A stretch of DNA of 63,960 bases, counting the filler, from Basidiobolus ranarum (Eukaryota): assembly GCA_040143965.1 (NCBI GenBank). It is 3 parts of 3 records of this genome, joined end to end, with 100 filler letters (N's around TTAATTAATTAA, not from the genome) between each part and the next. Parts side by side here need not be neighbours in the genome. Positions count along the whole stretch, not along the records: positions 1 to 22,728 come from JASJQH010007055.1; 2 more parts are not named here. One strand, given 5' to 3'. Below the pieces are notes generated by a model. The model worked only from the letters and a program-made list of their open reading frames with translations. It was not told the DNA's origin and ran no database searches. Below, piece after piece: positions 1 through 63,960 of this stretch. Made by a program: the position numbers and the translations under genes. Within the stretch, counting starts at the first letter, position 1, and each line of letters starts with the position of its first letter.

Positions 1-1
1 T

Positions 2-259
2 GTACCACCCAGTGAACCTTCAAGCGAACCCTCAAGTGTACCACCCAGCGAACCCTCAAGCGATGATTAAAGCGCACCACCTAGCGAACCCTCAAGTGAA
101 GCCCCAAGTGCACCACCCAGCGAACCCTCAAGCGAAGCACCAATTGCACCACCAAGCGAACCATCTAGCGAAGTACCAATAGCACCACCAAGCGAACCAT
201 CTAGTGAAACCTCAAGTGCACTATCCAGCGAATCCTCTAGTGCATCATCCAGTGTATAA
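2..259 (+). repeat. Coding-type 12-bp-unit tandem repeat (APPS/EPSS) forming the 3' end of a Pro/Ser/Glu-rich protein that starts left of the window
   Basis: Frame +2 reads VPPSEPSSEPSSVPPSEPSSDD* (TAA 68-70), then SAPPSEPSSEAPSAPPSEPSS...SSSV* (TAA 257-259). Third positions vary between units, as in a coding repeat. The minus-strand ORF 67-276 is its shadow. Confidence 0.75.
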
Positions 260-715
260 ACTAAAGCTATTTTCAATTTGGAAACACTTTTTTTATTGTT
301 AATATAGCACCAGTTTAGGAATGGTAAATGTTGGGTTTATATATATATATATATTATCATATGACAATAAAGTTGATGTTAAAATAGTGATATCAACAGC
401 AAGTATTCACACTTGTTACTCGGTATATTTAATGTAAGGACATACGGTAACGAAATGACATAAGGATCCTTTCACAGATGAAATTTCTCATATTAGGAAG
501 GCCCTATTCAATACCAAATATATATTTACATTAAAATCTTGCCATGGTTTTATTTGATTTAATCCTATGTTGCAAATGAATCTAGTATGGTTTTATTTTG
601 TAATGAAGAACCTACTGCCGAACAGTAATTCTGAACGGTAGTTGGAATGTAATGGTGGTTGTGAACCAGATCAAAGATTAATTAAAAATGAATATATGAC
701 AACGAGAACAACCAT

Positions 716-2514
716 CTACAAGAATTCACGAGGACGATCACCCTTACCACCTGCTTGATCAAATACAAGACCAGCTACCTTAAAGGCAAGCTCATCACAT
801 TCGTGACGTGTGGCAGCTTCGGCATAAACACGGACAACATCCTCGGTACCAGAGGGACGAACGAAAGATCTTCCGCTCTTGTATTTGGCGACTAGCTCAT
901 TGATTTTGGATTGTAATCCTTCAGGAGAGGTTAAAACAGTATCGGCTTTGGTGGTTTTGAAGATGGTACGGTCGTCAACTACTACTTTGACCAGACGACT
1001 GGATAAATCGGTGTATGCTTGATCCCATTCTTTCAAACTCCATTGACGATGAGTGAGAATAGTTTCAACGAGTAACATATCTGACATGGCATCACCAACT
1101 GCTTGATTGATTACTTCGGTTAAAGCGCGTAGTTGTTCAATAGCAGTGACTTGAGCAGGGGTACGGCCTTCGGTAGTATGAATGGTGCGCATAGCTTGTG
1201 GACTAAAGACAACAGTGCCGTGACCGTTTGCCTCGAAGTAGACACCAACATCATACTTCTCGGCCTCGTGATGGAGGTGCTTAACACCGGTGCATACACA
1301 TGAAACAGGGAGGCCAAGGTTCTTGGTGAGATATGCAGTAGAGTTACCATTAGCATAGGCAGTTTGGACAACTCCAACATTTACACCTTCTAAATGAGCA
1401 GATTGAACAAGCTCTCGGATATACATGGCAGCCAAGCCGGAGATCTTATCTCCATCCAACAATTTGAATGTTTTGTTATCTGAGTCGACGTAGAAGTAGA
1501 CAATACGATCAGCATCTCCATCGTAAGCACAACCACGATCTCCATACTTGAGAGTTAAACCGTGGGGGAGGCTTTGGTTAACCTTTACGAAATCAGCACC
1601 GCATTGGAAATTGAGTTGACCTTTAGTATCGATATCGTCGTTAACGATATTGATGGCAATGGTATCTTCACCAATAACATTAATCAAATCGCGTAATTTA
1701 GGAGCACCCACACCGTTGGCACAATCAACAAACAAGGGAGAAAGTCTAGGCTTGCCTTGGGTGAGTTTTTTGAATGCAGTGGCAAGTTTGTTGTAATATC
1801 CCTCCTCAGTAGGTTCACCATAAGCCTCAGGAGTACCGGCGGTATTCAAACAACGAACGATGTAGTGTAACTGGGGAGTAGTTTTAATCTGGTGGTCAAT
1901 AAATTGAGCATCAGAAGCATTTAAACCGTCAATCAAGGAGGAAACTAGGGCAGGTCCACTAGGTCTGGTATCTCTAGCAAACACAATTTTGGCAGGTTTG
2001 GTCACATCCACTTTAGCAACGGAAATGATTTTCTCTAGTTCTTTAACTAACTCTTCTTCGTTTGAAGCATTGGCAAGTTCGGTAGCATAAGCCTCCCAAG
2101 ATTGCTCCAACATTTCACCCAATGGGTCAACAATTTTAACACCGTTATCCTGAATAAAACAATGTAAGAGACTGAGGTATATATATATACATTTCAAATC
2201 AACCAAAAAATATGCACCTGTTCAGGGTTGTGGGAAGCAGTGATCATAATGCCTATGGTTTTACCATCAAGCTTTTTCGAACGAAGTACGGCTATAATAG
2301 CAGCTCTAAAGATGACGGAATCCAAAAGTTCAGCGCTAAATGCGAGAAAAGTTGATATTAATATGTGTGGCATACAATTGAAAAGTGGTTGATCAAATAA
2401 AAGAGTCTAAACATACTTCATGCGAAAACCAGCGGTACCATACGCAAAAGTGACGCCTTCTGGTTTTGGGTGGCTGGCAGAAGCTTGCTTGATTTTGTTC
2501 AGATCGAAGGACAT
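716..2514 (-). CDS. PCM1: Phosphoacetylglucosamine mutase (PGM3/AGM1), 3 exons (2514-2417, 2335-2218, 2149-716)
   Basis: [21 protein letters not shown] active-site loop across exons 2/3, DGDADR metal loop, FEANGHG, RPSGTED; GT-AG introns. Confidence 0.96.
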
Positions 2515-3157
2515 AATGATTACTTTAATGACAAAGATTCACTGAGTATAACCTAACGCAAGTCCGAAGCTATTTAAGCACCAAGTTGCGTGTATAATAC
2601 ATCTCCCGGGTCAGTACCCTTATTGGTGGTCAGTTCAAAATAGAACTTGATTGGCCTTGGCTGTATGGACCAAATGTTGTTAATGCCATCGAATCTTCCA
2701 TGTTGCCAATCAACATAAATATATGGCCACTAAATGCCACCATAATATATAATCCGTTGATTTCGGTAGACTAGGAGGAAATAACCAGGCATCCAGAAAT
2801 TAACAGTAATGTATATACATTACTTTATATATAAATCCATTCCAAAATCCAAAAGTGGAGTTGTTATCACTCAAATCTAGTGGCTTTGATATTGGGCTTG
2901 GTGGTTGTGGTTCCAACTACCCAATTATCACAACGCTAACTCTAAAAATAGTCGGCGCTAGGAGCGGAGGCAATGTGTTGTGTGTGGTGGTATACCTTTT
3001 ATTGATTTATATACAGGAATTGTTGATAGAATTTGTGATTGGTTCAAGCGGGATATTAAGAATATATAAGTAGACAACCCTATTTCACCAATGGCGAAGC
3101 TTCAGGTAAAACTACCGTTGCCATTACTACTACTGCTGATGCCACTGGTTCCCAGCA

Positions 3158-5498
3158 TTAATCCTTCAGTAGAGCTTGAACCACATTTCCAACACGCATG
3201 TTCTTCAAATCGGTATAGGTCTGGCCAGTTCCCACAAAAAGAATCGGCTGACCAGTGGTGAAAGTCATCGATAGAGCTGCACCAACCTATAACACAAAAC
3301 AGACGGATTAGGGACATTTCACTTCACTACATTTCAAGGATCTATATACCTTATCATCAATCGTATCGAATTTCGTAAGGATAATTCCATCGATGTGTCG
3401 AGGATTCTGAAGCCCTGAGAAATCCTTCAAGGCTTGATTGAACTTTTTCAGTTGATCAACGGCTTCGTTGCCAACCAAGGCTTCACCAACAAAGATGATT
3501 TTGTCAGGGTTATTTACCGAGACAAGCTGGAGAGAGCATACTAGCAGTTAGGACCCAGTGGGTGTGATCAAAAGTTTCCATGAGAACTTACCTTGGACAA
3601 TGCACGCATCAATGGCTCATTATCTTGCATACGTCCGGCAGTATCAACTAGCACGACATCATATCCATTTGTCTTACCTGGGGAAGATGGATTAGTCAAA
3701 TAATAGACAATATTGATAGATATTCTTTTCATACCATATGCAATGGCCTCTTTAGCAATGGTGGCTGAATCCTTGCCATAGCCTCGTTCGAAAAGGTCGA
3801 CAACCGCGTCCTTCTCAAGGGCCTTAAGATTACGAGCATGGACACGCAATTGCTCAACAGCACCAGATCTGAACGTATCACACGCAGCAATCAACACTTT
3901 CAAATTATTCTGCAAAAGCCAGAAGCAAGTCTTCGAGAGATTGGTGGATTTACCAACACCATTGACTCCAATAAAAACAATGCTATAAGGTCGGTTCTGT
4001 TGGCGTGCAACCGCAATGTCACGTAACAAGTCGACGGAAGTACGAGGAGTGAGAATTCTCTTGAGAGCAGATTCCATAGCACGCTTTACGGCCTTGGACA
4101 AACCTATGGGAAGGTACAATACACATCATTAGTCAAATGTGAACCATATACCACTCATTCAATCAAATCTTACTTTCAAAGCTTCCTAGTTTCTGGCCAA
4201 CGATGCTCTTAGAGACCGACTCGCACAGATGGGTAGAGATATCGGCGGCAACATTCTTCTTGATGAGATGCTCCTTCATTTGGGATAGAACGGGTACCAA
4301 GTCCTCTTCAGTGATCACCTTCTGCCCAGTTACTGACTTGAATAAAGACATGAATCGACTATCTGGAGCGGTAGTCTCTTTGTTTGACACCTCAAAGTCG
4401 CTCTCCTCAGACTCTGAAAGATCTTGAACTTCGAAAATTCCATCTTCAGAAGATTGCTTAAAAGCCTTTCTATCAACCTACGAGGATACAAACGAATTTA
4501 ACCGCTAGTTTCATCAGTCAAATGGTCTAGATTCGAATTGTTTACCAGTTGTTCCAAGGCGGGATTATGACCATGCGAATCTTTGTTGTCACTGTAATCT
4601 AGCCTATCCATCTGAGTTTTAGTAACCTTTCCATCATCCCACACTCGAAGCTCCTTCTTCTTGCTTTTCTTAACACCATCGCTAAAACGAAGAATAATTA
4701 GTATCTCTCTCCAGAAATTACTCATAGAGTCCATAATGCTTACTCGGATAGTACGGGTGATTGGATGGCTTTCTTCCCACGCGCGTTCTTTCCTCCCATC
4801 TTTGGTGATTTACGGGAGCGCAAAGCTTCAATATTCTTGGCAATTTCATCAGGATCCACTGCGTTGGTATCTTGCTTGATAGCTAGTTTGAATGAATAAA
4901 CAGATAATTTAGTATTGTCCTCAGAGTAGAGCATACAAGGGAAGAGTACGCCTGAATAAAAAATTATACTTACTTGACTTCACTTTGGAACCTTCTAAGG
5001 TATTGTTGAATTTCTTGGTCTCTTCAAAGCGTTTAGGGGCTCTAGTTTTTTTTGCTTGCAAATCTTTAGTTTCGACATGATGAAGAATGGTTTCGAATTT
5101 GCTATTGAATTCGATCTCGGGTAGGTCTCCCTCAAGCTTCACTTCTTGGCCATATGCTTTGCAAAACACTTGCTTCACAGTTTCTAAGAGCTCATCTATG
5201 TAGGTGAGTTGCAATATCTTTTGATAGACGATCTGAGGTTTGAAGAAGTGGGTTAAGAAAGATATTCCTTTTCGTGAATTGGAACTTAAAGATATCATAC
5301 CACAAATACGAGGTCTAACTCGTTAGCAAAAGTCCAATTTAATACGTAAGAACCATGGATGTAGCTATTATCGCCACCTCGTTCTTCGATCAAGACATCT
5401 TTAACCAAGGAGTTGATTGGGGAACCTTGAATAGGTGCATATGCTTTGGACCATAATACGATGCCACTTTTGGTCAATACTGTGATTAAATCTATCAT
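3158..5498 (-). CDS. SRP101: Signal recognition particle receptor alpha subunit, multi-exon
   Basis: N-terminal longin-like [67 protein letters not shown]; stop TAA at 3158-3160. Confidence 0.96.
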
Positions 5499-5850
5499 AC
5501 TGTCAATACGGACAACTAGGAAACGTGTGCAAAGTAACTGAGAGTAACAAGTTGGGAATTTCGAGAACTCCAATATCACTCAGTAAATTGTCCCTCAAGA
5601 GAATCGTAATTATCGCAATTAAGCTATAAATGGAGATTTAACCATCGAATAATTTGAACGGGAGAAGTGAATGTTCAAAATTATCGAGGTCATCAAGTCT
5701 GAACCAATGAACCACTTTCTATATAGATTTAAGCCAATAATTGGACGACGTGTAGTAGGGAATTCATTTTAATCAATTTGATATGTTTGACTGAGTTAGA
5801 CAAAGAAGTGTACAGCGATTCCTCTCTAAAATTGCTAGTCACAAAAATAA

Positions 5851-6099
5851 TCAATTTCGAAGGGGAAATATCATGTCTCCGGTAGCTTCATTTGGTACCA
5901 AGTGCTCTGGCTCTGGCTGACCCAAAATCTTCACCACAGTCAACCAGGTAAGATACGATCTAGGCTTGGAGAACTTCGAGGTGCGAGGGCCAACAGAATC
6001 ACTAGTAGGATCCATAGAGCTGGTGGGAAGAGCCACGCCAAGCACCCCTACGACTAGTTGCAGGGTAAAGAACAAAAGTGTAATGCGAATTCTTGACAT
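5851..6099 (-). CDS. Putative small secreted protein (82 aa), unknown function
   Basis: MSRIRITLLFFTLQLVVGVLG-VALP resembles a signal peptide; intronless; occupies the gap between SRP101 and APM1. No family recognised. Confidence 0.4.
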   Translation of the reverse strand: MSRIRITLLFFTLQLVVGVLGVALPTSSMDPTSDSVGPRTSKFSKPRSYLTWLTVVKILGQPEPEHLVPNEATGDMIFPLRN

Positions 6100-6556
6100 C
6101 GTAACAAAGCTTCCCAAGCTGCAGCTCGTCCCTTTTATTACTTACAATTGTGAGCAAGTGATTCTTAATAAACTCGGTCTAATTAGCATGAGACTGGATT
6201 GAACATGTCATTGGCTAACAATCATTGTATGGCTTATATTCCTTAGACCTCTAATCTCCGTGAGCAAATAAGGTGGGATGCAGGGTATTTCATCGACGGT
6301 AGATTGAACGGATCGATTGAATGGTTACTGAATTCATTTCTCTCTCCAATCAAATAATTTTATTTAACACCGTTTTAAAACTGATGGAAATCAGAATGTC
6401 ATATTAACGCTTAAACTAGGTGTGGTAAATGGAAGTTGGGGGTAGTGAGCAGTGGCAGTGGATCGTGAGTTAATATCATGTATATACATTCAAAGGGAAT
6501 GTGACTTTTTGCTTGTGATCGGGTTTTAAGCGCACATCATTGTAGCATCATCTGTG

Positions 6557-8500
6557 CTAAATAGGTGGCAACGAGCTAGGGCCCCCATTTCTGGTAGGCT
6601 CTGGCATGCGAAGGTGATAATCTAAAGAAGAACTGTGAGCTACAGCTAAGATAATATACAGACATACAGGAGATAGACTAACCTCCATTCTGAGTGATGT
6701 ATCTAACCCAAGGAAGAGCTTGGTATCCACTTTTCTCAACAACCTTCAAGTACCGAACTTGGATACCGGATGGAACGAAATAAGGGATTTCAAACTTGAC
6801 TGATATAGGAAGCTTTTTGTCCAACTCTTCTTCTGTTGGTGTAAGTATTGGTGATTAGTATCTGTATGTGGCATGTGATTGCCGTCGATATAACTAACCT
6901 CCTTTAACACTGGGGAGACTGAAGTGTGCGCGAAGAATGAACTCACGACTGCCAGGGAACTGCTTAATTTTCCATGCTATAGCCGACTTCTCTGGGGCAT
7001 ACGAAGCCGATCCCATAGAGCACTTGAATTTGGGTGAGGCAGCATCGTCAGGGACAGGAACAAGAATCTCTACATTATTGGCACTGGAGCGTCTTTTGAA
7101 TTGAGCCTTAGCCTTTAAACATATGGTTAATTACAGAGTCAAGGATTAAGAGATCAGGTCAGTGCGTACCTTAATCATATATTCGATTCTACCGGTGTGA
7201 TATTCGACGAAAGCTTCACACCAGATCAAAGGTTTAACCTACCAAGGGATCAGTAAAAGAGAGCAAATTAAACATGCCAACACCGTCCAATTACCTGAGT
7301 ATTCAATCTATAGCTCATCAATTCGAATTCACCATCCGGAGGAATAAACGAAATAGTTCTATCATTCTCAAAGCGTGACAAACGGACGCATTGATGGAAC
7401 TTGACATCTTCCATCTCGATGGCTTTTCCCTTACCAACGGCTTGGGACAACATACAGGTCAGAAGCACGAATTATCATTAGAGGATGCATGATGCACTTA
7501 CTTCTACCAATGTTCTCAAATAAAATCTTATCATTCAGGCCAAGTCTCAACTCTGGCATACCACTGAGGAAACAACGCATTTTGACGCTTCCAAGGATTT
7601 CACTTCTCAACACATTGCCATTAGCGTTGGCCTGGATAAAGAATCACACGGGATTTAATTATTAATCCTGCTAAATATAACAGTATAACATGATGCAGGT
7701 GACTCACCAACAAGTTGACCGACTCTACGACATCAAGAAACACTTCGTTCTTGCGATATCTAATTCCCTCGGTTCTCCAAGACACAGCGTTGGTAACTGC
7801 CATAGGGGGGCGTACTTGAACCTCAAGTTTGTAACCTTCCTGTGTAATATACCTAAAGAAATGATATCATGAGAATAGATGTCGAAATCACGAGGAGAAA
7901 AAGACTTACTCTTGAAGGACTTTTGTTTCAGTAGTTTGGGGATAACCAAAGTCCATCATCTCGTCAAGTAATTCATAGATGATGACAAAATTGTCACGGA
8001 TGGATTCCTCTTCAAGTGTCTTGAAATACTCTGTGAATACCTGTAAGAGAAGAAAAAGATACAAAGGGATTTGTTGAGTTTCGGAACCAATTCACTTCAG
8101 ATATCACTATAGTAAATACCTGAGTAAGCTTATGGAGAAACACCAATATGGTGGTAGCGTCAGAATTCTTTTTGGTAATAGCAAGGACTAAAATGAGGCA
8201 ATATTGGAGTTAAAGGATTCAAAAACAGGAGCTAGTTTTAAGTTCGAGTGAGTGTCGCATGACATTCCACTTTTTGGTATATATATATATTCAAAGGATA
8301 CGATAAAGATTGTTATGGCGAATGTAGAGATAATTGACTCCTTCGTGAGTAATAACTGGAGTTAGAGTTTGTTCTTCTTCCTCAGTTTCCAAAAGTAAAG
8401 GCATGAATTTTTCTACTGCCGTCATGGGAATATCTCCCCTGTAGTTACGAGAGATGAGGACTTTTCCCTTTAGGTCAAGGATGAAAACCGCGGAAGCCAT
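6557..8500 (-). CDS. APM1: AP-1 adaptor complex medium (mu1) subunit, multi-exon
   Basis: [116 protein letters not shown]. Confidence 0.96.
8188..8301 (-). other. U12-type (minor) GT-AG intron, intron 1 of APM1
   Basis: Minus strand: 5'ss GTATCCTTT, branch TCCTTTAAC (8209-8217), 3'ss TTTTAG. Splicing restores HNNLY-L-LAITKKN; read-through stops after RIL. Confidence 0.88.
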
Positions 8501-8855
8501 GGTCGAGATGTTCTTGAATTATGAGATAATCAAAAGAGTAGAAATAAGTCTATGAAAGTACTAAGAAAACCCGTGGTAGATAAGCTTCTCGATATGAAAA
8601 GAGCAGTAAGTTACGAAAATAGAATGTATGGCTCAAAGACTAGTCTTGTGGGCTTTTTTTCGAACTATTCAAGTATATACCAAAACAACCTCGGCTAGAA
8701 TACTCGAAAATTGATTCAAAGGATCAATAGTTGGTTGGCAGAAGTTTCCCTTAAGTGGATCAGATAGACAATATCGCAAGTGACGTAAAGCTCTGGCATT
8801 ATTAAAAAAATGGAGAGCATCCCACAATTTTTGGATCCGACAAAATCAATCCAGT

Positions 8856-8861
8856 TATATA
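8856..8861 (+). promoter_or_regulatory. TATA-like box upstream of the U12 snRNA
   Basis: TATATA 26 nt upstream of the predicted snRNA 5' end. Confidence 0.5.
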
Positions 8862-8881
8862 GTAAAGTGGTGGAAGTGCTT

Positions 8882-9028
8882 ATGTCTTAATTAATGAGTA
8901 AGGATAATAACGGATTTGGGTAATTCCAATCCTCATGTATAACATGAACCCAATATTTGGCGGGGCAGGTCGGCCTTGGTGATTCTGTGTCCAGTACTGG
9001 ACGTGGAGTCCCTCGATGCTGACCTCCG
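8882..9028 (+). ncRNA. U12: U12 minor-spliceosomal snRNA
   Basis: 5' ATGTCTTAA-TTAATGAGTAAGGATAATAACG resembles the U12 5' domain (human AUGCCUUAAACUUAUGAGUAAGGAAAAUAACG, from memory). Branch-site-pairing GTAAGGA at 8898-8904; hairpins GGATT..AATCC (8912-8932) and TCATGT..ACATGA (8933-8947); Sm-like site AATATTTGG (8952-8960); long 3' stem-loop CGGGGCAGGTCGGC..GCTGACCTCCG; 147 nt. Confidence 0.92.
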
Positions 9029-9047
9029 ATAACCTTTTATTGAATAT

Positions 9048-9872
9048 TTATTCGATTTCTATGAATCTCGCCCGAGACTTTGTGCGAATGAACAACTTTG
9101 TTCCCAGGGCAGAGCGAACCGTAGAATGTTTCTTTGGATCGGGTAGTGTGGGTACATGGTTGGATGAAAAGGGTTGATGCTGTGTTGAAGTCATTTTCCG
9201 CCACAATGTCATCAACTTCTTGGGGGTAAGGAATTTTGGATTGGTGAGATTTTTGGAGGGAAACAGAAAGCTGATGTTGCACTGAAATGTCAGTGGAGTA
9301 AAATGAACTTCAGAAGAGGCAGGCGAGACAGACAATACATGATAGAAGAAATCCCAATGGTGTTTCTGTTCTGTAAACTGAAGGTTTCCTTGTGGACGCA
9401 AGGGAATCGTCACGGATTTCTTCAGGAGATATTCAGCAAAGGGTGCCCTTCGAGTATGTTTCCGAGTAACCGGTAGACTTCCACCCTTCGGATCGCGTGG
9501 AGACGCTTGCTCAAATATTATCTGATCAACAGACAAGTTTCGTGGGTTTTTCAAATTGTATTTAACTGGGCCAGATTCAACGACATCGAAGACCACCTCT
9601 CCAGACCTAACATCGAACGTGGTAAAGTGCAACTTTGGCCAGTATTGCTCACTGCACGCCTGGTGCTCCTTTGGTATTAGGGATACTTGGGTTTCTTTCA
9701 AGAACTGGCTTATCTCTTGTTCCACGGCTAGGTTCCAATGTAGCAAAGATTTGGAGATGGTGAGTAAAGAATCGATATCTAGATACTGAAGAACTTCCAA
9801 CGCTATTTTAGAAGGGATTTGTTGAATTGGCGCTAATCGCTGCTTCTTCGTGGATTGTAGATTAGGAAACAT
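9048..9872 (-). CDS. F-box-like domain protein (274 aa)
   Basis: IQQIPSKIALEVLQYLDIDSLLTISKSLLHW fits the F-box pattern; intronless ORF. Confidence 0.7.
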   Translation of the reverse strand: MFPNLQSTKKQRLAPIQQIPSKIALEVLQYLDIDSLLTISKSLLHWNLAVEQEISQFLKETQVSLIPKEHQACSEQYWPKLHFTTFDVRSGEVVFDVVESGPVKYNLKNPRNLSVDQIIFEQASPRDPKGGSLPVTRKHTRRAPFAEYLLKKSVTIPLRPQGNLQFTEQKHHWDFFYHVLSVSPASSEVHFTPLTFQCNISFLFPSKNLTNPKFLTPKKLMTLWRKMTSTQHQPFSSNHVPTLPDPKKHSTVRSALGTKLFIRTKSRARFIEIE

Positions 9873-10230
9873 ATTACTGACTCCACTCTCAAGTTTGCCA
9901 CATCAACCGCTCTTTATAAGCATTTGAACAGCGATCCGAAATAATCCACTGTATTGTTCATGGATTATTAATGAGTTACAATTACTTGTGGAAATCTATA
10001 TGCACTTTCCCATGCACCTACACATGCGCCCACAATGCCAATCTGGGGTAAGCAATGTTTGTAGCAAATACAATCTACAAGCCCTAATACTCCAACTCCT
10101 GCATGTGACCAAAATATTCAGATTTATTCAAGACATGTGAGGGAATCATGGACGACGATAAATCAACAAGAAACCATTGAAAATAATTTAATAATTTAGT
10201 GATCTAGTGATCTAGTGATTCTTTAACACA

Positions 10231-10791
10231 TCAACTTACGCTCAACATATTCTTTAACAGGGCTGTTCGTAAAGCCGCATAGCTCCCGTTGAGGTTGGCG
10301 AATTTCCCCTGTTTCTCGAGATCTTTGACGCGACGAGCCATACCTGTAGTGTCTATCACGGACTCTGGACGTATGACTCCTTGTCTTTTTAATGAGTCCA
10401 TTTGAACCTTTAGAGCTTTCGAAATGGTGTCTACATTAACGGTGACTCCTTTAGCATTGAGCTGGATATTCTTCAACACAGTTGAGAGAATGGTTCGGGA
10501 TAATTTCTGAATCGACTCCATATAAGGTGGAGATAATACTACTCCTTGCATAGAAGCTTGTCGTTTTTGAAGTCGAAGCTGTCTTCCTTTCATTGCATCA
10601 ATGTCACTCATCACTCTCGACCGGTTGATTTGTCCTCGTCCGAATTGATCTTTGTCTGCAAGATGAGATGACGCTGAGTCCCGGAAGCTAGAGATATCAT
10701 GATACTTGGGTAATGGGGTCCCTGATACGAGTATCGACATTAACGGGATACTCACCACAAGTAAAGCTACCATGTTGTTAGCGAAGAACAT
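10231..10791 (-). CDS. Putative secreted prepro-protein (186 aa), unknown family
   Basis: Hydrophobic signal peptide (MVALLVVSIPLMSILVSG-TPLP), dibasic LQKR site, TATA-like upstream element. Confidence 0.7.
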   Translation of the reverse strand: MFFANNMVALLVVSIPLMSILVSGTPLPKYHDISSFRDSASSHLADKDQFGRGQINRSRVMSDIDAMKGRQLRLQKRQASMQGVVLSPPYMESIQKLSRTILSTVLKNIQLNAKGVTVNVDTISKALKVQMDSLKRQGVIRPESVIDTTGMARRVKDLEKQGKFANLNGSYAALRTALLKNMLSVS

Positions 10792-10890
10792 TTCAAAGTA
10801 GTAATTCTAAAGCGGGGGTAGATTCTATTCAAGAAGTGAAGTGAAATTAATCCTGTGTCCAGCACCAAACAGAAGTAAACCTGAAGCTCA

Positions 10891-10942
10891 AGTGGATATT
10901 CTGAGGCTACTTAAATAGTGGATATTCTGAGGCTACTTAAAT
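10891..10942. repeat. Perfect 26-bp tandem duplication
   Basis: AGTGGATATTCTGAGGCTACTTAAAT x2. Confidence 0.9.
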
Positions 10943-11196
10943 GCTTGAAAGTTGAAACTGCAAGATATCTCCTTGCAGATTCCCTTGTTTGGATCGGCCT
11001 CCATCGAACACATAGAAATGCAATCTCACTGCATTCCAACATTGAACATGTTTCAACACTCAATCAGCTGATTCAATAGGGCTTTATTGGATTCAAAATA
11101 TGGGAAGATGAAATGCATTTGGGTCTGGTTTATCAATGCCGACAGAGATTTGTCCATAACAACAAAGAAGGTTTATCAATGCCAACAGAGATGTGC

Positions 11197-12784
11197 TCAT
11201 GTCAACAGAAATTTGTTATTTTCGTAGTAAGTCAGCATGGGATTCTCACCGGAGAGGGTCTCGGTCTGCTCCACATCTGCGTATCTCTCCAGAAACTCTT
11301 TCTGTGTTATGACCTTCACCGAGCTATCAGGGATATCAGAACGACAAACAAGCTCGTATATATCACTGAGTAATTCAAAGTTAGTGGGGAAGAAGATATC
11401 GAACCAACCAGGCTGGACCATGTAGGTTGAACAAGGAACCATCGTTCTTTGATATCTGGTTTGCACCACAGGAGCATCTACTCCTTCGACAGAGTCAGGG
11501 AGGGAGTAGAAGTCTCCAAGAATCAATCGATGATTGGGGAAATGCTGCCTGAGACTTTCCATTAGGACTAGGGCTTTGGTAGGGATGAATTCGGGTGTAG
11601 AAAGGTTCAATCCGAACGGCAAGTAGTTACGTAGTCGTCGAAGGAAAAGCTGCTTTAGAGCTGGCGATTTGTATGGAGTGAGTTTACGCAGTGCGAGGTA
11701 TCTTTGAATCAAGGGATCAGTGACGGGTTCAAAAGCCTCTTCGTACTCTCCTTCATCGTTGGTAACAACAACACCCTGGAGGGGCTGGCCAGTAGTGACA
11801 TCATATCTGATCAGATCATGAGCAAAATTGTCCTTGAGGTTAGGAAAGGTTAATACACTTTGCAAGGAGAGAGATGGAAAGAATAGAATACTAACGATGA
11901 CTTCCAGGCCGATAAAGAAGCAAGGGTCAGTAACAGGAGCGTCCCAATCGAAAATCGATCGATTGATGATTTGAACACAGTCGTGAACGTTTTGTGCATC
12001 TCGGACCTCTTGTCGCTCAGCCTGTCGCTGGGCCAATTTGGAACTAATTTCGATGATCTTATATTTGGTACGTTGGTATACCGAAGGTTCGTACTGTTGT
12101 ATGTAATCGAGAATGTTAAGCATAAGTGTACCATTACCAGCACCCATTTCATAAATGATCAAATCGTTATGAGGATAACTGTTGAGCTTATACTCGGTCA
12201 CTATATATTTGGCAATGGAATATCCGTACCAAGGCTTTCAAGTAGCAGTTCAAAAGTTAGATACAAAGAATATTCTTTCTCTCTCAGATAGTCAAGCTTA
12301 CCTTGAACAATTCAGTGGGTGTATGCCAAACTTGCCTAGCGATGTCATCGATTTCATTGTAATCCGTCTCTACCTCTCGATATTTTTTTCCAAGAATGTT
12401 CATAAACTCCAGGTTATCTTTCATGATTTTGAAATCAAATTCCTCTTCAGGAGAGAAAATCACCGCCTGTTTTGAAAAGTATCCGTAGTTGGGGTTATAC
12501 AGAGAGTCGTCGATAAAGTCGCGTACCAACATGGTAGTTCCCTTTGGAGGAGAGATTTCTTTAGATACGTCCATGCTATTGACTCGACGATAATGAGGCT
12601 TAATTGGTTCGTCGTCTTGGTTTGGAAACAATTTGGAAGCATATGACAGACTACGATTGAGTGGTAAGTGTCTATTTGAAGTGACTTGTTTCGCTCTTTG
12701 ACAGATAAGAGGGAAAATGGGCTTATGAGCCCTTAGGGACCCCCTATACCCAACTCTAGTTAACGTCGACAGTCGTTGAAACAT
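11197..12784 (-). CDS. Mitochondrial NDUFAF7/MidA-family SAM-dependent methyltransferase, 3 exons
   Basis: Basic presequence; MLVRDFIDDSLYNPNYGYF, WHTPTELFK|PWYG, IYEMGAGNGTL, DIFFPTNF. Confidence 0.88.
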
Positions 12785-13628
12785 ACCAAGTTACTAGGTC
12801 CACACAAAAACACCCCGTCTTTGGAATTGCAATTGATTGTGGAAATCTTTTTTCGAATCCAATCAAAATTTCAGCATAAATTAATTAATCATCGTATTAC
12901 CAGAAAACTACCGGACTGATGCAAAATTAGGGCCTTCTTCATTCAGCACAAGCCGCATGTTAATATATCATGATTAAAGCAATATAAAATAGTGAGCATA
13001 TATTGAATGTGCTGATTCGGGACACGACTATCAGAGGACCATAGACAAAGGGTAAGCGTGCTAGCTTAATGATTTCGCACTTAGTTAAATGTATATTTAG
13101 ATTAATTTATTAGCCCAGCAATTTCTATTTGGCTATATTAAACGAATCATCTAATTCTGAACAAATGATGTGAGATTTCTTATCCCAATTAAAGTATACA
13201 GCAAGGGCGTTAAGCTATGTCATCGATGAAGTGAATTTCCTCTCCTAACATCCGTTTCACTCTTTTCTCCGAAACGTTAAATTTCGGACATTTCAAATCC
13301 TACGGTAAGAGAAATCGGGCCTAATGAGGAATGAACAAACAGGGGGATTTGTGAATAAATGAGGATTTCGTTTATTCAAAGAGTGAAGAAATGAGCTGTC
13401 AAAGTATAACATGGGTGAGGGAGTTCTGTCCATATTATACCTAAAAGCTCACGTTTTGAATGGCTCTGCCAGATGGAAAATTTACAAAGAAATGTTAAAG
13501 TCATACTAATGGAGAAGGTGGTGAGCCACAAGATTATACTAAGATGCATATGTCGTGTTTTGAGGGTCAGGTTGTGGTTGGCGAACTTTTCATGTGTGAA
13601 ATAAATACAATATGGGCTTGGGTGAACT

Positions 13629-14301
13629 TTAATGACTAGAAGAGCTGGAGGGCGCTAAATCAGAGTTGTGGGATGCTGTGGGTAGTGATGAGCTTTCTGT
13701 GGTTCTTTTCAATTCAACATCTCGTGGTAGGTATGTGAACGGAGCATGGGAGCGAATTCGCATGGAGCGAGCTACTCGAGGTCTATAGCAACGATCGCAA
13801 TTGATTTCGGAATTCTTGCTTGTCCATAGCCGTGGGGAACCGCTGCTCAACAAAAGCTCAGATGCTAGCCTTCTCCTTTTTTCTTCACTCCAGTTTGCTG
13901 TGATCAACTGGAATAGGGTTCTACAGCGATTCTCTGGCCAACCAGTAGCTATCCACTGCATAACGCTGGCCAACTGCCGAAGCTCGAACTCAGCATCCAT
14001 GGATCTAAGCCTAAGAGCAATACAGTGGACATTACGGTCGTTGCGAATCCATTCATGAAAGTTGGTGTTAAACAATGAATCCATAGCACGGATGTTGGCT
14101 TCAATGTTCCCTTGATATGTAGAGGCTAGGTGAAGATTCAGTTAGAAAAAGAACAAACGCGTGGAGTAAACTCAAGTTCCTACCTATGATGTTGATGAAT
14201 GAGGAGGATGTTTTGTGCTTCCTTGTTGACTTGGCACAATTGTTTGGAATAATATCGTTCTCGCTATTTGGTAACGATATCGTAGAGGGTGCGGAATACA
14301 T
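13629..14301 (-). CDS. Hypothetical protein, 2 exons (14301-14184, 14125-13629)
   Basis: A 58-nt GT..CTAAC..AG intron (14126-14183) joins MYSAPST..FINII in frame to ASTYQGNIEANIRAMDSLFN... Confidence 0.65.
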
Positions 14302-16515
14302 TATCAAAGAGCAAAGAAAAAGCAGAAAGAGAAAATAATAAGCATCTCGAGTAGCGGGATCGGTTCTATTTAAATAGAGTTGCAGTGAAGGGGAATTTCG
14401 GAATGATTTCAAACAATGCCGGAATATTTCAATATAAAGTTAATGTCCAAATCAAAAATGAATTACTGTTGAAACGAACCGTTGAGGCAATAGACTATAG
14501 GCCATAGACAATAATCTAACTATTAGAGGATTGGCTATTTTCCTTCATCCAGAATGGCAAGCGAAGCCTTTCTCATTTAATCCGCTGGTTTTTTCAAGTT
14601 TCCAATGGATCTAAACAAACAGCAATACCAGTAATACCAGCAGTACACAATTGCAATCATCTGAACATAAAATGAAACACAAAAAAGGAATCCGTTGTTG
14701 GAATGGATACATTGAGTCGCATTCCATTGCCCATTTATCTATTTATCCATTATAGGAAATCCGTAAGCTATTTTGGTCCGACGTGCCACCCAAATAAAGA
14801 GACTGACGACGATTGTAGGTGGAGGTGGAGATGTATTGTGCTGATGTGTGTTGAGTGATCACCTAGTCTGCTCCATTTGTCTCTCTTACCGCCAGGAGGA
14901 AAGGCGCACTTGAATCCACGGAGATAGGGAATATTGGCTAGATCGTGTTTGCTCTGGCTCCGACAGAAATCCCGCACCGCACGTATTTACCATCGCCATT
15001 GAGACACATAATCCTTATTGCTCTTGCTATGGAGACACATAAGCAGATGCAAGAACGCATAACAAAGTCGCATTCCCGAACTTTCACTCTAACACCAACA
15101 TTTCGGGATCATTCTTGGATGTAAGATTGGAGTATGTCCACACGGTCATTTCAATTGAAATCGACGCATTGAGGTTGCAGCCGGTGGTTTTTTGTTTAGT
15201 ATTCGATGGTATTTTGGTGGGATATCATCGATCTTGATGAGGCGACAATATCATCGCTCATTTAAATGGAAACCTCCGTATCCAAGATACAATAAACTGC
15301 TATGTGTTTCTAAGCTACCATTATCCGGTCTGTTTGTTTATTCTTGTTCGTATTTAGATGGACCACGCATTGTTTTCCTCCCTTGTGTTTCTATTAACAC
15401 TTCAATGATCTCGCATTATCTGAGCGAGTGATCCGTGACATGGATACTTCGGATACGCTGACTTGGTCTGACGGCTGTAATGGTACGCTACACGTGTTAT
15501 GCTTCTTATAGGAGCCCCAGTGGATGATACAAAAGGCTATCTATGCATTATATCCCAACCTTTATGGAAAAAGAATGTCGTAGCGCTGATGCTTTGGGTT
15601 GGAGCTGCTAACGTGCTCTAATGCTACCAGAAACTAATTAATCCTGTTCAGGATCATCGCATATTCTAATATGAGAATTGCCAAGAAAGTGATGATTCAA
15701 CCTGAACAGACTTTATATACGTACTTTCATGTATGCAAGTGGTCTGTCTTCCATTGAGGAGTGCGAATATGACGATGACGGTAAGTGTATGGGTTGACAA
15801 ATTTAGGTAAGTCTTGTTGACCATCACTGGTTATGCAGAGCTAATGTGGTAAATGGGGTACATATAGATATCTCGGGAGCTTACTAGGGATAATTTGCAA
15901 GTATGCTGCGAGAGTCCGTTTTGGAACCTCCGCTAGCCAGTTTTCTTAGTCAAGTATATAGATACACTTGACATTGCTTTCGAATGTACGAACGCGAATA
16001 AAGTGTCATCGCTCCTTGTTTTCCGAGTGCACAAATCCCAAATATTAAGAGAGTGCATACATGCATATATTCATGGTTGATGGACATTTATTGAAATTAC
16101 TGTCTTAGATATCTGTATTAACCCCGTAGTAGTGAGACATTCTAGTGATTAATCTAAGGAGCTTCCCCAAATCGAACAATACGAAGCAAAGGTATAACAA
16201 ATAGAACTGTTCCTTTAGAACGATATTTTTGGAAACACATCTAACAGGTTTCAATCAACTAATTACCTGATACCGTTCCATGAAACATCGATGGTTGTTC
16301 ATTTCGAAACACCGCAGTATGCATGTTTCATGAACTGAAGAAGTTAATTCTTCTCATGCTGTGGACACTCGAACTGATTGAAAATGAAGGCCTCCAACCG
16401 GATTTCTTCGGTGCATTCCTCCCATCAATACCGATAGTAGCACTGGTACTGGAACGGGAAGGAATTAATCTAAACAAAATATGGTCAGAGGTTGCAATAA
16501 TTGTACATGTAATAA

Positions 16516-16602
16516 TCGTACATGCCAAACACAGAGTATAGTCATATTGGCCGCTTATTCGTACATGCCAAACACAGAGTATAGTCATATCGGCCGCCTT
16601 AT
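16516..16602. repeat. 43/44-bp tandem duplication upstream of the peroxiredoxin gene
   Basis: TCGTACATGCCAAACACAGAGTATAGTCATAT(T/C)GGCCGC(C)TTAT x2. Confidence 0.85.
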
Positions 16603-17024
16603 TCGGAGCTCAGAGCGTCAACAGGACTGAAGAAGTGACTTAAATCCGACTTTTCATTGTAGTCAACTCCTCCATAGCAGGCTCAACCGTTGATCTATGA
16701 GATTTAGATTCATGTAGTAAATGCTTTGGATATATTTCCTTACTGAGCTTAACAAAGTGGATGCTTATATAAATAAACGTGATCGTGACGACATCGCAGA
16801 TTAGATTTATCGAGCGTAGTTGATAAGATGGGACCATACTATTATCAAGCTCCATCAATCTCGACTCATTCCGATCAATTCAGGCTGCTTACGTTGCCAA
16901 ATCGTAAATTTCGAGTAAATTCCGAGATTTGAGAAAGAAACCAGGGCCATTTAAGCGAACATATAAAAGCGGTCTTCACGCGAAACCTTTCTAGTTCAGT
17001 TATCCTCTTGATATCATTAAAATC

Positions 17025-17794
17025 ATGGTTTGTGTTTCATTTCTTTCGGTCAGAGTTGCTCATGATCTTAATATCTGTATATACAGTCTGTAGAAGTAGG
17101 CACCGTTGTTCCCAATGTTACTCTCAAGTACTGCGTCTACGAAGCTGACGCTGCACCCAACGCCTGTGGCATTCCCCAACCTCTCAATACCCACTCTGCC
17201 TTTAAGGGAAAGAAGGTAGTGTTGTTTGCAGTTCCTGGTGCTTTCACCCCAACCTGCAGCAACACACATCTTCCTGATTTCTTGAGCAAGTACGAAGAGC
17301 TCAAGTCTAAGGGAGTCGATTTGATTGTCTGCCTGGCTGCCAAGTAAGAATTTTCATTCATATGCGAGCTTGGACTTTGTACTAATCATAATGGTTCGTC
17401 TTATAGTGACGCATTGTAAGAAATCAAACAGATACTAGATTTGCCAATTGATTTTCTAACATTATCACCCATCCTTCTTGTCTAGTGTTATGAATGCCTG
17501 GGGAAAGAGCCAAAATGTTCAGGATAAGATCGTAAGTATGGATGAGTTCTCTTTCGATTAGTTGCGTCTATTAACTGGCGATATTCCTCTTCAATACAGT
17601 TGATGGTCAGTGACGGTAACTTGGAGTTCACACAGCCACTTGGCCTGACCCAAGATAGCAGAAAATTCACTATGGGTGAAAGAACCAAACGCTTTGCTTT
17701 GATCATTGATGATCTCAAAGTGACTTATGTGGGTGTTGAGTCTGAGCCCGGTGTTGGCCCTAGCGGAGTTGAGGCAATCCTTGCAGAATTATAG
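17025..17794 (+). CDS. AHP1: Peroxiredoxin-5 / Ahp1 / Asp f3-type redoxin, 5 exons (17025-17027, 17087-17343, 17407-17415, 17486-17531, 17600-17794)
   Basis: KKVVLFAVPGAFTPTCSNTHLP, N-terminal ACGIP cysteine, N-DAF-VMNAWGK across a microexon, RTKRFALIIDD. Confidence 0.93.
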
Positions 17795-18011
17795 ATTGTT
17801 ATAGATTGTTCATTTATCCATGTCTAAAGCAAAATTTTGAATAAAATTAAGGGCATTCGTATTCAATTTACCAATATTTGTCACTCTGCATCAACATTTC
17901 TAGATGATCATTTAATCTGAACCTGATTCAAGATTTCCATTTCCCGAAGAACAAAATCATTTTACATACGCACTCCACCAGACGACTTGGTGGACAGCAC
18001 AAACAGGCCTC

Positions 18012-19322
18012 ATGCTAATAGTCATTCTTTATCTGTACTTGGCTCTGTTCACGTGTCATTTGTTGGAATTCTGGAGTATCCCTATTCTAAAATCCTCTTT
18101 CTTTGCCATTCTTTATGGAATCTTTCTACCTTTGATTCTTCTACATTTATCTCCCAAAGGGTTCTACTTAGCATGCAATCTATTGGGGGTTTCCAGCAGC
18201 TCCACTGCAAAATTAGGCTTTAAAGTACCCAAGGAGACTACTATTTACGGCTTGGAACAAGGAGTGTTAAATCTGGTTAGGCCAAATTTGTGGATGAATA
18301 TGGGCTACTGGAAGGTTGGTAGAGATAATGTCGTGTCTATGCATTTGCCCACGAATAGGGATAACTTTTAGAATGATAGAATACTCAGGATTTCCAAGTT
18401 GCTTGTAAAGCACTTGTCAGTATGGTAGCAGAAACCGCCCATTTTAAGAGTGGAGATACAATTCTAGGTAAAGATAATATACAGCGGTTGAGCTTTTTCC
18501 TAGTTCCAAAATAACCGAATTCAACTTAGACGTAGGATATGGGTGCGGCGATCAAGATATCTATCTTCAAGGTAAGTTGAGTAAACATGATTAAGTGGAA
18601 TTATTGGAGCAAGTGGAATTAAACTATTTCATGGTAGAGGAATACAAACTCTCAAAGATAGTTGGCTTCACGTTGGAACCAGTACAACAGGTAGTAGCCA
18701 AGCAGAAAGTTTCTGAATTAAAGCTAGACGAAACTATACAACTAGAGCTAGGCGATGCCGCGCAGATATCCACTCTACTGGCGTCCAAGGGACTTCCAAC
18801 CACTTACGATCGCGTTATTTCTATAGATAGTGTAAGTCATTGGATTCATTGCTTGCTTGCTCATCAGTGTCTAAAGCGCATTTTCGCACCCTCAAAACAC
18901 CATAGGCCTACCATTACAATACACGTGCATCTTTCTTGCAGCAATCTTTTGACCATTTGAGAAGCGGGGGTAGCATCGGTTTAGCTGATATTATATTGGC
19001 TCGTAAGCCTCACACCTGGCTGGGTCAAACTGTATTGAAGCTAATTTGCTCAGCTAGTGAGATACCGTATGAGAACATGGTCAGCGAAGTTGAATATCGA
19101 GAGATGCTCGAACGTCTCGGATATACGGAAATCACTTTGGTTCCCATAGACGAAGACGTGTTTCCAAGGTTGGCTGACTTTATTGACAGACAAGAACACA
19201 TCTTCGATGGTCTTGTGGCTTCTACCATCTGGATGAAGCTCAGTGTGATGAAGCACTTGCTGCGTTTCGTATACCACAAACATTGGCTTCATTTCGTGAT
19301 AGTGTCAGGGAAGAAAGTGTAG
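18012..19322 (+). CDS. Class I SAM-dependent methyltransferase with hydrophobic N-terminus, 5 exons
   Basis: LWMNMGYWK, ILDVGYGCGDQ, YDRVISIDSAYHYNTR, LRSGGSIGLADI. Confidence 0.85.
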
Positions 19323-19565
19323 GTTCTGTTTATTGAGATTCGCAATAAATTGATTGGCTAACAAATGAAGTAAAAGGGCATGATTGTTGGTATGACTGTA
19401 ATGTATAGATGGGGCTTAGAGAGGGGTGCAGTACAGGGAGAATATGAAAGGCTAAAGAAAGTGTGGAATGAATTCCAACAAATTATTTCCCCATCATTTA
19501 TTATTGCTGAGTGTTTGTGAAGAAAACTAGGAACATTTTTGTTTCACCAAAATATATACTTGGAT

Positions 19566-20579
19566 TTACAAATCGGCCCGAACTCCGAAACCAGGTCCGT
19601 AGGGTTCAGTGGTGAGGGTAGTTAATCCTGGGGCAGGTTCGCAGTTTTGACGAGAAGATTGGGGTCCAGCCTTGGGACTCTGACCCGCCTTCAAGGCATC
19701 AAGAACCTTAATAGTGGTTTCAGGAGTAAGATCCTCCTATAAAGTAATGGTTTAGCTTGGGTTGGCAAAACATTGAACTAGAAGTAATTCTTACAAAATA
19801 ATCATCGTTGACAGCCAAAACTGGGGCGTTAACACAGGCACCGGCGCATTCTACTTCTACCAATGTGAATTTACCATCCTTGGTAGTTTCACCAACTTTG
19901 ATACCAAGATGCTTTTGAACGGTGTTCAAAATCTCGGTAGACCCACATAACTCACAAGGAGTAGTGGTGCATACCTGAAGGAAGTATTTGCCAACAGGAT
20001 CACTGATGATAGATGATAGAAAAATAAAATTAATATTCATTGGAAATCCAAATAGCTTCTGTAATAAGGACATACCGGTTGAACATGGTATAGAAAGTGG
20101 CGACTTCGTATACACGCATAGGAGGCACTTCCAAGATACGAGCAACTTCATTCATAGCAGAGAGACTGGTCCATCCCAATTGCTTTTGTGCAAGATGAAG
20201 TAAAGGAATGGTAGCTCCTTTCTTATATTGAACTGGGTACTTGGCTATGATCTCATCGACAACCTTCTGATTCTCCTTTGAAAATTCGAATTTACTATTG
20301 AGATTGTTTACCGAAGTGTCACGGTGCTTCAAGGAAAAACAATGTGAGAAAGTTGAACTAGCATCAGCAATCATTAAGAAAAATAATCAAAGAAAAACAA
20401 AGGGCAGTGGGTGGTCAACTCAATGGAGAATATCATATTCAGAAGTCAATGTATGAAGTGGTTCTGCTTCTTACCACAAAAAGTTTGTCGGAAAGAGTGG
20501 CGGAGGTGGTGGTGATCTTTCTCTTGGAAATGGCAGAGAAGGTAGTAAGAGTAGGACGAAGAATTCTAGTGGAGAACAT
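19566..20579 (-). CDS. NDUFV2: Complex I 24-kDa Fe-S subunit, 4 exons
   Basis: [46 protein letters not shown]; ends GFGVRADL*. Confidence 0.96.
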
Positions 20580-21026
20580 TCTGGAGATGTTTAATAAAAA
20601 CTGAACGAGTTATGCTGTTGTTAGGGAAATGTATTAAGGAGCTCCAAAGGGTTCACCCAGCGCGCTAGTCAATTAACAAGACTTTATGAATAAGGCCTCG
20701 CAAAGTAATACATTCAATTTTGGTTCGCCCCTTCCCGCTCGATTTTTTAAAGTCTGGGGTAGTGAATTAAATGTGGGGTTAGATGGTTCGAAATTTTTCT
20801 GATGTTCTTATTCGATTTTTTGTTCATTTGTTGTCTATTCAGTGGACATTAATTGGGGGTTTGTCTGGGTGATTTCTGTGATTTCGGAAATCAAACATTG
20901 GTGCTCCACTATTTAGTGGTGCTTTTAATCATGCCAATAAATAAACCATCAATCATTACTGGATATGTTGGGGAATAGTTGTATATCTTCTTCCGCAGGG
21001 AGATATTAGAGACCGATCTATAGAAT

Positions 21027-21597
21027 TGTTAATGACTCTACTTCTTCAGAGAGACCTTCTGTATTTTATCAGCAAAGTGTATGAAACACTATATTATAAA
21101 GTGCCAGTAAATTTGTAGAAACTGCCAAATGTAATGGAGTTATGCATATTTGTCTATGTCATTTACTATTGCCACAGTTAACTTAATGCAGATGGGACTC
21201 TGCCACCATATTCTGTATTATATAACAGCTACTAGAAAGTCTGAAGTTTAAACTTTTCCCAACATCTCTGAGGTAGTCCTTAATCATATTGCCAATTATG
21301 TTGAATTATCTTATACTGAACTATGCTATTACCCATTACTCTCAATTGGAATTTACTTAGAATATTAACACCAACTTGGAAGTTCTCAGATATATAGATT
21401 TTTCAAACTGGTGCTAGAAGCCCCAAACATTGCACACATGTTCCTGGGACCTTCCTTAACACATTCTACATGCTAATTTGTTTACATCTTGACAAAACTA
21501 TAAATGTCAACTGAATACTCAATATATCAACAAGTGAAAACCACCAATTTCTCTAATTCTCCAAACCACTTCCAACAAGCTCCCAAATACCTTAACA
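21027..21597 (+). mobile_element. Candidate solo LTR
   Basis: TGTTAA...TTAACA inverted termini, CpG-poor; flanks (AGAAT / AATTT) do not form a target-site duplication. Confidence 0.45.
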
Positions 21598-21600
21598 AAT

Positions 21601-22531
21601 TTAACTTATAATTCTTGCCATTTCCATTATAGTCCTGTTAGCTCTTTCAGCAACTCCATTTGGTTGAGATGAATAAGGGGCAGTAGTTTCTTGCTTTATT
21701 CCATGAACTTTGCAAAAGTGCTTAAATAGTGTTGAAGTACATTCTCCACCATTATCAGTATGTATTTTCTTGATTTTAGTTCCAGTTTCAGTCTCTACAA
21801 GTGCTTTAAAATCTCTAAGAATAGAGAGAGCTTCTTCTTTTCTTTCCATAAAGTAGACCTAAGTGTATCTTGAATAATCATCAAGAAATATAACTAAATA
21901 TCTATTTCTGCCTAAATATGAGTTTTGCATTGGTCCTCACAAATCTGAATGAATAAGATCCAATTTTTTGATAGATTTGATTAAACCAGAGTTCTTGAAC
22001 AGTTGCCTGGCTTGTTTTCCATATATACAACCCTCACAAATTTATATTTTGGTTGGGGGGTTAAATTGAATTCCAAAAATTAGGCAATTTTTAATTCAAT
22101 TTGTTCAAATAACCAAATCCAATATGGGCAAATCTCTTATGCCATAATTGAGCAGTTTCTTGACCGGAATAACTTTTTTTTACACATAAGCCTCTTGGAT
22201 TATAGGTAAGTTTGTGTAAGTTCAGATCCTTTTCTCCCAAAGCCAAATAATTCCCATTTTGATCAGTAATGGTGCATCCTGACTTTTCAAAATTGAATTT
22301 TAGCCCTTCTGAGGTGGCCTTGCACACAGATATTAAATTCTTGGCAATAACTGGAACATGTAGTACATTCTTAAAAGTATACACTTCAGAAGCCCCAATT
22401 GAATTGACTTAAATTGTTCCCATTCCTATAGCATTCAATGTGCAGTCATCTCCCTTGAAACCTTTCTAATTAGGATTACTTAACAATTCACAAACCAATA
22501 TTTTTCATTTGTGAAATGTTGGAAGGCTCTG
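21601..22531 (-). mobile_element. Decayed Ty1/copia fragment (protease, GAG-pre-integrase, integrase core)
   Basis: VDSRAFQHFT (degenerate DSGAS), NVLHVPVIAKNLISV, LWHKRFAHIG, HTDNGGE, PYSSQPNGVAERANRTIME; stops and frameshifts. Confidence 0.9.
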
Positions 22532-22728
22532 GAATCAACATGCTATGTCTGAGAATCCTAGGCTCTGCTGTCCCACTTACTAAATTCCTCACACCATTAC
22601 AAAGATCTGCATTTCCAGAGTCAGATAAACTGGTAAAAAAGCTTAATTTCACCATGGAACCAGGTACACCAGTTGGAAGAGTGCTAAATTTGGAAGCTTA
22701 TCCACCACCTGGCACCTCTCAGCCAGCC

Positions 22729-22828
22729 NNNNNNNNNNNNNNNNNNNNNNNNNNNNNNNNNNNNNNNNNNNNTTAATTAATTAANNNNNNNNNNNNNNNN
22801 NNNNNNNNNNNNNNNNNNNNNNNNNNNN
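22729..22828. other. Assembly gap (100 nt N pad containing a TTAATTAATTAA spacer)
   Basis: N-run with a central all-frame stop linker; same layout at 45528-45627. Confidence 0.97.
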
Positions 22829-22851
22829 GCCATCACTAAAGAAGGGGATAC

Positions 22852-23391
22852 TGTCATGATTCTGATCTTGGCATACTAATCCACTACAAATAGAACTTCT
22901 CTATTATTAGATTATGACATCATATCTGCTATGCCTTCCCTTCTTGGCAATCTTGTGTAGATTCATCCAGATTACCTTATATGGAAGTCATTTCTTTGGA
23001 ACATTCCATGAAACCTAACCAATCATGTTATCCCACACATAGTGGTTTTCTGCCAAGACCTTCCATGGAAAGTCACCTCATCATCCTTATATCATCCTTA
23101 CATCATCCCTCTTTGTATTGGTTGTTGTAGTCCCCAACACCCCAACTCTTGAACTTGCCACAGTATATTCCCTATTAAGTATGTTATTTTTCAGCTTGCA
23201 ATATCTATATAAACCCTATGTATTCCTTGATCAGACCGAGGTCTGATCAACACCAGTTATCAATTAAAATTCTTGCCAACGTATCTTCCTTGTCCAGTCT
23301 TGTCTTGTCTTGTGGTCTACACCCAAGCACTCTCCTGCCTTCTAGTCTCCTGTTGTTGTTCCCAGTCCTTTTCCAGTTCCTTATTGTGACA
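22852..23391 (+). mobile_element. 3' LTR of a probable Ty3/gypsy element, preceded by a polypurine tract
   Basis: PPT AAAGAAGGGGA just upstream; termini TGTCATGAT...ATTGTGACA; internal TATATAAA near 23207. The element body presumably lies in the gap. Confidence 0.7.
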
Positions 23392-24009
23392 GCTAAAGGG
23401 GATGAGCTGGAGCCAGAGCTTCCCATTAGGCACTATGCACATACTATTCAGCAACATTCCAATACTACTTACTCAGCTATATAGTTGAAGATACAATATG
23501 AATGAGCCATTACACAGTATTATTGTTTTAGAAATGGGATAATCTATTCAAGCAGTGACACATTTACTTGTGGCAGGACATTTGTGGACTGCAAGTTGGG
23601 GATATATTGGCTGAATTCTTGGCAGAAATTTGCCAAAATCCAAGAGCTTATTTTTGTTGTGAATGGTAACAAGAGTCAGTTATTTGCCAAGTGCAGTGCT
23701 ATGCAAAATTTCAAATATTTAGCAATTTTTCCACCATTAGTTTGCTGGTCAAGCATATTGATGTTGTTGAGTTATATCTGATTAGTCAAGTATGTGCATA
23801 TGTAGAGACTAAACACAACAAGATTCTTGTATATTTTTAATCTCATTATGGCTGGAATACAAAGCCTAAAATATCTAAATAAAGGCATGCATATTAATTC
23901 AAATTCCTACAGCAGTAAACCGAGTAAGTTGCAATTCAAAAATTATTTATTTCACAAAAATTGCCAGAAATTAATAATGCATGCCAAATATGAGGATCAA
24001 TATTTTAAC

Positions 24010-25303
24010 ATGGTAGCTTGCGAAGATGGGTGCCTTTATGTATATACATATAACGGGAAACGGTAATAGTGCGACGAGTTGTGAATTCCTATGCAATATT
24101 CTGAGCATTCTTTCATTTTGATTCCATAGACTCCTACCTTGTATGATGCTAGATGCGCCAGTTTCTTTTATAGACAGCTGTGGGGACTTCCTTATGTGTA
24201 TCACGGCTGTTGGCCTGTTGAGTGTTTGGTAAGTGGAATTCGAGTCTTCGGGGTAAACGATTCGACTAACTAATGAACTAATTCAATGTCGCTTAGGAAT
24301 GTCACACAGCAAACGGTGCTTATCTCTTCGGTTTCGCTATCACCTATTTTGCTCACTGCCACACTACCCTCGAATAGTCCACACAAATCTGTCAACATTA
24401 CATCGGCCATTGTTCGTTCACAAGGACTACCTCTAATAACTACTAGTGATGGCCAAGGCTACACATACCACCTTAATATGAAATCATGGGTTCGGATTGT
24501 CGATAGATGGTTTGTTGCCTCCGAGTTTTATGGCTCTACTAGCCTGGTTTCCGATGAAAAAAAGAACATCTTGTCTTCCTTACAACGAGCTGCCACTCGT
24601 AACTGTGAGGTTGAATTCATGCAAGGCCCATTCCCCCAAGCTCTACTTAGCACGGACCGTAAGGCACAAAGCGTAATCACCATGTCTCATCTAGAGGTAG
24701 ATATAGATTCCTATTTCTTGGATATTCGTAAGGCATTTAGGTTGTTAATTTTGATGAAATGAACTCTAGTCGTCACTGGAATCTTCCAAATTGTTACAAT
24801 CTCCCGCAGAATACCGTCATTGGTTATTATGTTATGCCCGGCGCCTAGCGGATGAAGGGGCGGAACTTCGTGCTGAGGATTTATGCCGGGAATTGCTAGG
24901 GCCACTCTATCGGTACTTCAATTTTCTTTTAATAACGTCATACCCAGAGCGCCTCATTCATTCGTCTAATTTCTATTCGTCATCCAGACTCAGTAGCTCC
25001 AAGAGCTTGACCACTTCGAAATGGAATCCTTTGATATTGGTAAACAGCATCAGTTGAGTTGAATGGAGGCGTTTCTAGCAATACTAAATTATCTACATTA
25101 AAGGGATTCCCTAAGCATGAGTTACTACGTGAAATCTTGCCTATTCTAGGTTTGTACACTCTTTCTCGCCACTTCCAACCCCCACCATTCAGTATATAAT
25201 ATGTTATTTTACAGGTGGCAACCGTTGTCTCCAGCGAATCTCCACCGAGTACAGCAAGTCGCTGAAGGAACTAGCGCCAGAAAACCCAATGGATCAACCT
25301 TAA
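24010..25303 (+). pseudogene. HIR1: HIRA/Hir1 histone chaperone, C-terminal domain only (5' WD40 part absent)
   Basis: VACEDGCLYVYTYNGKR|LLPCMMLDAP, YHLNMKSWVRI, ITMSHLE, SPAEYRHWLLCYARRLADEG, LCRELLGP, GGNRCLQRI; exons and splice sites intact, but repeat-like AT-rich DNA lies directly upstream. Confidence 0.8.
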
Positions 25304-25697
25304 CTAAACATTCTGTACCCAATTGATTGCCTCGTGGAACAAACAAATATACTTTTCTAAACCACACACTATGTATTAACTCTTTTCCTTTTCACGTTCG
25401 ATGGTAATTTTGTATAAACACGCAGTTGTGTTGGTTTAATGAAACGGTATTAGGATCCTTAATCGTCAAGTTAATTTATTGGACCTGTTTAGATTTGTCC
25501 CGAGAGATACTATTGTTTCTATGAGAGTTAAAGAGAAATTCCCATTGACTTTCTTAATTTTGTGGTAAAATAAAGAAACTGACATGAATGTGAAACTTAT
25601 TCAAGACAACTAAAATGCAATAAGAATCGCTTCTTTCTGCCTGTATGACCTCCAAGGTCAAAATACTTCTGGTTTCTACTACGACCAAGTCAATCTT

Positions 25698-26189
25698 CTA
25701 TGATTCTTCCTCTGTTTCGAGATCCATCTCTTTAACCAACCACTCGACTTTTCTGACTTCAGTTAAAGTGTATGCAGGTCTCTTACTCTGAGGGAGAGAT
25801 TTAGCAGCCTCTTCTAGAGTTCGAAAGTGAGTAGGACTAGTAAGATGTTTGACCTTCAAAAAGAGGAATCAGTTCACGTATTTTAAATGGCAGTAAACAA
25901 CCGATTCAACATTTACCCAGTCATGATAATACTCGAATTCTCTCTTACAAGTTGAGCATCGCCAAGTTCTATGTTCTAACATAGGATCGGAGGTTTGTGT
26001 AGGTTTACTAGTTCCAACTGAATAGTTCACTTTTCTACGTAAGTGTCTCTTTGAAGTAAAGTGTCTGTCATACTCGCTTAAGGTTTGAAACCTCTTATCT
26101 GGACAGACGGAACAACGTAGATTTGGGCATACCTCAGCCTTGGTTAGGGTAAAGTGGTAATTAGCACTAACGAAGGCACTTTCAGTCAT
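25698..26189 (-). CDS. Small protein with two U1C/matrin-like C2H2 zinc fingers, 2 exons (intron 25854-25916)
   Basis: CSVCPDKRFQTLSEYDRHFTSKRH and CSTCKREFEYYHDW|VKHLTSPTH (H-x5-H spacing). Confidence 0.75.
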
Positions 26190-27530
26190 GTATAAAAGGT
26201 TACCTGTAATTTTTTTAGTCTCTTCTTCGTATGAGTATTGCTTGATTTTTCACTAGTCGTCAAACACTGCTCGATGGTGGTTGAACTGTGAGATGAATTG
26301 GGCATGGAGGTGTACCTTGGTTATTTTTTTACGCCATATGTACAATGGGTTAACGAGAACGATATCATTAATTTCTCAAGATAAACATTGGATTCTCAAC
26401 CACTTCACTGATTGAATGAAAATCAATGGATTTCTTTTTGTCTTTGATGAAATTACATTAATACATGGTAGTATTGCAGTTATCTCCACTGCGTTCCTAC
26501 TAATTTCATGCAGGCATATAAATATACAATTGTTGTTGACACAACTTCGAGTTCTATCTTTGTCTTTGATGCGAATGGACTACTAGCTGTCTGCCTATTC
26601 AATCACATTATTCTATATCCATCGAAGTAATTGTATACTTTCAAATTGCTACTTTTGCATGCCAAACTTACCTATAGTCTCCATATAAATATACAATGAT
26701 GAGTATATTTGTTCATTACTTATCATTGGTCTATCTCCGAGTCTCCTATTTTATCTAAGGGTCCTTTCTACTATTTAGGTGGTAAGGGACAATTTAATCA
26801 AAAATCATGATATCAGCACTATCCAACAGTTATGATCGGCTTCAATCAAGTTCAATCTAGTTTTTGACACAAATATATATATAAAACACAATCCCTTCTG
26901 TACTTGAGAGAATTAGGAATACGTCGCAAGTGGCATTATTCTTGTAAGTCATTAGAAAAATAACTGACTGCTTATAAAAAGCAAACAAGTCGTTGAAGAT
27001 ATACTATAGTAGTGGAGGGTATTCTCCAAATTGATTTGACACTTACCTATTCCCACCAGGCGACAACGCGTAGAAAACTTCCATTCACCAGTTTCTAGAC
27101 TACTTATCATGCTAGGCATCATAACGCAAAACTCGTTTGAAGTCATTATGACACTTGATCGTTATGACGGCTGAAATTTTCCAAGTGGGATCCGCAATTT
27201 ATTTGAATTGAATGGTTGCTAAAAATCTCTCTACCTAGTTCGTAGCTAATAGAATTTCCTTGGCTATTGCAAGGAAAGTTCAAAATGAAAAGGGTATTAA
27301 ATGTGAGGATCTACCACTTGAATGAGAGAAGAAGGATGCATATTTTGGAGTCTTATAAGGGCCAACTATGAACATGAAGCTGCATGAAAGAAAAGTGGTG
27401 TGGCATAAGGGTAGACCTGGGCATGGGTATTGGTTTACCAAGATTGAAGATAAACTATAGATCGTACGGGAAGAAAATCTGAAGAGCTTGCAAGATCCAA
27501 TGTACGGAAAGGGTGTTTACCATGCAATAA

Positions 27531-29485
<1,955 letters not shown>

Positions 29486-30918
29486 GTTTGTTCAGTCCAA
29501 AAATATCCAGTAGAAAGTTCGAAGGAGAAGAGATTCGGTTGGAATCCTTGAGTGCAAAGTTGTAGTAAACGAGAATAGATGAGGTAAAAGGGAGTGGTAA
29601 TGACAGAGCAATATATAAGAATTTAGTGCGGCTTTACTTTGGTGTGAATGAGTAAAAGTTCTTGTTGCTATGAGTTAATATATGAAAGCTAGTGTTGGTC
29701 AGCAGTTACTAGCTTTTACGGGACTCTATTCTATTTAGTGCCAGAAGTTAGAAAGAGACCGAACCCAAAGTCGTAAAGACAAAGTATCGAAGGAAGGAGA
29801 AGAGGCGTTGGAAATTCCTAATCAAATGAGAAAGCAATAGTGACGGGATAAGGTTTAGCAGGAGTATGGAAATCCGACAATGGTATCCAAGTGGAGCCGT
29901 AAATAGTTGCAGTCTCAATGCAAAACAGATTAAATCAAGGGAGTCAATGCTGAATGAAATCCACTTACTGAACAGAAAGTTGATTCAGGGATATTCGGGT
30001 TGGATAAGATGTCAAACAGTTCGATGAAAAAATCTAACATTAGTAACCGAGTCAAATGGCTCGCCAGGACCTATCTGTATATTTTGTAATCAGATGCCTT
30101 TTTTACTCTTCTGTTGTTATTGAGACCCAAAACCATGAGCACAAGTAATTATGGACCAATCGTGGAGCTTACCTAGGTACCAACCCAGCTATTTGGTCTG
30201 TCAATAAGGCTTCTAGGTAGGACCAATACGTAATCTATTTGTTTTTAATTTCCCCTCACTTGTGGTCACGTTGGTGCAGGGCCTAATTTGAATCAACTCG
30301 CTAATTCAAGTATTGCATCGCCATATCGGTCAGCGGCAATCGTGGTGATATAACTCTATATAAGGCTGCATGGGCAGGACAGGATCTAGGCTAGCCGCTG
30401 TGTTAACTACTACAAAGAAGCGAATGTTGTATGCCCTAAGTCGTCTTGAATGGAAAGTAGGCCGCGCCACATCCATTGGGTACGGTATGAGCCACGCCCG
30501 GGTCCTAACGGTTCCTCATCGCAAGTTGCTTCGAACTGTTAGTGCCATAGATGAAGCCCTAGCCATCTATAGGGTCTAAGAGACGCGGATACATTCGGGT
30601 AGAGAAAGGGCAAACAATAGATAATTGACAGAATATTAGTTTGTTAAGTTCCGTAACATTTTGTTGAATAAATCGTTGAAATGGTTGTTGGTTGTTGGCC
30701 GGAGATAAGGAGAATCCGCTACAATGGGAAAGGGGTGATTGTTGAGTGATCAAATTGGCATGCATCATGTGACGGCAATGTGGTCGGTATTATTGGTGAA
30801 AGCATAAAATGCTCACTACGAATGCCACAAACCCTTTGTTAACTGGCTTTGGAGGTAAAATCGGTCATTCAAGGTGTAAATCAATCTTTCTAATCCCATT
30901 AAACCATTAAAATCCCAA

Positions 30919-32988
30919 ATGATAATCTCTAAACCCCAAAGTTTAATTCTGTTGGTTGGCCTCCTTCAAGGCCTAACACTAGCCAATCCAACACCACAAA
31001 TTCAGCAATCCGATCCATGTACCACCTTATCCCGTAGTTCAGGAGATTTCCTAACTTACGACACAGTCCTAGAATGCTATAGAAATATACCATTCGCAGA
31101 GAATGTGAGAGAACAAACTGTGAGCAATCTAATGAAGGCCCTTCAATTCTATGTGTTTAAAAATGTCGCTAAAGAAGGCCCTGAGGGGATAGATTTAATT
31201 CAAGAGCTGGAAGATCTGTTGGTGGCGAATTTCACTAATGATTTCGATTTTCAAGAAAGTGTTCATGAAGTATTTGTGCCGTTGAACGATGGCCACGTAG
31301 GATACCAGCCTAATTGCTATCGAACTATGAGCTTCACTCAAGCATTCCCGTTGATTTCATATGTAGATTCAGAAAATATCCAACGTGTGTACATACTGGA
31401 TCATCTAGTATTCCGACGAGGACTATATGACAAAGTAAAGGAACTTTCTGGCGTTAGTGTTGACAAGTATCTAGGGATGGAAGTTACCGAGATCGATGGT
31501 GTACCGGTACTTGAAGCATTACAGCAATTTGCCGACGAGGAGCTAGGTCGAACCAAGGACTCTCAACAACGATTTGAAATGTTACTTGCTAACCATGCGC
31601 TGTCCTCTTCAGGCCAATGGCGAAGTTTCTTTGGATATTGGGCATCACCAGGAATTGTTCCAGATAAATCTAGTGTAACTTACACCATTCGATCACCTCA
31701 ATATGCTTCTACAACGGTGACCATCCCATGGATTGCCGTTTCCCAAGTCAAGTTGAACAGCTTTTCAGATACACAAAGCTATAAAAAGGAGTTCTGCGAT
31801 GTAGACACTACAAGTCCATATGGAGTACAATTTCTGAATCCTTCGACCTTAGGTCTGTTACCAGAACCAGGGCCAGGGGAATCTGAGGTGGAGAATCCAT
31901 CTACACCTTACGGTAAATTTCCGGTCACATTAAACAATCCTATAGTTAGTACAGGGCTATTAAAGTTCTACCAGCTTGATAGTAACACTGGAGTGCTAGT
32001 GCTGCCAACGTTTTCTCTGGGCGACAAGATGACGTTAAATGAATTCGATACCTATATGGAACGAGGCTTGGATAAGTTTAAACAACTTGGTATAAAGAAA
32101 CTGATATTAGTAAGTGGTAAACGGTAGACTAGTATTATTGACAGGCTTTAACATTCCTCTATTGTTAAGGACTTTACCAACAATCCAGGCGGGTCAATAT
32201 GCCTTGGTTACAAATTAGTGAATTATCTGTTCCCTCAAATTCCACGTTCACAGCTTTATTATCAATCTGACCTCAGTCGGACACCACTATCGATGGAACT
32301 TTCCAAACGTAACTCTATTTGGAGATGCTCAAACTACTTCGATCCTCAGGAAAACGTCTTACATGGGCCACTTTCTTGTATGTTACCAGGAATGACATAC
32401 AATAGGGGAGGCGAGCCATCGGATTTCACCCATTTGATGCAATACAACTGCGATTACCAAGTAAATCGAAATATAGTCCGCGAGCCGTGGTTTCAGGCCC
32501 AGAATGTAGCAATAGTAACCAATGGTAGATGTGCGTCGACCTGCTCCTCGGTTTCAAAGTATGTTCTATGTTTTTCTGTTGACGTACATTTCCCATCTAA
32601 TATTTCTCTATTGCATAGCTTTTTGCAACGAGTTCTGAAAGTTCGTACTTTTGTTACCTCTCCTTTTCCTTCGGGCACTAATCCACCGATTAGCACTGCT
32701 CCTGGCGGAATGGTTTTCACGTATGACAACCTACTGTGGCAAATCGTAGATGCGGGCTTGGGCAAGAGAGAAGATGCGCCTAAGAAATTTCCCCAAAAAG
32801 CCGACTTCTATTTCACTATCATGGAGAATTATGGCTGGAATTCAAGTCTGCCTGATGAGTATGCTCAACGGCCAGCCACTGACCGAGTGGTCATAGATGA
32901 AAACAAATTCTTTAATCCAGTTGACGTATGGACCGAAGTGTCGGAGAGGATGAGCTGTAACAAACAACAGCATCATAGTAAGGATTAG
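30919..32988 (+). CDS. Secreted peptidase S41-family protein, 3 exons
   Basis: Signal peptide; LNDGH, VLVLPTF, LIL|DFTNNPGG, VTNGRCASTCS. Confidence 0.85.
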
Positions 32989-33453
32989 AAGTACCAGACA
33001 CTAATCCTTCATGATCTTCTCTCTTCGCAAACATAGAATGGCTAAAGCAATGCCACCGAAATTGAATATTTCCAAATGTTGTACATATACACCTATATAA
33101 ACAATATCCGGTATTTGAATAAACTCGATTACAGTCTTGCTGTTCTTTAATTTCCATTCAACCACCAGCTGGCATATTTTGGCGAGTCAGCACACTCTCA
33201 CTATGGAGATATTTGGTCATTGAGAAGATTAGTGAAAAGCTCAAACTGATCTACAAAACCGGTTGGTGTCACATCCTTAGCTAATACATCACAACAAGAA
33301 GAGTATCTTATCATTCCAATGATCTTCGACGGAGAAATATATGACAGTTTTAAGTTCCCTTTAAAACCAGGCTTCCCCACTGGCATTCTGCTTGTCGACA
33401 GTCTATCCTGGATTGATCTAGTCAGGCTGTTACACCGGTCCATCTGCTTAACC

Positions 33454-34924
33454 ATGACTTGTAGTGAACTTGAGAAAGTACCTTTGGAACTACTAGAGGT
33501 TGAGTCAGACCTTAAGAGAGATACCGAAGTAAACTTGCCCAACGCATCTGATTCATTTCCAGAGGGGGGATGGGGATGGCTGGTCGTAGCCTCGAGCTTT
33601 CTCATTCATTTCATAGTATTGGGCATCCAATATACGTTTGGAATTTACCAGCAACATTACACAGCTGTAGTGTTTCCGGGGGTTAAAGAATCGGAAGTAT
33701 CTTTAATCGGAACTCTAGGCTCTTCTATAATGTTTATTTTTGGAATAGTCGCTGGTAGATTGGCAGATTCTTATGGATTTAAAAAAGTACAATTCACCGG
33801 CAATATAGTTTTATGTGGCGGATTAATTGCTGCTTCATTCGCAAGTCAGGTACAGAAACATTTTATTATCTAACTTAATTATCATCTAACTTTGGATTCT
33901 CAGGTTTGGCACCTTTACTTATCTCAAGGAGTACTCTATGGGCTTGGTGGGTCACTCTGCTTCTTTCCTGCCGTAAGTATTCCTTCTCAATGGTTTGCTA
34001 AGCGCAGGGGTTTGGCCACTGGGATTGCTGTCTCTGGGGGTGGGATTGGCGGTCTGGTATTGGCACCTATTACCAGAAGCTTGATTGCTAAATTTGGGTT
34101 TAGGTGGAGCTTGAGAATCCTCGGATTGAGTGGATTTATCTTATTAAGCTTGGCCTCTGTTCTGTTGAAAACTCGAATTCAAAACAACTCGAGATCACCA
34201 ATCATAGACCTTTCGCTCTTTAACAGTCCAAAATTCTCTATTCTATTTCTGATTGGAATGATAGTAAGCTTTGGCTACTTGGTGCCATTCTTCTTTTTAC
34301 CAAGTAAGTAAAGAGATTTAGGACAACTATCTTTACTAAATGCAGTCACAACCTAACGATTTTGCTCCTAGATTATGTCTTGTACAGTGGATTGTCCATC
34401 GAAATTGGATCATTACTCTTGGGCTTATTGAATGGCTCCTCCGCACTTGGGAGAGTTATGCTTGGTTATATAGCGGATGGAATTGGACGCGTAAACAGTC
34501 TGTTTATGTCATTATTCATCGGAACTCTTTCTATATTTTTGTTATGGAGCTTGTCTTCAGGATTTATTTCATTGTTGATTTTTGTGTTACTGTATGGCTT
34601 TACCGCTGGTGGTTTTGTCAGTCTGTTTCCAGTAGTGGCATCTGAGGTTCATGGTATGTGATCACCTTTCAATCATATTGCACTCTCACTTTGTGGGTTA
34701 ACGAACATCGACATGTAGGTGCGGAAAAACTTGCTACTGTAGCTGGTTTCTTGTACGTTTCTATTGGTTTTGGTAGCTTGGTGGGTATACCCATTGCTGG
34801 TGCTATTTTAGATGCGTCTCGCCATTTAGAACATTTCACTTATCTGCCCATTATACTCTACTCTGGGTTCATGATGCTATTGGGCTCAATATTAGCTGGA
34901 ATTCTAAAATTTGTCAAATCTTAG
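33454..34924 (+). CDS. MFS monocarboxylate-transporter-like protein (Mch family), 4 exons
   Basis: FPEGGWGWLVV, GRLADSYG, QWFAKRRGLATGIAVSGGGIGG, GRVMLGYIADGIGR. Confidence 0.9.
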
Positions 34925-36371
34925 AATTCCCCAAGTCAGATATACAAGTGAGGATACGTGATCAGCACCAACAAAAATAACCCTAGACTCATATCAAGAA
35001 TGCATTAGATTGAGGTGTTGAAGTAAAGCGTCATTGCTATTTATAAATCTCAGTTCACAGAGGACAAATATAGAAAATCATCTTTTTTAGAACGGCAATG
35101 TTCTCAATGGAACCGTGTATATTATTTCCCGAATGTGAGCAATTCCTATGTTTCTTTATTTAATTCGCACTAGCCTCAACTCCACATTACTGCACTTAAC
35201 TACGTCATATTAGCTTCAAATAATGGTAGTTAGGCTTCTAGTAATAATAAGGGATGGATAGAAATGCTACAACGGTATTAATAAGGGTTGCAAAGATCAA
35301 ACAAAGCTCTTCACAAACTGATGATATCGGTAATCTACAATAATGGTCGAGCACCACAGTTCGAATTCACATTGACTATCTTACGCCAAATTCCTTACTA
35401 GGTCACCTGTGGGTTTATTAGAGCCCATGTTAAATAAATATACAATTGAGCGAAGCACTGGCGCGAGCAAACCCATGTTAGAAATTTTCATTTGATTCTC
35501 TCTCCCAGATTTCTAAGAAATACCATAAACATCTGGCCTTTTTCCACCAGTGAGCTTTCTTATACTGTGGGGCTCGAATCTATTCCAAATCTTGTCATAA
35601 CATAACATATCATGACCACCATGATCAAGTGGCAGTGCTTACCTAGACGAGTAAACTGATGGTTTCAGCATGATATGTAGGTAGATTCAATATTCAAATT
35701 CCATTCATGAAGTTTGATCTAAGTTTCAGTTTCTTTCTTTACAGCGATAGTGTATCCCATGAGAGAACGTATTCTTTCCGAAGTGTAACATACAACAGTC
35801 GTTTATGAGGTCCTTGTGATCTTTAGATTTGTCGCTATGCAAGTGATGTCAAAATGGTCATTGTAAGTAATAATGCCAAGAAACAGTGCACGCCAACATT
35901 TATTGAATGCTACGGAGTGACATTCTACAACTGGGCTGTCATCGCTCCGTAGATGGCTTATTGTTGCTTGTTAAAATGTCAACTCATTTTAATCCCGTTA
36001 GAGCATAGAAGCTAGCTAATCAAAGAAATAATCAAATTACCCTGCAACTTACAATTCCGGGATATAGCTTATAAATGAAACATCGTGTTGTGTCAAAGCG
36101 TTCAGAAATTAGTATGAGTTCTTAATATCCAACTGAATCCCAATTTATATGTTGATCTTAGAGAAACAACCCAAGGATAAAACAAAGCTAAAACAGATCT
36201 TGGCAAATTAGATTTAGACATTAATTGCAACCTCATTATGGGAATTAGTATAGACAAGACGTCATCTATTTTCCAGAGTTTGGTATAATCAATAGTCACA
36301 AAAACAAGCTCAGCCATCATGGCATTTAGAGTTCCCCTTGAGGTTAACTGAGAGCACTATTTATTACCCAT

Positions 36372-39300
36372 ATGAGCGAGACACTGAAAGACGTACCAGA
36401 AATATTCGAGAACGAACTCAAAGAGTCGTTAAACGTCAGAACTGAAGGGTTAGGTTGTTATTTGCAATTAACAGGAATATTTACTGTTATTGGTCTCATC
36501 CCACCACTTACATTGATAACCCCCACTATGTAGCCGCATACAGAGAGTTGGGTCCTCCAGATCTTTGCCATGTACTGAAGTCCTCAGGAAAACAAGGAAT
36601 TAAAGAGGTTTGTAACGTGAAATATAAACCTGACTCCGTCAAGAATACATCACACTTTTGCCTTCTTGCTATTCATTCCTAGTTTTTCGAATTCACCACT
36701 TATGAATTTTACACACTAGATTGGTTCTTATCATCACGTTATGGGAATTGACGCCTCCTCTTCCGCTAGTCTTGCGGCATATATAAACTCTTTAACCTAT
36801 TCATTGGTAAGGCCAATTATTTAACTCAAAGTTAAATTCTAGAATGAACAAACCTATTGATGATTTTAAACCAAGGACGATCCACATGGTTGGTTTGGCA
36901 AAGGAGCGGCCTGGAAAATTAGCTCTGGGGTTTACTGGTAAAGCGTCCACAAATCTCCTTTTACAAGTATATTAACTTAATATTTACTTAAATACCAGTT
37001 GTTATAATGCCTTCTCTCGAGTTGATGTCCGTGTTGAAGTTAATATACCTGGTGGTGTATCTAGTTATGTTGTTAACCAAGCAGGAGAGAAGTATGTATA
37101 CTAAATTTTCAACTATTAGCTCTATCTCATAGTGCTGAGTATGAACCTAATTTTGCTCTATTAGATCAGAGGCAAAGTCTGAGACTTGGCACGAAGCCCA
37201 TATTTCATCAATCCTTCGTTCCTTTCTTTATTCGGATGATGAGAATTATCGTCTTCTAGGACTAAGAAAACTCGACCCAATATCCAATCTCAACACAGAG
37301 AAGCGTTTCCTTGAATCTGCTGAACGAGTATTCTTTAAAGGTTTGTCATGTACCACTATTGCAAAAAGTCACTGAGCATCTATCCATTATTACATGTAAA
37401 AATAGGCTGGCAACTTGGAAGTGACCCTATGGTCCAAGTAGCCACCAATGCTCACAACTATCTCACGGATGGACTGATGAAGTATTTCAATCAAAGCTCC
37501 CGATTTGAAACAGCAGCGACTTTTTTCGAGAAACATATCCTTTTACTTGATCCCTGTCTTGAAATTTTGAAATATACCTGTCATCATTAACTCGTCGCAC
37601 TATATACTAAAGATCCAGAAGTAAGTGCTCTTCTAGCACAGTCGTACTTTGGCATGGGTAAATAAGTAAAATGATAAACGTCAATTTACCAACGTATCTT
37701 TTGTTTACCCGAGAACTTGATTATAGATGAAGAAATCAAAGGAGTCCGCGCTTTACATCACGCTTTGAAGAAAAATAATATGAGTTATCCATTACTGCAC
37801 GTGCAGTCAGACTTCTTATTAAGAAAGGTAATTACTACATTCCAACTAGCAGAGAGAGGCACATCAGTAACGACGAAATTTTAGAAACAAATGGACATTG
37901 CTTTACAGTTAGCAAAACAAGCAGTCAATAGCGCACCTTCCGAGTTTCTCACTTGGGCCAAGCTCACCGAGATCTATATGGAAATGAAGGACTTCAAATC
38001 AGTAAGAGGCTCTTTGTTGATCATATATTAGATGCATCGTCTAAGTACCTTCCATTGTGCTAGGCTCTTTTGACTCTTAACTCCTGCCCGATGTTCACGT
38101 TTACCGATAGAGATTTTCCTCGTATGCCTCAACCCCTAAAGGTTCATTTACCAACAAAATTTGAAGGGAACTATGGTCTTGGTCCAGAAGAAGACAATGA
38201 AAAAGAACTTGAAGTAACAAGTTTATATATATCATAGATAATCGATCAACATTCTCTTAGATAAAAATTGCTCACGTAGGTACAATCTGCTCTTGTTAGA
38301 CTTCCTGCACCTTCACTAAGAGGTACATTTGCAGCTGCATACAATATTCTTACTCTTCTAGTTTCGAAGATCGGATGGGACGAACTCCTAAGGTGTAGAT
38401 CTACTGTATTCGTTATGGAAGAAGAATATCGTCTTCAAAAGGCGCAAGAAGGACATAATTATTCTTCTGATGAGGAATGTAACAACACTTCTGATAACGA
38501 TGATGAGATACCAACCAGTATGAGAGAGCAGCATGCTGCGACTGATAAAGAATCTGTCGAGCAAGATGAAGACTTAAAGGGGCGGTCAAAAACGGATGTA
38601 ACTTCTGTAGAGCTTGATGAGCCAGTTTTAGACACAGCTCCTGAAGTAGCATCTACAAATATAGATCCTACTGATCTGACAAGCCAAGAAAGCCCCCTAG
38701 AGACTGAACATGAAGATAACTTGGATTCTCAAAAGGCGGATGCTGATAAAAACTCTATTATTGGTAATATGGAAAGTGTCGATCTTGACGATGAATTGCA
38801 AGATGAAATCGATAACCAAAATATAGGCAATACTGAGGAACAAGAGACTCGCAAAGCAGAAGACATTGTAGGAAAAGAAACAGAACTAGAAAATACAACC
38901 ATCGAAGATATCAAACTTGATGATAAACAAATCGAATCTACTGTTACACTTGTAGAAGATATCCCAGCCTCGATGTCTGCTCGTAAGAATAGTAATCAAT
39001 CTGAAAAGGTACGAACATTTGGTATATCTAACTTTTCTACTTAATGTGTTAACTTGCTACGTAGACTGAACAGGGTAAAAGAGATTTCATCACTACTTTC
39101 AGTAACAAGAGACTTTGTGAAAGGTAATATTAATTGGAGTTTTTTATGCTCAGGAGTTTACTAAAGATACTTTCATTGCGAACGTATTAGATGGCTGGAC
39201 AATCTATTTATGGTCCTTTACGAGGTATGAGGTAGAATCCTTGATAGTTTCTGAACAATGTTTTAATTACTTTCCAAAGGATTTGAGAGCATATACTGCT

Positions 39301-39867
39301 TGGAGAGCCGAAGCTACTCATGTCAAATCTCAACATCTGACCTACTCTAAAACCGGAGCTGAGTGGGAAGCACTTGGAGATTTAGGACTAAGACTACATC
39401 ACAAGGTTTGCTGTTACAGTAAGAAAAACCACATGTGCAATATAGTAATTTCGTATATTAACAGGAAGAAGCTAAAGAAGCGTATCAACGTTGCTTACAT
39501 AATAAATTCTCGGCTAAGGCTTGGGCAAAGTTGATGAAAGTATATTCGGATGAAGGCAACATCCAGCAAGCACTCTCAGCAATAGCTCAACTTTCGGTAC
39601 ATAATGATAGATGGTACAATGAAATGGTGGTAAGTAGAATATTCACTGTGAGGCCTTTATATAGATTTCTAAAGTATGTTTTGTTTGATGCGCATATAGT
39701 ATCCGTCTCTCATTAGCAATATTTTGAATAGCCTCATTAAGAATCATGGACTATCTAAAGTTCAAAATGTCTTGATATCAATGAATCTACCTACTCCAGT
39801 CTACAAACTGATAACTCGACACTTCACTTACGCAGAAGTATTCCAAATAGAAGGATACGAATGGTAG
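36372..39867 (+). CDS. Exomer cargo adaptor, ChAPs family (Bch1/Bud7-like), many exons
   Basis: RELGPPDLCH, GIDASSSASLAAYIN, YCCYNAFSRVDVRV, ALLTLNSCPMF, IGWDELLRCRSTVFVMEEEYR, KRLCERWLDNLFMVLYEDLR, EWEALGDLGLRL. Confidence 0.93.
37535..37600 (+). other. U12-type AT-AC intron in the ChAP gene
   Basis: 5'ss ATATCCTTT, branch TCATTAAC (37584-37591), 3' end GCAC. Removal gives FFEK-L-YTKDPEV in frame; retention hits TAA inside the branch site. Confidence 0.92.
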
Positions 39868-40563
39868 ATATGGAATTCGCTTTGTTACCACTCAGTTATT
39901 CTTTCGCTATATTCTCAACCAATTCTAGGACTATATTAAACAAACATTCAGTCTATTTTTGATTAAATATCACCCTTCAATTCCTCATAAATCATAGGAT
40001 TTACCTGACTAGAGTATGCATATTGACAAAGCCTCGTTTAAATTGCCCATATTTTACTATAAATAGCCACTGTAAATAGATGGACAGGATGGGTATTGAA
40101 GTGAAATATGAACTGAAGCATAGGGTACGTCGTAAATGGCTAGTCTTGAAACTCGGTTTGAATGTTGATTACCAAGTGCTGCGTGTCTTAAAAAAGGTAA
40201 GCATATGCTTCGAATTCTTGGTAGCTTCCATTATTCTCGTTTAGAAAAGTGGATTATTACCATATATAACATCCTAAATCTAAAAATAACCGATTTATTT
40301 GAAGGCTAATCTAAAAACAACCGATTTATTATTATTATTCGAAGGGTCTATGTTTTTCCGAACAAAAAATGGTTAGATTACTAGTGAATAGACCAACATT
40401 CCATTCAATATTCGGCTTCTCGAACTCAGGTTACCAATATCTCGGGGAATGACTCAGATCAGTAGGGTTACCAAAGAACAATAAATTGTATTTATTTAAA
40501 TTTATGATTTTCTATATTCTTTGGATTTCATTAAATTTCATTTTATTCCACTTTACATTCAAT

Positions 40564-41337
40564 ATGTCTGGTTATTCTCGAGACCTTCCACCCTCTGGAG
40601 GCTTCTTTCCTCCAGGTCAAAACGGCCAATATATGGAACCACCACCACAATATCAACAGAAGCCCAAATTCGAATGGGTTCATGCCACTGATGGGTAAGA
40701 TATTATATTGACACTATATTTCACAAGCTTATACTTAGAAACTTTTTCGCCATCTGTAGCTCTGTTCCACCCAATGCTGTGCAAGGAGGTATAGAAGCAG
40801 ACGGAAAGCCTTTATTTATTGCTAGGTAAGATGGATAGAGAGAGATGAGAACTCGTTTTATATTTTAAATCCATGAGAATCATCCATTGACGCGAAGTAT
40901 TCCGCATTCTATTAGACAATACTATCAAGGTGGCCTTCATCCTGGTAAAGCAGCACCACATCTCAAAGGACTTGCTATTGGTTATGCCGGTTAGTACCTA
41001 AACAAAGTCACTTTTATTTGTGCTTATGTCAGGTATTAAACCAATCAACCTACTTTCAGGTAAAGAAATTACCCTAAAGGAGTATTATGTGCTCTGCGGA
41101 GATGCTAGACAACTTCGTTGGATCGAATGCAAAGGCCCAGTTAGGACAGATTCCTGGAAGCCTATCGAAGGTTGCGAAGAGAAAGATGGTAAGCCGTTGT
41201 ATGTTGCCAAAGTACGTACACAAGGAGGAGAGCATCTTGGAAAAACTGGTCCACATCTTAAAGGAGGGATGAATTATAGCTACGGTGGAAAAGAAAAGAC
41301 ACATAAAGACACGTACTACGTTCTTGCTTACCTCTGA
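40564..41337 (+). CDS. DM9-repeat (DUF3421) protein with Pro/Gln-rich N-terminus, 4 exons
   Basis: Two repeats: WVHATDGSVPPNAVQGGIEADGKPLFIAR..GGLHPGK..YYVL and W..IEGCEEKDGKPLYVAK..GGEHLGK..YYVL. Confidence 0.85.
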
Positions 41338-42008
41338 AGTTAGTGTAAGACTATGAAGTTGAAAATGGCGTACACATGTAAATCAATAAAGTATATCAGG
41401 TTTTTTCACGCGTGAGAGGATCTTCTGCAATAGTCAATTAAACAGTTCGCAACTATTTTTGGCTTTTGTGTAACATGGGGGAAGCAGTTTCAATATCAAC
41501 CGTACACATCTCTCCTATTCTTATAGAACAAATAAGCATAGAGATTCTTCTCTGCTCTAACTTGAAAAGAATCGTTGCTCATTTGGAATTTCATGATGCT
41601 AATTTTGACCTCAAGTGTAACCGCTTCGCATTTTGACACCTTTAGTGTCACCAGCTAGTCGTTTACTTTTACTAAATTAGGCTAAATGGTACCATAATGC
41701 TTCTACCCAACTTGAGATAAGATGCGAGCAAGAGCACTTTGCAACGAGATTGATTTGCAAATCATCACTAGATTTCAGGTAAATTTCAATCAGCTTGAAA
41801 TAGAACTGCAAAACATAATCGTTGTTTGCAGCAGGAGTCAATCGAAAATAAGGCATTAAGATTTGACAAAAGTTTATCTGAAATATGTGTGTATTGTTTC
41901 TTACACATCTGGGATCAGAGAGTATTTCACAGAGTAGTGATATTAGAAGCTTAAGATTTATAAACTTAGTTCCATGGTTTTCTAATAGATAATATATGGT
42001 TCAAATAT

Positions 42009-43578
42009 TCATTCTTTCACAATTGAAGTGACAAGTTTTTCCTTTTTCAAGTCAATGCACAACCGATCCATAATTTTCACTAGCATTACATTGCCTCCAA
42101 GTCGCGCGATCTCCTGGCGTGCCTGTTCTTCGTAGACTTTAAGACGCTCTAGGGTGTATTGAAATGAGTTGGTTTTTTCCATTAAATGAACGGCGAATTT
42201 CTTGACATCTTTATCTAGTGTCCGCTGTTTGAGAATATCTGTTGGAGCTTATGAATGAGAGGTTGAATTGGCCTTACTGTGTACTTGATGAACTTACTGA
42301 GTAACTGTCTATTAGAGGTGTCCGCTCGGACGCAGTGAATCACAGGGAATGAGAATTTTCCTTCAGTGAGATCTTCACAGTATCCTTTGTTGTCGGAATA
42401 CTAATATCCATCAATAGTTAGCCTCCATAAATTCTTTATCAATCTGTCATCAAACTTACAGAATCTGATTTAAGGTTCATGAGATCGTCTCGAATCTGAA
42501 AATGAATTCCGATCATGTTCACTAGAGGAACGTAATCTCTAACAAGAAACACTTAGTATACTGTAGTCTTAGGAGATCCTGTCATATTTAAAGTATATTA
42601 CACGGTGGAAGCGCTGGCTTCTTGCATCAGTTTCACTGCTAGTCTTAGCAGGCCTCCCGTTTCTAGTGTGCATAGGTTAGTTGAGAACTCGAATCGAAAG
42701 GACCGAAATGATGCTAAATGCACTTACTATTTCCAACCATTTGAATGTACTCTTCTTCAGTAGGACATGTAACCGTATCTCTCCAAAAAAGATCCATGCC
42801 TTGACCTCGGTGCAAGTTCAACAATTCCTCTAAGTTAACAGGAAAAATTTTAGTTGTAGATCTATAGGCTAACTTAACAACATCTATTCTACCTGTAAAT
42901 ATTTGAACCATCTTGGGATTCTTTAATTTGCTAATCTCATCAAGAGCCAGGAAATATATGTAGTTTGCTGAGTTGATGGTGATGGGTACGCCATATATTT
43001 TATGCGCCACTATAAGTTAAGCTCATTAATAAAATATTACAAAGATTGTTTGCATGTTGATTTACTTGTATTCACCTGGAACACCACGTCTAAGTTTAGA
43101 GTCGTCTTCAACATCGTCGATACTATTGTTCCATAGTTAGTTATACTCAAAAGGAATAGAGATGAAGTGGGATCCTATGACTTACAGTAAACTAGCAGTA
43201 TGAAGCATCTCGACTACTCTAGTAATAACCCCCAGTTCCGGTTTTGGCACATGCAACCATAGATCAAAAGCATCAATCAAGAGAGTACGGATCTCTTTTC
43301 CTGGATATTGACGTAGATAATTATACGGCTCTAAGAGGATCTATTATTTGAGGAGAGGTTAATATTTTGACTTTAGCTAGAAAGGGTATAAGATACATGA
43401 TATTCTAACTATGCAAATCACCGACCACTCAAAGCAAACATATTTGAGTTACAAGTGAGCAAGGAGAGAAAGTGAAAATCGCTGGCCTCAACACAAAGAA
43501 TATTTCGCTTTAAAGTACCTTTTCGGGGTCCTCTAGATTTTTAGCATCTTTAAAGTCGGAGAAATGATGTTCAGCCAT
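42009..43578 (-). CDS. BTS1: Geranylgeranyl diphosphate synthase, multi-exon
   Basis: [75 protein letters not shown]. Confidence 0.95.
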
Positions 43579-44946
43579 GAAGACTAGACAAGTAACGAAG
43601 TTTGAAGAGTATCTGCACCGTATGACCAATTTAATTTATGAAAACCATTCTCACATCGAGCTGATTTGCCTTTGGGTCATTGAAATAGGTATTTAATCAA
43701 AATATTATGGAAAGTAATATAGAATGCTAAATAGTCATTTATCACTTTGCTAAAACACCATGACCAAAATCAACTCTTCTTGGAAATGAATCACAAATTA
43801 TGCCATCTACCAATGGGCCAAATCCTCATTAAAGTTCTCACCATCTGACCAATAAATGCATTCATTCAGTGTTTAGCTTGCGGAGAATGGATCGATTGTT
43901 TTTGTAAGTGATGCCAGTGCTCAAGCCAGAGAGGCAGAATTGAAATGTAAATGGAAACCCCGATCAGGACCCAACAAAGACTCTGGAGAAACACATCACA
44001 ATAGAGATATATGCTCAGGCGGTGACAACTAAGCGCAACGAATCCTGATCTGCAACGTATGACCCTCTTGTAATATCAGCCAGGTTCTACATGCTTGGAA
44101 CAACCCAATCTGAACCGTACAGGTGACAAACTCGCAGATCTCCAATCAGGTTGACCAAGTGAATCCGTAGCATGTACTCCTTAATGTGAATCTCTCTTTC
44201 GAATATGCTACGGTGAACGCTTCCGCAAGAGAACAGTCAGCAGTCGATGAATTGCGCAGCCACCTTTGTGCATTGATCAATCCAACCAATTTCATTCGCC
44301 GTTGGTAGCTTATCCACTGGTACAAAGACCATCTTGATTGAATGGACAGTGGTATTGCGGAAATCTTGACGAAGCCAGCGGAGTAACTAGAAAGTGGCAG
44401 ATTCTCCATCAACTGGAAGATTCTAGCAAATGCTATCTAATGCATGCCACTATTCTATCGGTTCTACTACGCCGCGCGATTTGACCAGCATTGACTGAAG
44501 AAGGAAATCAGTGATACATTGGGATTAGTTGATTTGACTATTTTGGTATGATTTTCATGAGCGACAAAGAATGAATGGTGCAAGGGATTCAACTCCGGTA
44601 CTGATTTGAGTTCCATCCCCAATCTGGATATTTGTGCATTGTTTGATATATTTCGCGCTGCGCATTGATTTTAATGTGGTAAAAATGTTTACTGTGGCTG
44701 ATGTTTGTAGTATCAACGACGACTCAATATGCAAATATCTATGTACATGAAGGGGAGGGGAGGGGAGGCAATTGCTTTCCTTGTTTATCCACCAAAACTC
44801 AGTTCAGCATTGATCACTGGTGATTTTGCGTAGGGGCAAAGGATAAAATAATCCTGATATGGGAAGAGTAATTACTATACAATTAATGTGGGTTAAGCAA
44901 GTCAATGCCTTGTTGTGAGAAACCAAACGCAAAGTCTTCTCTTGGC

Positions 44947-45527
44947 TTAGTGAACAATTACTCTGCTATCTTGCCAGCGGGCGGAAGTGGCGCTGGAGGC
45001 ATTGTTGGGAATGTCCTTGTTGAAGTGCTCACCATTCGATATAGGGGCCACTCCGGATTTAACCGTAAAAGTTGGCTTGAATGGTGAATCGGATCTTCGG
45101 ATTGCTGCACTCTCTATCACCATTGGTTCAGCTGAGTTTACCGCAGGTGATTGTGGCTGACTAACAGGAATGCCTGTATAGCAACTTCATAGTTTTTACT
45201 TATGATTGCATACAAATCATTACGGCATTCTGCATGCTATTCCGTTATTGTTATAATTCTATCCAAATTTTCTACGGAGGGTTGTTCAATAGTGGGCAAA
45301 ATAGCCATTTTGGAAGTAGATGGTCTTGATGGTGTTTTGGTTGAACTTTGCTCAACTTTTGATTTACTATGTAATTGGGGGATTACAATCTCTTCACTTG
45401 CACTATTGCTGGAAAGGAACACATCTGGTAAATTGATTAATGCTTCATCATTACTTGAGTTAGTTTCTGGCATGTTAATGCCTTCCAAAGTGGATAGTGG
45501 ATTGCTAGACTGTTCATCAATTAAGTC
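44947..45527 (-). pseudogene. 3' fragment of a Ser/Pro-rich low-complexity gene cut by the gap, possibly disrupted
   Basis: Open frame from the gap to 45237, then an apparent terminal exon after ATACAG (GIPVSQPQSPAVN...RVIVH*); no clean join found. Confidence 0.35.
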
Positions 45528-45627
45528 NNNNNNNNNNNNNNNNNNNNNNNNNNNNNNNNNNNNNNNNNNNNTTAATTAATTAANNNNNNNNNNNNNNNNN
45601 NNNNNNNNNNNNNNNNNNNNNNNNNNN
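45528..45627. other. Assembly gap (100 nt N pad with TTAATTAATTAA spacer)
   Basis: N-run. Confidence 0.97.
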
Positions 45628-47367
45628 CCAAGCTGATGGAACCATAGAAAGGTACAAAGCAATATTAGTTGCAAAAGGTTATTCCCAGACTCCAGGAGTT
45701 GATTTTAATGAAACTTTTGCTCCAATAGCTTAGCTTAGCTCTATTGGATCAATCCTGGCACTCTCAGCCATCCATAACCTTGATCTACATCAAATGGATG
45801 TAAAACCAGCCTTTCTGAATGGAAATTTAGAAGAAGAGATCTATATGGAACAACCAGTTGGATTTGTTGACCCAAAACATCCTGATATGGTTGGCAAGCT
45901 GCAAAATTGCTCTATGGACACAAGCAAGCACCCAAGGCATGGTAGAACAAGATAAATATCTATTTAGAATCACCAGAATTCCAAAAATGCACAGCAGATC
46001 CCAGTATTTACATCAAAACAACCAGAAAGAGGATCCTTATCTTGGCACTATCTGTGGATGACTTTATCATAGCCACAAATGATCTACAAGCAAGTAATCA
46101 GACAAAAAGCAGCTTATCAAACCAATTTCAGATTACTGATATGGGTGAATAAAGTTATTTTCATGGAATCCAAATCAAGAGAGATAAACCCAATCAGAAA
46201 ATCATGCTGAATCACTTTTGATACATCCTAGATTTCCTAAAACGCTTCAAGATGGGGAACAGCAAGCCTGTATCAACACCAATGAATCCCAATGTGAAAT
46301 TAATTAAAATTTCATCTAATTTGGCCCAAAATGGCTCAAATCAAAGCCAGGAGTTCCCTTATCAATCCATGGTGGGTAGTTTAATGTATACAATGGTTGG
46401 AACACGTCCAGATATTGCTGGGGCAGTGGCAACTGTCAGCCAATATCTCAAAAATCCAGGATCTGAGCACAAAACTGCAGTAAAATGAAAATGTAGATAT
46501 TTGAGCGGAACTGTAAATCTAGTTCTGGAATACTATGCCACCCCAGATGTGCAAAATTTTGAAGGCTACAGTGATGCAGACTGGGGAAGAAACCTTGATG
46601 ATAGAAGATCAACAACTGGATACACTTCTCTCTATGGTAATGGAGCCATAACTTGGAATAGTAAGAAGCAACCAACTGTAGCACTTTCCACTACAGAAGC
46701 AGAGTGATGGCTGCCTCTGCTACTACACAAAAAGCTATGTGATTAAGGAAGTTATTTACAGACCTAGGATACATGCAAAAATGTGCTATTACTGTATTTG
46801 AAGATAATCAAAGTTGTATTTTATTAGCTAGAAATCCTACATTTCATGCTGGAACAAAACATATAGATATTTGGCATCATTTTGTTAGAGAAATAATAGA
46901 GATTTATATAATTAAACTTGTCTATTGCCCTACTAAAGAAGTGATAGCTGCTATCTTAACCAAACCTTTAGCTAAAGCACAATTTGAATTATTAAGATAT
47001 AAGTGAGGTTTAAGAGAAATGTAAAATAATTAGTTCAGTGGGAATGTTAATATTGGGTAAATAGCAACTTATTATTTAGTAGTTAGTGTATTCATATTCT
47101 GATTATTTAGTACTCAATTCTATCAATCAAAAACGTGTGTTTTTTGCTCTAAAAGATATAAATATCAATTAGATCACTTTTACCAGTTTTCACTATTTTC
47201 TCAAAACTTCTCCAAAACACCTCAAATTTTCACCCATGCTGAACAGGCATGTTTGTTGTGATCCAAGCACGTCCTATAGACATATTCAATTTAATAAAAC
47301 TTAAGTGTCTAATTCCAAATCCAAATCTTGTCCAAAACACTTCCAAAACCCCTAAACACTTTTATCA
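45628..47367 (+). mobile_element. Ty1/copia element B, 3' half (RT, RNase H, PPT, 3' LTR 47045-47367)
   Basis: [49 protein letters not shown] then TGTTAA...TTATCA; followed by GTTTG. Confidence 0.95.
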
Positions 47368-49282
47368 GTTTGCTGCTTAATTCCATGTTTAGAAAAACAA
47401 CAAGCAAAGTCTTTAGAGCAGTATTCACTGCCATTTTCACTCCTTTGTACCCTTATTTTTTGAGTTGAATGTTTCTCTACTGTTGCATTGTAGTGCTTTA
47501 ATGTAGCTAAGGCTACATATTTTGATTGGAGAAAGAATAGCATAGTTTATCTTGTATTTTCATCAATAAAGGTCTAGGGTACCTTTTCCCACCTAGTGAG
47601 ATGTTTATCATGGGCCAACATAGGTCAGAATAAATCACAGCAGAATTCTGAGTCGATTTGATAGCTCCAGAGCCTGAAATGGTTGTCTGTGATGTTTTCC
47701 ATATGTGCAACCTTCACACTTATCCAATTTAGTGACATTTTGAATTTCCAAGGCTGAAACAAGCTGATTTTGGATCATTTGGGTCAGTTTTTGTTCCCCA
47801 ATGTGTCCTAATCTTCTATGCCATGCTTGACAGCTTGTTTTACTGGTTCTGGCTTAGTTTGTATGTTCAGAATGCAATTTGCTGATTTCTAGCTTGTCCA
47901 AGTTTTGAGTTCAGATCTCAGTAGCTAATTTAGTAGTTTTCTGAACAGTGATAGTGCATGCAGCCTTGCTAGACGCAAAATTTAGTCCTTCAAATGTTGC
48001 TTGGCTCACAGAGATTATATTCTTGGCTATATTTGGTACAAACAGTACATCTGCAAAGCTCCTGAATCAATATACCATGTTCCTGAGTCTTCTTGAGTGG
48101 TTACTGATAGGGCAGACACAGGTAGATGATCTCTATCAGTGCTTACTTGATTTCTTGTTCCCATTTTAGCTTTTTGGCAAAAATCCCTTTCTGCAATCTT
48201 TGATTAATTGGCCTGGTTTCTTGCAATAGTTGCAGATGATTGCTTTCCTATTGAGGGCACCATTATTGAAGTGTGTTGGACATCTTATAGCTCCAACAAA
48301 TGCCTGTTCTGCATTATTTAGCTGAGAATTAGATCCCCTTAATTCCTCATTCAAAAGCCTAGCACCAACATATTCTGTTGTTAATAGCTCAGACCTTGAT
48401 TACAGGGCAATTATGAGGTTCCCAAACATGTCTGGCAGGCTCCCATGTAGTGTTGTGACTAAGTCATTTTCATTTACAGGTGCTCCAATGGATGAGAGCT
48501 GATCTGCCATATGTTTTATCCAATATATATGATAAAGCATACAATCATCAGAATTCATCTGATTAGAGAATAAATTTCACCAAAGATATAGCCTATTAGC
48601 CAAATTCTTAGTTTTGTATAGTCCCTCAAGTGTTTCCCAAGCATTTTGGATGTTTTTAGCTGATTTTATGTGCCTCAATTAAGAGTCTCTGAGATGTAAA
48701 CCAAGTGTAGGGAGTGCTTTCCTCTGCTTCTTGTGAAAGGCAAGGACAACTTCCGGTGGTCCCTCTGGCTCTGTTCCTTCTCCTGTAACAAATCCCCAAA
48801 GTCCTAGTTTTCTAGCACCATTTGCATCTTGAACTTCCTAAGGTCAAAGTCTTTGCCATCAAACTTCTCTGTAGATGCAAAACCATTGGAAATATTACTG
48901 GTAGACATACCTTTAACTGCTAGCTTGGGGCTTATAAGCTGATTAAAATGCTCAGGGGACATGGAAGTGTTTGGACAAGATTTGGATTAGACACTTGAGT
49001 TTTATTGAACTGAATATGTCCTATTGATGGTTTACTATGACCTAGCACTATTGCACATGCTTAGATCATAATGAACATGCCTATTAAGCATGGGTGAAAA
49101 TTTAAGGTGATTTGGAAAAGTTTTGAGAAAATAGTAAAAATTGGTAAAAGTGATCTAGTTGATATTTCTATCAATTAGAGCAATAAACACACATTTTCAA
49201 ATGACAAAATTGCGGGCTAAATAATCAGAGTATGAATAAACTAACTACTAAGTAATGAGTTGCTATTTTCTTAATTTCCACA
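47368..49282 (-). mobile_element. Ty1/copia element A, 5' half (5' LTR 48940-49282, degenerate PBS, gag, zinc knuckle, start of integrase)
   Basis: CNYCKKPGQLIKDC, SENGSEY; LTR homologous to 61121-61472; PBS remnant GCTTATAAGCCCC; integrase broken at the GTTTG site. Confidence 0.92.
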
Positions 49283-49719
49283 TCTACAATATATTGAGCT
49301 GAAAGTAGAAAGTAGCCCTTTATACTTCTATGATGATGTAAAAGACCCAATTTGTATAATATGTCAAGGAAGGTTCAAAAAACACATATGCATTGCAAAT
49401 TATGCGTAATATTTTAGTGCAATATCATAAAGCTCATACTAAGAAATAAATAACTATGTAGATTTTAGACAATGATAAATTCATCAGAATTGTGCAAGTA
49501 TAGAAAAAGTATGCTATTGCATTTGGTATTAAACAAAACAATCTTGTCCTTAGAGTTCTTTTTCAAACAAGAACATTAAAAACGCACTGATGTGTCTCAT
49601 TTGCCTATATCTGGAATATCATCAAGAACTAAAGCAGATGTGGAAACTGGGGCTTTTGCTTCAGAGATTTGCTGGTATAAGTGGGAAAGAAAAGATGGTT
49701 AAAAATGAGCAAATAGTAA

Positions 49720-52700
49720 CCCATTATTGAGTAATTGAAAACTTAAGCTAAACACTTCCAAATCTCCTAGAAACATTTATCATATTATGAGACCCAGGCT
49801 GGCTGATAAAGGATTTTCAACCAGTCCTATTAATCTCACTTTTTCATCAAGTCAAAAGTTTGATGGGGAAGATTTCACCTTTGGAAGTTCAAGTTGCAAA
49901 TAGTGCTAGCAGACAAAGATCTTGAGACATTTCTTACAGGAGAAGGGATAGAGCCAAAGAGAACACCAGAAGCCATCCTTGCCTTGCACAAGAAGTAGAG
50001 GAGAGTACTCTCTACACTTTGTCCACATCTCAGACACTCAGGCACATGCACTCAGCCAAAAAGTCCTATACTAATGGAAAACATTGGAGGGGCTCTATAA
50101 GATGCAAAGCATAGCTTAATATGCTATATCTTGGACCATAATTATTCTCAATTCAGATGAACTCTGGTGATTCTATGGTTAAGTTTATAAATTGGATCCA
50201 AGCCATGGCAGATCAGCTTGCATTCATTAGAGCACCTGTAAATAAAAAAGACATACTCACAACACTACTTTGGAACCTGCCAGGCAAGTTTGGGAACCCC
50301 ATATTGCACTGAATTCAAAATCCAAATCACTTACAGTACCATATATTGGAGCCAGGCTTTTGAGTCATGAATCAAGGATATGTAATGTACAGCAAAATAA
50401 AGCAGATCAGCCACTTTTTGGAGCTGTAAAACATTCAACAGGCATTAATAATGGTGCGCCTGACAGGAAATCAATGATCCATAAGTCTTAATAGAAACCA
50501 GGCCATTGAATTAAATACTGTAGACAAGGATTTTTGCCTAACTGTTTTTCCTGCTTAGAGGCCATTGAAACATGGTTAGTGTACTCAGGCAATGACTATG
50601 TACTCACAGGAGATGGTAATGGCACAACATTGCTCAACCTAGACCAATGTTTATCTAAACCATTTGCAAAATTGCATGATGTGCTCTATGTACTAAATAT
50701 AGCCAACAATCTACTCTCAGGGTGCCAAGTGACCACTCAATATCTAGATTTTGTCTTCAGCAAGGCTGGATGCACTATTGTGTAACAGAAAAAAACCAAA
50801 TTAGCTACTCAGATCAAAGCTCAAGACTTATTCAAGATGGAAAGCAACAACTTGCATTTTGAGCACGCATAGCTGGCTAAAACTAGTGACATAAGCACCC
50901 AAACATGGCATAGAAGATTAGGACACATTGGGAAACAAAAATGCACCTAAATGATCCAAAATCAACCTGCCTCATGTTGAGAAATTGAAAATATAAACAA
51001 AGTGGATCTGTGTGAAGATTGCTTACATGGAAAACATCACAGACAGCTATTTTCAAGCTCTCAAGCAATGAAATCTTCTCAGAATTTTGCCGTGATTCAT
51101 TTTGACTTATGAAGGCCAACAGATAATACCTCACCAGAGGGCACAAGGTACTTGATGACCATTATTGATAACAAACAAGATGTACTGGGGTATTCTTTCT
51201 GAAATCAATATAGGAAGCCTTAACTACATTCAAGCACTACAAAGCAATGGTAGAGAAACAATCAGCACATAAAATAGGGATACTTGGGAATGACAATTAT
51301 GGAAAATATTGCTCTCAAGACTTGGCTAGTTTTTGTACTAAACATGAAATTCAGCACACTGCTCTAAAGACTTTGCTAGTTTTTGTTCTAACCATGGAAA
51401 TAAGCAACAAACTACTGAACCTTATTTCCCACAGCAAAATGGAGTTGCAGAATTTGCAAATAGGACTGTGGTGGAGTTGGGAAGTTCTATGTTAAATGAT
51501 TAACAGTTTGAATACTAATGTTGGCTGAATCTTTCTGGCCACAATCTATAAAAACCAACACCTAACAAGATTGTAACAAAATTCTACCCCATTTGAAGCA
51601 CTATATTTGTCAAAACCAAGTGTGGAACATCTCCATATTGCTGGTTGCACAGCATATTATCTAATTCCAGCTCCAAAAACTCTAAAATGTAACCAAATGG
51701 CAGTAAATGCATATTTTGTGGTTACTTTGATGGATATAAGACCTACAGACTGCTTGATGCCAAGCAGCAGAAGCTAATTAAGTGCAGAGATATGATTTTT
51801 GATGAAACATATTTTATCAGCTTAAATCATAGTTCCTGGACACGAAAACACAATCAGCACTACTCATGAAGTGTCTGGGGAAAATCTGGCTGTATGTGAA
51901 CTTAAATCAACAGCAATTCCATCCCCCAAAACATCATAAGTTGATTCATGAATTTAAAGATCAACTCAAAGAAAAAAAGCCTGCAAACTGGTGGAACACT
52001 ACCAATTATGATGTCTGTGATAATGCAGCATTCTGTGATGAGCCACAGACTTTGGATCAAGCTTTGTAGTGTCAAGAATAAAAACTGTTGGAAAGGCAAT
52101 GTTTGACAAGCTTCTTCATTTCATAGCAATTAAACAAAGGTTCTATATCCCCTGCCAGCAGGCAGAAGGCCAAAAGGTTGCAGATGGGTATTCAAAATCA
52201 AAACCTTAGCTGAGGGAAGCATAGAAAGATAAAAGCAAGATTTCTTCCAAAAGATTATTTGCAGACTGCTGGAGTTAACTTTAATGCATCTTTTGCTTCA
52301 GTAGGTAGGTTTGGCTCCATCAGAGCAATGCTGGCCTTCTAATTTTCCATAACCTTGATTAACATCAATTAGATCTAAATATTACCTTTATGAATAGATA
52401 TATAGAAGAAGATATCTATATGGAGCAAGCAGAAGGATTAGGAGCCCCTAAACACTCTGATATCCTATCTAACCTGCCAATAGAGTTATATGGACTCAAT
52501 CAAGCACCTGTGGCATGGTACAATAGGATAGTGGCCTATTTGGAATCATGAAGTCAAGTCACTGCTCTGCAAGTGGGATTGGTAACTCCACACCCTAAAT
52601 GCCAGGATCTAAGCACAAAACCGCAGGTAAACAAATGTTTTGTACTGAGGACAACTGTAGATTCAGTACTGGAAAGCTCAGGCTTTGTTGATGCACAAAA

Positions 52701-53230
52701 CTTAGAAGGTAACAATGATGCATGCTGGAAAGCAGCCTCATTGATAGAAGTTCAACAACTGGTTACAATTTTCTCCAAGGTAATGGGGCCACAATTTGCA
52801 TCAGCAAGTGGTAACCAAATGTAGTACTTTCTTATACTAAAGCAGAGTATATGGCTTGTTCTGCTAGTACACAAGAACCCATGTGGTTACGAAAGTTATT
52901 AACTTAGAATATGTGCAAAAGCATGCTATTGCTAAACTTGAAAATAATGACAGTGATATTTCATTGACTAAAACCCAGTATTTTATGCTACAACAGAACA
53001 TATGGTTGCTAGGCATCATTTTGCTAGAGAAGCAATGAAATAGAGCAAAATTTATTGGCAATTGCTTTACTCAAGAAATGAAAGCTTGCATCTTAACCCA
53101 ACCTTCTGAAAAAGCTTCATTTCAGTTATTCAGGTGTACATTGTGTTTAAGAGAGATATAAAATCATTTGATGAGGAAGAATGTAGTAATCAGGTATTAC
53201 AGCTTTTTATATTATTAAACATTAGCATAC
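49720..53230 (+). mobile_element. Older, heavily decayed Ty1/copia element C of the same clade (boundaries approximate)
   Basis: LTR end ..TTTATCA plus PBS remnant TATTATGAGACCC (49783-49795); gag-PR-IN-RT-RH remnants; PPT GAGGAAGAA and LTR start TGT at 53182. Confidence 0.88.
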
Positions 53231-53449
53231 AAGCAGAAGATTTTTAAAAATTAGGGTCAGTATTTGATCACCAATGGGGCCCAATCTTCTATGCGCATCT
53301 TGAGCTTATTTGTTGTTAATGAGATTTGGCAATTACATCCAGTCTGGTGGAACAACAGGTTAAGTTCTTAGGCTGTATTCTGACTTACTGATAGCTTTGC
53401 TGGCTATGTTTGGCATAAAATATCTTTCTCCAATTTTTCAGTTGATGTG

Positions 53450-54100
53450 ACTCAATGAAGATCAAAATTGATCACTTGCTGGTAGAGCAGACTTAAACAG
53501 TGATCCCCATTAGTGCTTATTTGATTTGATTGTTCAGGTTGCAGTTTTTTTGCAAAAATCCTGTTGTTGCATTCTTGGATTAACTCACCTGGTACTTGCA
53601 ATGCATGCTCTTGACAGATTTCAATCAGGAGGCTCAATATTGAATACTGCTTGAGGTTTTATGGTGCTAAATAATATCCTGATTGCTGTGATTTTGCCAA
53701 GAATTGGAAGTCCTCAATTATTCACTCAAGAGTATGGCACCAAATGAATCATTGAGATGGCTCCATTATTTAGTCTGAGGCAACTATGAGGTCCCCAAAC
53801 TTGTCTAGTAGGCCTGTAGAAGATGTTTTAACTATGCAACCTTTATTTATAGGTAAGCCATTGAATGAGTGCCAATCTGCCAACCACTTGGATAATCTGT
53901 GTAATCATCAGCAGAATTAGTGACAGTTAAGAATGATATCCCTTATGTGATTGCTATCTGCCAGACTATTGGTCACATATAGTGATTCAAGTGCTATAAG
54001 TAATTTGGAGAATTTTGGCTGAGAATAGGAAAAGCAACAAGCTCATATTCTGTCCTAGCTACCACAGATTTTGGCCTGGCAGACTTCTTGAACTTGATGA
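53450..54100 (-). mobile_element. Possible decayed non-LTR (LINE-like) RT remnant
   Basis: Frameshifted GQNMSLLLFLFS ... NSADD, loosely like QG..LSPLLF ... YADD; weak. Confidence 0.25.
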
Positions 54101-54599
54101 TAAGAAGACATGTATATGCAGATTTGAGATTTTTAATTACAAAAGTTTATTTGACACCTCAAACCCAATACTACTTTTGAGGTGGTTGATAGTACTTTAG
54201 CAGGATGCATCTGCAGTATTGTCAGAGATTGAGCTATAAAGTTGAGAGCACATAAGAAGAAACTCATGATCAGTATTAAGTTTGTTATTCTGTAGAATAT
54301 TTAGCACTCAATTTATGCATTTCAAAGCATGTGTTTGTTGTTCTAATTTGTAGATTCATCATTGGATCACTTCATCCACATTTCACAATTTTCTAAAAAC
54401 TTGCCCAAATTCCATCATATTTTACTTGTGTACCACAACTGTTAGAAGTGTTTAGGTGATTCAGAAGTGTTTTTGCCAGAATTTGCATATGTGAGTTTGA
54501 TGCTAAAATTATATTGTGTTGAATATATCCTTTTCCTAGTTTACTAGACAACAGCCCTTTTGGATGAGTTTAGCTCATAAAATTTATGCATGTAAAGCA

Positions 54600-55270
54600 T
54601 GTACAAAAATTTGCTGCAATTTGGAGAAGTGCTGAGAAAACAGTGAAAATTGGTAAAAGTGTTCAATTGATATCTACATCAATTACAGCAATAAGCACAT
54701 GCTTTTGAATGCCTGAATTTAGTGCTAATCAGTCATTTTATCAACTAAGTAAATAATAGGTGTTCACCTGACTACAAACTTGCCAGATTTGCAATTATTT
54801 TATATTTTTCTTGAACCTAACATATATCTTGAAAATGTGACCTGTGCTTTAGCTAATAGTTTGGTCAAGATGTCAGCAATAATTTTTAGAAGAGCAATAG
54901 CTGAGACTGATTACATGATTTTCTATTGTTATTCAAACAAATTGATGAAATAATGTATGTTTTGGCTTAGCATGAAATGTATGGCTCTTAACTTAATGAA
55001 ATACAACTTGACTATCTTCAAATAGAGTAAAAGCATGTTTCACCAAATATCTTAAGTTGGTGAAAAACTTCCTTGACCACATAGCTTCTTGTATAGTAGC
55101 AGAGCCAGCTCTGCTTCTGTAGTGGAAAGTGCTACACTTGTTTACTTCTTGCTGCTCCAAGTTACTGCTTGTTTATCATGAGGAAGAGTGAACCCAGTTG
55201 ATGAACTTCTATCAGCAAAGTTTCTTCCAATATAAAAATAAACCACAATGCAATGTCCTGTTTTCTGTTG
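54600..55270 (-). mobile_element. Ty1/copia remnant D (RNase H plus 3' LTR fragment); a related LTR fragment lies in inverted orientation at about 54300-54415
   Basis: AVTWSSKK, ALSTTEAE, IADILTKLL; LTR-like AAAATTGGTAAAAGTG block. Confidence 0.8.
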
Positions 55271-55859
55271 AATAATAAGCTGGTACCTCAAAAAGAATAT
55301 ACTGGCTTCAATGTCTTTTGAGAATGACCAGAAAAAGGGTATATTCAATCACAACAACAGTAAACTGAGTCAGCAGGGTCTTGAACAAAGGTGCACAAGT
55401 AGTAACATACCTAAGGATAGAAACAAATTCTTTGCCTATGTGGAGAATGCAGGGGAAAATATACAAAGTATCAGAAAATATACACCTCCCTGTCAGTACT
55501 TTGTTTCAGCCAGTTAAGTCTTTGATAGACAATAGACCACTTTTGCTAGTAGTGTCTGTTGAGCTTTCTCTTCATAGGCCTATTGAGAAGTGATGAGAAT
55601 AATGAACAATCACAAGTAGTAATTTTTAGTTCAAAACCAGGTTTCTTTTTATTGAGAGAATATGACTCCTTGTACTTTTCTGCAGGTGGCAATGAATACA
55701 AATGTGAATTTTGACAAAGTTCCAGAGAATTCTATTGATGAGTATAGGAGGATATGATTTCATCATAAATCAGAAGATCAGTGGTACATGGAACATGCCT
55801 GAAGGTTGTAGAATAATTCAGAAACTCATGGAATATTCAGGCAAAATCAAGTTTTATTT

Positions 55860-56300
55860 GGTCAAAGTACAATCTTCCATTGCCTGCTAGTTTGTCATTT
55901 TTGTATGGGCCTCTCCATCAGTTGGCAAACTTTCTGCTCCATTGTTTGTCCACAGCGGAATCATATGCTAATATAGGGTCATCAACTTCTAATGGGTTTG
56001 CTTGGAAAGGATGGCAATAAATGCTCTTGTTTGGGTTAGTTGCTAGGTGCTGGTCTTGTGAAAAGCTGCTCAATCTTTGATGGTCTGGGTGTTTTTCCAT
56101 TGACGTCACATTTCTGCCTAACTGTGGATTTCTCTGGCTTTCCTAAGTCACTTTTCTCACCACTTATAGTGACTCCAGCCTTCTCAATTTTGGTCAAAAT
56201 CTGGTCATTGTCTTTAATTGGTCATATACAAATCATCTTGCTCCTTGGAATACTTCAGTCAAGTCCTTGTTATGTGACCCTTGATGGCAATGTGATCTAC
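55860..56300 (-). mobile_element. Ty3/gypsy integrase C-terminal fragment
   Basis: LEVDDPILAYD...SRKFAN*WRGPYK resembles the GPY/F module. Confidence 0.55.
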
Positions 56301-56304
56301 AAAT

Positions 56305-59300
56305 TGATAAAAGTGTTTAGGGGATTTGGAAGTATTTTGGACAAGATTTGGATTTGTGAATTAAACACTCAAGTTTTATTGAATTGATTATGTCCTATTT
56401 TAAGTTTACTATGAAATAGGACTATTGGACATGCTTAGATTGTAACAAACATGCCTGTTAAGCATGGGTGAAAATTTGAGGTGATTTGGAGAAGATTTGA
56501 GAAGATAGTGAAACTTGTTGAAAGTGATTTAATTAATATTTCTATCAATTAGAGCAATAAAAACAAGTTTTTGAATGACAGAATTGAGTGCTAAATAAAA
56601 AGAATATGAATAAACTAACTACTAAATAATGAGTTGCTATTTATCTAATTTTAAAATTCTTGCTCAACTGATTATTTTGTATTTCTCTTAAACCTAACTA
56701 ATATCTTAATAATGCAAATTGTGCCTTAGCTAAAGATATTAGCTATCATTTCCTCAGTAGGGCAATAGACAAGTTCAATTAAATCATTCCCTATTGCTTC
56801 TCTAACAACATGATACCTGATATCTATATGTTTTGTTCTAGTACAAATGTAGGGTTTTTAGCTAATGAAATACAACTTTGATTATCTTCAAATACAGTAA
56901 TAGCACATTTTTGCATGTATCCTAAGTCTGTAAATAATATCCTTAACCACATAGCCTCTTATGTAGTAGCAGAGGCAGCCATATACCCTGCTTTGGTAGT
57001 GGAAAGTGCTATGGTTGGTTTCTTCTCACCATTCCAAGTTATGGCTCCATTACCATGCAGAAAAGTGTACTCAGGCATTGATCTTCAATCATCAAGGTTT
57101 CTTGCCCAGTCTGCATCATAGTAGCCTTCAAAAATTTGTGCATCCGGAGTGGCATTGTATTGCAGAACTAGATCTACAGTTCCTCTCAAATACCCACATA
57201 TTTGTTTTATTGCAGTTTTGGGCTCAGATCCTGGTTTTTTCAGATATTGGCTGACAGTTCCCACTGCCACAGCAGTGTCTGGACCTGTTCCAACCACTGT
57301 ATACAATAAACTACCCACCATGGATGGATGGGGAACTCCTGGCTTTGATTTGAGTCATTTGGGCCAAATCAGATGAAGTTTTGATTCGTTTCACATTGGG
57401 ATCCATTGGTGTTGATACAGGCTTGCTATTCTCCATGTTGAAGTGTTGTAGGAAATCTAGGATGTATCTAGATTGATTCAGCATGATATTCTGATTGGTT
57501 TCATCCCTCTTGATTTGGATTCCACCGAAATAGCTTAATTCACCCACCTGAGCTGTCTGAAAGTGGCTTGATAAGCTGCTTCTTGTCTGATTTAGTGCTT
57601 CTAGATCATTTGTGGCTTTGATCAAATCATCCACATATAGTGCCAAGTTAAGGATCCTGTTTCCAGTTGCTTTGATGTAAATACTGTGATCTGCTGTGCT
57701 TTTTGGAATTCTGATGATTCTACATAGATATTTATCTTGTTCTACCATACCCTGGGTGCCTGCTTGAGTCCATATAGCAATTTTCGCAGTTTACAAAACA
57801 TATGAGGATGTTCTGGGTCAACAAATCCATCTGGTTGCTCCATATAGGTCTCTTCTTCAAGATTTCCATTCAGAAAGGCTGTTTTTACATTCATTTAATG
57901 TAGATCAAGGTTAAGGATGGATGAGAGTGCCAGGATTGATCCAATAGAGCTAAGCTAAGCTATTGGAGCAACAGTTTCATTAAAATCAACTCCTGGAGTC
58001 TGGGAAGAACCTTTTGTAACCAATGTTCCTTTGTACCTTTCTAGGGTTCTGTCAGCTTGATTTGTGACTTTGTTGACCCATTTGCAACCTATTGGCTTTC
58101 TCCCTGATGGAAGAGGACTTAAACCCCATGTTTTATTGTCCTGAAGGGAAGAAAACTCATCTGACATTGCTTTTTCCCATAATTTGGATTCTGGACACTC
58201 CAGAGCTTGATCTAGAGTCTGTGGCTTGTTGCAAAATGCTGTATATGCATATACATCATCATTGGAAGTGTTGCACCAGTTTTCTAGATCAAGAACTGTG
58301 AATTGAGGTGAAAATTTTGCTTTTTCATCAAAAATCACATCTCTGCACCTGATTAACTTTTGATTTTTGGTATTAAACAGTCTGTAGGCCTTGGATTCAT
58401 CACAGCAACCAAGATATATGCATTTTGGCTTTTAGGTTCCAATTAAGCAGTTTTGAGCTGGAATTAGGCAATATACTGTGCAACCAAAGATCCTGAGATG
58501 ATTCACACTTGGTTTTGATCCACATAGGGCTTCAAATGGAGTAGAATTTTGTAGTAATCTTGTTAGGCATCTGTTTTTGATATAGACAGCAGTGGGGACT
58601 GATTCAACTCAATATTGGTATTCAAACTTTTAATTATGTAGCATTGATCTTTCCATCTCCACTACAATCCTATTAGCACATTCTGCTACTCTGTTTTGCT
58701 GTGGAGTATAAAGTACAGTAGTGTGTTGCTTAATTCCATATTTAAAGCAAAAACTAGCAAAGTCTTTAGAATGGTATTGTCCACCATTATCACTCCTTGG
58801 TACCCTTTTTTTTGTGCTGATTCTTTCTCTACCATTGCTTTGTAGTACTTGAACAAAGTTAAGGCCTCAAATTTTGGTTTGAGAAAGAATACCCAAGTAT
58901 ATCTTGTTTTGTCATCAATAACAGTGAAAAGCACCTTTCCCACCTAGTGAGATGTTTGTCATGGGCCCACATATGTCAGAATGAATCAGGGCAAAATTCT
59001 GAGTGGATCAGATTTCTCCAGAGTTTGAAAATGGCTGTCTGTGATATGTTCCATATATGCAACCTTCATGCAGATCCATTTTAGTGATATTTCCAATTTG
59101 TTAGCCTGAAACAAGCTGATTTCAGATTATTTGGGTCAGTTTTTGTTCCCCAATGTGGCCTATTCTTCTATGCTACAGTTGACAGCTTGTTTCACCAGTT
59201 TTGGCCAAGTTTGCATGCTCAGAATGCAATTTGTTGCTTTCAAGCTTATCTAAGTTGTGAGTTTTGATCCCAGTTGCTAAGTCAATATTATTCTGAACTG

Positions 59301-59990
59301 TATAGTGCATCCATCCTCACTGAATACAAAATTTAGTCCTTCAGTTGTTGCTTGGCTTACTGAGCCAAGATTCTTAGCTATATTTGGTACATAGAGTATA
59401 TCATCTAATTTAGCAGATGGTGTAGCTGAATTTTGGTCTTAATTGAGTACAATTGTGCCCATACCAACTGCATCTAGTGTATAGTCATCAACTAAGTAGA
59501 CTTTCCTTGTTTGGATTGGTTTTGAGCTGGAAAACCAATCTTTCCTGTTTGACATATCCTGGGAAGCTCCTCAATCAATGTTCCACATTTCTGAGTCTTC
59601 TTTAGTAGTTACGGATAGGGCAGACACAAAGAGATGATCTCTATCAGTGCTTACTTGATTTGCTTGCTCCAATTTTAGCTTTTTGGCAAAAATCCATCAT
59701 CTGCAGTCTTGGATTAAATGGGCTGGTTTCTTGCAATACTTACAGACAATTAATTTCCTATTAGGGGCACTATTATTGAAGCCTGTTGGACATTTTACAG
59801 CTCCAAAAAGTGCCTATTCTGCAGTATTTTGCTGAGAATTAGATCTCCTTAATTCTTCATTCAAAAGCCTAGCACCAACATATTCTGTTGTTGATGGCTC
59901 TGATCTTGATTCTGGGGCAGTTATGAGGTTTACAAGCTTGTCTGGCAGGCTCCCAAATAGTGTCATGACTATACTATGTCATCTTCATTT
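56305..59990 (-). mobile_element. Ty1/copia element E, 5'-truncated (part of gag, PR, IN, RT, RH, 3' LTR 56305-56656)
   Basis: LYVDDLI, YYDADW, RKPIGCKWV, zinc knuckle CKYCKKPAHLIQDC; LTR homologous to those of B and A. Confidence 0.93.
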
Positions 59991-59994
59991 AGAG

Positions 59995-61120
59995 GTATCA
60001 CTATCTTGTTGTACCACGCCCTGGGTGCTTGCTTGAGTTCATTTAGCAATTAGTGCAGTTTACAAACTATATCAGTGTTTTTTGGGTCTACAAGTCCATC
60101 TGGTTGCTCCAAATAGCTCTCTTCTTCTAGATTTGCATGCTAAAAGGGTGCTTTTGCATAGATTTGATGTAAATTAAGGTTATGGACAGCTGATGGTGCC
60201 AGGATTGGTCCAATGGAGCCAAACATGACAACTGGAGAAAAAGTTTCATTAAAATCAACCCCTGTAGTCTGGGAATAACTTTTGCCACCAATCTTACTTT
60301 GTACCTTTATATGGCTCCATCAGCTTGGTTTTTGACTTTATAGACCCACTTGCAACTTATTGGCCTTCTCCCTGATGGCAGAGGACTTAAATCCAATGTT
60401 TTTTTGTCCTGCAGTGAAGAAGACTTACCAGGCATTACCTTTTTGCACAATTTTGATTCTGGGTGGTCCAGAGCTCAATCTAGATTCTGGGGCTTGTCAC
60501 AGAATGCTGCATAAGCATAAACATCATCAGTGGAAGTTTTTCACCAGTTTTCTGGCTTATTTTTCCTTCCGGATGCTCTTCTGGGTCCTGAATTATGATC
60601 TAGTTTTAGCAGTATGAGACTCAGATACAGCTGGAATTGTGTCAGACACTTCCAGATTAATGCTGCTAGTGTTTCCTGGATCAAGAACTGTATTTGAGGT
60701 GAAAAGTTTGCTTTCTCATCAAAAATCACATCGCTGCATTTTAATTAACTTCTGATTTTGGATATCAAACACTCAGTAGGCCTGAGATCAAACACATTCA
60801 GCAAAAAATATGCATTTTCTGCTTGTGGGTTCCAATTTAGAGCATTTTTGAGCTGTAATTAGGCAATGTAGTGTGCAACCAAAGATCCTGGGATGATCCA
60901 CACTTGGTATTGATCCATACAGAGCTTCAAATGGAGTAGAATTCCATAGCAATCTTGTTGGGCTTCTGTTTCTGATATAGATGGCAATGAAGACAGATTC
61001 TGCCCAATATTGACAATCTAACTTTTGATTATGTAACACTGATCTTGCAATCTCCATTATGGTCCTATTAGCATGTTGTACAACTCTGTTTTGCTGTGGA
61101 GTATAAGGTACAGGAGTTTG
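59995..61120 (-). mobile_element. Ty1/copia element A, 3' part (integrase C-terminal half, start of RT)
   Basis: MEIARSVLH..YWAESV..YIRNRSPT; ends exactly at GTTTG beside the B 5' LTR. Confidence 0.9.
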
Positions 61121-63960
61121 TGTTGAAATTAGGTAAGTAGAAACTCATTATTTAGTAGTTAGTTTATTCATATTCTGATTATTTAGTAGTCAATTCTGTC
61201 GTTCAAAAACGTGTGTTTCTTGATCTAATTGATAGAAATATCATTCAGATCACTTTTACCAATTTTCACTGTTTTCTCAAAACCTCTCCAAATCACCTCA
61301 AATTTTCACCCATGCTTAACAGGCATGTTTGTTATGATCTAAGCATATCCAATAGTCCAATTTCATATTAAACTATTAATAGGGCATATTCAATTCAATA
61401 AAACTTAAGCGTCTAATTCACAAATCCAAATCATGTCCAAAACACTTCAAAATCCCCTAAACAGTTTTATCAGGTTATGAGCCCCAAGCTAGCTTTTAAA
61501 GGAATATCTACAAGTACTATTACCAATGCTTTGCATCCACAGAGAAGTTTGATGGTGAAGACTTTCACCTTTAGAAGTTCAAGATGCAAATGGTGCTAGA
61601 AGACAAGGACCTTTGGGGATTTGTTACAGGAGAAGAAATATAGCCAAAGGGACCACCAGAAGCTACCCTTGCCTTTCACAAGAAGCAGAGGAAAGCACTC
61701 TCTACACATTGTGTACATCTCAGAGATTCTCAATTGAGGCAAATACAATCAGCCAAAAAACATCCAACATGCTTGGGAAACACTTGAGGGACTATATGAG
61801 ACTAAAAGTCTGGCTAATAGGCTATATTTCAGGTGAAATTTGTTCTCAGTTCAAATGAATCCTGATGATTCTATGCTTAATCATATAAATCAGATAAAAA
61901 CTATGGCAGATCAGCTCTCATCCATTGGAGCACCTCTAATTGAAGAGGACTTAGTCATGACACTACTTGGGAGCCTGCCAGACAAGTTTGGGAACTTCAT
62001 AATTGCCCTAGAATCAAGATCAGAGCCAATAACAATGGAATATATTGGTGCTAGGCTTTGAGTGAAGAGTTAAGGAGATCTAATTCTCAGCAAAATAATG
62101 CAGAATAGGCATTTTCTGGAGCTGTAAAACATCCAACAGGCTTCAATAATGGTGCCCCTATTAGGAAGTTGATCATCTGCAAGTATTGCAAGAAACCAGG
62201 CCATTTAATCAAAGATTCCAGAAAAAGGATTTTTGCCAAAAAGCTAAAATTGGAACAAGCAAATCAAGTAAGCACTGATAGAGATCATCAACCTGTGTCT
62301 GCCCTATCAGTAACCACTCATGAAGACTCAGGAACATAATACATTGATTCAGGAGCTTTGCAGCATATGTCAAACAGGAAAGTTTGCTTTTCCAGCTTAA
62401 AACCAATCCAAACAAGGAAAGTCTACTTAGGTGATGACATTGTTCTCAATGCAGTTGGTAAGGGCACAGTTGTAATCAATTGAGACCAAAAATTTAGCTA
62501 CACCATCAGCAAAATTAGATGATGTACTCTATGTACCAAATATAGCCAAGAATCTTTGCTTAGTAAGCCAAGCAACAACTGAAGGATTAAGTTTTGTGTT
62601 CAGTAAGGCGGATGCACTATCACAGATCAGAACAATACCAAATTTGCTACTGGGTTCAAAACTCAAAACTTATAAAAGCTAGAAATCAACAAATTACATT
62701 CTGGGCATGCAAACTTGGCCAAACTGCTGAAATAAGCTGTCAAACATGGCATATAAGATTAGGCCACAATGTGGAACAAAAACTTACCCAAATGATCCAA
62801 ATTCAGCTTGTTTCAGGCTTGGAAATTGGAAATATCACAAAATGGATCTGTGTGAAGGTTGCATATATGGAAAACATCACAGACAGCTGTGTTCAGGCTC
62901 TTGAGAGATCAAATCCAATCAGAATATTCCCCTGATTCATTCTGACCTATGTGGGCCCATGAAAAACATCTCACTGGGTGGGAAAAGGTACTTTATGACC
63001 TTTATTGATGACAAAAAAGATATACTTTGGTATTCTTTCTCAAATCAAAATCTGAAGCCTTAGCTATGTTCAAGCACTACATAGCAATGGTAGAGAAAGA
63101 ATCAGCACAAAAAATTAGGGTACTAAAGAGTGATAATGGTGGAGAATACTGCTCTAAAGACTTTACTAGTTTTTGCTCTAAACATGGAATTAAGCAAAAA
63201 ACTACTGTACCTCATACTCCACAGCAAAATGGAGTTTCAGAACGTGCTAATAGGACCATAGTAAAGAAGGCAAGATCAATGTTACATGATCAAAAGTTAG
63301 ATTTCCAATATTGGGCTGAATTTGTCTCCACTGCAGTCTATATCAGAAACAGATGCCCAACAAGATTGCTACAAAATTCCACTCCATTAGAAGCCCTATC
63401 TGGATCAAAACCAAGTGTGGATCATCTCACAATCTTTGGTTGCACAGCATATAGCCAAATTCTAGCTCAAAAATGCTCAAAATTGGAACCCAAAAGCAGA
63501 AAATGCATATTTCTTGGTACTGTGATGGATCCAAGGCCTACAGACTGTTTGACACCAAAAATCAGAAGTTAATTAAGTGCAGAGATGTGATTTTTGATGA
63601 AAAAGCAACCTTTCATCTGAAATCACAGTTCTTAATCCAGAAAACACCATCAGCACTATTCAAGAAGTGTCTGACAAAATTCCAGCTGTATCTGAGTCTC
63701 ATACTGCTAAAACTCCAGTCCCATTTACATCAGAGCGTAATTCAGGACCCAGAAGATCTTCCAGAAGGAGAATTAAGCCAGGAAACTGGTGGAACACCTC
63801 CAATGATGATGTATATGCTTATGCAGCATTCTGTGACAAGCCACAGACTCTAGATCAAGCTTTGGAGTGTCCAGAATCAAAATTATGGGAAAAAGCAATG
63901 TCAGATGAGTTTTCTTCACTTCAGGACAATAAAACGTGGGTTTTAAGTCCTCTTCCATCA
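61121..63960 (+). mobile_element. Ty1/copia element B, 5' half (5' LTR 61121-61472, PBS, gag, PR, IN, start of RT); runs off the window
   Basis: TGTTGA...TTATCA LTR; CKYCKKPGH; IDSGA; KSDNGGEY; PHTPQQNGVSERANRT; several stops and frameshifts. Confidence 0.95.
61473..61484 (+). promoter_or_regulatory. Primer-binding site complementary to the anticodon stem-loop of initiator tRNA-Met
   Basis: GGTTATGAGCCC directly after the LTR CA, the reverse complement of GGGCUCAUAACC. Confidence 0.85.

Follow-up and report, generated by a model that had tools for sequence, protein, structure and literature searches.

Among the small nuclear RNAs, U12 recognises the branch site of the rare minor introns, and the RNAs described by its Rfam model, RF00007, are found in animals, plants, some protists, and early-diverging fungi. 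The question raised by a short stretch of the genome of the fungus Basidiobolus ranarum is whether it encodes such an RNA and whether introns that would need it lie nearby. The stretch of DNA analysed here, called the window below, comprises 63,960 nt. Within it, the original prediction had described positions 8882-9028 as a conserved 5' domain followed by two short hairpins, an Sm-like site, and a long 3' stem-loop, and had assigned this layout to U12; each of these elements can be read in the sequence (Table 1).

Table 1. Features of the U12 locus and of the two minor introns in the window
Feature	Position	Strand	Remarks
Possible TATA element of an snRNA promoter (TATATA)	8856..8861	+	21-26 nt upstream of the first base; putative function
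U12 snRNA gene (very probable)	8882..9029	+	about 148 nt; 3' end at 9029 (Rfam) or 9031 (model R1); ends predicted by the models
Conserved 5' domain, including stem-loop I	8882..8911	+	stem of 5 pairs; carries most of the score
GUAAGGA (nt 17-23), branch-site-pairing sequence	8898..8904	+	read directly
Stem-loop IIa	8912..8932	+	8 pairs, one bulged U, loop UAAU; MFE folds
Stem-loop IIb	8933..8947	+	6 pairs; MFE folds
Sm-like site AAUAUUUGG	8952..8960	+	aligned to AAUUUUUGa by RF00007 and R1; putative Sm binding
Long 3' stem-loop	8964..9027	+	folding
U12-type GT-AG intron, AP-1 mu gene	8188..8301	-	114 nt, phase 1; three homologue proteins
U12-type AT-AC intron, ChAPs/exomer gene	37535..37600	+	66 nt, phase 1; three homologue proteins

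A search with the Rfam U12 covariance model, which had been proposed as the check on this assignment, came out in its favour, though at a score below the curated cut-off. Both strands of the window were searched, and RF00007 aligned end to end (model positions 1-151 of 151) with positions 8882-9029 of the plus strand at 49.4 bits. The E-value is 9.1e-9 in a 501-nt search and 1.2e-6 in the search of all 63,960 nt on both strands, below the limit of E < 0.01 that Larue and Roy 2023 give, in passages of their survey, for searching minor snRNAs with Rfam models (PMC10639083). A match of this kind is far beyond chance. When the window was scanned on both strands in E-value mode, RF00007 was the sole Rfam family with E <= 1, and in the 501-nt scan the next families at the locus scored 21.5 and 17.1 bits, both with E > 1. 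The curated gathering score of RF00007 is 53 bits, which leaves the locus 3.6 bits short; for this reason, a default scan of the entire window at the Rfam gathering thresholds returned 0 matches. By a hand count on the NC and CS lines of the alignment, standard pairs stand at 35 of the 42 consensus positions. The score is unevenly spread along the RNA. The first 31 nt supply approx. 36 of the 49 bits (about three quarters), and the 117 nt that are left without them score 13.3 bits, which is not significant (E 1.3 in a 188-nt search). It is thus mainly the 5' domain that gives the match its statistical weight.

A second covariance model, R1, was built from metagenomic U12 sequences, with the window sequence left out. 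A metagenome collection was scanned with a degenerate pattern of the U12 5' domain, which yielded 66 loci; ten were dropped, one (L021) as a chance match and nine as truncated, chimeric, or aberrant. The 48 unique full-length sequences were reduced by a redundancy filter to 25, and these were aligned to give R1. Compensatory changes occur in 18 of the 31 pairs that make up the RNAalifold consensus of the 25. R1 finds positions 8882-9031 at 52.0 bits (E 2.8e-10, a rough value), while no other place in the window exceeds 11.4 bits. Of the 31 consensus pairs, 22 are formed by the window sequence when it is aligned under the model: 10 as in the majority of the sequences, 4 changed on one side, and 8 changed on both sides. 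These last 8 indicate that pairing has been kept despite the altered sequence. The other nine pairs are not formed as aligned, and seven of them belong to the distal part of the 3' stem. The GGAUAAUAAC variant, which is the Basidiobolus type of 5' domain, occurs in none of the 66 metagenome loci (0/66), so that no close orthologue was found there.

The same collection held several unusual U12 copies. On contig L047, two lie in tandem approx. 280 nt apart (8761-8913 and 9043-9173) and score 147.6 and 87 bits with R1. In L041 (1463-1627), L020, L060, and L062, the U12 copy breaks off into unrelated or inverted sequence, and L041 folds back on itself; these four, probably pseudogenes or products of chimeric assembly, were excluded from R1.

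Turning to the individual parts of the RNA, the locus begins ATGTCTTAATTAATGAGTAAGGATAATAACGG, and its opening 31 nt are nearly identical to the U12 5' domain, GUAAGGA included. In particular, AUGUCUUAA-UUAAUGAGUAAGGAU.. in the window stands against AUGCCUUAAACUAAUGAGUAAGGAA.. in RF00007, a difference of one missing and three changed bases. In stem I all five pairs are standard, with one U-G replacing a C-G, and no non-canonical pair is flagged in the cmscan alignment. The GUAAGGA sequence, which we take to pair with the intron branch site in U12, is invariant in all 25 metagenomic sequences. Paired by hand, it is complementary to the branch motif of each of the two minor introns (see below), and the CUC that follows both motifs, as read from the sequence, extends the pairing to GAG at U12 nt 15-17.

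Downstream of the 5' domain, the sequence has changed more than the structure. The segment of stems IIa and IIb folds by MFE into 8 + 6 pairs (z -2.16), and in the R1 alignment eight of its nine consensus pairs are formed, seven through changes on both sides; in IIb, all four consensus pairs are kept with both sides changed. Judged from the alignment, stems IIa and IIb are preserved by pairing and not by sequence. The Sm-like site AAUAUUUGG is unpaired or weakly paired in the MFE fold and has the order purine-A-U run-G-purine, ahead of the 3' stem-loop, although it deviates in that one A interrupts the U run. The locus as a whole folds at -50.8 kcal/mol (MFE, z -3.03), and none of 200 shuffled sequences folds as well.

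The 3' stem-loop combines a conserved base with a divergent upper part. Its folding energy is -34.4 kcal/mol (z -3.77) on the plus strand vs. -21.8 kcal/mol (z -1.62) for the reverse complement, and this far greater stability on the plus strand speaks for constraint at the RNA level on that strand. In the basal stem, which can be aligned with that of other U12 sequences, all seven pairs form. The distal 33 nt are divergent; they make a perfect 13-pair hairpin of their own with an apical GUAC and are treated as an insertion by R1. At the apex, the window has CCAGUACUGG where the 25 metagenomic sequences have the CCUACUUUUG type. Among these 25, an apical loop of the CUACUUU type is nearly invariant; from their CCUACUUU-type loop the distal stem of the window departs so far that UACU is all they have in common. 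The conserved apical loop of the U12 3' stem-loop is the binding site of the 65K/RNPC3 protein.

A distal stem and loop so unlike the consensus of 25 other U12 sequences might also be found in a U12-derived pseudogene or a silent extra copy, with the active gene elsewhere and the 5' domain kept because the copy is young. The same reading draws on the 3' two thirds of the locus, which are not significant by themselves, and on the statement, in passages of PMC11347168, that animals commonly have variant and pseudogene copies of snRNA genes. Against it, all stems are intact, and the differences in them are compensatory, not disruptive; all functional motifs are present in the sequence; and the 3' hairpin is strongly strand-specific. 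An unusual 3' stem is, moreover, nothing foreign to fungal U12, as the Lichtheimia paper states, in the part that deals with this RNA, that the last U12 stem is atypical in all basal fungi (PMC4133162).

The flanks of the locus bear on the same alternative. Upstream, a TATA-like element lies at -26 to -21. No A-rich tail was seen in the flanking sequence, and the sole direct repeat around the locus is 10 nt long with a 90% match, as expected by chance. With neither a poly-A tail nor a clear target-site duplication, nothing marks the locus as a retro-copy. Taken together, a pseudogene or silent copy appears improbable, and a working U12 gene is the preferred reading of the locus. A bacterial-type promoter and terminator scan, which is not applicable to a eukaryote, showed nothing.

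The gene sits in a 548-nt gap between the ATG of an AP-1 mu gene (8500, minus strand) and the stop codon of an ORF (9048-9050, minus strand). AP-1 mu, itself with a U12-type intron, and the U12 gene stand head to head, 381 nt apart (window 8500-8882). On the other side, the minus-strand ORF (9048-9902, 284 codons) ends 19 nt from the U12 3' end on the opposite strand. No Pfam family was found for this ORF, for which the leads are weak and F-box-like; expression of the ORF would place its 3' untranslated region antisense to U12. Ordinary housekeeping genes, rich in short introns, occupy 716-6200, 11197-12237, 19720-20386, and 24277-25057 of the window; the set comprises phosphoacetylglucosamine mutase (a single long exon), SRP receptor alpha, a Methyltransf_28 protein, a 2Fe-2S thioredoxin-like ferredoxin, and a HIRA-like protein. 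A nest of Ty1/copia-like retrotransposons fills 44000-63960, with more at about 22090-22410. It is degenerate and runs in both orientations; its copies are 72-91% alike and carry Pfam fragments of RVT_2, rve, gag_pre-integrs, and SH3_retrovirus.

Minor introns have the consensus RTATCCTT at the 5' site and a TCCTTAAC-like branch site. One form of this consensus is given in a passage of PMC2846911. Two introns of the window combine an RTATCCTT 5' site with a TCCTTAAC-like branch near the 3' end. Both had been predicted, in genes for AP-1 mu and for a ChAPs/exomer protein, and comparison with homologous proteins confirms the introns as well as the identities of their host genes. Taken singly, the motifs are less telling: RTATCCTT occurs 7 times in the window vs. 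5.67 expected and is not enriched, and TCCTTAAC occurs 6 times vs. 2.33 expected.

The AP-1 mu intron has the 5' sequence GTATCCTTTG and the branch motif TCCTTTAAC (8217-8209). A 438-aa protein with the label B. ranarum matches exon 1 of the gene (8500-8302) at 100% identity; across the intron (marked by the slash), this protein and those carrying the labels B. meristosporus and Rhizophagus irregularis have HNNLY/LLAITKK. Since these homologues are continuous at this point, 8301-8188, which contains stop codons, must be removed. The branch motif deviates by one extra U, and the distance from the branch A to the 3' end, 22 nt, is long for introns of the U12-type class. The host gene of the second intron was identified by Pfam ChAPs. 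This intron has the 5' sequence ATATCCTTTT, the branch motif TCATTAAC (37584-37591), 10 nt from the branch A to the 3' end, and a terminal AC. It contains an in-frame TAA, and three homologues (P0241, P0242, and P0245) are continuous across it at FFEK/LYTKDPEV, so that 37535-37600 must be removed as well.

The remaining minor-intron candidates of a regex scan were rejected, as they lie in the copia-like nest at 44-64 kb or on the opposite strand of a gene. Chance matches to the minor-intron motifs in the nest include 46735-46772, about 55060-55084, and 56917-56954. Also rejected was a GTATCCT at 4489 (minus strand), since the SRP-receptor gene has an ordinary short GT..AG stretch around it. 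As for the ChAPs/exomer homologues, the C-terminal part of P0241 ('bud site selection protein, variant 2', labelled B. ranarum) reads through window 39050-39800, a sequence that is spliced out in the B. meristosporus and Rhizophagus homologues; the public gene model of P0241 probably misses introns near its 3' end.

That the locus is a chance resemblance, or another structured RNA or element sharing a short U12 motif, as a match under the curated threshold with most of its score from one short segment might suggest, is most improbable given an E-value of 1.2e-6 in the window (near 2e-3 for an assumed 100-Mb genome, E being linear with the sequence searched), the agreement of RF00007 and R1 on the same place, the fit of the elements in both order and spacing (stems I, IIa, and IIb, the Sm site, and the 3' hairpin), the absence of any better-scoring Rfam family (the next two having E > 1), and the presence of U12 substrates, namely the two minor introns, in the same window.

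The predicted identity of the locus is thus upheld by two covariance models (RF00007 at 49.4 bits and R1 at 52.0 bits), by an intact branch-site-pairing sequence, GUAAGGA, and by the two U12-type introns of the window that the homologous proteins validate. Positions 8882-9029 of the plus strand are very probably a genuine U12 snRNA gene, and on the evidence of the sequence we hold it highly likely that this gene, the single copy in the window, is functional in the Basidiobolus fungus. The original prediction went further in speaking of direct evidence of a minor spliceosome. What a U12 gene and its substrates offer for an active system is evidence of an indirect kind. The Rfam scan at E <= 1 found none of U11, U4atac, and U6atac within the 63,960-nt window.

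From the established knowledge of the U12 family, we infer how the RNA from 8882-9029 would work. An RNA of approx. 148 nt would be transcribed from its own promoter, possibly via the TATATA at -26 to -21, and an Sm ring would bind it at AAUAUUUGG. The RNA would then join U11 to form the U11/U12 di-snRNP, in which GUAAGGA (nt 17-23) would pair with UCCUUAAC-like branch sites of minor introns, leaving the branch adenosine bulged. Later, the 5' end of U12 would pair with U6atac in the catalytic core.

The functional analogue of U12 in the major spliceosome is U2 snRNA (Rfam clan CL00006), which likewise pairs with the branch site and with a U6-type RNA, through a branch-pairing sequence that differs from GUAAGGA. 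At the locus in the window, the best member of this clan is U12, and no U2-like sequence is present. With the U12 of RF00007, the locus shares the full-length match, the order of the elements, the near-identical 5' domain with GUAAGGA, a site of the Sm type, a long 3' stem-loop, and a size near 148 nt. It differs in the A that breaks the Sm run, in the unrelated distal 33 nt, and in the loop, GUAC instead of the CUACUUU type.

U12 genes of early-diverging fungi have been known from Mucorales since 2006-2014 (PMC2846911, PMC4133162); in the passages of these two papers that concern them, the genes of Rhizopus, Phycomyces, and Lichtheimia stand alongside a few U12-type introns. The Lichtheimia U12 is described there as having an atrophied third stem and a short last stem (PMC4133162), whereas the U12 of the window has a stem IIb of 6 pairs and a long last stem. 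Among the closest known counterparts is the U12 of B. meristosporus, which, according to passages of PMC11347168 and PMC10639083, shares with the locus the genus, the Rfam family model, and a minor-intron-rich context. The proteins of the window, however, lie closer to B. ranarum than to B. meristosporus entries: for three of them, identity to the former is 98% (501 aa), 100% (66 aa), and 96% (254 aa), and to the latter 87%, 91%, and 47%.

For B. meristosporus, the published surveys count, in the passages that give totals, 249 (PMC10639083) and 237 (PMC11347168) minor introns, the latter figure being that of Olthof et al. 2024. The same study, in the portion dealing with minor snRNAs, reports that several mucoromycote and zoopagomycote fungi have high-confidence genes for U11, U12, and U6atac, lists all three for B. 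meristosporus, and describes a divergent putative U4atac in that species (PMC11347168). Minor splicing is therefore not new for Basidiobolus. In the literature on Basidiobolus minor introns and U12 and on the B. ranarum genome, supplementary tables being outside the scope, neither this locus nor a B. ranarum U12 was found.

The main practical value of the locus is that of an example: a real U12, as it very probably is, falls under the Rfam gathering cut-off, and no new question is opened by it. As the score lies 3.6 bits below that cut-off, pipelines that rely on gathering scores miss the gene and may wrongly record U12 as absent. The locus may also serve comparisons of U11/U12 particle architecture, as it offers a U12 from a fungus in which the 3' stem-loop is divergent. 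It is conceivable, though unlikely, that the remodelled distal 3' stem-loop of Basidiobolus U12 (33 nt unlike the animal and plant consensus, a 13-pair hairpin, and a GUAC loop) goes with a different U12-65K/RNPC3 bridge and a different U11/U12 architecture, and that the head-to-head placement of U12 and AP-1 mu might couple their expression. Two minor-intron genes stand among the roughly fifteen genes of the window; this, like the adjacency of U12 and AP-1 mu, may be a coincidence. For the biology of the fungus, the locus gives a concrete case of a Basidiobolus genome in which the minor-spliceosomal RNA for branch sites very probably lies beside genes that depend on it, in agreement with surveys in which Basidiobolus stands out among fungi for its unusual wealth of minor introns.

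Follow-up and report, generated by a model that had tools for sequence, protein, structure and literature searches.

Intron 7 of the exomer cargo-adaptor (ChAP) gene of Basidiobolus ranarum is, in our assessment with high confidence, a genuine phase-1 intron of the U12-type AT-AC class that is spliced by the minor spliceosome, most likely old and probably not gained within Basidiobolus. It lies in a window of 63,960 nt, filler included, which is the whole stretch of B. ranarum DNA that was analyzed and which joins three parts of three records of assembly GCA_040143965.1. The evidence comes from the intron itself, from the exon borders defined by homologous proteins, and from the traces that the same position seems to have left in the ChAP protein models of other early-diverging fungi.

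The AT-AC intron and its host gene

Read directly from the sequence, a 66-nt AT-AC intron in phase 1 occupies positions 37535-37600 of the plus strand. U12-type AT-AC introns have the consensus ATATCCTT at the 5' splice site and TCCTTAAC at the branch site, with a branch distance of about 10-15 nt. The features of the locus that bear on this comparison are as follows.

36372-39867 (+): ChAPs gene (exomer cargo-adaptor, Bch1/Bud7-like), from start codon to ortholog-like stop, assigned from Pfam and the deposited protein
37406-37534 (+): exon 7, its last base being the C that starts a Leu codon; PF09295 profile positions 143-194
37535-37543 (+): 5' splice-site motif ATATCCTTT, by direct reading; matches /ATATCCTT
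37584-37591 (+): branch-site-like motif TCATTAAC; 7/8 positions of TCCTTAAC, one mismatch
37588-37590 (+): in-frame TAA inside TCATTAAC, reached after 18 codons when the upstream frame is continued into the intron
37599-37600 (+): terminal AC dinucleotide at the 3' end of intron 7, by direct reading
37601-37657 (+): exon 8, a mini-exon of 57 nt; encodes P0001 (the deposited protein) residues 235-253, PF09295 positions about 195-210
37658-37726 (+): intron 8, an ordinary GT-AG intron at a position common to many other fungal ChAP loci

Nine nucleotides (37592-37600) lie between TCATTAAC and the end of the intron, both A residues of the motif are 10-11 nt from the 3' end, and no pyrimidine tract follows the motif. 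Intron 7 therefore resembles U12-type AT-AC introns in its termini, its 5' site, the type and distance of its branch motif, the absence of a pyrimidine tract and its non-zero phase; it differs from them in the one mismatch of the branch motif and in being very short, its 66 nt matching the size of the neighboring major introns (55-112 nt). Its GC content is 0.35, that of the neighboring introns 0.27-0.39.

Following the known pathway, U11 and later U6atac would pair with the ATATCCTTT 5' site, and the partner of U12 would be the branch site TCATTAAC, at 10-11 nt from the 3' end. Joining of exons 7 and 8 would then unite C and TA in a Leu codon, and a continuous ChAP protein would be made. Were intron 7 retained, translation would end at the branch-site TAA after 252 residues (234 native and 18 extra), and this product, with most of the ChAPs region missing, would probably be non-functional. 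The original prediction had described a 66-nt AT-AC intron with U12-type signals in a ChAP gene, and every detail that it described proved accurate; its further statement that retention truncates the protein through the TAA of the branch site also holds, since the TAA at 37588-37590 is read in frame.

The identity of the host gene was established at the profile and protein levels. When stop-to-stop ORFs from 37151-38435 were submitted to a profile search, six exon ORFs matched Pfam ChAPs (PF09295) at 32-74.6 bits (gathering cut-off 20), and the matches fall in profile order. The matched profile positions 143-194 stop just ahead of intron 7 and positions 211-250 start again after intron 8, while the residues of the intervening exon 8 are conserved among homologs. 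A 42-residue exon translation used as a query found, at 100% identity, a deposited protein of 775 aa (P0001, named [quoted passage not shown]) and two B. meristosporus ChAPs proteins at 83% and 79% identity. P0001 maps onto the window exon by exon as 16 blocks of 100% identity, which gives 15 junctions. On these sequence grounds the host gene is a ChAP of the single type, that is, an exomer cargo-adaptor subunit. It resembles the ChAPs family of the yeast exomer (Bch1, Bud7, Chs6 and Bch2; PF09295) in its six exon ORFs above the Pfam cut-off, and it shares 50-67% identity with Mucoromycota, Glomeromycota and Basidiomycota ChAPs over residues 140-330; unlike the yeast proteins, it is of a single, pre-duplication type with a long acidic insert. 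This insert is of low complexity, spans about 38440-39000 (+) within the coding exon 38280-39008, and varies greatly among the Basidiobolus paralogs, both in its length and in its sequence.

Two further observations concern the ordinary introns of the gene. The positions of the GT-AG introns 37658-37726 and 37341-37405 (after residues 253 and 192, respectively) are common to many metagenomic fungal ChAP loci, where they are visible as split or read-through tblastn matches (e.g., L014, L015, L019, L020 and L026). The "variant 2" protein P0001 retains the last intron, a 70-nt GT-AG intron at 39630-39699 (+), and ends prematurely at 39714-39716, whereas the B. meristosporus orthologs continue past this stop and the ORF at 39700-39867 (+) encodes a C-terminus that matches them. 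Because of this read-through and the matching C-terminal ORF, the main isoform of the B. ranarum ChAP gene probably has 16 introns.

Exon borders and the splicing machinery

For each of the 15 junctions, all donor/acceptor pairs that reproduce P0001 exactly were listed. A GT-AG solution is available at each of the other 14, with donors of the GTAAGT, GTATGT, GTTTGT or GTAA types and acceptors ending in AG. At junction 7 only three equivalent shifts reproduce P0001 (AC-GC, CA-CA and AT-AC), none of them GT-AG and none GC-AG; the protein is obtained solely by excising these 66 nt, no more and no fewer, and no recognized boundary class other than AT-AC fits. The deposited model was made from the same DNA and is therefore not fully independent support; PMC10079182 yielded nothing on the annotation of B. 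ranarum. Comparison with other proteins leads to the same borders: the spliced product runs ungapped through the junction in 74 of 109 representative homologs (residues 218-268) and in 197 of 235 homologs (residues 224-262), and the second B. ranarum paralog and the two B. meristosporus paralogs have identical junction residues.

The U12-like motif on its own is weak evidence, as it occurs at chance level in the window. RTATCCTT has seven matches against 5.67 expected, and at least seven were found in 30 of 100 shuffles, so that there is no enrichment. The compound pattern (ATATCCTT, a branch-like motif, 6-12 nt, AC) occurs once in the window, at intron 7; in 200 first-order Markov simulations its mean was 0.205, and 34 of them contained at least one. 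What takes intron 7 beyond chance is that the motif coincides with exon borders defined by homology. The AT-AC intron at 37535-37600 in the ChAP gene is confirmed as real, with its borders drawn from this protein-level comparison.

Other occurrences of RTATCCTT were rejected as intron starts. The one at 42380 (+), GTATCCTT, runs antisense to a coding exon of the gene at 42000-43340 (-), whose ORF translations, judged by eye, resemble a polyprenyl (geranylgeranyl) diphosphate synthase. At 39858 (-), 50381 (-), 54525 (+) and 56937 (+), the coding context lends no support to an intron. The occurrence at 8301 (-) was retained as a candidate and is taken up below. No match came from an Rfam scan of the window.

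Could a nearby major-type intron be used instead, the AT-AC appearance being coincidental? There are 76 in-frame, stop-free alternatives to AT-AC removal in all, including the GT-AG candidates 37556-37612 (57 nt), 37556-37621 and 37482-37625, and the chance-level frequency of the bare motif would fit such a reading. However, every in-frame GT-AG or GC-AG alternative removes conserved residues or adds residues unseen in correctly modeled homologs; in the three candidates named, residues 235-239 are replaced or deleted. The best of them, 37556-37612, has a donor (GTCTTG) unlike the 14 other donors of the gene, and the AT-AC product is present in three Basidiobolus paralogs as well as in the deposited protein, which makes this reading extremely improbable. 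Removal of the same 66 nt by the major spliceosome draws on the existence of rare U2-type AT-AC introns. Against it, the 5' site is a full U12-type ATATCCTTT rather than a U2-like one, and the TCCTTAAC-like motif 10-11 nt from the 3' end is followed by no pyrimidine tract. The genus, moreover, is reported to have minor snRNAs and hundreds of minor introns in the available text of two surveys (PMC10639083; PMC11347168), and we regard a U2-type mechanism as highly unlikely.

U12-type splicing of intron 7 thus remains the preferred reading, and to it belongs the question of whether retention is put to use. A putative regulated retention of intron 7 would give the minor spliceosome control over exomer output and, through it, over the traffic of chitin synthase. 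Retention does yield an in-frame stop, and a retained-intron isoform of this gene has already been modeled, in "variant 2", which concerns a different intron, the last. Yet an in-frame TAA is expected in about one of three frames for a motif containing TTAAC, and minor splicing in Rhizophagus is described, in the part of the study available, as lacking proliferation-linked regulation (Larue and Roy, PMC10639083). We consider such regulation very unlikely. Our literature search found no relevant paper joining the exomer with the minor spliceosome.

The same junction in other fungi and the age of the intron

Four public ChAP models contain Y-I-L or H-I-L right after the conserved F-E-K/Q, exactly at the junction.

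Ambispora leptoticha (Glomeromycota): junction read-through model, [HY]-I-L
Apophysomyces sp. (Mucorales): junction read-through model, [HY]-I-L
Umbelopsis vinacea (Umbelopsidales): junction read-through model, [HY]-I-L, eight-residue read-through
Syncephalis plumigaleata (Zoopagomycotina): junction read-through model, [HY]-I-L

Y/H-I-L is the phase-1 translation of N|ATATCCTT, and B. ranarum intron 7, when read through, gives H-I-L-L. As background, [HYND]IL occurs at 0.0008 per position (142 occurrences in 179,017 residues of 280 proteins), and a pattern search found [HYND]IL after F/Y-E/D/A-K/Q/R/S/P only in the junction cases. In Umbelopsis sp. AD052 this place is taken by the normal five residues instead of the eight-residue read-through of U. 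vinacea; the U. vinacea model was the one informative addition from a third homolog search, centered on the Ambispora read-through region, which returned mostly Basidiomycota.

Other models are disturbed at the same place in different ways. In both Paraglomus species, Funneliformis geosporum and Ambispora gerdemannii, 10-20 residues are deleted at the junction; in F. caledonium and Spinellus the sequence there is scrambled, and one Pilobolus model lacks one residue. Counted by group, with groups taken from source names and 187 proteins without usable names left out, the junction anomalies are distributed as follows.

Glomeromycota: 6/8 models
Mucoromycota: 4/37 models
Other Zoopagomycota: 2/4 models, one of which, from Coemansia (P0016), is divergent rather than clearly mis-modeled
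Chytrids: 0/2 models
Other Basidiobolus proteins: 0/3
Dikarya: 0/120 models

P0252, P0322 and P0353, whose BLAST alignments break, are normal at the junction by MAFFT and were counted as normal. In total, 12 of the 51 ChAP models from outside Dikarya and Basidiobolus (about a quarter) are damaged exactly at the junction. That annotation restricted to GT-AG introns would mis-model this gene, as had been expected from the B. ranarum sequence, is borne out in other species, by the Glomeromycota, Mucoromycota and other Zoopagomycota counts given above, and not in B. ranarum itself, whose deposited protein carries the exact AT-AC junction.

Metagenomic sequences were covered by one scan with a 22-sequence ChAP alignment, which gave 74 loci, some of which may be cDNA. 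Five of these (L016, L021, L038, L069 and L073) fall short of the junction and were left out; none of the 69 loci that cover it has an intron or indel at the AT-AC position, and no early-diverging fungal locus with an AT-AC intron was found among the 74.

The read-through models, together with the 0/120 of Dikarya and the 0/69 of the metagenomic loci, argue for an old AT-AC intron that appears to have been kept in phyla with a minor spliceosome and to be missing where this machinery is gone. The cross-species claim of age is drawn entirely from protein models. On this basis, intron 7 is most likely old: Glomeromycota, Mucoromycota and Zoopagomycotina would have received it from the same ancestor as Basidiobolus, and lineages that lack a minor spliceosome appear to have deleted it. 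Its presence in early-diverging fungi is probably ancient, and its absence from Dikarya probably a loss. A more specific proposal, which we hold to be reasonably likely, dates the AT-AC intron of ChAP, as a relic, to the common ancestor of Zoopagomycota, Mucoromycota, Glomeromycota and Dikarya or to an earlier time. Under this proposal, every lineage in which the minor spliceosome survives would have kept the intron at the same phase-1 Leu codon, Dikarya would have lost it by clean deletion rather than by conversion, and it would be a recurrent cause of wrong ChAP models, recognizable by Y/H-I-L.

The opposite possibility, a recent gain specific to the Basidiobolus lineage, had been part of the original prediction. 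Room for it is left by the low minor-intron density reconstructed for ancestral Zoopagomycota against the top fungal density in B. meristosporus, as given in the available text of PMC10639083, and the clean junctions of the Neoconidiobolus, Dispira and two chytrid models are compatible with the intron being either present or absent. It is contradicted by the read-through of the same 5' motif, as [HY]-I-L at the identical codon, in four genera of Glomeromycota, Mucorales, Umbelopsidales and Zoopagomycotina, which represent three other lineages. Deletions or scrambling exactly there in Paraglomus (two models), Funneliformis (two) and Ambispora gerdemannii, with no such anomaly in the 120 Dikarya models, speak against it as well, and we judge a recent gain very unlikely.

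An old intron could reach further back than the fungi. According to the part of PMC6057913 that was available, Chs5, and hence the exomer complex, is fungal, whereas ChAP occurs in diverse eukaryotes, is traced by inference to the last eukaryotic common ancestor, with losses in animals and plants. The original view of the exomer as a fungal system accordingly stands for Chs5 and the complex and fails for ChAP. Since ChAP is reported in the last eukaryotic common ancestor, intron 7 may predate fungi; and since the family is reported there as missing in animals and land plants, intron 7 falls outside the classical animal and plant sets of minor introns.

Relation to known minor introns and a second candidate

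Minor introns are well documented in the genus. In B. meristosporus, 249 of them (0.554% of introns, the highest density in fungi) were reported by Larue and Roy (2023, PMC10639083), who made classifications of all annotated introns available in an online database and in Dryad, and 237 were reported by Olthof et al. (2024, PMC11347168), together with U11, U12 and U6atac genes and a putative divergent U4atac, as far as the available text of both papers goes. Intron 7 resembles these introns in coming from the same genus, where two ChAP paralogs of B. meristosporus agree with it in their protein junction; it differs from the catalogued ones in having been read here in B. ranarum. The available text of the two papers contains no mention of ChAPs or the exomer. 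Nevertheless, the suggestion that the position is uncatalogued is doubtful: B. meristosporus, with the same junction in two paralogs, was surveyed intron by intron twice, and per-intron catalogues (introns.info, Dryad and MIDB) may already list the orthologous introns. Intron 7 is ordinary for its genus and is already spliced in a public model.

Rhizophagus irregularis, an early-diverging fungus, is likewise reported to have 205 minor introns and a full minor-snRNA set (Larue and Roy, 2023, PMC10639083, available text). Its ChAP proteins have normal junction residues, while 6/8 Glomeromycota models are damaged there, and the presence of the intron is proposed for the other Glomeromycota only, from their protein models.

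The new content is modest and consists of the apparent conservation of the intron across early-diverging fungi and the recurrent damage to annotation at its position. A position seemingly common to early-diverging phyla and missing in Dikarya would offer an old minor intron in the ChAP family as a clean case open to checking, one that the usual conservation sets of animals and plants cannot show and that bears on the question of intron loss versus conversion. It would also be a concrete case of GT-AG-only pipelines corrupting the proteins of fungi that bear minor introns and leaving a readable signature in them; if this is true, a search of protein databases for Y/H-I-L could by itself reveal mis-annotated minor introns.

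The window contains a second candidate minor intron, of the GT-AG subtype of U12-type introns, at 8188-8301 (-), in an AP-1 mu-subunit gene that runs from about 8500 downwards. It is 114 nt long and in phase 1, and our literature search found no paper on a U12-type intron in AP1M1. Homology to solved AP-1 mu-1 structures (E 3e-23) stops exactly where GTATCCTTTG starts, at 8301. About 22 nt separate TCCTTTAAC from the TTTTAG acceptor, a spacing that is long for a minor intron, and the exon that follows the candidate aligns weakly with AP-2 mu residues 63-88 (E 0.85).
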